Below, in pieces: positions 1 to 64,000 of a stretch of DNA of 64,000 nt. Source of the DNA: Pristiophorus japonicus (lineage: Eukaryota); NCBI RefSeq assembly GCF_044704955.1, contig NC_091977.1, positions 384,462,001 through 384,526,000 on the forward strand, in the 5' to 3' direction. The notes beneath the pieces were generated by a model. That model did no database searches. It saw only the letters and a program-made list of their open reading frames with translations, and was not told where the DNA came from. A program made the position numbers and the translations under genes. The first letter of the stretch is position 1. Each line of letters begins with the position of its first letter.

Positions 1-2111
1 CGCATGGATGAACTACAACAATTGTACATTCCTGTCTGGCGTAAAAATAAAAAAGGGAAGGTGGCTCAACCGTGGCTATCAAGGGAAATCAGGGATAGTA
101 TTAAAGCCAAGGAAGTGGCATACAAATTGGCCAGAAATAGCAACGAACCCAGGGACTGGGAGAAATTTAGAACTCAGCAGAGGAGGACAAAGGGTTTGAA
201 TAGGGCAGGGAAAATGGAGTACGAGAAGAAGCTTGCAGGGAACATTAAGACGGATTGCAAAAGTTTCTATCGATATGTAAAGAGAAAAAGGTTAGTAAAG
301 ACAAACGTAGGTCCCCTGAAGTCAGAATCAGGGGAAGTCATAACGGGGAACAATGAAATGGCAGACCAATTGAACAAGTACTTTGGTTCGGTATTCACTA
401 AGGAGGACACAAACAACCTTCCGGATATAAAAGGGGTCAGAGGGTCTAGTAAGGAGGAGGAACTGATGGAAATCCTTATTAGTCGGAAAATTGTGTTGGG
501 GAAATTGATGGGATTGAAGGCCGATAAATCCCCAGGGCCTGATGGACTGCATCCCAGAGTACTTAAGGAGGTGGCCTTGAAAATAGCGGATGCATTGACA
601 GTCATTTTCCAACATTCCATTGACTCTGCATCATTTCCTATCGAGTGGAGGGTAGCCAATGTAACCCCACTTTTTAAAAAAGGAGGGAGAGAGAAAACAG
701 GGAATTATAGACTGGTCAGCCTGACCTCAGTAGTGGGTAAAATGATGGAATCAATTATTAAGAATGTCATAGCAGCGCATTTGGAAAGAGGTGACATGAT
801 CGGTCTAAGTCACCATGGATTTGTGAAAAGGAAATCATGCTTGACAAATCTTCTGGAATTTTTTGAGGAGTGGACAAGGGAGAACCAGTTGATGTGGTAT
901 ATTTGGACTTTCAGAAGGCTTTCGACAAGGTCCCACACAAGAGATTAATGTGCAAAGTTAAAGCACATGGGATTGGGGGTAGTGTGCTGACGTGGATTGA
1001 GAACTGGTTGTCAGACAGGAAGCAAAGAGTAGGAGTAAATGGGGACTTTTCAGAATGGCAGGCAGTGACTAGTGGGGTACCGCAAGGTTCTTTGCTGGGG
1101 CCCCAGCTGTTTACACTGTACATTAATGATTTAGACGAGGGGATTAAATGTAGTATCTCCAAATTTGCGGATGACACTAAGTTGGGTGGCAGTGTGAGCT
1201 GCGAGGAGGATGCTCTGAGGCTGCAGAGTGACTTGGATAGGTTAGGTGAGTGGGCAAATGCATGGCAGATGAAGTATAATGTGGATAAATGTGAGGTTAT
1301 CCACTTTGGTGGTAAAAACAGAGAGACAGTCTATTATCTAAATGGTGACAGATTAGGAAAAGGGGAGGTGCAACGAGACCTGGGTGTCATGGTACATCAG
1401 TCATTGATGGTTGGCATGCAGGTACAGCAGGCGGTTAAGAAAGCAAATGGCATATTGGCCTTCATAGCGAGGGGATTTGAGTTCAGGGGCAGGGAGGTGT
1501 TGCTACAGTTGTACAGGGCCTTGGTGAGGCCACACCTGGAGTATTGTGTACAGTTTTGGTCTCCTAACTTGAGGAAGGACATTCTTGCTATTGAGGGAGT
1601 GCAGCAAAGGTTCACCAGACTGATTCCCGGGATGATGGGACTGACCTATCAAGAAAGACTGGATCAACTGGGCTTGTATTCACTGGAGTTCAGAAGAATG
1701 AGAGGGGACCTCATAGAAACGTTTAAAATTCTGACTGGTTTAGACAGGTTAGATGCAGGAAGAATGTTCCCAATGTTGGGGAAGTCCAGAACCAGGGGTC
1801 CCAGTCTAAGGATAAGGGGTAAGCCATTTAGGACCGAGATGAGGAGAAACTTCTTCACCCAGAGAGTGGTGAACCTGTGGAATTCTCTACCACAGAAAGT
1901 TGTTGAGGCCAATTCAGTAAATATATTCAAAAGGGAGTTAGATGAAGTCCTTACTACTAGGGGGATCAAGGGGTATGGCGAGAAAGCAGGAAGGGGGTAC
2001 TGAAATTGCATGTTCAGCCATGAACTCATTGAATGGCGGTGCAGGCTAGAAGGGCCGAATGGCCTACTCCTGCACCTATTTTCTATGTTTCTATGTTTCT
2101 ATGTTTCTATG
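1..2111 (+). mobile_element. CR1 LINE, 3' ~2.1 kb (runs off window start), young subfamily
   Basis: ORF2 motifs KSPGPDG, QHGF-like, [25 protein letters not shown] and RPHLEYC. CR1 3' UTR ends in a (TTTCTATG)n tail at 2111. Confidence 0.97.
4..2003 (+). pseudogene. CR1 ORF2 reverse transcriptase, frameshifted
   Basis: ORFs 4-948 and 870-2003. A 13-bp deletion at ~868 relative to the sister copy at ~40280 (which retains TGTTTCCAGTAAA) shifts the frame. Confidence 0.93.
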
Positions 2112-2431
2112 AGCCTCCAATCCCATATACTCTTCAGCACGAAGAACACCTGCTTCCTCCTTCGTAACATCGTCCATCGGCCCCTCGCCTCTGCCCATCT
2201 GCTGCCGAAACCCTCACCCATGATTTTATCACTTCCAGACTCAAGTATTACAATGCTCTCCTAGCTGGATACTACTCTCATTCTCCATAAATATGTGCTT
2301 ATCCAAAACTCTTTTGCCCATATCCTTTCCCACACCAAGTCCTGCCTACCCATCACTCCAGTACTCGCTGACCCAGTTCTCCAATGCTGCAAATGTTAAA
2401 TTCTCATCAAGTTTAACTCCTTTTGCGGCCT

Positions 2432-3630
2432 AAGAACATAAGAATATAAGAAATAGGAGCAGGAGTGAGCCATTTGGCCCTTCGAGCCTAATCATGGCTG
2501 GTCTTCTACCTCAACACCTTCCCGTATTACCTCTATATCCCTTGATTCCCTTATTATTCAAAAATCTATTAATCGTTGTCTTGCATATACTCAACAACTG
2601 ATCATCCACAGCCCTCTGGGGTAGAGAATTGAAAAGATTCACAACCTTTGAGTGAAGAAACTTCTCCTCATCTCAGTCCTAAATGGCCAACCCCTTATTC
2701 TGAGACTGTGACCACTAGTTCAATACTCCACAGCCAGGAGAAACATCCTCTCTGCATTCACCCTGTCAAGCATCCTTAAGAATTTTATATGTTTCAGTGA
2801 GATCACCTTTCATTTTTCTGAATTCTAGAGAATATGGGTCTAGACAATTCAATCTCTCCTCATAGGACAATCCCTCCCCCTACCCCCCATCCCAGGAATC
2901 AGTCAAGTGAACCTTTGTTGCACTCCCTCTAAGGCAAGTATATCGTTCCTAACATAAGGAGACCAAGGGGCCATTTTGCGGGAGCCGGAGGCGCTAACTG
3001 GAGGTGCACAGCAGGGGAATTTCGACCTCCAAGACTGAACACAATACTCCAGGTGTGGTCTCATCAAGCCCTGTATAATTGCAGTAAGACTTCTTTACTC
3101 TTACACTCCAATCCTTTTGTAATAAAGACTAACCTACCATTTGCTTTCCTAATTGCTTGCTGTACCTGCATGTTAACTTTCAGTGATTCCTGTACTAGGA
3201 CACCCAGGTCCCTCTGAATACCAACATTTCACAATCTCTCACCATTTAAAAAGTATTCTGCTTTTCTATTTTTCCTACCAAAGTAGATGACTTCACATTT
3301 CTCTAAATTATATTCTACCTGCCATGTTCTTGCCCATTGACTTAGCCTGTCTATATCCCTTTGCAGCCACTTTGTATCCGCCTCACAACTTACTTTCCCA
3401 CCTAACTTTGTATCCAGCAAATGTGAATACATTACATTTGGTCCCCTCACCTAAGACATTGACATAGATTGTAAATAGCTGAGGGGATCAAGCACTGATC
3501 TTTGTGGCACCCCACTAGTTACAGCCTGCCAATCCGAAAATAACCCGTTTATTCCTACTCTCTGTTTTCTGTCCATTAACCATCCTCAAACCATGCTATT
3601 ATATTACCCCCAATCCCATGAGCCCTAATC
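2432..3630 (-). mobile_element. CR1 LINE 3' fragment (older subfamily)
   Basis: TAAGAACA-type tail at 2432. ORF 3229-3450 encodes DTKLGG...LQRDIDRLSQW...KCEVIYFG. Confidence 0.9.
2967..3029. mobile_element. 63-bp Harbinger-type mini-MITE inserted in CR1
   Basis: Interrupts the CR1 sequence GGAGACCAA|AACTG. Flanked by a 3-bp CAA duplication. Ends GGGGCC... and ...GGGGAATTTCGACCTC resemble the other Harbinger-type TIRs in the window. Confidence 0.6.
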
Positions 3631-3924
3631 CCTCAGAGGTAGGGAGGCACGATGCCTCATCCCTCCCTAGCTCTGTAATCTTCTCCAGCCCTACAACCCT
3701 TCAAGAACTCTGTGTTCCTCCAACTGTGACCTCTTCTGAATCCCTTAGTCCCTTTGCCACACCACTGGTGACACTGCCTTCAGCTGTCTAGGCTCTACGC
3801 TCTGCAATTCCTTCCCCAAATATCCGTGCCGACCCACCTCTCTCCTCCTTTAAAATCCTGCTTACAACCCAACTCTAACCAAGCTTTTTGTTACCCCTCT
3901 TAATATGTTTTTCTTCTTAGGAAC

Positions 3925-4200
3925 CGAGAATAACTTGCTTCCACACTAATATGAGTTCTCAGGTGACCGATGAGTCCAATGCAGGAACTACAATCTCAGT
4001 CACAGATGGGGCAGATGCTAGTTGAAGGGATGGGTGGGTGGGGTGCTTGGGTGCTTGGGTAGTTGTGCACTCCTTCCGCTGTTTGCGCTTGGCTTCCGCA
4101 TGCTCCCGGTGAAGAGACTCGAAGTGTTCACCGCATTCCCGGATGTTTCTCCTCCACTTTGAGTGGTCTTGGGCCAGGGATTCGCAAGAGTCAACATCAA
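3925..4200 (-). mobile_element. RTE-clade LINE 3' fragment
   Basis: ESLAQDHSKWRRNIRE peptide. Similar to the copies at 8271, 17940 and 51823. Confidence 0.8.
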
Positions 4201-4697
4201 TTTTTGTCTGGTTGCACTTCTGTGAAACACCTTGGCACACTTTTATATGTTTAAGGCTTATATAAATACAAATTGTTGTTCTTCAAAATTCTGGAGTGTC
4301 CACCTGCTTTAAGGTGCAGTTATGCTGTGTTGCTGCAAAGTTGTTTCCTCTTTGCAGTGACGCAAATGTCACAGAGTTGCATCCAGACCTGACTATCGTA
4401 GGGACCACTGCGAGATCCCCTGGAGGAGGATATCTTAAGTGAACTGAGTTTAACTCCAGTGCAGTGTCAGGTCTATTTGAAAAGATTCTTGCAGTGAACC
4501 TCATTGACACTTTATAAAGCTTGGCAGAGATTACTTAACTGTTTAGAGACCAAATGTTCTCAACATATTCAGGATTTACCAGCTGGGTAATAGAGCTCTG
4601 TCATGATTGTAAGCACACACCGACAGAGATGTCTTCTGGCCATAAGAGTTGAATTTTCAGCCAATCAGTATCAACAAGGAACTGCCAGCTGTGAATA

Positions 4698-5762
4698 AAC
4701 AACAACTTGTATTGATATAGCACCTTTAACATAGTAAAACATTCCAAGGCACTTCACAGGAGTATTATGAGATAAAAAATTTGACACCGAGCCGCATAAG
4801 GAGAAATTAGGGCAGCTGACCAAAAGCTTAGTCAAAAATGTAGGTTTTAAGGAGCGTCTTGAAGGAGGAAAGAGAGGTAAGAGAGACAGAGAGGTTTAGG
4901 CAGGGAGTTCCAGAGCTTAGGGCCTCGGCAACAGAAGGCACGGCCACCAATGTTTGAGCGATTTTAATTAGGGATGCTCAAGAGGGCAGAATTAGAGAAG
5001 TGCAGACATCTCGGGGGATGTGGGGCTGGAGGAGATTACAGAGATAGGGAGGGGCGAGGCCATGGAGGGATTTGAAAAGAAGGATGAGAATTTTGAAATC
5101 GAGACGTTGCTTAACTAGGAGCCAATGTAAGTCAGCGAGCATAGGGGTGATGGGTAAGCGGGACTTGGTGCAAGTTGGGACATGGGCAACCGAGTTTTGG
5201 ATCACCTCCAGTTTACATAGGGTAGAATGTGGGAGGCCAGCCAGGAGTGCGTTGGAATAGTCAAGTCTAGAGTTAACAAAAGGCATGGATAAGGGCTTCA
5301 GCAGTGGATGAGCTGAGGCAAGAGTGGAGGTGGGCGATGTTACGGAGGTTAAAGTAGGCAGTCTTGGTTATGCTGCAGTATGTGGTCGAAAGCTCATTTC
5401 ACGGTCAAATATGACACCCAGATTGCGAACAGTCTGGTTAAGCCTCAGACAGAAATTGGGGAGAGGGATGGAGTCAGTGGCTAGGGAACGGAGTATGTGG
5501 CAGAGACCGAACACTGGCTTCAGTCTTCCCAATATTCAATTGGAGAAAATTTCTGCTCGTCCAGAACTGGATGTCGGACAGACAGTCTGACAATTTAGAG
5601 GGCGTGGAGGGGTCAAGAGAAGTGGTATTGAGGTAGAGCTGGATGTCATTAGCATACATGTGGAAACTGACACTGTTTTTGGATGATGTCGCCAAGGGGC
5701 AACATGTAGATGAGAAAAAGGAGGGGGTCAAGGATAGATCCTTGGGGGACATCAGAAGGTAA
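4698..5762 (-). mobile_element. L2 LINE 3' ~1.06 kb
   Basis: (AAC)n tail at 4698. Peptides FHMYANDIQLYL (degenerate YADD), NFLQLNIGKTE, SRLDYSNALLAGLP and ITPMLADLHWL. Confidence 0.88.
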
Positions 5763-6162
5763 TGATGCAGTAGATACAACCGCGATCTACGGCCACACTG
5801 CAATTGGTGCTGTTCATTTGCTATTATCCCACTTTATAATGGTCATGCTGTCTTTCAAATGTGTTGGCTTCTTCCCTGTCACATTTGGGGATTCATTTTT
5901 ACCAGTTTTTCCCAGAAAGGATTTGGAAATGAGTTCCATTTAAGTGTTGCATTTGAAGTGAACGTGGGCTCGTGTTATCAGTCCACCTATGAAAGATTGG
6001 AGAAGTGCACACGAGGGTATATGTGAAACGCACATTATCTACTGCGGGTCACAAGTGTTACACTCCTGGGGTTGTGCTTTCATATAATTTACTATTGAAC
6101 ATTATGGCACACTCCTGAACATAAAATGTGGAAATCGCTTAAAATAGAACCGTAGAATTTTA

Positions 6163-6933
6163 GGGGCAAAATTTCCCTGCACCCCGATTGGGGGCGTAAC
6201 CTGCTGAGGGTGGGACTTCCTGCACCCACTGAAGAAGACCCGCCCCAGCCGCTGAATTGGGCTTACTGCCCCTCAAAGGAAGTGGAGAGCAATCTCGCGC
6301 ACGCCACTTCCTTTGGTGGCAGTTCCAGCGGTGCTAACGGGGCATGTTGTTCAACACTATGCGGATGCTCTGTGTAGTGCTGGCATGCTTCAACAACCCT
6401 CCCCTTCGCTTAACGGGGAAGGCCACTGTGCACTCTGCAAGGTCTCTGATGGCTGCCACTGGACCAGCAGGGCAGCGTGGTTTCGGGGCTGCAGCCCGAC
6501 ACCCAAAATGGAGTGCCGGGCTGCATGATGGCAGCCCCGACCAGGCTAGGGGGAACACCCTGAAGCCGACCATAGAGCCGACTGAACGTTAAAGATGGCG
6601 GCACGGGGCAATGGCAACCTCCCCTTTAACTTCCGCCCCACGTGTGGATGCTGGCCAGCTTCACAACCCACAAAGCTGCCATTGACACCCGCTCATGCCA
6701 GCCTCGCGAGACGCGGGGCAATATCCCCGCAGGGCAAAAGGCATCAGTGCGCGATGGTGAGGGGTCACCGCGCACGGCGATGACATCATTGCCGGTTGCA
6801 TGGCAGTCCGTGTCACTGCCCTGCCATGGCATCGCCTCTGCAAACGAAAAGCGTGAAAAAAAAGAGACAGAAAGCACATCGTTGTGAGCAAATGAAGCAA
6901 CAGGTGCTCTCAAAGAGGGGCAATTTCACCCCC
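6163..6933. mobile_element. Harbinger-type MITE
   Basis: GC-rich 770-bp island with imperfect TIRs GGGGCAAAATTTCCC / GGGGCAATTTCACCCCC, flanked by TTA / TAA. Confidence 0.75.
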
Positions 6934-7285
6934 TAAGAATCATGCAACACAAAAGGAGGCCATTCGATCCATCATGCCTGTGCCAGCTCTTAGAATCAGC
7001 TATCCAATTAGGCCCACTTCCTTGCCCTTCAGCCCTGCAAATGTTTTCCCTTCAAGTATTTATCCAATTCCCTTTTGAAAATTACTATCGAATCTGCTTC
7101 CACCGCCTTTTCAGACACTGCATTCCAGATCATAAAAACTAGCTGTGTAAAAAAATTCTCCCCATCTGCCCTCTGGTTCTTTTGCCCATTACCTTAAATC
7201 TGTGTCCTATGGCTAATGACCTTCTACCAGTGGAAACAGTTTCTCCCAAATTACTTTATCAAAACTCCTCATAATTTTGAAAATA
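6934..7285 (-). mobile_element. Old CR1 3' fragment
   Basis: GGAGGCCATTCG..CCCATC 3' UTR motif and degenerate ORF2 C-terminal sequence. Confidence 0.7.
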
Positions 7286-8270
7286 TAGGACTGACCAGCA
7301 CTTCTAGCCGCAGATGGGCGAGTGGGGGACAAAAATGGTAGGTGGGCTAAAATTGTTGTGTTCCCACACCCACAATAATAACTCTGGGGCTTTTGGGAAC
7401 TAGGGCCTCATTAATAGTGAAATATCAGAGTCTGACGATGTAATTCGGACCCATATGTATTTTTAACCTTGAGATGTGAGAATGATGCACACCGGCTTTG
7501 TAAATTGATGATTGCCATAAAACCAATGGAGGAAGCTGGCAGAGCTTGAATGGTAAGCAGAGCAGAGGGCAGCTGATGGAAATAGTTGAGGAAGAGACTT
7601 TCAGCACCACAATCAGCCTATCATTGCTGGACATGTCAGAGGTAGACAGGCAAAACCAATAGAAGAGAACAGCTTGAAAGATTCAAAGGCATAAGAAGTG
7701 GACAGCTATCCAAAGCAGCATGAGTATTGCAGACATGACAACTATTTGGGCCTCAGTAAGGAAAAGTGCATATTGGGGTCACACCTCATCAGGAATGCAA
7801 TCAGTGACCGTGAAAATGTCTGAAGCAGACCACAGCCATTTGGAAGTGAAAGTGACCAACACACTAAACTATCAGACATCAGCAGAAGACATCACAAGGG
7901 TAAACCAACATGAAATGTATTGCTGTATTACAGATGTAACAGATGTCCTATTTTATCACACATCTGTATGCGTAAAGTTCAATACAAGGATCCAACAGCA
8001 GCTGGACAGACTGCGATAATTATTTGAGATGGATGCAATTCCAACATACAAGGTGATATAACTGGGATTCATGCCTCTTATTAAGAGAAAAGATTCTTGC
8101 ACCATTAATATTCACATGGTATGCAATCATCAGCAAAGAGTTGCCTAAGTTAGTGTAGTTTTTTAGGGAGTGCTCAAAATGAACACATCTCAGTGCAATC
8201 AAGCATTCCCAACTGTGTGTTTCTCAACTTTTCGGCATGTAGGGATGAGAGATATGTGTTACCCATCTAT

Positions 8271-8795
8271 CATTATCATCATAGGCAGTCCCTCGAAATC
8301 GCGGAAGACTTCCTTCCATTCTAAAAGTGAGTTGTCGGGTGACTGTACAGCCCAATACGGGAATTACAGTCTCTGTCACAGGTGGGACAGACAGTGGTTG
8401 AAGGAAGGGGTGGGTGGGGAGTCTGGTTTTCCGCACGCTCCTTCCGCTGTCTGTGTTTGGTTTCCGCATGCTCTTGGCGACGAGACTCGAGGTGCGCAGC
8501 GCCCTCCCGGATGCTCCACTTAGGGTGGTCTTGGGCCAGGGATTCCCAGGTGCCGGTGGGGATGTTACACTTTTTCAAGGCGGCTTTGAGGGTATTCGAA
8601 GGCAGAGTCTCGGTTAAGGAGATCTTCGAAATGCTCTTTCCAGTGGGCCCCGACTGCCTCGGTATCCTTAATAAGTGCCTTTTCATTCTTGGTCAGCAGT
8701 GGGGTGGGGCCTTGGGTGCTGGGGCCATAGGTGGTCTTGACTACGATGAAGAATCCTTGCACGTCGTGGTTGTCAGTTCAGGGAAGAGAAACATA
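8271..8795 (-). mobile_element. RTE-clade LINE, internally deleted, with 34-bp TSD
   Basis: (CAT)n tail and TWESLAQDHPKW peptide, joined at ~8592 to upstream WKEHFEDLLNR sequence. Direct repeat at 8237-8270 and 8796-8829. Confidence 0.88.
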
Positions 8796-9089
8796 ATGTA
8801 GGGATGAGAGATATGGGTTACCCATCTATAAGCACTTGATGACACCTATACAGAACTTCACATTCTCAAAAAAGAGTCCTTGCAAGGCACTTCACAAGCA
8901 GAAATAGAAGCAAATTATTTTAAATCAATAATTCTGATGTTTGTACTGCTATGAGGTGCTTTACAGTAAAACACAGAGCATACTGAATAATTGTTGCATG
9001 CTGCACAATACTGCATTTCAAAATGATACAATGCATGCAGCAGAGGAGCAGCAAGAAACTCGAACTCAGGCAAGAGTTGGGAGGAGCAT

Positions 9090-9993
9090 TGTAAGTGATT
9101 TCTCTTAGGTGTTTTTGAAGCACCCCCACTTTACAATAGTTCTAACACTGTGAATTATTACTGTACAGAACAGATGAATTAGTCAGGGACGATGTACCTT
9201 GGTTCGAGTACCAGCAATGCTTTTATTAAAGTTAACGCACACACCTGCACCCAGTAAAACCACACACACCCTGGTGTGTAAAACAAACAAATGAAGTACA
9301 ATACACAGTGTGGCCTGTCTAAACAGGCCCCTAATGCGAAGTACCCACATCTAAAGCACCTCCCCTGTAAACCCCTAAGAATTTGTTTGGGAGAACTTAC
9401 GATATCCCTTCATACCATGGCCGTGATGTTAAAAGATGTGTGTGCAGAAATGATGCTCACCGATTCACAGGCTTATTCGCTGCTTCTTCTGATGAAAAGG
9501 TGTCTCTTCTGGTTTCTTCTTCTTGTAGGAGCGAAGCAGCGAGGCAAGAGAGAGAGCTGTGATCGACGCGGCATCTTTTGTATCCCAAGTTCATTTGCCT
9601 TTTCACGCTGAACAAAGTTTGTTTCGAGAGCTTCCTGTGGGTGTGACTTCTGCTTTTAGCTCAATAAAGTTTCTTCCTTTGTTTCGAGGTTTCCTGTTTT
9701 TCCAGTGATGGGTTTCACTTCCGAGCAGTCTGGGCTTAATGGCTTTCTATTGTTCTGGTATCTCATCCATGTAATGGCTCGATCAGTTCACTTGACGAGT
9801 TCACATTGCTTAACAAAACACAGTCCATTTGCTCATCACCTGCGATGAATTGCCTTAGCTTGGCCATTGTCTTCCCAGAACCCCTGCCCATCATTCTCAG
9901 TCCAACATGGAGCAGCACCCGGGCCCCTCCCACAAACTGCTTCCAGTTTTTTCTGCGGTGAGAAAAATATTAAAACACAAATCGATGCTTACA
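9090..9993 (-). mobile_element. Solo LTR (LTR retrotransposon or ERV)
   Basis: TGTAAG...CTTACA termini, 4-bp TSD GCAT, and AATAAA on the minus strand at ~9225. Related to 57943-59071. Confidence 0.85.
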
Positions 9994-10207
9994 GCATTAA
10001 TCTTCTGTAGCAGAAAAGCCAACAATCAAAGTTGAACAATGCTTCAGGCAAACATCCAAGATTTTTATTATAACAGGTATGAAGCCTAGTGATTATGTTA
10101 CTGGACAAGCAACCCACAGGTCATGAGTTCAAATCTCACCATGACAAGTTGTGAAATTGAATTCAATAAATCTGGTCATTTGCAGGCTAGCAAATGGAAA
10201 ATGACAA

Positions 10208-11247
10208 TGATCCTAGCCCAATGGCTAGATGGACAGTTCGAATCGCCCCTGCCTTATGAGAATTCTATACCTGGGCATTATTATTCAGAGTGTAAATGGA
10301 ATAAGTCACAGACAGTAATGCTTCGGTGAAAAATTGCACTTATTTATTTGGTCTAACATACACTGTTTAAAACATGCATTACTAAACAAAATCACTATCT
10401 CTGTGGAGAATAAGATCCAGGTTAAAACAACATACAGTACAACACTGAGGACCGGTGACATGCAGTAATTTCCTTATTGCTATGGTGGAGTCTAACTCCC
10501 CCCTACCAGCAAATTACCCAGTCACATGAAGCTCCCTCCCCAGAATAGCCTGAAAAAAAGCTTCACTTCCAAGAAAACTCTGAGTCCTTTACACCCCACA
10601 CAGCTCACCTGGCACTCTGGTTATCGGCTTGGGACACTCGCGACCATGCTCAACAATTGGTCTCGATCGCTCAGCTGGTCCTACTTCTTGTCACGTCGGT
10701 CTTGGTGGAGCGAAAGAGAGAGGGGAAACGCTCGAACACTGGAGAATGCCCCAGAATGCTAGTGGAAAAGAGTCTATCTTTAAAGGAGTCCTGCTGCCGT
10801 TATCTCTCCCGCCAATCTTTGAAATCCTTTTGTTTCTAAATACTCCGGTGCTTAGTCGGTGATGGGCCATCAGACCCATGTGTATTGGACTGATGGCCCT
10901 GGGTCTGGGACATCTCTCGGCTTTTGTGTAGGGAAGAACTGGCCCCTCTTGGTCTGGCCAGGCTAGTGGGTCTCCTTTGTTCTGAGATGGAGGTGAGAAG
11001 CGCCTTTGCATATTAGAGTGGTTTCCAATAGTTTATGCATGCCTCAGATATCTGAGTCCCTTTCCCTTTGCTAGGGCGAACCTGTACATCCTATAGAACC
11101 TATACAGTTCTTTGTCACAGCCAACTGCCATGCGGTCTCTCTGCACAGGGTGATCCCATCACAGGGAAAAATACACTCAGAAAAATCCCATATAATCCAC
11201 AAAATATTCTCGACTGAGTCCATTCTTTAAACTTTGCGATCTCTTCA
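10208..11247 (-). mobile_element. Probable solo LTR
   Basis: TGA...TCA termini with an imperfect 4-bp flank (ACAA/ACAT). Interrupts the SINE head. Shares GAATCRCCCC...CCTGGG.ATTA..TTTATT organisation with the other LTRs. Confidence 0.6.
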
Positions 11248-11827
11248 ACATGAACGCTGGCGATTGTTGTAAGCAACTCAACTGGCTTACTAATATCATG
11301 GAATATATGGTTCACTTTTAATGCTCTCTTATGTGGTCATTCAGTTGTAAAGAAACCACTACAAAACAGAGCAAGAGAAATATCAGACAAACCTATTTGC
11401 AATGATATAGGCATTGAATTAGTACAAGACCTAGGCAATCCCAGCCCAGTTGACCCACCTCAGCAACATCTGGTGCCCAAGTTGGGGTGAGCTGTCCCAC
11501 AGATTAGCCAAGCAAAAATCATAATCATACTCATGTGGGGCTAAAATTCAGGTCCACCCGAAATGGGGCACAACTTCCGCTTTTTGGCCTCCATTACTGC
11601 CGCAATTTTTGAGTCGGGAATCTGACTTAAATTCAGGTATTTTTGAAAAGAATGGCGCCCAGCGGTATTGGCTGGCAGGAATTGGGTGGGGAGATTTGAG
11701 CAGCATTTCCACGGGGAAATTCGCCTTCTGCTCATGAGCCCTTAACGAGCCAGCTGCTCCCTGGCCTTCTTAAAGGTCAGGGTTTGCAGCTAGGCCCTGA
11801 GCAGGGAAGGAGTTTGACTGGAGGACA

Positions 11828-13850
11828 TGGCTGCTGGACCTGCTGGAGGTGTAGCGAGGGGGGCAACCCGTTTTTCGGACAGAGAACTGGAGACACTGAA
11901 GCAGGCTGTGGAGGGAAGGAGGTGAGTCCTGTACCCCGATGGAGAGAGACTGAGTCAGGAAGTGTTCAGCAATGCCTGGTGCGAGATACCTGTGGAAGTC
12001 TCAGGGACTTCCATTCAAGACCGGAAGGCCACCCAGTGCCGAACAAGGCTGAACAACATCATCCGTCTGATGAAAGTGAGAACCTGTTCCACCAACTGCT
12101 GACCTTCATCAAGCCTCCCCTTCATCTTCTTTTATTTCCCACCTTCACTATTATAATCACTGAAGCAGCATTTCACTGTTGAGGCCTGTATATATATGTG
12201 TGTGTGTTCTCACAATGGAGGCCCCCTTTCATGTCACAGTTACAGTTGCATGTCAGGGACACACACTTGTGCACTCATTTCTGAGGCCTCATGACACCGC
12301 TACTCAGCAACCATTCTTTATTTTGCAGGCCAAGGTTGCGCACAACTGCATGGAACAGAGGAGGACTGGTGGTGGCGAGCCCCAGCTTCAACTCCTCACT
12401 CCTTTGGAGGAGAGGGTAGAGGCGCGAGTCGGCAGACTTGCTGCCTTCCCTGTGGCCACTGCTACTGGCAATGCCGACCCCCCTGTAGGCAGCATGGGTA
12501 AATGAGGCCTTCCTTTAATGCTATCTCTCCCTGAAAGCGCCAGTGCCTACTGTGCCTTTCCTTCTGAAAGTGTGCTAGTTGCAGCTTCTATGCGTCAATC
12601 CCTTATCTCTCCCTCATGGCATCCCTTGTGCCATTTATGCTTGCAGATGAAAGGTCGAGTGAGACCCAACGAGTGGGTCCTAGTACGAGTGGGAGGGCAA
12701 TGGAGGAGGACAGCCTTGAGGGGACGGAAAGCCATGGGGATCCTAACACCCGATAAGACATTGGGACCTCAAGCCTAGATGAAAACCCGGAGCTCCCTCC
12801 ATCCGTTGATGACAACTCAGATGAGGCAGAGGACAAGGGGGACACTGCTGGCAGCACCACGTCACTGATTCCACTCACACGCCCCAGCTCAGACACTGGG
12901 AGTACGCGGTCGGATTTAGTGGAGGTAGCAGAGGAGCCTGCACCATGCTGCACCGAGTCCGAGCGGGTTACAACATGGTGACGGGCACAGGGAACCTCAG
13001 GTGCCATCTTGTCGGGGGGGGGTGGGGGGGCGAGTCCGCACCAGAGTTCTGTTGAGGAGGACTCAGACGAGCGCATCGATGTTGGGGCTTATGAAAGAAG
13101 GGTGGAGGCCATGCATTCCCAGGTTTTAGGGCCAATGGCAAGGGTACTGGACAGGCTGCTGGAAGTGGTCAGGAGCATGAAGGAGTCTGCTCCTGCATTG
13201 TGGACAGCTCTGCGCACTCCATGGGGCCCATCATTGCCAGTGTGCAGACAATGGTGGACTCCGAGAGTGATCGTGCAGATCCAGCTGTGATGCTGCAAGT
13301 CATTGGTGATGTGGCAGCTGCCATTACAGCACAGGCGCAAGGGAACGAGTGTCTGAGTGCTGCTTTGGAGAGGATGGCCACGGCCCTGGAAGCTCAGAAT
13401 GCTCTTATACATTCTGTGCAACAGGCCAGGGAGCGTCTAACTGCTGTCATCTCTGGTGACTTTGAGACTGTGGCTGCTCTCATGCACTCAGCTCGATGCC
13501 ACCCAACATCTTACTGTTGCCTTCATAGCTGAGACCACCACAGGCCACGGGGGACCTTCCGGTATGGCGTCACAGCACCGACCTGAGCTCCCTCAGATTG
13601 GTAGTGATGGCAATGTGCCGCCCCAGGGGAGTGACGCAGGCTCCTTGGACTAGGATCCTGATGATGTGCTCTCTCAGGATCATATCTTGTCACTCTGCCA
13701 TTGCATCCAACCACAGACTCACCCGAGCCAAGGCCAACTGAATCCTCCAAGGAGGATACTGACCAGTCTTCAGTTGACCCTTCCAGAGCCAGAGCTGGTC
13801 GAGGGCATCCTAAGAGGACATCTGTAGCTTCCGCACAGTAAACACAGCAG
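11828..13850 (+). pseudogene. Harbinger accessory Myb/SANT-like DNA-binding protein remnant (multi-exon)
   Basis: RFSDRELETL at ~11869. Acceptor TTTTGCAG followed by AKVAHNCMEQRRTGGG..LTPLEE at ~12329. Acidic and then Ala-rich helical C-terminal segments. Confidence 0.7.
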
Positions 13851-13870
13851 CCTTCCCAGACCCATGAGAG

Positions 13871-15045
13871 GTTGTGGTGTATTTGGACTTCCAGAAGGCA
13901 TTTGACAAGGTGCCACATAAAAGATTACTGCACAAGATAAAAGTTCACGGGCTTGGGGGTAATATATTAGCATGAATAGAGGATTGGCTAACTAACAGAA
14001 AAGAGAGAGTTGGGATAAATGGTTCATTCTCAGGTTGGCAATCAGTAACTAGTCGGGTGCTTCAGGGATGAGTGCTGAGACCCCAACTATTTACAATCTA
14101 TATTAACGAATTAGAAGAAGGGACCGAGTGTAACATAGCCAAGTTTGCTGACAATACAAAGATAGGAGGAAAAGCAATGTGTGAGGAGGACACAAAAAAT
14201 CTGCCAAACAGGCTAAGTGAGTGGGCAAAAATTTGGCAGATGAAGTATAATGTTGGAAAGTGTGAGGTTATGCACTTTGGCAGAAAAAAATCAAAGAGCA
14301 AGTTACTATTTAAATGGAGAAAGATTGCAAAGTGCTGCAGTACAGCGGGACCTGGGGGTCCTGGTGCATGAAACACAAAAGGATAGTATGCAGGTACAGC
14401 AAGTGATCAGGAAAGCCAATGGAATCTTGGCCTTTATTGCAAAGGGGATGGAGTATAAAAGCAAGGAAGGGTATTGGTGAGATCACACCTGGAATACTGC
14501 GTACAGTTTTGGTTTCCATATTTAAGAAAGGATATACTTGCTTTGGAGGCAGTACAGAAAAGGTTCACTAGGTTGATTCCGGGGATGAGGGGGTTGACTT
14601 ATAAGGAAAGGTTGAGTAGGTTGGGCCTCTACTCATTGCAATTCAGAAGAATGAGAGGTGATCTTATTGAAACGTATAAGATTATGAGGGGGCTTGACAA
14701 GGTGGATACAGAGAGGATGTTTCCACTGATGGGGGAGACTAGAACTAGAGGGCATAATCTTAGAATAAGGGGCCCACTTAAAACTGAGATAAGGAGAAAT
14801 GTCTTCCCTGAGAAGGTTGTAAATCTGTGGCATTTGCTGTCTCAGAGAGCTATAGAAGCTGGGACATTGAATAAATTTGATAGAAATAGACAATTTCTTA
14901 AATGATAAGGGAAGAAGGGGTTATGGGGAGTGGGCAGGGAAGTGGACCTGAGTCTATGATTGGATCAGCCATGATCGTATTAAATGCGGAGCAGGATTGA
15001 GGAGCCATATGGCCTACTCCTGCTCCTATTTCTTATGCTCTTATG
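13871..15045 (+). mobile_element. CR1 LINE 3' fragment inside Harbinger
   Basis: VVYLDFQKAFDKV, KFADNTK and HLEYCVQFW peptides. (TTCTTATG)-type tail. Confidence 0.93.
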
Positions 15046-15284
15046 AGGCAGCCACAGGAAGACACTGCTGTGTAGTAGTAGGATAGGTACGCGTAAGAGG
15101 GGTTATAAGGAAATGCACAAGGGTGAGAAATGATGTTGTATTAGTTTTTTGCATTATGATGTAATAAATCTTTATTTTGTGTCCCTCTATCTGGCCAGAT
15201 GTAGAATTTGATGGTGGGCATTAATGTATGAAGGGAATCATTGGGATGGCCAAGGAAAAGCGAAGTTCAAGGGTCATGTGGGCA

Positions 15285-16480
15285 TTAAATCATATGAATC
15301 CTGCAACAATGAGAAAGGTCTGCACTTCCCTTGCAGGGTTGGGATGGCAACGACGCCTCCTGGGTGGCCGGCGACGCACATCCTGGTCCTCCTCCTCCTC
15401 CTGCGCCTCCTTCTCCTGCTGCTGTGCCTCCTCCTGAGGTGGTACTGCTGGATCGACCTCCAATGGCTGGCTCCTCAGAATTGCCAGGTTATGAAGCATG
15501 CAGTAGATGACACCCACGATGGAGACCCGTTCAGGCGAGTACTGCAATGCTTCATCAGAGTGGTCCAGGCAACGGGACCTCTGTTTGAGGATCCCGATGC
15601 AGTGCTCAATTATGCACCTGGTGACAGAATGAGTTTCATTGTAGGAATGTTCGCCAGTAGTTCTGGGATTCTGAAGGGGAGTCAGCAGCCAAGTGGACAG
15701 GGGATATCCCTTGTCCCCAAGCTGTCATCCACAATCCTGGTTTGGGCCCGAGAAGATGGCGGGCACACTGCTCGGGCGCAGGATGAAAGCATCGTGGCTG
15801 CTGCCTGGATACCGGGCATCAACTGCCAGGATCCTGCGATGGTGGTCGCACACCAGCTGGATATTCAGGGAGTGGAATCCCTTTCTGTTCATAAAAATCT
15901 CAGCATGGGTTTATGATGCCCTCAGTCCGATGTGTGTGCAGTTGATGGCCCCCCTGCACCCTGGAGAACCCTGCAATCGGGACAAATCCGGCCTGCCGTT
16001 CCACCTGCTTCTCCCTGGTCATCGGGAATGATATGTATTGGACTTTTCTCCTATAGAGAGCATCGGTCACATGACAAATGGAGCGATGGGCGGAGAACTG
16101 AGATATTAGAAATGTCTGCAGTTGCAGATTGGAAAGAGCCAGTTGCGTAGAAGTTCAGTGCTATGGTGACTTTTGTTTCAATGCTAGGAGCTGTCCTCAG
16201 CCTTGTCTGAAGCTGCAGATCTGGCCGCAGGAGATTACAGAGCTCCCTCAGGATGTCCTTTATAAATCGGAGCCTTCGCAGACATTGCTCATCGCTGAGC
16301 TCCAGGAAGGAAAACTGATGTCAGTATAACCTGGCACAGTAGGGCCTCCTTCCCCCAGGTCTGTGCTGGGCCCCTCTGATGGCAGCTGGCTGATTGCCTT
16401 CTCCCTCATCCTGTTGATGGTCCTCAGCCTCTGCAGGCTGAAGCTGGCTAGCATCTAGCTTCTTCCCCACTATCTGGTGT
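15285..16480 (-). pseudogene. HARBI1-like Harbinger DDE transposase remnant
   Basis: Minus-strand FYATGSF, GAINCTH, NRKGFHSLNIQLV, YPGSSHDAFI, GDKGYP and CMLHNLA motifs, with an acidic tail. Frame-disrupted. Confidence 0.9.
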
Positions 16481-16660
16481 GGGGGTTTAGCGAACCTGAC
16501 CCTCCTCCTGATGCCAGCTCCTTCCTGGCCAACCTCTCTGCCTTGAGGTCTGCGGCCATGTCCAGGCCCTTCTCCATGGTAGGCTGCTATGCATACTGCC
16601 TCCCTTGCCCGCTGCCTCTGGACCCATTGCTGATGGTGCCGCCACTCCCTGAATATCCAG

Positions 16661-16990
16661 CTGGGGAAGTCCAGAACCAGGGGTCACAGTCTGAGGATAA
16701 GGGGTAAGCCATTTAGGACCGAGATGAGGAGAAACTTCTTCACCCAGAGAGTGGTGAACCTGTGGAATTCTCTACCACAGAAAGTAGTTGAGGCCAATTC
16801 ACTAAATATATTCAAAAGGGAGTTAGATGAAGTCCTTACTACTCGGGGGATCAAGGGTTATGGCGAGAAAGCAGGAAGGGGGTACTGAAGTTTCATGTTC
16901 AGCCATGAACTCATTGAATGGCGGTGCAGGCTAGAAGGGCTGAATGGCCTGCTCCTGCACCTATTTTCTATGTTTCTATGTCTATGTTTC
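16661..16990 (+). mobile_element. CR1 3' fragment (young subfamily)
   Basis: Near identical to 1777-2111, with a TTTCTATG tail. Confidence 0.93.
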
Positions 16991-17934
16991 CTGTGTGCCT
17001 CCATGCCTCTCACAATGTGGACAAGGCGTTCCCTTGCTAACATTGAGCCCATTGCGTCTGCAGGCTCAACCCTCATTAGGAGACCTCTGTGGAGAACAGA
17101 ATCAGGCCCCCAGCCCACTAGTAATCACAGCGAGTAAAAAAACTTTTCATAAGTCGTTAAAAGTTCTCACAAGTCCGCAACAGTTTTTGGAACGCCCAAC
17201 AATTTTTTAGAACTCCTCAAAATTTTAGGGCACAAAAATCCCGATCCTACCAAAACTCCTTTCTCCTCTGCTGGCGGTCTCGAGCAGCCCGGCAAAGTGG
17301 TTCAACACAAAAAGCTGTTGGGCACACTGTCAGGAAGCAGGTAATTTTTTTATAGTGAATATCGGTTGCGGGGCAGAGTGGCAGCGGGCACACGGTGATT
17401 GTGTCATCACGACTGCAACCACAGTACCACAACGGAAGTGGGGGGAGCGGGGTGGAAGTCATCACCGCTGGAAAAATGGCCTAGATAAATTTCGCTGGCG
17501 GCGGCCATTGGACCGGAGGTCAGCGGCCGCTCAACTCCACTGCCTGGCCGCCGCGTTCCGGCGGGAACGGGTCTTTTTGGGGAACTGAATTTTGGCCCCA
17601 CAAAGTCATATCTTTCAGTCATCATCCATACTTCTGCATCTCTGTGTGTGTCCTGTCCCACCAGAAAAATAGATCCACCAGAGGTAAAGGCACAGCATTA
17701 AACAGTTGGGTGGGAAGTGTGGACCTGAGGTACTTAAAATTGACTCCAAGAAGTTTCATGACTTCAGGTCAAATAAAGCCAAGGAAACCTCCTGCTGGTT
17801 GGTACCTAACGGGCTTCTTCAACTGACAAATGACCTCTATGATGAACATATAATGGAAACTCTGAAGGAAACAAAGACACAAATTTACTTTATGTGGGGT
17901 ACTTCAATGCCCACCACCAAAAATTGCTTGGCAG

Positions 17935-17939
<5 letters not shown>

Positions 17940-17970
<31 letters not shown>

Positions 17971-18811
17971 AGCCAGTCCCTCGGAATCGAGAAAGACTTG
18001 CTTCCACTCCTGAAGTGAGTTCTTTGGTGGCTGTACAGTCCAATATGTGAGCCACAGACTCTGTCACAGGTGGGACAGATAGTCGTTGAGGGGAAGTGTG
18101 GGTGGGACTGGTTTGCCGCACGCTCTTTCCGCTGTCTGCGCTTGTTTTCTGCATACTCTCGGCATTGAGACTCGAGGTACTCAGCGCCCTCTCAGATGTA
18201 CTTCCTCCACTTAGGGCGGTCTTTGGCCAGGGACTCCCAGTTGTCAGTGGGGATGTTGCACTTTATCAGGGAGGCTTTGAGGGTGTCCTTGTAGCATTTC
18301 TGCTGCCCACCTTTGACTCGTTTGCCATGAAGGAGCTCCGAGTAGAGCACTTGCTTTACTCTGGCATGCGGACTATGTGGCCTGCCCAGCGGAGCTGATC
18401 AAGTGTGGTCAGTGCTTCAATGCTGGGGATGTTGGTCTGGTTGAGGATGCTAATGTTGGTGCGCCTGTCCTCCCAGGGCATTTGTAGGATCTTGCAGAGG
18501 CGATATTTCTCCAGCAACTTGATGATGTCTACTGTACATGGTCCATGTCTCTGAGCCATACAGGGGGCGGGTATTACTACTGCCCTGTAGACCATGAGCT
18601 TGGTGGCAGTTTTGAGGGCCTGGTCTTCAAACACTCTTTTCCTCAGGCAACCGAAGGCTGAACCACTTCCCATATCTCGGGAGCCTCCTATCAACAAGAG
18701 CAGGTATCGACGACGAGATCCAACACTGCCTCCAGTGCGCCAGTGCAGCCTTCGGTCGCCTGAGGAAAAGAATGTTTGAAGCCCAGGCCCTCAAAACTGC
18801 CACCAAGCTCA
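17940..18811 (-). mobile_element. RTE-clade LINE 3' part with 5' inversion
   Basis: (CAT)n tail and QLRWAGHIVRM peptide. 18661-18811 is inverted. TSD TGGCAGCATCA at 17929 and 18812. Confidence 0.9.
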
Positions 18812-19249
18812 TGGCAGCATCACTACTGACTGAAGGACATAGCTACCAGACTGAGTCTGCATCTGGGGAAGAGGAAACAAAGGAATAATTGTTGGAGGCC
18901 AATCATCACAGTGCCAAGGCAGGCATCTACTTTAACATTAAACTTTCCTCTGTCATAAGGTGAGAAGTGGGGCTGTTAACTCATGATTCTATAGTGTTTA
19001 GCTTCATTTGCAACTACTTATAAAATGGAGCAGCCCATGCCAGCTGACAAAAGGACTTGGATAATGTCGAGGCTGGCTGAAAAATGAAAAGTAATATTTT
19101 TGCCACATAAATGATAGGTAATGACCATCTCCAATAATAAAAGGCCCAACAATAAATCCCTGAGTCACTGAGTCCTGCACCATCAACATCTTGAGGGTCA
19201 TCATTGACCAGAAGCTTAACTGGACACCATCAACATGGCTACAAGAGAG

Positions 19250-19375
19250 TACATAGAATCATAGAATCATAGAATGGTTACAACACAGAAGGAGGCCATT
19301 CAGCCCATTGAGCCCATTCCGGCTCCCTGCAAGAGCGCTTCAGCTAGTCCTACTCCCCCACCCTTTTCCCGAAGG
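19250..19375 (-). mobile_element. CR1 3' tail fragment
   Basis: (CATAGAAT)3 tail followed by GGAGGCCATTCAGCCC. Confidence 0.75.
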
Positions 19376-19854
19376 TGCATGGTAGGACAAAGGCTGGATG
19401 CTCTGACAAGTGGCTGCGTGTCTTGCGTCCTTACTCCCCATTGCCTCTATACCATCTACAAGGCTAAAGTCAGGAGTGTGCTGAGATGCTCACCGTTCAC
19501 CTGGATAGGTGCAACTACAACAACACTCAAGAAGCATGATACTATCCAGGAAAGAGCAGTTTTCTTGATCAGCACCCTCCCACTAAATTCAATATCCACC
19601 TCGTCCTCCACTTGCACACTGTGGCTACAGTATGTACTATTTACAGTATACTCTGTAGCAAGTCTTCTAACGTACTTCAATAGCACCTCACAGCCCCATA
19701 GCCTCTATCAATGAGAAGGGCAAGCCTCTATCAATGAGAAGGGCAAGAGTAGCAATGTCATGGAAAAACCATCACTTCCAAGTAACCTTCCAAGTCACCC
19801 ATCATCCTGATAGGGACATATATCACTGCTCCTTCATCAACGCTGAGTCAATAT

Positions 19855-20043
19855 TGTACCCCAGTGAGACTCAGTGTCTGGGCAACTGTACTCCAGTGAG
19901 AGTCAGTATCTGTGGAACTGTACCTCAGGGAGAGTCAGTGTCTGGAATTCTACCCCAGTGAGAGTCAGTGTCTGTGGAATTCTACCCCAGTGAGAGTCAG
20001 TGTCTTATGGAACTGTACCCCAGTGAGAAGCAGTGTCTGTGGA
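19855..20043. repeat. ~32-bp minisatellite x6
   Basis: Units approximating TGTACCCCAGTGAGAGTCAGTGTCTGTGGAAC, directly abutting. Confidence 0.9.
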
Positions 20044-21216
20044 TTTGGAACACTATTGTAGGAGCAAACATCAGCACAAGTATTGCAGTGATTGAAGGAG
20101 CAGGTCCATGACCATCTTCTCAGGGCAACTAGGGATGGGCAATAAAAGTGGCTTTAGCAACTTTGCCCACTGCTGAGGCCATCACAGACCCTGACAGCAA
20201 TGAAAGTATAGACTATTTTCCTGCTTAACAATGATGACTACAGTTCAAAAAGTAACCCATTGAATCAGAAGCACTTCGGAAAGCCTGACGAGGTTCTATG
20301 TAAATTAAAATTCAGCGGCCTAGAAACAGGCATTCACATAAAGGTGGCATAATGCCCACTTGAAACCCTCTTCCTGAAATTGGGCACATCGCCGGCTACG
20401 TTCAGGATAACCAGGTCTACATGCAGCACAACCAATGGCCCTGGAGTGCTCCTCACAGCTTCACTGTAGTCCTGAAGACTGTTGCCCATCCCAGTTTGGC
20501 CCCTTCCAGATTGTCTTGCCCCTTCCCGATCAGCCCCTACCTCCCTCCCACATGACAGCTCCATCCCTGACTCCCAATTGCTCATCTCTCTCACAATCAC
20601 CTCTGGCCCAACTTCATCATCGTGGAACTGGCGAGCTGTCTCTGGTTGCACAACTGGCGTCCACAATTCACCAGCAATATGCTGATGAGGCCCAAGGCCC
20701 AATTTAGGGTGAGCTTCAGGCCTCTGCCTTCTGCCGCACTTCCAGTATGCTGCATATTTGAGGCTTCAAAATGGGCCACGATGAATTTCCACACCTTTAT
20801 TTCTTAACTCAGAACATTGTCAACACATTTGATCACTATTGTCCATTATGCAATTTTCTTTTCTGGCATATTTCTAGGTGTTTTAAATGGAGTTTAATAA
20901 AAAAAATTACTTCATTCCTTTGAGTGAAGAGCATTTGTTTTTACTTATAGAAGAACACATGTGAAATGTGCTGCTATGCTGACTCCTTGTACTACATGAC
21001 GTAGTGCATTGTGTTCTTTATTGTGTACTGCTCCTAAGTGATAAACTTTTGGAAGGATTAGATCTGACGGCCCCCTGAGGGGTCTCTGGAAGACTTTCTT
21101 GTGCTCCTGTTGGTCACCTATTACTATGTGCTGCAGACCCAAATAATCATGCCTGTCCTCATCTGTGGAGGCTGTAGTCAACGCTCTTCAGGATCTGAAG
21201 TTCTACTGAATATCTG

Positions 21217-22638
21217 TTGATTCGACACCAGATGTCACACACTCAGATCACTGACATTTTGTCCCGCTATATTCTACTGACTGGTGCTGAGGAAAGGTTC
21301 CTGAAGTTCTTGCCAATAATCGGTTATACTGGGCAAGAAATAGCAGGAATAATACTGGCCTTTCTGGATGAGAAAGGGATCGACATACAAAATTGTCGCG
21401 GACAATCTTATGATAATGCTTCAACTATGAGTGCGAAATACATTGGTGTCCAAATTATCATCAAAGAGCAATGCCCATATGTGCCATTTATACCATGCAC
21501 AGTGCATTCACTCAACCTTATGGGGAAAAACAGTGTTGGATGCAGCCCAGTGATCATCAGATTTTTTGACATTGTACAAAAGTTGCACACTTTTACTCTT
21601 TGCATCGACGTATCGCTGGCAACTGCTTTATGAAAAACTAAAGCCTTTAGGGCTTTCTATCATCAAACAGCTTTCTGCTACTCGATGGTCAGCAAGGTAT
21701 GAAGCAGTGTCACCCTATGTGGAGTGTTGGAATCCCCGGCAACTGACGAGGAACAGAAAGTTGAATGCCGAAATGAAGCTCAGTTGATCCTTGACAAACT
21801 GGGTGAACTGCATTCAGCTATTCTCATTGTTATTTGGAACATAGTCTTGAAGCGCTTTCACCTGATCAATCTCTCGCTTCAAGAGACCGGCTTGAATCTG
21901 AATGTCATGGTGTCCTTACTCGAGTCCCTTGTCAATTTTGTCAAGACCCAGCAGACAGAGTTTGAGGACTTTGAAGACGTAGGGATTAAACTGTGTGGCC
22001 ACAATGAGTACAATTCAGCTCAGAGGCGTGTCCGGGTAAGCAATCGCCGCTATGACAACGGAGATGCTGAAAGCACTGTGCTGTCACCCAAGGAGAAATT
22101 CAAAACTGAAATGTTCCTTGTCATCATTGATCAATTAATCAGTACCTTGAAACACCGCCTTGAAGCATACAAGGAAACCAACTGTAAGTTTGGATTCCTG
22201 TCCAAGCTAGCCGCTCTCTCGATTCATGAGATCAAGCAAACCGCAACAAATCTTGCCCACTCCTATCCCAAAGATCTGGAACCTATGATTGAAAGTGAAT
22301 TAATCCAGTTTTCTATCTTGGTGGCATCCTCAACAGAGCTTCAAATCTCAATTTGTGTCAAACAAACTAAGTCAGCAGAGCAGAGAATGTGTCAATTCCG
22401 CCATACACACACCCCCACCCAAACCTCATCTAACATTGAAATAGCTCTTCGGATATATCTGTTAATGATGGTATCGAATTGCAGTGGTGAGCGGTCTTTC
22501 TCAAAACTAAAATGCCTCAAGGATGAGGTCAGGAACCGAATGGGACAAGATCGACTTAATAGTCTTTCAATCATGAGCATCGAGAGCGAAGTACTGAGAG
22601 GACTTGACTTCTCGAAAATCGTTGATGAGTTTAGCTGA
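21217..22638 (+). pseudogene. hAT-superfamily transposase remnant (ZMYM1/PRKRIR-like, C-terminal hAT dimerisation domain)
   Basis: CRGQSYDNASTM, PCTVHSLNL, LSATRWSAR, SNCSGERSFSKLK and MGQDRLNSLSIMSIE across three frameshifted ORFs. Confidence 0.9.
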
Positions 22639-23049
22639 CAAAAATCTAGGAAAGCCCAATGCAATGTTATACTTGTAGTTGCCTTTGTAGAGAAAATGAA
22701 ATCCAAATCTATTGCACTGTCTTGTTCTAAATTGTTGTCATTGTCGATTTAGTTTCAAAATGTAAGGATTTAAAAAAATTAAAGCCTTGTTGTTTACTGT
22801 TTATACAGGGTTTCATCAAGGTATCGATTTGATTGTTTGGAAACATAATAAAATATTAAATGAATGTCGTCATAGTATCAATGAGAACATAACCCGAGAT
22901 CTAGACCTGACCTGATCTTGACCTGATGCATACTCACTATAGCCTGTGACTTAGCTCACTAATATTATTTACTGCAGGATGTGAATGGGAGTAGGGGGCC
23001 CATGGCCGGGGTACTGCTCAGGGCCGGAGTCACCCTTAATCCGTCCCTT
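21217..23049 (+). mobile_element. hAT DNA transposon, 3' part
   Basis: Transposase remnant, AT-rich 3' UTR with AATAAA, and a TIR-like end CTTAATCCGTCCCT at ~23035-23049. Left TIR not found. Confidence 0.7.
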
Positions 23050-23354
23050 GGCATAAGGGCTGCTTCTACCAGTGTAAGAGTTTTAAAAAAGAAAACAAGA
23101 AAATGTTATCACTAATTTATACATTAAAAACCCTGTCCAATAAAGGGCTCTCCTCCTTCGGCCACCGACATGGCCAACAGCCCTTCTCTCTTGACTCCGC
23201 CTTACTAGAGCATATAGAATGCAATGCTGTTGAACAAGTAATGGCCTCATTAAAGTTTCAGAAATAAGTTTCTCTCAAGCTCAACTGTTATGTCTGTCTG
23301 CCACTGCAAGCTCGGAGGCTCACCACCGTATTGTGTGTAAACGTTGCACTGACT

Positions 23355-25311
23355 TTGAGCCTGCAACACCATTCAATAAGATCATGGCTGATCATTCCCT
23401 CAGTACCCCTTTCCTGCTTTCTCTCCATACCCCTGATCCCCTTAGCTGTAAGGGCCATATCTAAGTCACTCTTGAATATATCCAATAAACTGGCATCAAC
23501 AACTCTCTGCGGTAGGGAATTCCACAGGTTAACAAGTCTCTGAGTGAAGAAGTTTCTCCTCATCTCAGTCCTAAATGGCCTTCCTCTTATCCTAAGACTG
23601 TGTCCCCTGGTTCTGGACTTCCCCAACATCGGGAACAATCTACCCGCATCTAACCTGTCCCGTCCCGTCAGAATCTTGTATGTTTCTCTGAGATCCCCTC
23701 TCATTCTTCTAAACCCCACTTCTGATAAAAAGTGGCGTTACATTAGCTACCCTCCAGTCCATAGGAACTGATCCCAAGTCGATAGACTGTTGGAAAATGA
23801 TCACCAATGCATCCACTATTTCTTGGGCCATTTTCTTAAGTTGTCTTGGATGCAGACTATCAGGCGCCGGGGATTTATCGGCCTTCAATCCCATCAATTT
23901 CCTGAACACAATTTCCCGCCTAATAAGGATATCCTTCAGTTCCGCCTTCTCACTAGACCCTCGGTCCCCTAGTAGAAACATAGAAACATAGAAAATAGGT
24001 GCAGGAGTAGGCCATTCGGCCCTTCTAGCCTGCACCACCATTCAATGAGTTCATGGCTGAACATTCAACTTCAGTACCCCATTCCTGCTTTCTCGCCATA
24101 CCCCTTGATCCCCCTAGTAGTAAGGACCTCATCTAACTCCTTTTTGAATATATTTAGTGAATTGGCCTCAACAACTTTCTGTGGTAGAGAATTCCACAGG
24201 TTCACCACTCTCTGGGTGAAGAAGTTCCTCCGCATCTCGGTCCTAAATGGCTTACCCCTTATCCTTAGACTGTGACCTCTGGTTCTGGACTTCCCAACAT
24301 TGGGAACATTCTTCCTGCATCTAACCTGTCTAACCCCGTCAGAATTTTAAATGTTTCTATGAGGTCCCCTCTCATTCTTCTGAACTCCAGTGAATACAAG
24401 CCCAGTTGATCCAGTCTTTCTTGATAGGTCAGTCCCGCCATCCCGGGAATCAGTCTGGTGAACCTTCGCTGCACTCCCTCAATAGCAAGAATGTCCTTCC
24501 TCAGGTTAGGAGACCAAAACTGTACACAATACTCCAGGTGTGGCCTCACCAATGCCCTGTACAACTGTAGCAACACCTCCCTGCCCCTGTACTCAAATCC
24601 CCTTGCTATGAAGGCCAACATGCCATTTGCTTTCTTAACCGCCTGCTGCACCTGCATGCCAACCTTCAATGACTGATGTACCATGACACCCAGGTCTCTT
24701 TGCACCTCCCCTTTTCCTAATCTGTCACCATTCAGATAATAGTCTGTCTCTCTGTTTTTACCACCAAAGTGGATAACCTCACATTCACTTCCGGAAGGTT
24801 ATTTGTGTCTTCCTTCGTGAAGACAGAACCAAAGTATTTGTTCAATAGGTCTGCCATTTCTTTGTTACCCATTATAAATTCACCTGAATCCGACTGCAAG
24901 GGACCTACGTTTGTCTTCACTAATCTTTTTCTCTTCACATATCTATAGAAGCTTTTGCAGTCAGTTTTTATGTTCCTGGCAAGCTTCTTCTCGTACTCTT
25001 TTTCCCCCCTCTTAATTAAACCCTTTGTCCTCCTTTGCTGAATTCTAAATTTCTCCCAGTCCTCAGGTTTGTTGCTTTTTCTGGCCAATTTATATGCCTC
25101 TTCCTTGGATTTAAAAGTACCTTTAATTTCTCTTGTTAGCCACGGTTGAGCCACCTTCCCCGTTTTATTTTTACTCCAGACAGGGATGTACAATTGTTGA
25201 AGTTCATCCATGTAATCTTTAAATGTCTGCCATTGCCTATCCACCGTCAACCCTTTGGTTCTGTCTTCACGAAGGAAGGCACAAATAACCTTCCGGAAGT
25301 ACTAGGGGACC
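23355..25311 (-). mobile_element. Rearranged CR1 with a second CR1 (23973-24785) nested in it and an inverted duplication at its right end
   Basis: 3' end 23355-23712 is joined to mid-ORF2 23715-23972. TAGAAACA tail at 23973. Upstream ORF2 resumes at 24786-25251. 25252-25311 is inverted. Confidence 0.88.
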
Positions 25312-25449
25312 TTTCCCAGTGCCCCCCTTTTTTTTGTTTTTTTTTGATGGCACCAACACACAAATTATACAAGTGCCCCCTGGCTAAAAGGGAGGGGAGG
25401 CTCTAAAACCGCAAAATTAAACAAATTAAACTTTAGACAATCAAATCAA

Positions 25450-28400
25450 ATTAAAATCTAGTTGCCGGGGGTGATGATGCACTCCAGTCCCACCGCCGGC
25501 CACCTCTTGCGGAAGGCCGCGAGTGTACCGGTGGACACCACGTGCTCCATTTCCAGGGACACCCTGGCTCTGATGTAATTGCGGAAGAGAGGCAGGCAGT
25601 CAGGCTGAACGGCCCCCTCGACCGCCCGCTGCCTGGACTGGCTGATGGCGCCCTTGGCCATGCCCAGGAGCAGTCCTACGAGTAGGCTCTCCGACCTGCC
25701 CACTCCCCTTTGCACAGGGTACCCAAAGATCAGGAGTGTGGGACTGAAGTGCAACCAGAATTTGAGGAGCAGCCCCTTCAAATAATGGAAGAGGGGCTGC
25801 AATCTCGCACACTCCATAAAAACATGGAACACGGACTCTTCCAGACCACAGAAATTGCAGGATGGCTGGGAGTAGATGAACCGGCTTAAAAGCTTATGCA
25901 CGGGATTGCTCCATGCACCACCCTCCAGGCCAAGTCCCCAAGAGATCGGGGGAGGACTCCCATGTAGAGTGCACTCCAGTGGGGATTCCCGCCTCCTCCG
26001 GACCGCAAGATGGTGCGCCATGGCGTGTCCGGACAGCAGACGAGGATGGCAAGGTGGAGATTGTGCAAGAGCAGCCCGTACAGGAAACCCCTCCGCGCAG
26101 AACTGAAAGGCACGGAGGGGATTTCCACAAGGCGGCTCAAGTTGTGATGCGCCAGCTCCCGAGGGAGGTTTCGGGGCTTGGCACCAATGAGGAATTCCAT
26201 CCGGACGGGGGTCAGTTCAGACGGGATCTCCCCGCGTGCTTGAGCTTCCTCGACACACCTAACGGAGTCAGGGCCCAGTGCTGTTTTTAGCGCTGGGCCC
26301 TGGCATTGGCCGCGCGCCGGACATCGGCCCAGTTTAGACGCCATGGCAGCACAGCTGGCGCCATCCAACCCGTTCCTCCACCATTGAGCAGGTCCCTGAC
26401 CCTGGTCACCTCGCCAGCCACAGCCTTCTCGCCTGCATGCCACCTAAAACCGCGGTCGTGGAGGTACGGATTCCTGAGCAGCGGCTCCTGTAGGACAGCC
26501 GCCACTCCAGAAGGGGGAGAGCTGCACTTAGTGACAACTCTGTTCCAGACCCTGATGAGTTCCTGGTAAAAAACAGGCAGACCCCGCATGGTGGTCCTGA
26601 CACCCGCCAGGCTCACAAACAGGAGCTGAGTGACATAGAAAATAGGTGCAGGAGTAGGCCATTCGACCCTTCTAGCCTGCACCGAATATTGAGGTCATAA
26701 TTGAGGTTGTATTGCTGGTGGAAGAAATACATGCCACCTAGGATGGGGCTCAACATACAGGTATCTCTGCAAGGCCTGAAGACGGAAAGTCGCTAGCTGG
26801 GTGCTGACGCACAACTGACCGCCTTCCCTAAGCGGGAGACTCAAAACCGCAGCAGAGACCCAGTGCTTTCTGTTGTTCTAGAAGATGTCCACCAGCTTCT
26901 TCTGTATCTTGGCGACAAACGCAGAGGGAGGGGTCAAAGTGACCAGCCGGTACCACAGCATAGCGGCCACCAGCTGGTTTATAACTAGCGCTCGACCACT
27001 GTAGGACAGCACTCGGAGCAGTCCTGTCCAGCGCCCAAGGCGAGCGGCGACTTTGGCCTCCAGCTCCTGCCAGTTCGCCGGCCAGGCTTCCTCGTCGGGG
27101 CTAAGATAGACTCCCAGATAGAGGAGATGGGTCGTGCTCCAGGCAAAAGGCCTGAGCTCCTCCGGCAGGGAGTCCACCTGCCACTGACCCACCAGGAGTC
27201 TGGAACATTTCTCCCAGTTGATCCTGGCGGAGGATGCAGCTGAGTAAATCTCCTGGCACTCGTGCAGCCTCTGTAGGTCAATGGGATCCTCGACCATGAG
27301 GAGCACGTCATCGGCATTAGCAGAGAGGACAACCCCCAAGCCCGGCCCTTGCAGAACCAGTTCCGTCAAAGGCGCAGGAAAGGCTCCACGCATAAGGCAT
27401 ATAACTGGCCAGATATGGGGCATCCCTGGCGCACCCCTCTCCCAAAGCTAAGGGGCACCGTCAAAGACCCGTTAACCTTAATTAGACACTCCATGGCGGC
27501 ATACAAAAGTCGGATCCGTGCAACTAAGTGCATCCCGAACCCGAAAGCGCGCAGAATTCCAAACAGATACTCGTGATCCACCCTGTTGAATGCCTTCTCC
27601 TGGTCTAGGGAAAGGAAGGTGACCGACAGACCAGCCTCCTGGGAATGGTGGACCAGGTCCCAGACCAGATGGATGTTGTTGTGGAATGTCCGGCCCGGGA
27701 CCATGTAGCACTGGTCGGGGTGGATCATGTGGTCCAGCACGGCGCCAAGACGAGCAGACATCACCCTGGCAAAAATGTTGTAATCCGTGCTGAGTTCTTA
27801 AGTAGACGGCGATCGCCCTTCTTAGGCAGCAGGACGATGACTGCCCTGCACCAAGAGAGGGGCATCTCCCCGGTTACCAGACTTTCCCCCAGGACCCGTA
27901 CGTAGTCGCCCCCCAGGACGTCCCAGAATGCCCTGTGGAACTCCACGGTCAGCCCGTCCAGCACTGGGGACTTTCCCCTCGAAAGCTGGTCGAGGGCATC
28001 GGTCAGCTCCTCCAGGCTTAGCGGAGTGTCCAGATTTTCAGCGCACTCCGGGCCGACCTTCGGCAGGTCCTCCCACAAAACTCTACGCACTTCGTCGCTG
28101 GATGGATCCGGAGAGAACAGAGCCCCGTAATAGTCTCGGGCCCTGTTATTGGTGTCCTCCGGGTCCGAGATCAGGGATCCGTCGTCGGCCAACAACGTCA
28201 AGAGCTGCTTACGGACCGCCGGTCTTTTTTCCAACGAGTAGAAGAAGGGGGAGCCACGGTCCAGGTCCTGAAGGAACCAGATTTGTGACCTCACGAACGC
28301 GCCTCCGGACCCGACAAACTTCAGGTCCTTCAGCGTGGCCTTCTTCGCTTCGTACATCGTCCGCAGGGCCGGGTCCTCGATGACTTGACTGAGACGGGAT

Positions 28401-29238
28401 TCCAGATCGAGCACCTCCTTCTCCAGGAGTCCCACCCTGGCCTCTCGCCTCTTGGTCAACCCCTTCACGTACTCTTGGCAGAAGAGACGGACGTGAGCCT
28501 TGCCCACGTCCCACCATAACCTCAAGGAGGGGAAGCCCCACCTGCTTCCTTCTCCAGTCGGCCCAGAGCATGGCGCCGGCCGCATGGAGGCCGCCAGAAC
28601 GCAGGAGACGTACGCCCAGGATACGTAAAGGCAGTCGACTCTGGATCATCTGCTTCCAGGCCTCACCCAAGTAAAGGCGCGGGAGTCGGGATGGAGATTT
28701 CGCCAGACGTCCACCAAGTCAAATGACCTGACCAGGTCCCTCAACTTCTCCATCGCCGACATGCTCTGCGGGGCACCAGAGTGGTCCCTCGCCTCGAGGA
28801 TGCAGTTAAAATCCCCCCCGAGAACATTGCAGTCGCCGCCGTCGACGGAGCCAAGAAAGTGGACAATTCTTCGAAGAAGCGCACTTGCTGCAGGCCGGGC
28901 TGAGGGGCGTACATGTTCACTAAATGGAGCGGCTCGTCCCTCAGGTGAACCGTGACATGGAGCAAGTGGCCTGGCACAGGCTCCTTGACCCCCAAGATCT
29001 CCGGCTGAAAATGTGGTGTCAGCAAGATAGCCACCCCACAAGAAGTGGCAGTGAGGTGTCTCATGTGGACCTCTCCTTGCCATTCCAAGAGCCACGTGGA
29101 CTCATCTCCCGGAATGGTGTAGGTTTCTTGCAGGAAGCACACCGCATATTTCCCCGCCCGTAGGAGCGAAAAATTGTTAAATCTACGGCGTGCCTCTCTG
29201 CCGCTGTTGATGTTGAGGCTGGCTATGGTTATCTTCAT
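25450..29238 (-). pseudogene. Tx1 ORF2 (endonuclease-reverse transcriptase), multiple frameshifts
   Basis: MKITIASLNIN, FLQET, GGDFNC, LSLDQEKAFNRVDH, GVRQGCPISGQLY, NADD in place of YADD, CNFCGLEESVFHVFMEC and ECIITPGN. Confidence 0.92.
26633..26683 (-). mobile_element. Tiny CR1 3' tail inserted in Tx1 ORF2
   Basis: ACATAGAAAATAGGTGCAGGAGTAGGCCATTCG matches the young CR1 3' end. Absent from the homologous Tx1 segment at ~35785. Confidence 0.85.
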
Positions 29239-29259
29239 GACAAGAGCATAGTGCAACTT

Positions 29260-31377
29260 CTAACTTAAACTACAGTGGCGGGGGGGGACGGAGTCGTTTG
29301 ATGACCTCCACTCCCTCAGCAGCCCAGCAAGGAATGTTCTGAGCCGGCGCAGCTCAAGGGCTTCTAGTTTTGATAAGGTCCTGTCCACGTCCATGGTTTT
29401 GACGGCGGCGCAGACAGAACTGATGAGCAGCGCCGGCTTGGACCATTTGTCCAGAGCCAGATGGGCTCTATTGCGGCAACCCTGGCATTGCGCCAAAAAG
29501 TCCCGGAGTTCCTTGGCAGGAATGAGGGGGGACCCAGTGGCGGGTACGAGGAGATCCACCACCTCACTGGTGATGGACTCCACATCTTCTCCCGCGTCCT
29601 CCACCGAGTCCCCGTCCTCCTCCGGGAAGTTCATCACCAGCAGCCAGTCTGTCAACCACACGGGCTTTGGCAAACAGCCCGGCCGCACCATCTGGCCCTA
29701 TCTCTGTCACGATCCCACCCCCAGGATCATCGGCAGAGGAGTCCTCCCTGGACACCCCCTGGGATGCTGGGTCGGGAAGCAGCAGCGGAGGGAGGTCCCC
29801 CTCTGCCCCAGGCACCGGGGAGCATGGAGAGACTGGGCAGAAAAACAGCTCCAGGTCCTCCAAGTCCCCCGGCTCCATCATCAGGGAGGACGATTGGGGT
29901 TCCACACCCTCCCCGCTACCATCCACCGGCCTAGCGGGTGGGTGTTCATGAAGTACATCTTGTTCTTTTCGCACCAGGTCGAGCAGATCCCGAGGGATGT
30001 CAATAATTGGCTGGGAGGGTTTGGACTCGGCCTCATCGGCCCCGCCCGCCTCAGTCCCCGGGAGGCTCTACCCGGCAGCGGCATTTTCTTTTCGCGGCCC
30101 CGCGCCCCCCGCAAGTGGCAGTTCTTGTTCCCCATCCCCGGGAGGCACAGGCTGGGCAGCCTTGGATGTCTCGCCTTCCCGAGGGACAGGCTCCACCCAC
30201 CTTCGGTGCGCATTGGGAACGCTGGTGGGGGATGCGGGACTCGCGCTGGGCACCAACTCCTCCAAGAAGGGACCTTGGTCATCCTCCGCTTCCTTGGAGT
30301 GGTGCCTCCTTTTTTTACTGGAGGGACGCGGAGGCAGGGAGCTCTCCATGTCGGGTGGGGCTCCCGCCTCCACTCCCTCCTTCCGATTATCTTGCCCGCG
30401 CCCGAAGCTGACCACAAACTCCCTGCAGAGGCGGGTGTGGTCAGGGGATCGGGCCCAGGCTCAGAATGCAACGTGCTCACCGGCGATAGTGGGGAGGGTG
30501 AGCGCGTTGATTGGGCTGTGTGGCCCACTGAGGGGACTGTCCGGAGGGGTGTTTATTTGTTTTCTTCCGTGCCCTTGTTCCGCACGGATGCTCTCCCTCC
30601 CCCCGCGCCGGAGCCCGCGAAGACAAAGGCCTCCGACGATGCCCGCGCACCTACGGCTCCCGGCACACAGGCGGTACAAGGGAGAGGGGTGGCAGTGGCA
30701 CCAGCCTTGGCCGCTTTGGCTGTTTTAGCGACCTTGGAGGCGGGGCAGTTCTTTCGGACGTGTCCCACCTCCTCACAGGCATGGCACCGCACGCCGTCCG
30801 ATGTCCAGAAGACGTGGTAGGCAGTCCTCTCGTGGACCACATTGAATGTACCCTCTGTTACCTCCTCCTGGGCCAGCTGAATGAAAAGCTGGCGCCGGAA
30901 GGAGAACACATGACGGAGGTTGGCCTCCTTGAAGCCGAGCGGTATCGGCGTTATCTCTGACCTCACCTCCCCCAGTTGATGTAGGTGGGGGAGGAGGAGC
31001 TCCCCGGGAACAAAGGGCGGGACGTTCGAGATGACGACGCTCTGCGCGGTGGCCTCGAGAGGATCCACCGGCAGGAATGTCCCGCCCACCGTGAGCCCCT
31101 TACTGAGGGCCAGGGACACTGCCCGCTCCGACCCCAGGAAGAACACAGCCTTCCCGTACATGTTGGAGGCGGCGACAATGGCCGAGGGGCCGACTACCCC
31201 AGCCATTGCCCTCACGCACTCCTCGATGGTCGTGTTGGGGTGAGTGTAGCTCTTGACCCTGTTCTTTTTAGTAATGAGTCTGAAAGGTGGCAGGGCAGCA
31301 GGAGCCGCCGTGGCCTTTGCTGCCACGCACGCATAAGTTTGTGCTGGCCCCGCCATCGGCAAAGATGGACTCACCAT
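29260..31377 (-). pseudogene. Tx1 ORF1 (gag-like, ZCCHC3-like N-terminus with zinc knuckle), frameshifted
   Basis: ORF 30553-31377 contains IVAASNMYGKAVFFL, VVISNVPPF and CHACEEVGHVRKNC. Low-complexity continuation in other frames down to 29260. Confidence 0.85.
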
Positions 31378-31566
31378 ATCGGGGTCCCTTTAAGGGCTCA
31401 CTCACCCCAAAGTGACAGGCCTTAAAGGTCTTGATTGGCCTCGTTGATGAGCAGAGGGAGTTCTTAATGAGGCATACCTCTCCCCAACTTTTGACAATTG
31501 TGGAGGGGTCCTTTTCCCTTTGGTCAGTCGTTGTTTGTTTTATAAAATATATTTTAAAAGAGGCTC

Positions 31567-31605
31567 TCAGAGAGAGAGAGAGAGGAGAGACAGAGAGAGA
31601 GAGGG
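31567..31605. repeat. (GA)n microsatellite in Tx1 5' UTR
   Basis: Visible imperfect GA run. Confidence 0.85.
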
Positions 31606-32197
31606 AGGGGGGACGGTGGAAAAGAGAGAGGCTGTGGTATCAGGCAATTCTCACAGCATTGGGTGGGTGCTTGCAGGGGGTACACTCCCCGGATCACAAA
31701 CAAAGTCTTTATATTCTTCTCGCAGGGGGACAAGATATCTTCATCTGGGATGGCTGGACCCGCCCAGGCACAGTCCTCCAAATGATGTTAAATAATTAAT
31801 GGGAAAGAGATTACACCCAGCTAGCTCCAGCCACCTGGGCCAGGCAATGGGGGAGGAGTGCTTCCAGTGGTGTGTGGGGCCCAGTTGTTCGCACGAACCC
31901 CACACACTTGCACGCACACCCCCCCCCAATGTTCTTAATAAATCTCCTTTTCTCCCAACACCGATTAAGCTAAGCAAAGTCTTTTTTGAGGAGTGCACTA
32001 AAATAAAACCACTTGTTGATTTTGACAATGGCTCTCCCTCCTTCTACACAGCCGGTGAGTAAGTTGAATGGCAGCTGTTCCTTCCCCCTCTCTCAAACTC
32101 TACAGGAGTATTGGCAGCTCTCCCTCCTCTCCCCTCTCCAGGCCGTTTTTCTTCCTCCTCCTCTCACAGGTTCCTGGGTTCACTCCCACTCTGCACC

Positions 32198-35100
32198 AGT
32201 TCAACTATTTTAGTGGTGCATTTTAAACAATTGCCCCCTGAAAGGGGGGTCACACTCCAAAACAAAGTTTTTCCCCGTGCCTCTTTTTTGGGCGGGGGTT
32301 TAGGGCACTAAAAACAGAAATTATACAAGTGCCCCTGGCTAAAAGGGGGACATTATCAGTTCAACTATTTTAGTTGTGCATTTTAAACAAATGCTCCCTG
32401 CAAGGGGGGTCACACTCCAAAATATATTCTTTCCCAGTGCCACTTTTTTTTTTTTTTTTGAGGGCACCAACACACACATTATACAAGTGCCCCCTGGCTA
32501 AAAGGCGGGGGGGCACTAAAACCGGCAAATTAAACAAATTAAACTTTAGACAATAAAATCAAATTAAAATTTGGTTGCCGGGGGTGATGATGCACTCCAG
32601 TCCCTCCAGCGCCCACCTCTCGCGGAAGGCTGCGAGCGTATTGGTGGACACCCCGTGCTCCATCTCCAGGGACACCCTGACCCGGATGTAACCGCAGAAG
32701 AGAGACAGGCAGTCTGGCTGAACGGCCCCCTCGACCGCCCGCTGCCTGGACCGGCTGATGGCTCCCTTGGCCATGCCCAGGAGCAGTCCTACGAGGAGGA
32801 CTTCCGACCTGCTCACTCCCCTCCGCACAGGGTGCCCAAAGATCAGGAGTGTGGGACTGAAGTGCAACCAGAATTTGAGGAGCAGCCCCTTCAAATAATG
32901 GAATAGGGGCTGCAACCTCGCACATCCTACAATTCTTTTTGTTGTGAACGAAATAAAAATTAAATCAAGTGCCCCCTGATTAAAAGGGGGGTCACACTCC
33001 AAAAAACTTTTCAATGCCCCCTTATTTTTTTTGAGGGCATAACAACACAAATTAAACAAGTGCCGCCTAGCTAAAAGTGGTGGGGGTGGGGGGGTCACTA
33101 AAACTGACAAACATAGACAAATTAAACTTTGGACATGGTTCAAATTAATATTTAGTTGCCGGGGGTGATGATGCACTCCAGTCCCTCCGGAATCCACATC
33201 TCGCAGTGTACCAATGGACACCGCCTGTCAACAGCTCTATAACTATTTTAAATTGTGATCAGTAATCAAGTGCCCCCTGATTAAAAGGAGGGGGGACACA
33301 TCAAACATTTTCAAACAACTGCCCCCTTGTTTTATTTGAGGGCACAAAAACACAAATTATACAAGTGCCCCCTGGCTAAAAGGGGAGGGGGCACTAAAAC
33401 CGCAATTAAACAAATTAAACTTTAAACAATAATAATCAAATTAAAATTTGGTTGCCGGAGGTGATGATGCACTCCAATCCCTCCGGCCCTCACCTCTTGC
33501 GGAAGGCCGCGAGCATACCGGTCAACACCGTGTGCTCCATCTCCAGGGACTCCCTGGCTCGAGCAGGTTCCTGACCCTGGTCACCTCGCCAGCCACAGCC
33601 CTCTCGTCCGCCTGCCACCTAAAACCGCAGTCATGAAGGTACGGATTACTGAGCAACGGCTCCTGCAGGACAGCCGCCACTCCAGACAGAGGAGAGTTAC
33701 ACTTGGTGGCAACTCTGTTCCAGACACTGATGAGATCCTGGTAAAAGACAGGCAGACCCCGCATGGTGGTCCTGACACCCCCCCAGGCTCACAAACAGCA
33801 GCTGCGTGTTGTAATTGAGGCTGTACTGCTGGCGGAAGAAATGCATCTCTAGCGCACGCCATCTAGGATGGGGCTCGACATAGAGGTATCTCTGCAGGGT
33901 CTGAAGATGGAAAGTTGCATGCTGGATGCTGACGCACACCAACGCCAGACCGTCCTCCCTAAGTGGGAGAATCAAAACCGCAGCAGAGACCCAGTGTTTC
34001 CTGTTGTTCCAGAAGAAGTCCACCAGTTTCTTCGGTATCTTGGCGACAAACACAGGGGGAGGGGTCAAAGTGACTCAACAGCTCTACAATTATTTTGTGT
34101 TGTATCAGTAATCAAGTGCCCCCTGATTAAAGGGAGGGGGGGACATACTCCAAAAAACCTTTCAAGTGCCCCCTTATCTTTTTTTATTTTTATTTTTTAA
34201 GGGTACTAAAAACGCAAATTATACAAGTGCCCCCCTGGCTAAAAGGGATGGGGGGGGCACTAAAACCGACAAACATAGACAAATTAAACTTTGGACATGT
34301 TTCAAATAAAAAATTGGTTGTCGGGGGTGATGATGTACTCCAGTCTCTCCGGCGTCCACATCTCGCAGAAGGCCGCGAGCGTACCGGTGGACACCGTGTG
34401 TCAACAGCTCTACAACTATTTTTGTAGAAAAACAGAAAATCAAGTGCCCCCTGATTAAAGGGGTGGACACACCAAACATTTTCAAATAAATGACCCCATT
34501 TTTTTTTTGGTGTTTTTTTTAGGGTACTAAAAACACAAATTATACAAGTGCCCCCTGGCTAAGAGGAGGGGTACTAAAACCATCAAATTAAACAAATTAA
34601 CATTTAGGCATAAAATCAAATTAAAATTTGGTTGTCAGGGGTGATGATTCACACCAGTCCTTCCGATGCCCACCTCTCGCGGAAGGCCGCGAGTGTGTCG
34701 GTGGACACCGCATGCTCCATCTCCAGGGACACGCTGGCTCGGATGTAACCGCGGAAGAGAGGCAGGCAGTCGGGCTGAATGACCCCCTCGACCGCCCGCT
34801 GCCTGGACCGGCTGATGGTCCCCTTGCCTATGCCGAGGAGCAGTCCTACCTACCAGGAGGCCTTCCGACCTGCCCGCTCCCCTCCGCACAAGGTGCCCAA
34901 AGATCAGGAGTGTGGGACTGAAGTACAACCAGAATTTGAGGAGCAGCCCTTCAAATATTGGAATAGGAGCTGCAACCTCGCACATTCCATAAAAATGTGG
35001 AACATGGAGTACTCCAGACCGCAGAAATTGCAGGCGGCCTGGGAGCCCGTGAACCGACCTAAAAACTTATTGCACGGGACTGCTCTGTGCACCACCCTCT

Positions 35101-37848
35101 AGGCCAAGTCCCCATTAAATAGTGGGAGGACTCCCGCGTAGAGAGCACTCCATTGCGGACTTCCGCCTCCTCCGGACGGCAAGATGGTGCGCCATGGCTT
35201 GTCCGGACGGCAAACAAGGATGGCAAGGTGCAGAGTGTGCCCGCACAGGAAACCCCTCCGCGCAGAACTGAAAGGCATGGAGGGGATTTCCCCAAGGAGG
35301 CTCAAGTTGTGAGGTGCCGGTTTGCAAGAGGGTTTCGGGGCTTGGCGCCGATGAGAAATTCTGTCCGGACAGGCATCAGTTCAGACGGGATCTCCCCACA
35401 TGCTTGAGCCTCTTCGACACACCTAACAGAGTCAGGGCCCAGCGTTGTTTTTAGCGACTCGATGGCATTGGCTGCTAGCCGAACGCGGCCCAGTTTAGTC
35501 ACAGTGCCAGCAAGTCTGGCGCCATGCAACCCGCTCCTCCGCCATCGAGCAGGTCCCTGATCCTTGTCACCTCACCAGCCACAGCCCTCTCATCCACCTA
35601 CAACCTAAAACCGCGGTCGTGGAGGTACGGATTCCTGAGCAGCAGCTCCTGCACTACAGCCGCCTCTCCAGATGGGGGAGAGCTGCGCTTGGTGGCGACT
35701 CTGTTCCAGACCCTGATGAGTTCCTGGTAAAAGACAGGCAGACCCCGTATGGTGGTCCTGACACCCCCCCAGGCTCACAAACAGGAGCTGCGTGTCGTAA
35801 TTGAGGCTGTACTGCTGGCGGAAGAAATACATCGCCAGCGCACGCCACCTAGGAGGGGGCTCGACATAGAGGTATCTCTGCAGGGTCTGAAGATGGAAAG
35901 TTGCATGCTGGGTGCTGACACACACCAACGCCTGACTGCCCCCCCTAAGCGGGAGACTCAAAACCGCAGCAAAGACCCAGTGCTTCCTGCTGTTCCAGAA
36001 GAAGTCCACCAGCTTCTTCGGTATCATGGCGACAAACGCAGGGGGAGGGGTCAAAGTGACTCAACAGCTCTACAATTATTTTGTGTTGTATCAGTAATCA
36101 AGTGCCCCCTGATTAAAGGGAGGGGGGGACATACTCCAAAAAACTTTTCAAGTACCCCGTATTTTTTTCTTGAGGGCACTAAAAACACAAATTATACAAC
36201 TGCCCCCTTAGCTAAAAGGAGAAGGGGGCACAAAAACCGACAAGCATAGACAAATTAAACTTTGGACATGGTTCAAATTAAAATTTGGTTGCCGGGGGTG
36301 ATGATGTACTCCAGTCCCTCTGGCGTCCACATCTCGCAGAAGGCCGCGAGTGTACCGGTGGACACCGCATGTCAACAGCTCTACAACCATTTTATAGAAA
36401 AACAGTTAAACAATTAAATCAAGTGCCCCTCTTATGGTGGGGGGACACTCCAAACACTTTCAATCAAGTGCCCCCTTGTTTTTTGTTTGTTTTTTTTTGC
36501 TGGGAAGGTTTTGAGGGCACAAAAAACACAAATTATAAGAGTGCCTCCTGGATAAAAGGGGAGGGGACACACCAAAGACTTTTCAAGTGCCCCCTTTTTT
36601 TTTCTAGGGCAGTAAAAACACAAATTATACAAGTGCCCCCTGGCTAAAAGGGCGGGGCGCACTAAAACTGGCAATTAAACAAATTAAACTTTACACAATA
36701 ATAATCAAATTAAAATGTGGTTGCCAGGGGTGATGATGTACTCCAGTCCCTCCGGTGTCCACAGCTCGCAGAAGGCCACGAGCGTACCGGTGGACACCGC
36801 CTGTCAACAGCTCCACAACTCTTTTGATTGGAAACAGAAATAAACATTAGTTCAAGTGCCCCCCGATCTGGGGGACACTCCAAACACTTATCTTTATATT
36901 GGTTTTTTTGTATTTTTTGTGTTTTTTTTTGTTGTTTTCTTGTGGATTTTTTTGGGCCCTAAAACTGTAAATTTATAAGTGCCCCCTATAACAGGGGAGG
37001 GGGACACTAAAACCGGCAGTTAAAACAAATTAAACTTTAAAACATACTTCAAATTAAAATTTGGTTGCCGGGGGTAACGATGCACTCCAGTCCCTCCGGC
37101 GCCCATCTCTCGCGGAAGGCCGCGAGCCTAACGGTGGACACCGCGTGTCAACAGCTCCACAACTCTTTTGGGGGGGGGAACAAAATAAACGTTAGATCAA
37201 GTGCCCCCCGATCTGGGGGACACTCCAGACACTTAACTGTCCCTTTTTTTAAAAAATGTTTTTTGTTTCTTTTTTTTGTTTTTTTCTGGGTTTTTTTGTG
37301 ATTTTTTTGGGGGGGGCATTAAAACCATATATTTTACAAGTGCCCCCTATAAAAGGGGAAGGGCACACTAAAAATCCGGCAATTAAAGCAAATTAAACTT
37401 TAAAACATATAAAATCAAATTAAAATTTGGTTGCCGGGGGTAACAATGCACTCCAGTCCCTCCAGCGCCCACCTCTCGTGGAAGGCCGCGAGCGTACCTG
37501 TGGACACCGGTGTCAAACAGCTCCACAACTCTTTTTGGGGGAGACACATTAGATCGAGTGCCCCCCGATCTGGGGGAAACTCCAGACACTTTTAACTGCC
37601 CTCTTTTATTTGTGGGGTTTTTTTGGTGATTTTTTGGGGCATTAAAATCATATAATTTACAAGTGCCCCCTATAAAAGTGGAGGGGGACACTAAAACCCG
37701 GCAATTAAAATAAATTAAACTTTAAAACATAAAATCAAATTAAAATTTGGTTGCCGGGGGTGATGATGCACTCCAGTCCCTCCGGCGCCCACCTCTCGCG
37801 GAAGGCCGCAAGCGTACCGGTGGACACCGCGTGTCAACAGCTCCACAA
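32198..37848 (-). repeat. Head-to-tail array of 11 5'-truncated Tx1 3' ends separated by a recurring junction motif
   Basis: Units begin on the plus strand at ~32198, 32356, 32925, 33228, 34075, 34401, 36061, 36372, 36804, 37148 and 37513. Most carry the ORF2 C-terminus plus the 3' UTR. TCAACAGCTCYAYAA occurs at 9 junctions. Confidence 0.92.
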
Positions 37849-38742
37849 ACCTGTGAGCATGCTCATAGGTGCATATTATAGGTGATGGCCATGCTAGGTG
37901 CAATAGTAGGTCTGCCAGAGAGCTTCTTATCAGTGTCAAGGAGCATGGAGAAATCCAGCTCCATTATTGCATGGGGCTTTGCGCAGAGCTTGGAGGCCAT
38001 GATTTCCAAGAGGGAAGTGATGGGCTGACTCCATGAGAGACCGTGTAGACCCAGCCATGATGCTGCGTGTGATGGGCGATGTCGCAGCTTCCATTGCAGC
38101 ACAGGCGGAAGTGACCCAATGTGTAAGTGCTGCGATGGAAGCTCAGACTGCTACCATCGATGCTGGGTTTATGAATGTAGAAAGGGGTATGCAGGGTCTC
38201 ACAGCACTCGAGAAATCTGTCCCCCAACAGATGGCTAGGAATGCTGAGGTGCCGCTCCGGGGGAGTAGCAGTGGATCTGTGGAGCAAGAGCCTGCTGTCC
38301 TCTCTCAGGATGATGGCATGCCTACTTCCACCAGTGCCACTCCGCGAGTGCCCTTGCTGCTGCCTGTCATCCAGCCTGTCCAGGCTGCTGCCGCCCACGT
38401 TGAGGTGGTGCAGTTTACAACTGGGCTTTCTAGGCCCAGAGCTGCTTGACGTCATCCTGCAAGGCCATCTGCAGTGTCCCTCAATGAAGGTCAGCACCCT
38501 TCCGCTAGCCATGCCGCAGCCAATGGGGGAATAATTCGTAGGAGCACTTGAGTAGAAAAAGGAACACGAAAGACAGACACGAAGGGAATGCACAAGGGTG
38601 ATTCATTGACGTTGTTGTTTTGATTTGGATTTAATACATTTATAAATTATGTTTGTTTTGTGGTTGGTCTCATTTCAGCTTTGTGCCCAGGAGGATACTG
38701 CAATGTTCCATGACAGAAGGATTGTAAGATGACAGGATGATT

Positions 38743-41524
38743 AGGGCTGGGAAATCAACATCCAGGGGTATTCAACATTCAGGAAGGATAGAATAAAAGG
38801 AAAAGGAGGTGGGGTAGCATTGCTGGTTAAAGAGGAGATTAATGCAATAGTTAGGAAAGACATTAGCTTGGATGATGTGGAATCTATATGGGTAGAGCTG
38901 CAGAACACCAAAGGGCAAAAAACGTTAGTGGGAGTTGTGTACAGACCTCCAAACAGTAGTAGTGATGTTGGGGAGGGCATCAAACAGGAAATTAGGAGTG
39001 CATGCAATAAAGGTGCAGCAGTTATAATGGGTGACTATAATATGCACATAGATTGGGCTAGCCAAACTGGAAGCAATACGGTAGAGGAGGATTTCCTGGA
39101 GTGCATAAGGGATGGTTTTCTAGACCAATATGTCGAGGAACCAACTAGGGGGGAGGCCATCTTAGACTGGGTGTTGTGTAATGAGAGAGGATTAATTACC
39201 AATCTCATTGTGCGAGGCCCCTTGGGGAAGAGTGACCATAATATGGTGGAATTTTGCATTAGGATGGAGAATGAAACAGTTAATTCAGAAACCATGGTCC
39301 AGAACTTAAAGAAGGGTAACTTTGAAGGTATGAGGCGTGAATTGGCTAAGATAGATTGGCGAATGATACTTAAGGGGTTGACTGTGGATGGGCAATGGCA
39401 GACATTTAGAGACCGCATGGATGAATTACAACAATTGTACATTCCTGTCTGGCGTAAAAATAAAAAAGGGAAGGTGGCTCAACCGTGGTTATCTAGGGAA
39501 ATCAGGGATAGTATTAAAGCCAATGAAGTGGCATACAAATTGGCCAGAAATAGCAGCGAACCTGGGGACTGGGAGAAATTTAGAACTCAGCAGAGGAGGA
39601 CAAAGGGTTTGATTAGGGCAGGGAAAATGGAGTACGAGAAGAAGCTTGCAGGGAACATTAAGGCGGATTGCAAAAGTTTCTATAGGTATGTAAAGAGAAA
39701 AAGGTTAGTAAAGACAAACGTAGGTCCCCTGCAGTCAGAATCAGGGGAAGTCATAACGGGGAACAAAGAAATGGCAGACCAATTGAACAAGTACTTTGGT
39801 TCAGTATTCACTAGAGGACACAAACAACCTTCCGGATATAAAAGGGGTCAGAGGGTCTAGTAAGGAAGAGGAACTGAGGGAAATCCTTATTAGTTGGGAA
39901 ATTATGTTGGGGAAATTGATGGGATTGAAGGCCGATAAATCCCCAGTGCCTGATGGACTGCATTCCAGAGTACTTAAGGAGGTGGCCTTGGAAATAGCGG
40001 ATGCATTGACAGTCATTTTCCAACATTCCATTGACTCTGGATCAGTTACTATGGAGTGGAGGATAGCCAATGTAACCCCACTTTTTAAAAAAGGAGAGAG
40101 AGAGAAAGCAGGGAATTATAGACCGGTCAGCCTGACCTCAGTAGTGGGTAAAATGATGGAATCAATTATTAAGGATGTCATAGCAGCGCATTTGGAAAAT
40201 GGTGACACGATAGGTCCAAGTCAGCATGGATTTGTGAAAGGGAAATCATGCTTGACAAATCTTCTGGAATTTTTTGAGGATGTTTCCAGTAAAGTGGACA
40301 AAGGAGAACCAGTTGATGTGGTATATTTGGACTTTCAGAAGGCTTTCGACAAGGTCCCACACAGGAGATTAATGTGCAAAGTTAGAGCACATGGGATTGG
40401 GGTAGTGTGCTGATGTGGATTGAGAACTGGTTGTCAGACAGGAAGCAAAGAGTAGGAGTAAATGGGTACTTTTCAGAATGGCAGGCAGTGACTAGTGGGG
40501 TACCGCAGGGTTCTGTGCTGGGGCCCCAGCTGTTTACATTGTACATTAATGATTTAGATGAGGGGATTAAATGTAGTATCTCCAAATTTGCGGATGACAC
40601 TAAGTTGGGTGGCAGTGTGAGCTGCTAGGAGGATGCTATGAGGTTGCAGAGTGACTTGGATAGGTTAGGTGAGTGGGCAAATGCGTGGCAGATGAAGTAT
40701 AATGTGGATAAATGTGAGGTTATCCACTTTGGTGGTAAAAAGAGAGAGACAGACTATTATCTGAATGGTGACAGATTAGGAAAAGGGGAGGTGCAACGAG
40801 ACCTGGGTGTCATGGTACATCAGTCACTGAAGGTTGGCATGCAGGTACAGCAGGCGGTTAAGAAAGCAAATGGCATGTTGGCCTTCATAGCGAGGGGATT
40901 TGAGTACAGGGGCAGGGAGGTGTTGCTACAGTTGTACAGGGCCTTGGTGAGGCCACACCTGGAGTATTGTGTACAGTTTTGGTCTCCTAACTTGAGGAAG
41001 GACATTCTTGCTATTGAGGGAGTGCAGCGAAGGTTCACCAGACTGATTCCCGGGATGGTGGGACTGACCTATCAAGAAAGATTGGATCAACTGGGCTTGT
41101 ATTCACTGGAGTTCAGAAGAGTGAGAGGGGACCTCATAGAAACATTTAAAATTCTGACGGGTTTGGACAGGTTGGATGCAGGAAGAATGTTCCCAATGTT
41201 GGGGAAGTCCAGAACCAGGGGTCACAGTCTAAGGATAAGGGGTAAGCCATTTAGGACCGAGATGAGGAGAAACTTCTTCACCCAGAGAGTGGTGGACCGG
41301 TGGAATTCTCTACCACAGAAAATAGTTGAGGCCAATTCACTAAATATATTCAAAAGGGAGTTAGATGAAGTCCTTACTACTCGGGGGATCAAGGGGTATG
41401 GCAAGAAAGCAGGAATGGGGTACTGAAGTTTCATGTTCAGCCATGAACTCATTGAATGGCGGTGCAGGCTAGAAGGGCTGAATGGCCTGCTCCTACACCT
41501 ATTTTCTATGTTTCTATGTTTCTA
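38743..41524 (+). mobile_element. CR1 LINE, 2.8 kb, truncated in the endonuclease domain; ORF2 disrupted by frameshifts and a stop
   Basis: GVVYRPP, GDYN, SDHN and RT motifs, with a TTTCTATG tail. Near identical to 1-2111. Confidence 0.97.
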
Positions 41525-41559
41525 AGTGATGACCAACAGGGGTTTTTGGTTTTTCATTC

Positions 41560-41633
41560 ATTGGAATTGGAGTCTAATAAAATTCTCACAGACAGCCGGT
41601 CCAGAACGGGAATCTACTGCCTGCCTCCTCCCT

Positions 41634-41665
<32 letters not shown>

Positions 41666-42700
41666 CTCCTCCTGAGGTGGTCCCAGAACCCGTGGTGGCA
41701 AGAGATGCGCCCACATGATGGCCAAGTTTTGGAACATGCAGAAGACCACCATGAAATGGAACACCTGCTTCAGCATGTCCTGGAGGGTTCCCCTCGAGTG
41801 GGCAAGTCAGTGGAACCAGTGATTGAGTAACCCAATAGTCTGCTTGATGAGGTTCCACTCGGCAGCATGGCTCTCATCATATGATTGCTGGCCACAAGTA
41901 CAGGGATTGCAGAGGAGAGTCACTAGCCAGGTGCAGAGTGGATAGCTCTTGTCTCCGAGTAATCCTCTGGCTTAACGTGGTTGCTGGAAGATTGCTGGCA
42001 CACTGGACTGGAGTAGGATGAAGGCATCATGACTGCTGCCAGGATACCGGGTATTCACCACCATGCAACTGCACATTAAGAGAGTGGTAGCCATTGCAGT
42101 TGTGGTACATCTCAGGATTGACATGTGCCACCCACAAAGCCACGTGTGTGAAGTCAATGACGCCCTGCACCATGGGGAAGCCCGATATCCTGGCAAAGCC
42201 AAATGTGCACTCATCCTGCTTCTCCCTGTTCAGAGAGAAGACAATTAAATCTCTTCTCCTGGTGTACAGAGTCTTTGTGAACTCCCGGATGTAGGATAGA
42301 TGGTGAATTGGGAGATATTAGCTATGTTTCCTACTCCTGACTGTACGGATCCAGTGGTGAAAAAATTGAGGGTCACGGTGACCTTGGGGCCCACTGGCAG
42401 CGCATCTTCACCCTGCTCTGAGGCTGCAGGTCTGGTTGCAGGAGGTGGCAGAGTTATGTGGCCAGCTCCTTGGTGAAGCGGAGCCTCCTAATACACTGCT
42501 CCTAGCTTAGGTGCAGGTAGGAGAAGTGCTCTCTGAAGAACTGAGGGGGGTAAGGACTCCTGTTGAGAACCTTCCTGACCCTCCACCTCCTCCCTCTTTG
42601 TGCTACTTGTCCTCTTCTTTGCTGCCTCTACTTCACCCCCCTGCCATACTCGAGCGCGAGGAGGACTGCAAGTACAACCCCCATGACTGGGAGCAAGTGT
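41560..42700 (-). pseudogene. HARBI1-like transposase remnant
   Basis: RYPGSSHDAFIL, LGDKSYP, VVFCMFQNLAIM and a poly-E tail. Confidence 0.85.
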
Positions 42701-43493
42701 TCTGAGCAGATCCGTTGAAATCAGAAACAAGGCGTTCTCCACTTGCAGCAACACTCCCTGTCACCTCAGCAACTTTAAATAACTCTAGAAAGCTCCAAAC
42801 AGTTGCAGAAACTTACATGGAGCCAGTAGAAATGAAAAAGCAAATCAGCTGCAAGTTGCTGCTGGTCCCTTTAATTAGCATTGGTGGAGGGATCTTCCTG
42901 CTGCTGAACGCACGTTCAGCTTGTCGTGATTTGGAGAGGGTGGTAAAAAGTGTAGCAACGTCCAAAATGGCAGATCGTGCATCAAATCAGCATTTCACAC
43001 TCATTGACTTCACAATCTGCCCAATTTCCATTTCTGCAACAAGCATAAGCAAAGGCAGGGCTGCCAACCTGCCCAATATGGCAGCTACCACGGGACCTGA
43101 CAAAAGAGACAGGAAGTGAGGCAGCTGCCATTTTTTCTTCCAAACCAGCCTTAGCAAACGGTGCAAGTGGGTCTAATTTCCTGGCCTCAGTGTTAATGAA
43201 GAGCCAGTGTAACAGTTAGCTTTTTCCTAACCCTTGAAGTTGCTAAATATAGTCGACCAGGGATCTTCATACAACACATTACTAAAGTCTATATAACACA
43301 CTAGTTCAGCCCCAGCTGGAGTATTGTGTCCAATTCTGTGCACCACACTTTTGGAAGGACGTGAAGGTTTTGGAGGAGGTACAGAAGAGGTGTACTAGAA
43401 TGGTTCCAGAACTGAGGGATTACAGTTGCGTGGATAAACTGGAGAAGCTGTGGCTGTTCTCCTTAGAGCAAAAAAATAGAGATTTGATCGAGG

Positions 43494-44359
43494 TGTTAGA
43501 ATTTGCATTGGGTCAAGTGTCCCATGAAAGTTAATCACATCTCGAGGTCATTGTCAGAAAAGGATATTTATTAATATTGAATGTCAGCTGGAACAATGGA
43601 GAGGCAATGGATAGGCAGGCTAGTAATCACATTAACAATCTGGGATTGTCCAGGGCATCTCCTATTCCTTTGTAACATTAGGCAGGAAACATCAGATTAA
43701 ATTGATTAGCATCAGGGTCTGGAGGTTTGGTGAGAATGAACCTCACTTCAAAATACATTGTGGGCATCATGTGATATGGCTCACATTAAAGGGGAAGATC
43801 CTTTAAGGATTTATGGAAGGTCTTTTGGACATGTGACAGGAGTAAAGAGGGATACAAATGAATGGGTAGCAGCCATCGTGTAGTTAATGCTCACGGAACA
43901 GTCGAAGTCCAACACCTACAGAAACCAAGATTGATCACCTTGGGACTACAAGAAACTTGGTTGTATGAGTCTATTGTATAACGGTGGCAAGGATTAACCA
44001 AGACAAGGTCTCCAGTCGTCTTGGTTAATCCTTGCCACTGGAACAAGACCTAGCTCTGTCAAGCCCATGTGGTGGCTGGTGTGGTGGTCACCCCACATTA
44101 AAAAAATCCACGCTCAGGCATCTTCCACCCTTCAGGATGTAGTTCAGGATCTGGAATATTAGGTCCTTCATTGAAACACCTGTGAACTCATCCCTTTTTG
44201 GCATGGAAGCAAGTCATCCTCACTTCGTGGACTGCCTATGATGATGTATAACCGTAGTGGTTATTATACTATTGGTGTCTGAGTAATGAACTTACATTTG
44301 GATAATACGCTCGACAACCAGGAATCATTTAATTGAGTTTAAAGAGATTTCCCTATATA
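43494..44359. mobile_element. Possible solo LTR
   Basis: ~870-bp insert in CR1, starting TG, with flanks GAGG/AAGG. Confidence 0.45.
43983..44246 (+). mobile_element. RTE-dependent SINE or non-autonomous element with TSD
   Basis: 3' end GGAAGCAAGTCATCCTC...GACTGCCTATGATGATG matches the RTE 3' end. TSD TGTATAAC. Confidence 0.8.
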
Positions 44360-45407
44360 AAGGTGTTTAAAATCTGAAGAGCGTAGATATAGTAAATAAA
44401 GAGAACCTGTTTCCAATGCTGAAGGGTTGATAATCAGAGGACACAGATTTAAGGTGATTGGCAAAAAAAACAGAGGCGCCGTAAGGAAAAACTTTTTTAC
44501 GCAACAAGTGGTTAATTTGGAGTGCACTACCTGATTAGGTGGTGCATACAGATTAAATAGTAGTCTTCATAAAGGAATTGGATAAATATTTGCAGGGATA
44601 TGGGGAAAGAGTAGCGGAATGGGATTAACTGGATTGCTCTTCGAATGGCTGTACTATTCTATGATTCTATGACTTTAATAAAAGCCTGTGGCTCTGCCAA
44701 TGATGCCCATGATGGGTCCAGCTGGTGGTTGAACAGTGCCTCTCCTGAAAGCATCTGTGAGGAGACCTTTGGGCAATTCACTGCATCTGCAATGGAACCA
44801 CTATGATCTGTATGGTTTTGGCTAGCTATAATGGTGTTTAGGAACTTTTGTTTCATTCAAATGGCTGCTCACCAACAAGTAATTGCTAATGGAAAACTGT
44901 TCCCTTGGCAAATACAATTACAGTATAAACAAGTTAGCGACCAGTGCCAGTTTCAGATATTTCATCAAGTTCTGCCCGAGGCAATAAATTATGAATCCTG
45001 CAATAAGGCAAGTAATCGCAGTCCAGCCTTATACTTGGCACTTGACGTTCTCTTGATGGATTGTAGTGGAAAGGAGCACACACAACAGACCAGAAACTGA
45101 GCCACAAAATTACATCAGCCATATGTGACCTCATTTCTCTAAAAACCAGGCTAACAAATATCCTTTCCAAATCTGCCTTCAAAGGAAATTGACTTTCTAT
45201 TGTTGGTGCATCATTTCTTTTCATGAAATCAAAGTACTGTATTTAAGATAAAAGAAAATGTCGTGCTACATTTTGTATGATAAAGTATCATGTTTTCTTG
45301 AAACTGACGCACTGTAAATGCAATATTACAATAGTATATTCTACCTGTAACTATACCATTTTTAAGAATCACAATTGCATCAGATGAGAAGGCAGACCTA
45401 GGTTTGG

Positions 45408-45705
45408 AGAACCCTCATGATTATATTACCCCAGACTCGACTATTCTAATGCTTTCCTGGCCAGCCTCCCAGTTTCCAACCTCCATAAACTTGAGCTCAC
45501 CAAAACTCTGCTGACCATATCTTAACTTGAAACAAGTTCTGCTCAGCCTTCACCCTTGCGCTTGCTGACTAATTGGCTCCCAATCCACCAATGTCTCAAT
45601 TTTAAAATTCTCAGCCTGGCTTTCAAATCCCTCCATCGCCTTGCCCCTTCCTATCTCTGTAATCTGCCCTACAACCCATGAGAACTCTGCGTTCTTCTGA
45701 TTCAA
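45408..45705 (+). mobile_element. L2 fragment
   Basis: RLDYSNAFLASL-like sequence, similar to the other L2 copies. Confidence 0.75.
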
Positions 45706-45892
45706 TACAACCCAAACAGAGTTTCATGCAGAATGGTAGTGTGTTGCATGCTACACAACCTTGCAATGCAAAGAGGATTGCACATGGAGGAGGACCAGCA
45801 AGAGGAACATTGATCATCTGACAAGGACGACTTTGGAGAAGGCTAAGAAGGAACAGAGGAAGGAGGGTCATTACAACCACATGCAGCCAAAG

Positions 45893-46069
45893 ATGACTTC
45901 ATTGGATATATTCAAGAGGGAATTAGATATGGCCCTTACGACTAAGGGGATCAAGGGGTATGGAGAGAAAGCAGGAAAGGGGTATTGAGGGAATGATCAG
46001 CCATGATCTTATTGCATGGTGGTGCAGGCTCAAAGGGCCGAATGGCCTACTCCTGCACCTATTTTCTAT
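45893..46069 (+). mobile_element. CR1 3' fragment
   Basis: SLDIFKRELD..GIKGYGEKAG followed by the CR1 3' UTR. Confidence 0.85.
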
Positions 46070-48077
46070 GGAGCCAAGTTTCGGCCTGGGTTGCTCCTGT
46101 TTTTTTGGAGCAACTGGTTTAGAATGGAGTATCTTAGAAATTTGAATTCTCGGCATTTAGTTTGCTCCAGTTAGAACAGTTTCACTTTGGAACAGAATTT
46201 ATTTTTCAAAAGGGGGCGTGTCCGGCCACTTACGCCTGTTTTCAAAGTTTAGGCAGTGAAAACTTACTCCAAACTAACTTAGAATGGAGCAAGTGAAGAT
46301 TTTTGTACGTTCGAAAAAACCTTGTCTACACTTTAGAAAATTAGGCGTAGGTTACAAATCAGGCGTAGGGAATGAGGTGGGGGGGGGTTTAAAGGGAAGT
46401 TTACAAATATTAAACACTTCAGTTTTACAAATAAAGAGCCATCATCAATAATAAATGATAAATACATCAATAAATCAACCAATAAATCAATCAAAAAAAA
46501 TTAATAAAAAATGTAAAAAAATGTTAAAAATCAATAAATAAAACATTTTCTACTTACCGACTGCAGCACCGGGAGTCCTCCAACAGTGTGCTGGGACGGA
46601 TCCCCAGTGTGTCTCTGTCAGTGTCGCTATCTCTCTGTCTGTCTGTGTGTGTGTGTGTGTGTCTCTCACTCTCTGTCTGTCAGTGTCTGTGTTTCTGACA
46701 GCGAGGGGAGGGGGAGAAGGGGAGGGGGAGGGGGAGAAGGGGGGTGGGGGGGAGGGGTAGGGAGATGGGGGGAGGGGTAGGGCGGTGAGGGGGGAGGGGT
46801 AGGGTGGGGTGGAGGAGAAGGGGGTGGGGAGGTGGGGGGGAAGGTGGAGGGGGGAGGGGGAGGTGGAGGGGGTGTGGGGGGATGGGGGTGGTGGGGAGGA
46901 GGAGGAGGAGGAGGAGGAGGAGGGGGTGGGGGGGAGGAGAAGGGGGTGGGGGGGAGGAGGATGGGGGTGGCAGGGGGAGGAGGAGGAGGGGGTGCGGGGA
47001 GGAGAAGGCGGGTGGGGGGAGGAGGAGGGGTGTGGGGGGGGAGGAGGAGGGGGAGGTGGAGGGAGGGTAGGTGGTAGAGGAGGGGGAGGAGAAGGGGGGT
47101 GAGAGAGGTGGGTGGGAGAGAGGACGGCGGAGAGAGGGGGAGAAGAGAGAGAGGATGGAGGGAGGGAGGGATGGAGGGAGGGAGAGGGGGAGAAGGGAGA
47201 CAGGAGGGAGGGAAGGAAGGGAGGGAATGAAGGAAGGGAGAGAAGGAGGCTAAATGGCCGGGCTCAAGACCTCGGGCTGGATTTATAGGTAGGTGGCGTC
47301 GGGTCTCGGGGGGGGGGGGGGTCGCGGAGGTCTGGGGGTGGGGGGGGGGAAAGAGTCGCAGAGGTCCGGGGGGGAGACGCAGAGGTCGGGGGGGAGGGAA
47401 GAGTCGTGGAGGTCCTGGGGGGGGGGGGAGTCGCGGAGGTCCGGGGGGGGGGGGGGAAGAGTCTCGGAGGTCCGGGGGGGGAGTCGCGGAGCTCTGGGGG
47501 GTTGCAGAGTCGCGGGGGGTGGGGAGAGTCACGGAGGTCCGGGGGGGAGGGGAGAGAGAGTCGCGGAGGTCCGGGGGGGGGAGTCGCGGAGGTCCGGGGG
47601 TGGGGGGGAGAGTCGCGGATGTCCGGGGGGGGGAGTCGCAGAGGTCGAGGGTTGGGGGGGAGAGTCGCGGAGTTCCGGGGGGGAGTCGCGGAGGTCGGGT
47701 CGCCGGAGGGGGGCGGGGGGAGCAGAGGTCGGGTCGGGTCTGGTCGGGTGGGAGGAGCCTTATTCATGCAGCCCCAGTGATGCCATTCGGCCAGAGCTAG
47801 GGGCTGCGTACTTCGGGCCCCTCCCACAGTTTTGGGCGCCTGGAGCTACTGCACATGCGCGCCCACTGTAGCGCGCATGTGCAGAGGTCCCAGCACTGTT
47901 TTCAGCGCAGGGACCTGGCTCCGCCCCCTACAGCTCGTGCTGCACCTCGCCCAGCTCCAGAGGACCTGCAGGGAGCCGGAGAATAGGTAAGTTTTTTTTA
48001 GGCGTACTTTCTGGCGCGAAAAACAGGCGTCCAGGTCCGGGCTGCACCGTTTTAGGCGCGGCCTGAAACTTGGGCCC
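46070..48077. mobile_element. Non-autonomous Harbinger-type TIR element with G-rich core
   Basis: Imperfect TIRs GGAGCCAAGTTTCGGCC / GGCCTGAAACTTGGGCCC. No credible coding content. Confidence 0.75.
46703..47745 (+). repeat. G-rich polypurine tract and ~20-bp G-rich minisatellite
   Basis: 46703-47250 is almost pure G/A. 47300-47730 has tandem GGGGG(n)AGAGTCGCGGAGGTCC units. Confidence 0.9.
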
Positions 48078-48725
48078 TCTATCTCATCTACAAAGTCTCA
48101 TATTGCCTTTCTTCCGACCCCACATTTAACTGCAAACACCCCCCCACCGCTCAATTGCCGCCATTTCCATCGCCGATCCTCCCACCAACTGCTTCTTATG
48201 ATTCTGATCGGCCCAGGAAATCCCCGGACCTGAGCCCCAGTCCTCAATCAAAATTCCGGCCTTCAATCCCTGACCCCAATCCGACCCCCCGGACAAATCC
48301 TGGACCCCAAGCCCTGACTTCATTATAATGAAGCCTAAGGCCAAATTTCGGCGGTATCTCAGGCCTCACTATTCCGTCGCAATGTACGAAACCTGTACCC
48401 GAATTTCTAGGGCCATATATAGATGTCATTTGAGTACAAGATAGGGCTCACGTGTGATGAGCCCACAACCTAATAGCCTGCTGACACTCGTTGTCAAGGC
48501 TCACCCAGTGACGATGGTGATTTGGTAAAAAATCAGAACATTGGTAAAAGTTATTTTTTAATTGTGTAGGAATAATGAAATCATCAGTGAGAAATTATGT
48601 TTTGCATAAACAAACCTCACAAAAGGAAATAATGACATTTTGAACCAACAGCTATTATAATGAATACATAATTAGAACATCCATCTTAAGCCAAACAAAA
48701 GTGGTGTTTTCAAAGCTGAATCAAA

Positions 48726-50895
48726 GGCACAGAATTTCCTGGAGACTTGCACAAAAGTTCCAGGAAATTATGAAATGAGTTATGCATTAATCACGCGGTT
48801 CTATAATTACCTACGACCTTTGTGCAGCTCTACCAATACCGTCAAGAAACTGTGGAAAGTTTATCACAGTTCTGCTGCCCCCATTCAAGTCAATGACGAT
48901 GCTCAATTTATTTTATTTATGGTAGTTTTCTCGCCACAGCCACTTAGACTGAAAACTAATGGTGCATATGGACCTTGATTAACTGGCTTAGAACCTGGAC
49001 CGCTCTGCATCCAAGTTACAGGCCTAAAACAGGCACCTAAAGGTCCAATGTGGGAGTCAGCGTGTACGCGTTTATTCCACACAGTAAGTGTGTGGCCCGC
49101 CTTATAGAATCAAGCGCCTCCCTTGGTGTCCAGGGCACGTGCCGGAAACATATAAAACACTCATTATAATATTTAAATAAAGGTCTGAAGCTTGTTATAG
49201 GACACTTTTACAAAATCAGTCTGTCCCACCACCTGATTCACCATGTGATATAATTGCCCAGCAATTCATGGCACTAACAGGCAGCAATAATGTTGCAGGG
49301 GTTCTATTTAAAAGACACATTCATTCCATACCGATGAATTGCTAATTTGTCTTCTTGAATACTAGCTAACTGGCGTGCCATTTATTTGCTAATTTCTGCA
49401 TTCAGCAGCTGAATTGTGACTACTGCTAACTTTTTGCGAGTGTGGCATTGCTTTTGTCAACCTTCAAAACAGTTATACTGCAGTCATGGGTGGTCTGGTG
49501 AGCTATCTTTAGGCTTAAGGACCAGAAGAAGACACGAGAGAGCAAGAGTAGCTAGGTGAAGAGGACGGAGGAGGAGGGAACTGTGCAGGAAGCTATACCC
49601 ACATCAAGTCTTCAGGAAGCACTCCTCTTAACTCAACTTCACCGAGGAGCAATGTTTGAGACATCGCCGCTTCACCAAGGAGGCTGTCACTGAACTCTGT
49701 CACCTGCTCAGCCACAACTGGAGCCTCAGTCAAGATTACCATGTCCTTTAACTTTTACGGGCTCCTTCCAGGCTGCAGCAGGTGACATCAACAACATCTC
49801 CCAGTTTACTGTGCACTGCTACATCAGGGAGCTAACCAAGGCTCCAAGAGGAACACCTACATTACTTTCCCAATGGACAAAGCAAAACAGGACAGGAGAA
49901 AGACTATGTCCACATTGTAGGATTCTCCAGCGCCCAAGATGCCATAGACTGCACCACATTGCCTTGTGTGCTCCCAATCACCAGCTTGGCATCAAAAAAT
50001 AGGGATTTCACTCCCACAATGGCCGGCATGTCTTCCTCCAGAGGAGAAAGGGTGTTCTGGCGGGCATGGAATCCTCTGGTGGTCACCTCTTTCCTCGTGT
50101 GGGCGACCTTCTCCTGCAAAGATGTACGGAGTGTGTTAGTGACGATCTTGTGAGGTGTTTCGAGAATTTGCCTGCCATGGTCAATTAGTTTGTATGTTGT
50201 GTGGAAGATGTGAGATGTGGGGAAGTGAGGTTTGCAACAGCGCTCAGAGTAAGATTGCAGAGTGTGTGAGTAGGAGGAGTGAAGTGCAATGCAGTTATTG
50301 TAGTACAGTGAAGAGAAGCAAGGGAGGGGAGTGTTGTGGTTGCAGGTGATGTCGGTGTGAGGAGAGTGTAATTGAGATGAGAGGTAAGCTTCTTACCTTA
50401 ACAGGTCTGGTGAGGTCATTGAACCTTTTGCATAATTACAGTCATGTCCTTGGGAGCTAAGCTCCTGTCAATGATCTCCTCTGTGATTTCTTCACACTGG
50501 TGGCAGAGGTGTTGCCTGGAGTGCTTTCTGCCCCCAGGGAGAACAGGATCTCCCTACTCCTGTCCACTGCCTGGATCTCCAACGTTGTATCTGAGAGCCC
50601 GATTGTCCTCTCTGTACATCTGGCAGCCATTTCTCCACATGCAAAGTTTCCCTGTTGTTAGCACACAAAGTGCACCTCCCCTGTAAGAGGTACCGGCTGC
50701 CTTTAAGTGGCCTCAGTGAAGTCTGAATTCTCCAGACAGACGCGCAGCCAGTAAGCAGCTGGGTTGTCCAGGCTGCAGGCATAACTTATTATAATGAGCA
50801 CCCTGCATGAGTTTCACCATGCCTTTGTGCCATGTGAACAGGTGCTTGCAGCCCCCTGCGCGCCCGTTTTCAGGCGCAATCAAGTTTTGTGTCCC
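48726..50895. mobile_element. Internally deleted Harbinger remnant (left boundary uncertain)
   Basis: Transposase N-half on + (49490-49985; RFTKEAVTELCHLL, SFQAAAGD, AIDCTTL) joined to a minus-strand accessory remnant (QEKVAH...LSPLEED). Confidence 0.7.
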
Positions 50896-51822
50896 TGTTA
50901 TTGATGAGATTTATGATTCTCACACAATTCTCAGCCTTGGAAAGACCACAAACGCTGTGGTGCTCCATCTCTGCAGTCTGGAGTCGTACGAACGGACTTT
51001 TATCAATAGATAATAAAAATAGACTTGGACATTTCATTATTAAAAATAAGTTATTGTTGTGTTCATTCTGAACTCGAGCTCTTGAGCTTAGTGCAAAATC
51101 ATTAAATCATTTGATCTGTGAATGAATTTAAATTCCTGTGTTTAAAATAATTGATTAAAGTAAAATGAAATCTCTGCTCTTGCTTGATATAATTAATTCT
51201 GAACTAAAACCTATCAAAATACTTCTTCTTCGTCATTGAGTTACGTTTATTGCACGTGTGATTTGCAGTGTACATCACTGATGGTGTCATTCCAGGAAAT
51301 TATGTTTTGACTGCTAGTAATAAAGATCAGATTTCAGTTCTTGTTGCTATTAGTCTATTAGCTGTTAGCCAGTATAAATAGCACAGTGAAGGATCTGATG
51401 TTCTGTACATGAATGGCATTAAATCATTTCTTAAGTTCAACATGATCCACCCATGTCTTAAGAATCACCATGAAACAATGTTCAACTTTCGCTGATGTAA
51501 ACAAGTTAAAACCGTGTTTTCCATAGTATATAGCAGTGTTAGTTCAAGTTATTTCAAATAAATTGTATGCTGATAACCATTTGTGCATTTCCTTTTCAAT
51601 GTGGAACTTACAAACACAGGACTTCTCATAATGTGCTTTCTTTACATTTTTACATTCTAAAGGTGAGTATGGATTATATTTACCTTAAGATTCAAATCAT
51701 TCCCAAAGGGGCCCAATTTTAGATGAAGACCAGCAAATACAAAAAAGTGCCCCCTCGTTGACCCATACTTCACAAATATGCCAGTTCGGTCACTAAAAAA
51801 TCAATTGTTATAGATGTGAGAT

Positions 51823-52085
51823 TCATCATCATCATCATCATCATAGGCAGTCCCTCGAAATCGAGGAAGACTTGCTTCCACTCTAAAAGTGAGTTCTCAG
51901 GTGGCTGTATAGCCCAATATGGGAATTACAGTCTCTGTCACAGGTGGGACAGACAGTTGTTGAAGGGAAGGATGGGTGGGAAGTCTGGTTTGCCGCACGC
52001 TCCTTCCATTGTCTGCGCTTGGTTTCTACACACTTTCGGGGACGAGATTCTAACATCCTCCCAGATGCTCTTCCTCCACTTTAGG
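51823..52085 (-). mobile_element. RTE-clade 3' fragment
   Basis: (CAT)n tail followed by AGGCAGTCCCTCGAAATCGAGGAAGAC. Confidence 0.88.
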
Positions 52086-52311
52086 CGTGAGAGTAAACAT
52101 GTGTGGAAGCTCAACTCAGATTTCTGTTAATTAACTACGGATTGAAATCCTGCTGTACCAGGTCCACACTTGCCATGATTGAGCAACTGTCTTCCCAGAT
52201 TGATTTTAAAGAACTGATTTTTACATTAAATATACCGGGCAATAAACTATGAGCAAATTAATGTGCATAAACTAGTCATTTAGGGATAGAGGTTTACAAG
52301 CACAAAATATT

Positions 52312-55300
52312 GGGGGCAATTTTGGCAGAATACTTACGCGCTCAAGAGGTGGCCAAGATGGGGGTCTTAAGCTGCAATGCCAGTTTAGCCTGTGTTTAGT
52401 GCAAGATACCATCTTGGTAAAGTAGTTGAAGCCAGCACTAGGAACTGCCGCCTGGAGGATTGTTAAGGGGTTATTTGACAATTAAATTGCCTGCTGGCTT
52501 TTATTAAAAAGATTGCACACCATTTTCGTGGATAATGCTTAATTTAACAACTTCTCCGAACAGCGACCAGCTGACCAGGAGTAAACAAGGCCTCGCTGAG
52601 TATTTTGAGTACTACTTAAAACCATACTAAGCTTTCAATGTTCACTTGCTACTGAGATGGACTGCCTACACTGCAAAATCCTCTGTGCACATCTGCATAA
52701 GGGAGGTATCTGCAGCTCTCTATGCGCTAAGAAATAATTATATATCATTCCCTATTGCCAGAGAAGACCAGAGGCAGAGAGCGTTAGGATTCAAAAGGAT
52801 TGCGGGATTACCCATAGTCCAGGTACCATTGACTCCAAATGTGTGGCCATGCGAGCCCCACATTTAAACTTGGAGGTGTTCAGGAACAGGAAGGGATTCC
52901 GTTCCCTCAGTGTACAGCTCTTCTGCAACTACTGGCAGCACATCAGACAGTGAATGGCTGCTATCCAGGGAGCTGCCACAATGCGTTTGTAATGAGACAG
53001 CCGTCCATCCCACAGATCTTTTGAGCCCCAACACAATGTGCATGGCTGGCTATTAGGTGACAAAGGATAACCTCTGATGCCATGGTTCATAACTCCTCTG
53101 AGAAAGCCCCTGACACCAGCTGCGCACTCATACAATGAGAGCCACTCAGCCACCAGGAATATAATTGAGTAGGCCATTAGGCCTCTGAAGCAGAGGTTTC
53201 GATGCCTTGATTCAGGAGGTCCCCTGCAGTGCTTGGCCAAGAAGGTATCCACATTCGTGCGATTTGCTGCATTCTCTACAGTCTGGCAATCATGAGAAAC
53301 CAGCTGTTAACACCAGGAATTGTGCAAGAGGGTCAAGCCCAGGAGCCACAAGAATAGGATAAAGAGGAAAAGGAGGAGGAAGAGAAGGACCAGGGGCCCG
53401 GGGGAGCACCGGATGGTTCCAGGTAGAGGGGCCGCATCTGGGACGGATGCTCACCGCCATTTAATTGAACAGCGGTTTTGAGAGACATGCTCTACCATCA
53501 GACTCCAGAGCACTTTGGCCACATGAGGTACCTTCCACGACTTAGGATCCATCAGGCAGTCCATCAACTGTACTCAATTCTTTCAACCCCTTCCCCATGA
53601 AGATCAGAATAAAAAAGATCACCGATTCCACCACTACTTAATTACCATAATCACTGTTTATATACATCAGAAACAAAATATATAAACATGATAGAATAAA
53701 CATTAAAAATATTAAACTATTCACCCTGGTGCTTACCCTTAGTGACTATCTAAGTGCAGTTGCGTAATCTATGCATCTGCGAAGTGCAACCCCGGTGGCA
53801 ACAGCAGGCGAGGTACATGGCTGCTGAGATTCTGAAGAGTTCAGATGTCCTCCTGCGATGACCTCGAGAGGTTGTGGGCCATGATGGCCCTGCCTCAGAC
53901 TGCACCATCTCAGCATGGGCTTCAGTAATCTGGGCTACCTGGCTGACAGGCAATGGTGGAGTGCCAGTGGAGCGAGCAGGAATGCTGGCATCCGGAGAGA
54001 GGCCAGTAGATTCCTGATCCATGATTCCTACACCACTATCTCGAGGCCCACCCAATGACCTGGTGAAGAACAAAACTGTGGACATCTGAAACACTCTGCA
54101 AGCTCCTTTCAACCGAGGAGCTCAAAGTCACCAAAGTAGCTGCCTGAGCTTCCAATGCAGCACTTTGCCATTCCATGTAAGCTGCAATGAATGTGACCTC
54201 AGTCATCAGATGCTGCATGATGTTGGGCTCCACATGTCGTTGGCTGTAAGTCATCAGCCTCGCCACACTGGATCGAATGAGTTCCAGGCTCTGCGTCAAT
54301 CCAGACCAAGGGGAAGGTCGTATCCCTTCCACCCTGCGTGGTTGCTGCCCTTAGTACCCAGTGCGTCCCACTGTGTAGATCTCTCTTCTAAGCTAGCCTC
54401 TAAATTGCGCATGGCGCTGGTCTCTAAGCTGGTGCCTGTAACAGTGGCAGCCATTGAAGCTGTGCATTCCTCCTCCTCCTCCTCTTCCTCCCGGAGGCAA
54501 GCTGGCTGTTGCTCTTCTTGAACCTGCACCATGGGTAGCCTGCAATGATAAAGCTGGTTAGGGAGCAGCATGTGTGACCAGTATAAGAGGATGTGTGTGA
54601 TGAGACCATATAAAGCTTGGGAATGAGATTAGCTTTGAGTGATTAAGGTTCAGGAATAGTTGTGCATCTGCAGGGAAGCAGCAGTGGTCACACACTTCCA
54701 GGCGAGATGCCCCCTGCTCTGCCTATGGCCACGGAGAGTGATATCATGAATTTGTGCATCCTCTCCCCTGGTCCAGTCTTGCTGCCGTCTGTTATATGCT
54801 AATTTTTCATGGAAGAGAAAGAGTGGTGATTGTGAATGAATGTATTGGCAGCTATATTTGTGTGTGATACCTCACATGGTTGAGGAGCTGTGAGATGTAA
54901 GTTGTGCCTGTGAAGGATGCAATAGTATGGTGTGTGTGAATAGAAACATAGAAATTTACAGCGCAGAAGGAGGCCATTCCGGCCCATCAGTGTATAGTTA
55001 AATGATGGATGAAATGTGTTGAGGTTGCAATGCTGGTGATGGTGGTACAGTTAGTGAGATGGGATCTTACCTTGACCACTCATGTCATTACATTTCTTGT
55101 GGCACAGGAGTCATGTCCTGGGGCCAGGGCTCCTGGCTATGACCTCCCGGGTGATCTCATTCACATGCAGTGTATCAGCTGCCTCTGTGGCCTCCTTCCC
55201 CCTGCGGTTCGAGAATATCCCTCCTCCTCGCTACCTCCTCCACCAGGACTTCTAGTGTCGCTTCGGAGCACCTGGGCGTCTGTGCTCTTGCTCCTTGCGA

Positions 55301-55520
55301 TATCCTTGAACTCCCAGCTAGCACACATCGGTGCAAGTGGCTGAGTGCACACTACATATACAGCTCTAGGAAAATTGCATCTAATCAGCGCTCGAGTACT
55401 AAACCTGCAGTTGTCGGTTTCAGTGCCTGCAGGCATGTTTAAATCATGAAAATCATCAATTAATCCGAAAATTGCATGCTAAATCCAGACTTTCAAATAG
55501 GTATTTAGTGCCTGTTTTAA
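52312..55520. mobile_element. Harbinger remnant (transposase +, accessory gene -)
   Basis: NRKGFRS, YPGSCHNAF, GWLLGDKG and LKQRFRCLD at 52650-53480. Accessory-like remnants at 53720-55330 on the minus strand. Ends approximate. Confidence 0.78.
54941..54989 (-). mobile_element. CR1 tail fragment
   Basis: TAGAAACATAGAAATTTACAGCGCAGAAGGAGGCCATT. Confidence 0.65.
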
Positions 55521-55719
55521 CCCTATGGCCAAAATAACTCCTATTCTCTTTTTGATTAATAAAACATAAAATTTGTGGAACCAATCCCAAATTCTGATAC
55601 AGGTTACTAAAGTGACTTGAGCACTCCATAATAAAAAAAGAAACAAAATATTAAGGAGGTTACAATGGACCACTTAGCACCTGTTTTTTAAGTGCTACGT
55701 GGCTACCTAAGATTTCATA

Positions 55720-58700
55720 ATGGGGTCCAAGACGGAATGTGCGCGGGATGTGGTAAAGGGGTTTGTGCGCACATGCTTAACGATTGGCAGCAGTATGCAG
55801 AGAAGACAGATTAGGACGTGAATCACAATTCAATGCTTATCTCATGCGACCACTGCCATTTAGAACACCACACTCCAGCCAACGCCGTGCCTTAACCTCG
55901 CACAGCTGAACAGGACATTAGCGGAATGAAGGACCCCCCACCAGCGCTATTTTAAGGGATCATAAAATAATTACAGGTTAGTTGCTGGATTATTTATTCT
56001 GGCTGCGGTGCAACTGTACGTGTTTTTTTGAGCTTTCCTATACTTCGTTAATGTTTAAGTACTCTACAGGGAGTGGTCTGATTGGTCATGCAGTCCTTTT
56101 AGTGTATTTAAAATATTTTGCTGAATGAAATTGCTTCCAGGCATGGTGGCCTGGTATGGTTTCCTCTGGGAATTGAAAATGACTGGGAGAATGAAAAGAG
56201 GTCACCCAGAGCAGGGCAAGCTGCTAGAAGAGGGAGGAGAAGAACTCTCAGCAGCAGGCCATATCTGCCAAGGGTCTTCAGGGAGCAATTCTCTTACCTC
56301 AAGTTCAGTGAGCACCAATGCATGAGATATCTGCAATTCACAAAAGAGGTCATGAGTAAAATCTGCCAACAGCTGCAGCCACAACTGCAGCCTCAAAGCA
56401 GAGCAAGGATAGCAATGGCTGTGGCTGTCAAGTTGTGACTCTAGCTCCTTTCAAGCTGCTGCTGGAGATATAAGCAACATCTCACAATTTGCAGTACACT
56501 GCTATATAAGGAAGGTCACTGAGGCTCAGGATACAATGAGCAACAAATAGACTGTGCATGCAGCAGGTTTTGCACAGATTGAAGGCTTCCCCATGGTGCA
56601 GGGTGCTGTTGACTGCACACAGATTGCCTTACGTGCTCCTCAGGTGAACTCGGCCATTTTCATCAACAGAAAGGGATTCCATCCTCAATGTGCAGTAGCT
56701 GTGTGACCACAGGCAGCGAGTCATGCAGGCCCGTTATCTTGGCAGTAGTCACGATTCCTTCATTCTGTGACAGTTCTCTGTGCCAGCTGTATTTGAACCA
56801 CCATGGCAAGTCAAAGGCTGGCTACTGGGTGACAAGGGTTACACCTCATGACATAGTTCATGACTCCGGTGAGGAACCCATGCACACGTGCACAGCAGGT
56901 CTACAATGAGAGCCTTGCTGCCACAAAGAATATTATAAAGTATACCATTCGCATCCTCGGACAACACTTCCGCTACCTGCATTGCTCTAGAGGAGCCCTG
57001 CAGTACTCAGCTGAGCAGGTATCAAGATTTGTGGTAGTATGCTGCATGTTGCTCAACCTGGCCATTATGAGGGAACAGTCCTTGCCACCACCCATCAGGT
57101 GAGAAGCTGAGGAACAGGAGCAGGAGAAAGAGGAGGAGGAGTTTGAGGAAGTGGAGGAGGTGAAGGAGAAAGGGAGGCTACAATATAAACAGTCCCTTTC
57201 TGTCTGGGCTCTATGTGATGAGATTATTCATGATCGATACTCGTAATCTCAACTACACCTCCCCATTCACCATGCTTCTTGCTTTTCCTCTATCACTGAC
57301 CATCACATCGTCACCATCTTGTCCTAGGCTGCAGCAATCTGAGCTAGCTGGCTGATAGGCAACAGCAAGAATACTGGTGGAGTGACAGGGGTGAGAGCAG
57401 AAATGCTGTCATCCTGAGAGAGGACAGCATGTTTGTATTCCATGGAGCCACTCCCACTCTCCTGGGGTGGTGTCCCGGCAATCCTAGTACTCTCTTGGAG
57501 GACAGACTGATGGACTGCATTGACACCCTGGAAGTCCCTTGAACACTGGTATCCAGAGCCATTAGGGCAGCAGTCTGAGCTTTCGCTACAGCACTCAGAC
57601 CTTTGATGAAAACTGTTTGTGCTGCAATGGAAGCTGTGACATCGGCCGTTGGACGCTGCATCATGGTGGGTTCCACAGGTGTGTTGATGGAGGTGACCAC
57701 CCGTTCCATGTTGGAAAGGATGGACTCCAAGGTCTGCGTAAAGCCCTGTGCCAAGTTGGTGCTGGACTCCTCAATGCTCTTTGACACTGTGTGCAGGCAC
57801 TCTGGCAGGCTTTCCAGTGGACTAATTATTGGTTATGTACACCTATCAGCCTTCTACTGTAGCCTGGCCCATCAATGTACTCATCTGAATTCTCCGCATC
57901 ATAACTAGAGTGCAATCTTACCCTCCGGTGAGCTGGCACTTGTGTAAGTGGTTTTGCCTTTGGTGGTTTTGAATCACCCCCCTTACAACATTTCTAGGCC
58001 CTGGGAATTATAGTAGTGAACAGGATATTCAGTTATAGACAGATCTTTTGATCTCAACCATCACAATGCTTTTATTCAAGTTAAAGCACACACCTGCTTC
58101 CAGTAAAACACACTCTGGTGGTGTAAAAATACCACAGTATGACATACAACACTGGCCCTTCTGAACAGGCCCCTATCACAAAGTACCCACGACTAAAACA
58201 CCCCTACTTAGCTCAATAGGGCACCACCGAATCTGTCCAACAGACTGTGCGTACGCCTATGATCCACGCAGAACCTCCCCACTAAATCCCTAAGGCTTCG
58301 TTGGGACACATGGCTCCCCTTCACACTATGCAGTGGTCTAAAGGATTTTGTGGGCTGGGATAATGCTCATCAGTTACCCCTCTGGCTTACTCGCTGCTTC
58401 TCCCGATGAGGTGTATCTTCTGGTTTCGTACCAATCTGTGGTATCCAAGTCCAGTCTCAAGGTCAGCTTCCCAGTCGAAATAGCGAGGCTCTCTTTGCTC
58501 GTAGATGAAGGTTTCTTCTCTCTGTCCCAGACAGAGTGCTCGGTCCTTGAATGCATTGAACGAAGCAAGTAAGCATAGAAGAGGAGAGAGAGAGAGATAT
58601 GGCAGCAAACTGACTACTCTTATACCTAAAAAATGCTTGCTCAATCCTCGCACAAAAAAACAATCCTTTGCCGAAGGCAGTCCAACTAAATAACAATGAA

Positions 58701-60720
58701 TCACATCTTCGGCCTGTGCCTTTGTTACCAGGCTCTTCCTGGGGATAAAGGCTCCAACGAGTCTGGGTGGCCAAATAGCTTCCATTGTCCTGAGGTTCCC
58801 GCGCTCCGTGGCTCTCAATCATTTCAATGGCTTTAGCACTGACCAGTTTACCTGATCTCTCACTGATGGGTTCCCATTACATGACAAAAGGATCCTCCAT
58901 CTGCTTTCAGCCATCCCAGACTATCCCCGCCCACCTGATGTGTATTCCTGTGGAACATGCCTGGGCCTGTCCCAGTCATGCTGTTAGCTCTTCTGAAATA
59001 TGAAATGCAATATCCAAAACTTAAAGTCCAAAATTCTGAAGTCTGTATTGATGTTTACATCGATGCTTACACTTGTGCTATCAGTTCCCCTCCGCCCTGA
59101 CTTCTGCGCACTTGTGCCTGGTGTCTCAACATGTGCAGATCCCACCTCTATCCTATCCGCTAATGTATCATATCATTCTCTGAGCTGGTGGTTGCAAGTG
59201 TAAGATCGAATGATGGTGTCTCTTCGGCTTCACTGTCTTCTTCCTGTTCCTTCCCTAATTGGGAAGGTTCTAGCTCTTGGATATCTGAAAGTAAAAAGGG
59301 ACAAGGGCTGGGTTGTGGTGAGGGGAGAGAAGAAAGTAAGAAGTGCGTGCTTATACCATCTGCAGCTTGTGAATCAGAAGTGATTGTGGGATGAAGGAGA
59401 AGTGGGACAAGAGAAGAAGGATTAGATATGCTAATACTCTCATCATAGATCACTCCAGTGCCACCAATGGCCATGGCCTCAGTCATGCCCCTTTCCATGA
59501 TGGCCAACACTGTCTCTTCCATGGGCATGAAAACATGCACCCGCACTTGTCCTACTCCAGTTTTTTGCTGTGCCGACTTCTCCTGCAAGAATAAAGAAGT
59601 GTTTCAGTGAGAGTCCTGCAATGTGTTTGGGTGATGTGGCTACAATGGTTGAATAACTGCTAGTGAGTGTGAGTTATGGGTGTGAGGCTTGCAGCAGTAC
59701 TGTGTGTGATGAGAGGTAAAGCATATGAATTGAAGGGCTGAGTACTGATTGATAGAGATTGTTGGTAGGTGAGTGATGGGGGTGTCGAGAATTGAGCAAT
59801 GGATGAAGCTGATGGTGCAGTTGGTAGGATATGCCATTTGAAGGTTGAACTCGTATAACATCATTAAACCTCTTCCTGCACCTCTGAAATAAAAGTAGTT
59901 ATTTTACATACCTTTTTAACCCCTAAAACTTCTTCTCTCTCCTGAAGGAAATGTTTGATGTTGGGATTCAGTTCCATAAACATTGACAACTATCTGATAC
60001 TTCTCCCGAGCGACCATCCTTCGTATGACAATCTAGAGTGAGGAAACGATTTTCAACTGCCATCCACCCGGTTCACGCCTGAAAAATGGGCTGCCAACAA
60101 AGGAAAGTCAGAAGGGAGTACCTTGGCTGTTCCTTTAATGCCAAAGACCTACCTGATGCAATTTTCAGGCAGGCCTGTAAATGGGCGCACAGCACGCCCG
60201 CCTGTTTCAGGCAGGAGGCTGCTTAAGTATGCAAATTGGGGTCCTACATCATTGTAAGATCCTGATTATAATTTTGAAGTACAAGTGGATGTACCAAACA
60301 GGCCCCACCCATTTGTACCAGGCCATGAGTAGCCTACCAGCAGTGTTAAAAGCTACCACTTGTGGCTTCCCCATAAAAGGGTTGCAAACTTCTTTTTCTT
60401 TTATTTTTGTGGTGGCCAGGAAGAACAGAAGAGCTCTTCCTGGCTCCTAAAAATTACTGCAGGCCCCTGCCACTTGTCCTCTCTGCTCGACTGCTCCCGC
60501 CGCCCCCCCCCCCCCACCCCCCAAAGATGGACCTGCTGGCCAGCCCTGCCTCGAAGTCTGGTTGATTTTCCGACATCCCACCACCAGCGAGCTGCATTGG
60601 AATACCTATTTGGATGTAGAGTTTGCGAAGTATAGTTCAAATAAGGTACAAACCTGAAATTGCTTCAGGACTCTCGATGCTGGCTATGTGCAGGCGGGCA
60701 CTCCACCAATTTCACGCCTA
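55720..60720. mobile_element. Harbinger remnant (transposase +, accessory gene -) with solo LTR insertion
   Basis: GFPMVQGAVDCTQI, NRKGFH, VVVCCMLLNLAIMR and poly-E at 56143-57245. Minus-strand MSKSIEESS.. and QEKSAQQKTG remnants. Ends approximate. Confidence 0.78.
57943..59071 (-). mobile_element. Solo LTR
   Basis: TGTAAG...CTTACA termini and 4-bp TSD CTTG. Homologous to 9090-9993. Confidence 0.87.
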
Positions 60721-60730
60721 TTTTGGGACC

Positions 60731-63700
60731 ACATAAGAACATAAGAACATAAGAATTAGGAACAAGAGTAGGCCATCTAGCCCCTCGAGCCTGCTCCACC
60801 ATTCAACAAGATCATGGCTGATCTGGCCGTGGACTCAGCTCCACTTACCCGCCCGCTCCCCGTGACCCTTAATTCCCTTATTGGTTAAAAATCTATCTAT
60901 CTGTGACTTGAATACATTCAATGAGCTAGCCTCAACTGCTTCCTTGGGCAGAGAATTCCACAGATTCACAACTCCCTGGGAGAAGAAATTCCTTCTCAAC
61001 TCGGTTTTAAATTGGCTCCCCCGTATTTTGAGGCTGTGCCCCCTAGTTCTAGTCTCCCCGACCAGTGGAAACAACCTCTCTGCCTCTATCTTGTCTATCC
61101 CTTTCATTATTTTAAATGTTTCTATGAGATCACCCCTCATCCTTCTGAACTCCAACAAGTAAATACCCAGTCTACTCAATCTATCATCATAAGGTAACCC
61201 CCTCATCTCCGGAATCAGCCTCGTGAATCGTCTCTGTACCCCCTCCAAAGCTAGTTTATCCTTCCTTAAGTAAGGTGACCAAAACTGCACGCAGTACTCC
61301 AGGTGCGGCCTCACCAATACCCTATATAGATGCAGAAGGACCTCCCTGCTTTTGTACTCCATCCCTCTCGCAATGAAGGCCAACATTCCATTCGCCTTCC
61401 TGATTACCTGCTGCACTTGCAAACTAACTTTTTGGGATTCATGCACAAGGACCCCCAGGTCCCTCTGCACCGCAGCATGTTGTAATTTCTCCCCATTCAA
61501 ATAATATTCCCTTTTACTGTTTTTTTTCCCAAATTGGATGACCTCACACTTTCCGACATTGTATTCCATCTGCCAAACCTTAGCCCATTCGCTTAACCTA
61601 TCTAAATCTCTTTGCAGCCTTTCTGTGTCCTCGACACAACCCGCTTTCCCACTAATCTTTGTGTCATCTGCAAATTTTGTTACACTACACTCTGTCCTCT
61701 CTTCCAGGTCATCTATGTATATTGTAAACAGTTGTGGTCCCAGCACCGATTCCTGTGGCACAACACTAACCACCGATTTCCAACCCAAAAAGGACACATT
61801 TATCCCGACTCTCTGCTTTCTGTTAGCCAGCCAATTCTCGATCCATGCCTCTGACTCCGCGTACCTTTATCTTCTGCAGTAACCTTTTGTGTGGCACCTT
61901 ATCGAATGTCTTTTGAAAATCTAAATACACCACATCCATCGGTACACCTCTATCCACCATGCTCGTTATATCCTCAAAGAATTCCAGTAAAATAGTTAAA
62001 CATGATTTCCCCTTCATGAATCCATGCTGCATCTGCTTGATTGCACTATTCCTATCTAGATGTCCCGTTATTTCTTCCTTAATGATAGTTTCAAGCATTT
62101 TCACCACTACAGATGTTAAACTAACCGGCCTATAGTTACCTGCTTTCCAATCCGTTGGTACCTCCCCAGAGTCCAGAGAATTTTGGTAGATTATAACGAA
62201 TGCATCTGTATAACTTCCACCATCACTTTTAATATTTCATCAGTACCAGGGGACTTGTCTACCTTGAGTCCCATTAGCTTGTCCAGCACTACCCCCCTAG
62301 TGATAGTGATTGTCTCAAGGTCCTCCCTTCCCACATTCCTGTAACCAGCAATTTTTGGCATGGTTTTTGTGTCTTCCACTGTGAAGACCGAAGCAAAATA
62401 ATTGTTTAAAGTCTCAGCCATTTCCACATTTCCCATTATTAAATCCCCCTTCTCATCTTCTAAGGGACCAACATTTACTTTAGTCACTCTTTTCCGTTTT
62501 ATATATCTGTAAAAGCTTTTACTATCCGTTTTTATGTTTGCGCAAGTTTACCTTCGTAATCTATCTTTCCTTTCTTTATTGCTTTCTTATTCATTCTTTA
62601 CTGTCGTTTAAAATTTTCCCAATCTTCCAGTTTCCCACTAACCTTGGCCACCTTATACGCATTGGTTTTTAATTTGATACTCTCCTTTATTTCCGTGGTT
62701 ATCCACGGCTGGTTATCCCTTCTCTTACCACCCTTCTTTTTCACTGGAATACATTTTTGTTGAGCACTATGAAAGAGCTCCTTAAAAGTCCTCCACTGTT
62801 CCTCAATTGTGCCACTGTTTAGTCTGTGTTTCCAGATTAAACAGTGGCACTACTTTAGCCAACTCTGCCCTCATCCCACTGAAGTCCCCTTTGTTTAAGC
62901 ATAGTACGCTCGTTTGAGACACTACTTCCTCATCCTCAATCTGTATTACAAATTCCACCATACTGTGATCACTCATTCCGAGAGGATCTTTTACTAGTAG
63001 ATCGTTTATTATTCCTGTCTCATTACACAGGACCAGATCTAAGATAGCTTGCTCCCTTGTAGGTTCTGTAACATACTGTTCTGAGAAACAATCCCGTATG
63101 CATTCTATGAATTACTCCTCCAGGCTACCCCGTGCGATTTGATTTGACCAATCAATATGTAGGTTAAAATCCCCCATGACTACTGCCGTTCCTTTTTCAC
63201 ATGCCTCCATTATTCCCTTGATTATTGCCCTCCCCACCGTGAAGTTATTATTTGAGGGTCTCTCAACTACACCCACCAGTGACTTTTTCCCCTTACTATC
63301 TCTAATCTCCACCCACAATGATTCAACATTTTGTTCATTAGAGCCAATATCGTCTCTCACAACTGCCCTGATATCATCCTTTATTAACAGAGCTACCCCA
63401 TCTCCTTTCCCTTCTTGTCTATCTTTCCGAATCGTCAGATACCCCTGTATGTTTAATTCCCAGTCTTGGCCACCCTGCAACCACGTTTCTGTAATGGCCA
63501 CCAAATCATACCCATTTGTAATGATTTGTGCCGTCAACTCATTTACTTTATTTCGAATGCTGCGTGCGTTTAGGTAGAGTGTTTTAATACTAGTTTTTAA
63601 ACCATGATTTTTAGTTTTGACCCCTCCTGCAGCCCCTTTATATTCAGTGGCCCTTTTTGTTTTTTGCCTTGGGTTTCTCTGCCCTCCACTTTTACTCATC

Positions 63701-63812
63701 TCCTTTCTGTCTTTTGCTTTTGTCTCCTTTTTGTTTCCCTCTGTCTCCCTGCATTGGTTCCCATCCCCCTGCCATATTAGTTTAACTCCTCTCCAACAGC
63801 ACTAGCAAACAC
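60731..63812 (-). mobile_element. CR1 LINE (second subfamily) covering the end of ORF1 and nearly all of ORF2, disrupted
   Basis: (ACATAAGA)3 tail. LYLNARSIRNK, AITETW, GDFN and KFADDTK peptides. Internal deletion near 62145. Confidence 0.95.
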
Positions 63813-64000
63813 TCCACGAGCGTCTGTGGATTATTCAATCATTGAGTACATTAAGATGGAGTCTACTCCTGCCCTCAACTACATACACAACGTTCAGTAG
63901 GGTCTGCTCAAAACCATGGCATTAAGAACCCTCAGATGCTCAGCACCATTCGCAATTCCTCAGACAATGAAGTAGTCCATGCCACATGCAGTAACATCCA

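What the first reader, a model, noticed from the sequence alone, without database searches (positions are those of the whole stretch)
25312..37848. Site-specific, self-extending Tx1 retrotransposon array with a repeated 15-bp junction motif
Seen: one near full-length Tx1 element and 11 shorter 3' ends, all on the minus strand and head-to-tail. TCAACAGCTCYAYAA (sense TTRTRGAGCTGTTGA) lies at 33228, 34075, 34401, 36061, 36372, 36804, 37148, 37513 (one extra A) and 37834. Each internal copy abuts the element's A-rich 3' terminus (sense AAAAGAG/AAAATAR). The last copy instead runs into non-Tx1 flank (ACCTGTGAGC). Known: Tx1-clade elements are often sequence-specific (Xenopus Tx1L/Tx2L in DNA transposons, Keno in U2 snRNA, Mutsu in 5S rDNA), and TPRT regenerates the target as a TSD. 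Inference: the motif is a target that is regenerated at each insertion, so the locus works as a landing pad that accumulates successive 3' ends. The target is not one I recognise.
Basis: partly seen in the sequence, partly recalled or inferred. Interest (0 to 1): 0.85.

Follow-up and report, generated by a model that had tools for sequence, protein, structure and literature searches.

The report
Retrotransposon pile-up inside a DNA transposon
A jumping gene inserted several times at one short site inside another, dead jumping gene in what looks like a shark-like genome, and the stack then grew further by copying of its own pieces, which is a new example of a known habit rather than a new kind of system.

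Summary
In detail: one near full-length L1/Tx1-type element, 11 shorter 3' ends, and the 15-mer at all nine stated positions. The outer motif translates STAPQ, in register with S/R/N-SAPQ of the three closest shark-type proteins (59 of 200,000 shuffles score as well). The preceding residues (LCTS) appear at 32189-32200, so the 11 short units probably split one Harbinger exon; this left half rests mainly on one relative. The motif is therefore a target-site duplication, not the element's terminus. It is not 11 fresh insertions: 7 of 11 units share one 5' breakpoint and 2 share another, four share dead-copy amino-acid changes, and several are mosaics. Best model: about 4-6 targeted insertions from several subfamilies, then secondary copying inside the array. 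No age gradient was found. Precedents exist: Tx1-9_AMi targets Harbinger, SINEU-3 tandems sandwich a TSD, and double insertion seeds Drosophila TE tandems. Still open: one breakpoint is shared across four tail classes, which may mean new cDNAs inherit the resident unit's 5' junction.

The parts
25311..32166 (-). FL: near full-length, decayed L1/Tx1-type non-LTR retrotransposon. The 3' tail is missing and the 5' end is approximate (at or left of 32166).
29264..31377 (-). FL ORF1 region: open from ATG 31377 to 30553, broken beyond; CCHC zinc knuckle
   Evidence: Pfam zf-CCHC E 0.0024, below the curated cut-off; Atlas look-alikes are CCHC proteins at 0.92-0.94
25446..29238 (-). FL ORF2 (APE endonuclease, RT, C-terminal zf-RVT), broken by several frameshifts and stops
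   Evidence: tblastn of intact turtle relative P0040 over residues 4-1299 in 6 HSPs; endonuclease matches human L1 EN, E 6e-8; weak Pfam hits
26633..26694 (.). About 62-nt CR1 3'-end fragment inserted in FL ORF2
   Evidence: gap against U3/U5; CR1 identity judged by eye against the CR1 3' end at 23996-24040
32167..32204 (+). Probable left half of the Harbinger target: Q-V-P-G ... L-C-T-S-S, ending in the first 4 nt (TCAA) of the motif
   Evidence: 339 of 50,000 shuffles and 32 of 18,282 window 18-mers score as well; frameshift-aware test 0 of 200 with P0100 but 39, 64 and 52 of 200 with three other relatives
32205..32356 (-). U0, 152-nt 3'-UTR-only unit (tail class D); flanked by an 8-nt direct repeat (32197-32204 and 32357-32364)
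32365..32924 (-). U1, 560 nt, tail D, own junction J3 with only 6 nt of the motif (32927-32932)
32933..33227 (-). U2, junction J1, A-type dead-copy changes, tail E
33228..33242 (+). Motif copy (TSD), T-type with one further change
33243..34074 (-). U3, junction J2, internal deletion of about 816 nt at a CGA microhomology, tail F
34075..34089 (+). Motif copy, T-type; inside a 106-bp perfect repeat (34053-34158) shared with the 36061 junction
34090..34400 (-). U4, J1, A-type, tail F
34401..34415 (+). Motif copy, T-type
34416..36060 (-). U5, 1645 nt, J2, tail G; sister to U3 only over the first 355 shared columns
36061..36075 (+). Motif copy, T-type
36076..36371 (-). U6, J1, A-type, tail F (paralogue of U4)
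36372..36386 (+). Motif copy, T-type
36387..36803 (-). U7, mosaic: J1 and A-type 5' part, B-type UTR with an internal duplication, tail G
36804..36818 (+). Motif copy, C-type
36819..37147 (-). U8, J1, subfamily C UTR
37148..37162 (+). Motif copy, C-type
37163..37512 (-). U9, J1, subfamily C UTR
37513..37528 (+). Motif copy, C-type with one extra A
37529..37833 (-). U10, J1, subfamily C UTR, outermost unit
37834..37848 (+). Outer motif copy = Harbinger partner-gene codons S-T-A-P-Q; predicted first-strand nick on the + strand after 37848
   Evidence: the nick position is inferred from where the tails abut
37849..38602 (+). Right half of the target: decayed C-terminal part of a Harbinger Myb/SANT partner gene
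   Evidence: 64-69% identity to P0096, which carries Myb_DNA-bind_5; match to P0094 up to 38602
41627..42058 (-). HARBI1-like (DDE_Tnp_4) transposase remnant, convergent with the partner gene and separated from it by a CR1 (38745-41528); probably the same Harbinger copy
   Evidence: tblastn of P0101, E 1e-21; P0101 carries DDE_Tnp_4; same layout as the paralogues at 11.9-15.9 kb and 56.7-59.3 kb

Best explanation
A target-preferring Tx1-type LINE family nicks the + strand of a Harbinger partner-gene exon after ...CTCYACAA and inserts antisense to that gene by target-primed reverse transcription, duplicating 15 bp. This happened about 4-6 times at this locus, from at least two and perhaps five subfamily RNAs (distinct junctions FL, J1, J2, J3, possibly U0; distinct subfamily C). 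The resulting direct repeats then recombined (unequal exchange, deletion, conversion), multiplying existing junctions and shuffling 5' and 3' parts to give 11 short units. SHOWN: motif = Harbinger coding sequence; common 3' insertion point; shared breakpoints; shared dead-copy mutations; mosaicism. INFERRED: that the element's own endonuclease recognises this sequence, the number and order of insertions, and that the copying was DNA-level recombination.
For: Motif reads STAPQ against RSAPQ/NSAPQ/SSAPQ at the expected register; 59 of 200,000 shuffles and 7 of 18,280 window 21-mers score as well. Frameshift-aware alignment of P0100 runs through the motif, with 0 of 150 motif shuffles as good. 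The same 15-mer precedes two unrelated breakpoints, and five tail classes abut its first base. Subfamily C differs from FL, U1, U3 and U6 more in the UTR than in ORF2 (e.g. U10/U1 22 of 92 vs 6 of 86, p 0.002), unlike within-class pairs (p 0.15-0.64). For copying: R>M and A>T are shared by U2/U4/U6/U7, and R>C and C>Y by U4/U6/U7, all 4 non-synonymous. U3+U4 matches U5+U6 at 86% over 1040 bp. U3 and U5 private changes are neutral-like, 37 non-synonymous to 12 synonymous against 365:148 sites. The same two-step route is published for Drosophila TEs (PMC5932611).
Against: One locus only; no solitary copy in the window, so genome-wide specificity is untested. The Harbinger match depends on relatives about 65% identical: with P0096 the frameshift-aware test gave 8 and 30 of 150, and local alignments of P0096, P0106 and P0095 stopped short of the motif. 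The left half was significant with 1 of 4 relatives. J1 occurs with four tail classes and J2 with two, so pure DNA recombination needs extra insert-then-lose-junction steps. FL's downstream flank is deleted. FL, U5 and U3 private changes are similar (56, 46, 37), so the duplicates are about as old as the insertions.
Confidence: 0.6

Rival explanations
1. Junction inheritance: same target and TPRT, but many units are new retrotranspositions whose cDNA anneals to the sense strand of a resident unit and copies its 5' part and motif (sometimes a whole neighbouring unit). Each new unit then has a new tail and an old 5' junction, and the array templates its own unit length.
For: J1 is combined with four tail classes and J2 with two. 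C units carry J1 but lack the A-type changes that start 33 nt in. U7 is A-type 5' plus B-type 3'. U3/U5 are sisters only near J2: 23 of 355 vs 62 of 385 mismatches, 3 of 1000 permutations. The complete U5 lies outside the deleted U3, the order this model predicts. cDNA annealing to homologous upstream DNA is the main 5' junction for full-length R2-delivered transgenes (PMC11371274 passages).
Against: Unequal exchange and conversion give the same mosaics. The alternation of J1 and J2 cannot be produced by outer-end growth alone. U4/U6 and U8/U9 share tails and derived changes like plain duplicates. No age gradient: type-C odd-one-out counts are 27, 21 and 19 of 300.
Confidence: 0.2
2. One reading: all 12 units are independent de novo insertions, with J1 and J2 as recurrent truncation hot spots (for example through microhomology).
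For: Common 3' insertion point. The Tx1 sequence just 5' of J1 (TGGAG) resembles part of the C-type motif. The tails are diverse.
Against: Base-identical junctions in 7 and 2 units; shared non-synonymous dead-copy changes in a nested pattern; a repeated dimer with a 106-bp perfect core. The microhomology is weaker for T-type motifs, which also carry J1.
Confidence: 0.05
3. RNA-level duplication: read-through transcripts of tandem copies here or at another Harbinger locus, or a short non-autonomous J1-starting family, carried motif plus junction into the site.
For: Explains identical junctions and loss of coding constraint in A-type units. Every unit ends in a complete hairpin-bearing 3' UTR.
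Against: No promoter-like head was found: no tRNA and no credible Rfam match. The outermost J1 joins this locus's own Harbinger flank.
Confidence: 0.1
4. The motif is part of the element's own 3' terminus, or the array is one insertion tandemly duplicated.
For: Every internal copy abuts a tail; the units are 73-90% identical over a 210-column core.
Against: The motif is in register with the Harbinger protein at the outer flank, where no tail is present. Three junctions lack most of it. There are four or more distinct 5' junctions and a distinct subfamily C UTR.
Confidence: 0.05

Closest known systems
Tx1-9_AMi (alligator; Kojima 2015, PMC4494074; read abstract, parts 1 and 3 of 5 and passages; supplements not available)
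   Same: Tx1-clade LINE with preference for Harbinger DNA transposons
   Different: [quoted passage not shown] Sequence relationship not tested (no reference available; its target alignment is in an unseen supplement).
Tx1-Mar / SINEU-3 in Mariner-N4_AMi (same paper)
   Same: Target is another transposon; 16-nt TSD; tandem insertions that sandwich a TSD, interpreted as sequential insertion; two preferred regions in the host element
   Different: Mariner host, snRNA-derived heads, and no long arrays with shared 5' breakpoints in the passages read
Xenopus Tx1L in Tx1D (PMC4494074 introduction; PMC1950540 passages)
   Same: Sequence-specific APE endonuclease LINE inserting into a DNA transposon
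   Different: Non-autonomous piggyBac host; the target downstream of its nick is given as AGTT, whereas here the outer flank reads ACCT
TE tandems from double insertion, and the R1 array, in Drosophila (McGurk and Barbash 2018, PMC5932611; read abstract and sections 7, 10, 14)
   Same: Site preference makes tail-to-internal tandems; P-element dimer junctions hold the TSD; dimers can expand; unequal exchange may give higher-order repeats
   Different: Different elements; here several subfamilies share one 5' breakpoint within a 5.6-kb stack
R2-based PRINT 5' 'anneal' junctions (PMC11371274; passages only)
   Same: The cDNA 3' end anneals to homologous upstream DNA to form the 5' junction (the mechanism of the novel reading)
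   Different: Engineered homology to rDNA, restriction-like endonuclease, not annealing to a resident copy

Membership tests
L1/Tx1-type non-LTR retrotransposon | ORF2 with N-terminal APE endonuclease and RT, L1-related | tested here: met
L1/Tx1-type non-LTR retrotransposon | Separate ORF1 with a CCHC zinc knuckle (recalled as typical of Tx1 rather than mammalian L1) | tested here: met
   zf-CCHC at residues 201-216, below cut-off; Atlas CCHC clusters
Tx1 clade | RT phylogeny groups with named Tx1 families (Tx1L, Keno, Kibi, Tx1-9_AMi) | not testable with these tools
   No hit among 93 homologues was named Tx1, nor in the Atlas listing; no Repbase references on hand. The label Tx1 rests on architecture and recall.
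Target-specific Tx1 family | More than 20% of genomic copies flanked by the same target (criterion in PMC4494074) | not testable with these tools
   Only one locus; no other copy in the window; no eukaryotic genome collection
Target-specific Tx1 family | Independent insertions share one 3' junction position | tested here: met
   Five tail classes and at least three 5' junction types meet at the same base; the two innermost junctions are 11 nt away
Target-site duplication | The repeat is host sequence and flanks insertions on both sides | tested here: inconclusive
   Host origin met; the innermost copy keeps only 4 of 15 nt and the left flank is supported by 1 of 4 relatives
Harbinger (PIF/Harbinger) host element | Myb/SANT partner gene plus DDE_Tnp_4 transposase | tested here: met
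   remnants only
Harbinger (PIF/Harbinger) host element | Terminal inverted repeats and 3-bp TSD | not tested
   The ends of the host copy were not mapped
Polarised, CRISPR-like array | Units get younger towards one end | tested here: not met
   U10 has 1 of 101 differences from the majority in the ORF2 end, but over 300 columns U8/U9/U10 have 27/21/19 odd changes; FL, U5 and U3 are similar
SINEU-like element | snRNA- or tRNA-derived head | tested here: not met

The most novel reading that the evidence does not exclude
The array templates its own growth: the endonuclease re-nicks the regenerated Harbinger site, and the new cDNA closes the insertion by annealing to the resident unit instead of forming a new 5' junction. 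Successive subfamilies are thus trimmed to an inherited unit boundary, and repeated nicking also drives conversion centred on the motif (the 106-bp perfect tract). This would be a natural homology-directed second-end joining route that turns a target-specific LINE into regular satellite-like units.
Probability: 0.2. Interest if true: 0.7.

Novelty: new member of a known kind. Interest (0 to 1): 0.4.

Why it matters
It names a concrete 15-bp target, in a Harbinger partner-gene exon, for a probable cartilaginous-fish Tx1-type LINE. That gives a directly assayable substrate for an APE endonuclease and another case of a LINE sheltering inside a DNA transposon. Ten literature searches did not list a description of this target; Repbase entries and unseen supplements could hold one. 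The array is a compact vertebrate record of the route from double insertion to higher-order tandem repeat. If junction inheritance is real, it bears on the poorly understood second half of LINE integration.

Tried and rejected
RNA-gene target or head: no tRNA; one implausible sub-threshold Rfam hit, bacterial CrcZ. Nucleotide comparison with three paralogous Harbinger copies in the window (60-72% identical) did not extend over the motif; they belong to other subfamilies, lack the motif and carry no Tx1 insertion, which has little power either way. 'U10 is youngest' was suggested and dropped. The 3' UTR hairpin (9 pairs, 11 units) has no compensatory change, only a C-specific G-U variant, so it does not show selection. 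The synonymous excess on FL against U3/U5 is only p 0.08. A resemblance of the Tx1 sequence next to J1 to the Harbinger left flank appears with P0100 only (score 34 vs 43) and was not relied on. An intron reading of the sequence left of 32167 found no nucleotide support. Christensen 2000 is not held and Kojima 2015 supplements are unavailable. Metagenome and viral collections stayed unchecked; the prokaryotic genome collection was not searched, being irrelevant to a vertebrate locus.
Full report
OBSERVATION. The 15-mer is present at all nine stated positions, eight exact and one with an extra A. It occurs nowhere else in 64 kb at up to 2 mismatches; the chance mean is 0.58 and 0 of 100 shuffles reach 9. 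Self-comparison and alignment resolve one long element (FL, from 25311) and 11 shorter units, U0-U10, all on the minus strand. FL has an ORF1 with a CCHC knuckle and a broken ORF2 that matches an intact 1306-aa turtle protein end to end and human L1 endonuclease. The name Tx1 rests on this architecture and on recall; no named Tx1 reference was available for a tree. Named relatives of the flank and of the element include shark and ray proteins, so the host is probably a cartilaginous fish (inference).

THE TARGET. The flank beyond 37848 is a decayed Harbinger partner gene. It is 64-69% identical to P0096, which has a Myb/SANT domain, and a DDE_Tnp_4 transposase remnant lies convergent at 41627-42058 behind a CR1 insertion. 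The same layout recurs in other copies in the window. The three closest relatives read R/N/S-S-A-P-Q, then five residues, then L-D-G. The outer motif translates S-T-A-P-Q, followed by 13 nt and L-I-G-A. In an anchored test, 59 of 200,000 motif shuffles and 7 of 18,280 window 21-mers score as well. A frameshift-aware alignment passes through the motif for P0100 (0 of 150 motif shuffles, 1 of 150 wider shuffles). It is weak for P0096 (8 and 30 of 150), and local alignments of P0096, P0106 and P0095 stop before the motif. On the other side of the 11 short units, 32167-32204 reads Q-V-P-G ... L-C-T-S-S, the residues that precede SAPQ in P0100. For this, 339 of 50,000 shuffles score as well, and the ten control junctions score -1.3 to 5.3 against 11.3. 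In the frameshift-aware version it was significant for P0100 (0 of 200) but not for three other relatives (39, 64 and 52 of 200); joining the halves needs one extra codon. I conclude that the motif is Harbinger sequence (strong) and that U0-U10 split one exon (moderate). FL then sits either at a second site at least 35 nt further on, or at the same nick with a long duplication; its 3' flank is deleted, so this cannot be decided.

INDEPENDENT INSERTIONS. The full motif precedes two unrelated breakpoints, J1 and J2. U1 has a third junction with 6 nt of the motif, and the two innermost junctions keep only TCAA, either through an 11-nt deletion between CAAC repeats or through a second nick site. 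Five tail classes, assigned by eye from the last 35 nt, end at these positions. U8-U10 form a clade (100/100) whose UTR is much more distant from the other units than its ORF2 end (p 0.001-0.049 in 5 of 5 cross-class pairs, 0.15-0.64 in 5 of 5 within-class pairs), so they come from a separate subfamily. This gives about 4-6 retrotransposition events at one site (inference). A 15-nt J1 or J2 duplication cannot be copied from U1's 6-nt junction. So U1 went in later on the inner side, or its junction was trimmed afterwards; growth was probably not strictly from one end.

SECONDARY COPYING. Seven of 11 units start at the same base and two at another. U2, U4, U6 and U7 share two non-synonymous changes and U4, U6 and U7 two more, at residues that are R, A and C in the turtle protein for three of the four. 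These are marks of one dead ancestor copied in steps. U3+U4 repeats as U5+U6 (86% over 1040 bp), and U3/U5 private changes are neutral-like. U7 joins an A-type 5' part to a B-type UTR. U3 and U5 are sisters only over the first 355 shared columns (3 of 1000 permutations). A 106-bp perfect tract spans the two J2 motifs within about 90% identity (24 of 20,000 permutations, post hoc). There is no age gradient: FL, U5 and U3 have 56, 46 and 37 private sites, with about ten of FL's at the junction, and U8-U10 have 27, 21 and 19. The motif switches once along the array, T-type in the inner five copies and C-type (the Pro codon of the relatives) in the outer four; the direction of this change is unresolved.

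MECHANISM. Best supported (0.6): targeted TPRT several times, then recombination among the direct repeats. The main rival (0.2) is that new cDNAs anneal to a resident unit and inherit its junction. It explains J1 with four tails and J2 with two in fewer steps, and fits the position of complete U5 outside deleted U3, but one locus cannot separate it from unequal exchange. RNA-level copying (0.1), all-independent insertion (0.05) and element-terminus or single-origin models (0.05) are weaker.

COMPARISON. Kojima 2015 (PMC4494074; abstract, parts 1 and 3 of 5, passages; no supplements) reports Tx1-9_AMi preferring Harbinger 5' regions, Tx1-Mar preferring a Mariner, and tandem SINEU-3 copies sandwiching a 16-nt TSD by sequential insertion. 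McGurk and Barbash 2018 (PMC5932611; abstract and three sections) show double insertion producing TE tandems with the TSD at the junction, and later expansion. PMC1950540, PMC11371274 and PMC3747384 were seen as passages only. Ten searches listed no paper on this target; two of them, Tx1 with Harbinger and shark, and Tx1 with HARBI1 and Myb, returned none. The unseen supplement of PMC4494074 holds the Tx1-9_AMi target and could overlap.

VERDICT. Real, and now largely explained: a new member of a known kind, with a newly identified probable target and one open mechanistic oddity. Interest 0.4; the most novel reading has probability 0.2 and interest 0.7 if true.

Noticed in passing
window 34053-34158 and 36039-36144: 106-bp perfect repeat spanning the two J2 motif copies inside otherwise about 90% identical DNA; possible nick-induced gene conversion or an assembly effect.
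   Followed up: partly
window 11863-15916, 53842-55288, 56656-59285, also 41624-42552, 49396-50594, 52798-53405: At least five further decayed Harbinger pieces (Myb partner gene and HARBI1-like transposase, convergent); the window is unusually rich in them.
   Followed up: partly
window 24786-24835 and 25257-25302: Inverted repeat of about 46 bp bounding an older CR1 piece next to FL's truncated 3' end, beside a younger CR1 (23973-24785) nested in it; may mark the rearrangement that removed FL's tail and flank.
   Followed up: no
3' UTR of every unit, e.g. window 37580-37700: The UTR is built of repeated AGTGCCCC...GGGGGCACT hairpin modules, with extra modules in U7; a candidate ORF2p recognition signal; no covariation seen in the one hairpin folded.
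   Followed up: partly
window 32159-32172 (minus) and 37847-37856 (plus): The 10-mer AACCTGTGAG occurs in opposite orientations at the two ends of the short-unit stack; probably chance.
   Followed up: no
window 21200-22640: Decayed hAT transposase with a C-terminal dimerisation domain.
   Followed up: no
window 46700-47700 and 19855-20043: G-rich low-complexity tandem block and a 32-bp minisatellite.
   Followed up: no
window 33560: U3's internal deletion of about 816 nt joins at a CGA microhomology; either a DNA deletion or an RT template jump.
   Followed up: partly

Follow-up and report, generated by a model that had tools for sequence, protein, structure and literature searches.

Seven Tx1 LINE fragments in a shark array share a 5′ end at a target-like sequence within ORF2

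We have analyzed an array of LINE fragments in the genome of the shark Pristiophorus japonicus, lying in a window of 64,000 nucleotides of contig NC_091977.1. The array comprises 12 head-to-tail units of a Tx1-clade LINE (25300-37833, minus strand), and seven of these begin at the same point in ORF2. Most likely the seven copies start alike for two reasons: that point resembles the insertion site of the element, and part of the stack underwent later duplication. We prefer to explain them by homology-guided 5′ joining, in two or more lineages, followed by local duplication and exchange, and consider this evenly balanced between right and wrong. The manner in which LINE 5′ ends are joined is unsettled, and truncation is usually viewed as near-random, with 1-5 nt of microhomology.

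The common 5′ end is present at all seven coordinates given in the initial annotation (33227, 34400, 36371, 36803, 37147, 37512 and 37833), whose description of the units agrees well with our measurements. Lengths had been put at ~300-430 bp and measure 303-432 bp; with the spacer counted they are 321 (U1), 365 (U2), 344 (U3), 432 (U4), 311 (U5), 326 (U7) and 303 bp (U9). The break, placed ~30 codons before the ORF2 stop, leaves a stub of 99 nt, i.e., 32 codons plus the stop, and the UTRs differ as described, with proximal-UTR distances between groups of 0.19-0.34. The sequence GGACACCGCGTG was matched with at most one mismatch at six of the seven ends (33227, 34400, 36371, 36803, 37147 and 37833). 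The remaining end, 37512, has a 1-nt deletion adjoining the break and was aligned with the other six. Allowing two mismatches, the whole window contains 10 matches against 1.86 expected, a number reached by 0/100 shuffles; of the four additional matches, three fall at this site within longer copies. The break site is uncut in four longer copies of the array.

All units lie on the minus strand. U1 (37513-37833), U2 (37148-37512) and U3 (36804-37147) are short units with a type B UTR; the stub of U1 is off the array majority at 1/99 sites, and the junction of U2 carries a 1-nt deletion and a 1-nt insertion. U4 (36372-36803) is also short, and combines a type-A stub with a long-type proximal UTR and one additional UTR module. 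The short units of type A are U5 (36061-36371), U7 (34075-34400), a copy of U5 by duplication, and U9 (32925-33227), which has an 11-nt deletion in its stub and a shortened downstream spacer. The long units U6 (34401-36060) and U8 (33228-34074) have a second exact 5′ end in common, at 36060 and 34074, running from Tx1L residue 819 on and absent from the initial annotation; U8 is without ~815 bp at 33560/33561, over a 3-nt overlap. U10 (32357-32924) is 5′-truncated and reads through the break site, retaining intact target-like ORF2 sequence at 32655-32668 (sense TGGAGATGGAGCAC), and U11 (32197-32349) is a UTR-only unit; both terminate in another spacer, sense TTGAACTG. Five 5′ ends are thus found in the 12 units: the shared break seven times, the second break twice, and those of U10, U11 and a near-full-length element.

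This last element, U12 (25300-32190, minus strand), terminates the array and had previously been overlooked. It is decayed and its 3′ tip is gone. ORF1 (30553-31389 and on) has a putative zinc knuckle (Pfam zf-CCHC, E = 0.0024; 18.3 bits, with the cut-off at 20.8), while ORF2 (29238-25458) has frameshifts and a 61-bp insert. RVT_1 was found in ORF2 with E = 1.2e-16 (Pfam), and the endonuclease and zf-RVT matches there fall under the Pfam cut-offs. The earlier Tx1 assignment was upheld by the best named homologue, Xenopus Tx1L (54% identity across 94% of a 189-aa RT segment), and by tblastn of Xenopus Tx1 ORF2 against U12, which covered residues 1-1292 at 34-60% identity, the entire ORF2 being colinear with the shark element. 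By these similarities the element can be assigned to the Tx1 clade of non-LTR retrotransposons. In Xenopus, Tx1L has another transposable element as its target, the DNA transposon Tx1D (PMC1950540, available text). The shark target, in contrast, is an LTR-like end with a sequence of its own, and the shark copies are twelve deep.

All seven ends and two longer units are followed by a 15-nt spacer, TCAACAGCTC(C/T)ACAA, which was absent from the initial annotation and occurs at nine junctions with the outer flank counted. This spacer is a target-site duplication. Its outer copy occupies 37834-37848 (15 nt, minus strand, sense TTGTGGAGCTGTTGA); with the far outer flank lost, the duplication has no closing partner at that end of the array. 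Public-contig depth identifies the target as the last 46 bp of an LTR-like repeat present in many copies (37835-37880, minus strand); it is cut at 37835 and includes a near-palindrome of 20 bp (37850-37869). Neither the target nor its duplication had been noted initially, and the same holds for the resemblance of the sequence at the break to the target.

The contigs derive from four runs of one sample in one study, possibly the window's own source. Summed depth, which is a hint and not a copy number, is 102,000-167,000 in the bin 37840-37885 against 2,000-4,300 in the next bin. Past 37875, 260-352 contigs continue with CATTACA, followed by flanks that are long and mixed (median 255); the window reads TATTATA at 37874-37880. 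The TG-type start with mixed flanks suggests that the target repeat is an LTR, of which one end is visible; its far half was not found in the window with up to three mismatches allowed. At least five other Tx1 5′ breaks are joined in the contigs to 37835-37837, within 2 nt of the site. The final A of the outer duplication copy is peculiar to this locus, joints elsewhere reaching 37835-37837. Since differently broken Tx1 copies are joined at the same site, insertion in this family is site-directed, with copies piling up at the target; in this one sample of one study it is target-specific, a multicopy target having been entered independently at one position. A family has been classed as target-specific where >20% of copies are target-flanked (PMC4494074, available text). 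The Tx1 3′ depth is >10 times that of the target, so that many of the copies may be stacked or situated outside the target. Exact-pattern scans for target or stub gave nothing in metagenome contigs or viral contigs, and a lone bacterial match in genome contigs was taken as chance. The host of the LTR-like element is a decayed ORF (37881-38560, plus strand) with paralogues at 13171, 54021 and 57808 (66-72% identity) and no Pfam match. The paralogue at 13171 faces a DDE_Tnp_4 ORF (15290-15724), and the host ORF may be the second gene of a Harbinger-type transposon.

At 32 codons before its stop, ORF2 holds a degenerate version of the target, and the shared break lies there in register with it. 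ORF2 and target agree at 8/11 bases before the cut, a score reached at four of 1,434 positions in U6. Across the cut the agreement is 11/14 (shuffled rate 5e-5 per position), the target letters past the cut being a loose-end consensus with agreement 0.45-0.48. CAC comes after both the target cut site and the shared break. U6 has a further 11/14 target-like site at 35650, without a break there, and the listed breaks at other loci have upstream matches of at most 6/11. Every local junction contains an extra A that is absent at the cut from the family target and from ORF2. The local overhang is therefore one base off register with the ORF2 match, and with a probe ending in the local A the break ranked no higher than background. 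We considered whether the extra A shows that the seven junctions descend from a common ancestor, but dropped this because the independent second break has it too, so that the A must move along with the spacer.

The seven ends do not stand for seven separate events. Four of the seven short units have common derived stub sites; two of these four lie in an 870-bp local duplication and another is a recombinant. The duplicated block (33561-34435) and its partner (35547-36409) agree at 785/859 ungapped columns (91.4%). The block holds the 5′ part of a long unit, a spacer, a whole short unit, a spacer and the 30-nt tip of the next unit. It crosses unit boundaries and contains two shared ends as well as the second break, across which U6 and U8 are identical at 78/80 positions. 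U4 is neighbour-like at 4/4 stub sites and at 0/17 UTR sites (Fisher p = 1.7e-4); to judge from these sites it is a mosaic, with stub and UTR from different groups.

The B units (U1-U3) have nine diagnostic columns (six events) in the UTR and none in the stub, whereas private changes fall evenly on the two (39/1077 and 33/865). Against such an even split of the diagnostic changes, Fisher p is 0.025, or 0.007 per site. With diagnostics in the UTR only, B would have diverged under conservation of its stub, as expected of a coding master. None of A's four derived stub sites is found in the B stubs. The B units look like a separate coding subfamily that gained the same break. There is a weak hint that the B-type tip exists elsewhere, its depth in the public contigs being 134-740 against 7.5-22 for exact single-locus contigs. 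CpGs are kept at 27/32 in U1-U3 versus 55/85 in the other eight units. This fits a gradient of age in which the units nearest the flank are youngest, but private changes (3-14 per unit) show no clear trend along the array and the gradient is not claimed. Agreement between U5/U6 and U7/U8 at stub positions 3-4 reflects CpG decay states and was excluded as evidence.

The three explanations offered initially are partly supported, no one of them accounting for all seven units. Joining of new cDNA to a neighbouring unit's stub, giving an old stub and a new UTR, suits U4; it fails for U5 and U7 because their downstream neighbours start at a different break. A DNA crossover would yield the same product in U4. 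Tandem duplication is borne out by the 870-bp block, but the stub and UTR histories are incongruent, U4 switching group, where simple duplication predicts congruent trees and private UTRs. A dispersed SINE is unsupported: there is no strong signal for it in the public contigs, the 64-kb window contains no tRNA, and four Rfam matches in 31500-38800 are all far under gathering scores, with no Pol III head.

Could all seven ends descend from a single truncation, set by homology or by chance, and multiplied by DNA-level duplication, unequal crossover and conversion? We regard this as doubtful, though a serious proposition. The 870-bp duplication is present, the second break, with a target match of only 6/11, is also shared by descent, and U4 shows that exchange between stub and UTR happens. 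Grouping of the short units in one clade, with a single origin for all seven short junctions, was not rejected (p-AU 0.156), and unequal exchange is known to enlarge double-insertion arrays (PMC5932611, available text). Lineage B would then owe its junction to a crossover, within the first 33 nt of the stub, that joined a short unit to a long insertion of type B. However, this crossover must be confined to at most 33 of ~250 homologous bases, A's stub sites leave no trace in B, and the UTR-only divergence of B demands a separate coding source. If there was only one truncation plus duplication, the locus is an ordinary decayed array.

It is unlikely that a non-autonomous unit of ~330 bp (A and/or B) moved in trans or in read-through array transcripts, the target overhang pairing with the spacer copy in the cDNA so that the 5′ end was remade exactly. 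Tandem copies of the target-specific SINEU-3 with a duplication between them are known (PMC4494074, available text). All four A-diagnostic stub changes are non-synonymous, which would mean that A was copied after coding constraint was lost; the B stub, however, appears coding-constrained. The unit has no tRNA or other Rfam RNA head, its A copies lie within a block duplicated along with a long unit, and no loose end at 37848-37849 was seen among the matches listed (six per run). Very improbable, in our view, is cutting of the target-like ORF2 site by the endonuclease, or post-insertion repair joining the spacer to that site, with trimming of long copies. The register of the break with the target cut site, CAC included, is as expected for this, but no unit has behind it the ORF2-derived duplication that insertion there would leave, four longer array copies keep the site intact, and the cutting activity is putative.

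In homology-guided joining, the Tx1 LINE would nick a fixed site 46 bp inside the multicopy LTR-like repeat and duplicate 14-15 nt. Insertion again and again at the duplication would build a head-to-tail stack, in an order that we infer. The cut target strand may pair with the new cDNA at the ORF2 look-alike and prime the second strand, whereby the insert would be trimmed there to ~330 bp; annealing of cDNA to the upstream target gives seamless 5′ joins (PMC11371274). The short junction would stay target-like, since it again has CAC after the cut just as an unoccupied target does. A later insertion could pair with the old stub and remake the break, as in the cDNA joining proposed initially. 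The sequence patterns suggest two or more lineages, A and B among them, in which the break was made or passed on. It was then multiplied by duplication within the array and by unequal exchange, as seen in U5/U7 and U6/U8, U4 being a mosaic.

The array has the hallmark of R1-type arrays, i.e., head-to-tail units with target duplication between them. Drosophila R1 arrays in 28S rDNA have a 14-bp duplication between units and are lengthened when a new copy enters the 5′ duplication; microhomology is found at truncated R1/R2 junctions, and identical junctions are interpreted as one event amplified (PMC2718515, available text), with unequal exchange at a later stage (PMC5932611, available text). 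R1 belongs to another clade and has another target, its 1-5 nt microhomologies occur at variable breaks, and the available text describes no in-register target copy in an ORF. Tx1 families favouring LTR retrotransposons, Mariner or Harbinger are described in the available text of PMC4494074, close parallels being the crocodilian Tx1-Mar group and Tx1-8_Crp and Tx1-4_AMi, which have LTR-retrotransposon targets. Tandem SINEU-3 copies likewise sandwich a target duplication; the shark short units, by contrast, are ORF2 stub plus UTR, without an snRNA-derived head, and the main text of that paper describes no shared internal break. The literature searched, outside Repbase entries, supplements and most subscription papers, gave no recurrent truncation point and no shark Tx1 target.

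A fixed target with a natural ORF look-alike lends itself to a clear-cut test, since under annealing models 5′ ends should pile up at a single base. Contig depth suggests a very abundant family, so that an assembly would supply a large sample. The locus shows target-stacked LINE fragments becoming a ~340-bp tandem repeat, and adds a Tx1 target not met in that literature. We propose, tentatively, that with an in-register target copy in the LINE coding sequence the truncation product could rebuild the target, giving a short unit that is re-targeted and self-renewing at many loci. If true, such a unit, its junction passed on to every new insertion, would unite an old 5′ end with the UTR of a new subfamily, and LINE truncation could in this way lead to a repeat of fixed length without a promoter.

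The array occupies 25300-37833 on the minus strand and comprises 12 pieces of one Tx1-clade LINE arranged head-to-tail. We number the units in sense order, starting at the right-hand flank: U1 (37833-37513), U2 (37512-37148), U3 (37147-36804), U4 (36803-36372), U5 (36371-36061), U6 (36060-34401), U7 (34400-34075), U8 (34074-33228), U9 (33227-32925), U10 (32924-32357), U11 (32349-32197) and U12 (about 32190-25300), all on the minus strand. U12 is near full length and decayed; it aligns with residues 1-1292 of Xenopus Tx1 ORF2 at 34-60% identity, and Xenopus Tx1 is the top named match of 56 for a 189-aa RT segment (54% over 94%). The ORF2 of U12 is split by a 61-bp insert (26633-26693) that resembles the local CR1-like LINE at its 3′ end. 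Where its 3′ end stops, a 47-bp inverted pair (24785-24832 and 25256-25303) flanks a CR1-like piece and resembles a scar left by inversion or twin priming.

Remnants resembling CR1, Harbinger and hAT elements surround the array and indicate vertebrate DNA. CR1-like copies at 1-2104 and 39414-41527 are 95% identical, with further fragments (96%) at 16662 and 23973, and this identity of 95-96% argues that the family has been recently active. Decayed Harbinger-type relatives lie at 12300-15724, 37881-38560, 53842-54165 and 57327-57808, with a DDE_Tnp_4 transposase domain at 15290-15724, and a decayed hAT-type transposase lies at 21199-22638 (Dimer_Tnp_hAT, E=7.7e-5). At 46705-47699, a low-complexity G-rich tract gives way to a tandem repeat of 23-52 bp. 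The segments 18592-18814 and 19855-20043 hold a self-inverted stretch (73% identical), which lies within a LINE fragment, and a six-copy 32-bp tandem repeat.

The initial annotation described seven units with one 5′ truncation point, and this is real. The short units U1-U5, U7 and U9 (303-432 bp) all start at the same base, 99 nt upstream of the ORF2 end; we call this the shared break, and the 99 nt the stub. The long units U6 and U8 have a second exact start in common, and U10, U11 and U12 each have their own. The 3′ UTRs (37513-37740 and others) contain repeated GGGGCACTT and GTGCCCC modules that occur in either orientation with A tracts between them; module number accounts for much of the variation in length, and the U1 fold has z=-2.9.

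In the sense direction, the spacer TT(G/A)T(A/G)GAGCTGTTGA precedes the ends of all seven short units and of both long units, the copy ahead of U1 being part of the outer flank. We compared window positions 37380-38750 with Logan contigs from four runs, which are one sample from one study, two of them resembling duplicates, and possibly of the same source as the window. Summed contig depth is 102,000-167,000 in the bin 37840-37885 and falls to 2,000-4,300 in the bin after it. At 37875, 260-352 contigs depart from the window, continuing CATTACA (the window has TATTATA) and then long mixed sequence. Together these argue that a multicopy repeat has its end at 37835-37880; in the LINE sense this repeat starts TG, and we read it from its one visible end as an LTR. 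From other left-hand sequence, 127-138 contigs enter at 37835 with a mixed consensus ending CACAGTG (agreement 0.45-0.48), suggesting that CAC follows the cut in an empty site. Other Tx1 5′ ends are joined to 37835-37837 in 5 of the 15 joints listed (of 335) and in further ones; these joints have depths of 5.5-58 (7.5-22 for exact single-locus contigs). Their breaks fall at 37607, 37778, 37788-37789 and 37798; another lies upstream of the shared break by about 36 nt. Such variety argues that the family's insertions share one site but vary in truncation, and that the spacer is the family's target duplication. For APE LINEs, duplications of 10-20 bp are usual (PMC6895275). The shared break is passed as long ORF2 by 114-132 contigs. 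The target contains a near-perfect palindrome of 20 bp (37850-37869), 15 bp from the cut, as a possible recognition feature. U10 and U11, whose common UTR type is 87% identical, end in another spacer of 8 nt, sense TTGAACTG (32357-32365 and 32197-32205), which may represent a second target regime attached to the main array via a deletion at 32924/32925.

The ORF2 sequence before the shared break is TGGAGATGGAG; the target strand has TGGAGCTGTTG at its end. On window letters alone these match in register at 8 of 11 positions, a level met at 4 of 1,434 positions in U6; counting the CAC after both gives 11/14, the top-ranking site both in U10 and within the 3′ portion of U8, with a shuffled rate of 5e-5 per position. 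U6 has a further 11/14 site with no break there. The second break matches the target at 6/11 and breaks at other loci at 4-6/11. The local spacer has an extra terminal A, one base out of register and absent from most other-locus joints, and a probe including it did not single out the shared break. The coincidence of break and target is statistically solid; evidence for recurrence of the break is moderate. The target look-alike is incidental to coding, because its peptide LEMEH is LEKEH in a relative and unrelated in Tx1L. That the element cuts this look-alike in its own ORF2 we consider very improbable.

Separate trees were calculated for stub and UTR (U11, without a stub, was omitted from all, and U12 from the distal UTR tree). 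The stub tree groups U4, U5, U7 and U9 as lineage A (support 88/96, not starred). In the proximal UTR tree, U1-U3 form lineage B (100/99), U5, U7 and U9 form a second group (98/95), and U4 falls with the long units, three of the four being 0.06-0.10 away. U4 thus switches group from one tree to the other and is evidently a mosaic, since it has the A state at 4/4 stub sites and 0/17 UTR sites (p=1.7e-4). Each of the four A-diagnostic stub changes is an amino-acid change, so A was copied after coding constraint was lost. B shares six events in the UTR but no event in the stub; private changes are even (3.6% in stub, 3.8% in UTR; B split against this, p=0.025), a pattern expected of a coding subfamily. 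The depth of the B-type tip in contigs (134-740) hints weakly at B copies elsewhere.

The seven ends would therefore derive from at least two lineages. Tandem duplication, one of the originally suggested explanations, holds for U5/U7 and U6/U8, which are duplicates, as 33561-34435 and 35547-36409 match at 91.4% across three unit boundaries; it does not extend to all seven ends. A single truncation event whose end then spread to all seven units by DNA-level copying is compatible with the tree test (p-AU 0.156), and we hold it to be possible but doubtful. As to the suggestion of a SINE, no Pol III head derived from tRNA, 7SL, 5S or snRNA was found for the short units. A non-autonomous family of short units seems to us unlikely.

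We observe directly a fixed target, duplication spacers, a look-alike at the break, local duplication and one mosaic. By analogy with retrotransposition in other systems, the cut target would pair through its top strand with the cDNA and prime second-strand synthesis, a step proposed for R1 and R2 (PMC2718515) and seen in R2-based insertion with designed homology (PMC11371274); microhomology is standard at truncated L1 5′ ends (PMC10760644). At 330 nt into the cDNA, the look-alike would be a site of strong pairing. A junction there would resemble an empty site, because CAC is restored behind the cut, and would give later insertions a perfect stub for pairing. We give about even chances to the composite of homology-guided 5′ joining at the look-alike in at least two lineages, with local duplication and exchange.

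In the main texts of the accessible literature we found no description of a target copy inside an ORF that fixes a truncation point. Target-specific Tx1 families that use LTR, Mariner and Harbinger targets, and tandem insertions among such families, have already been described (PMC4494074, PMC1950540 and PMC5932611), and by sequence and anatomy the shark array belongs with these families; it works like an R1 tandem array. The array is a real feature, with a structure mostly of a known kind.
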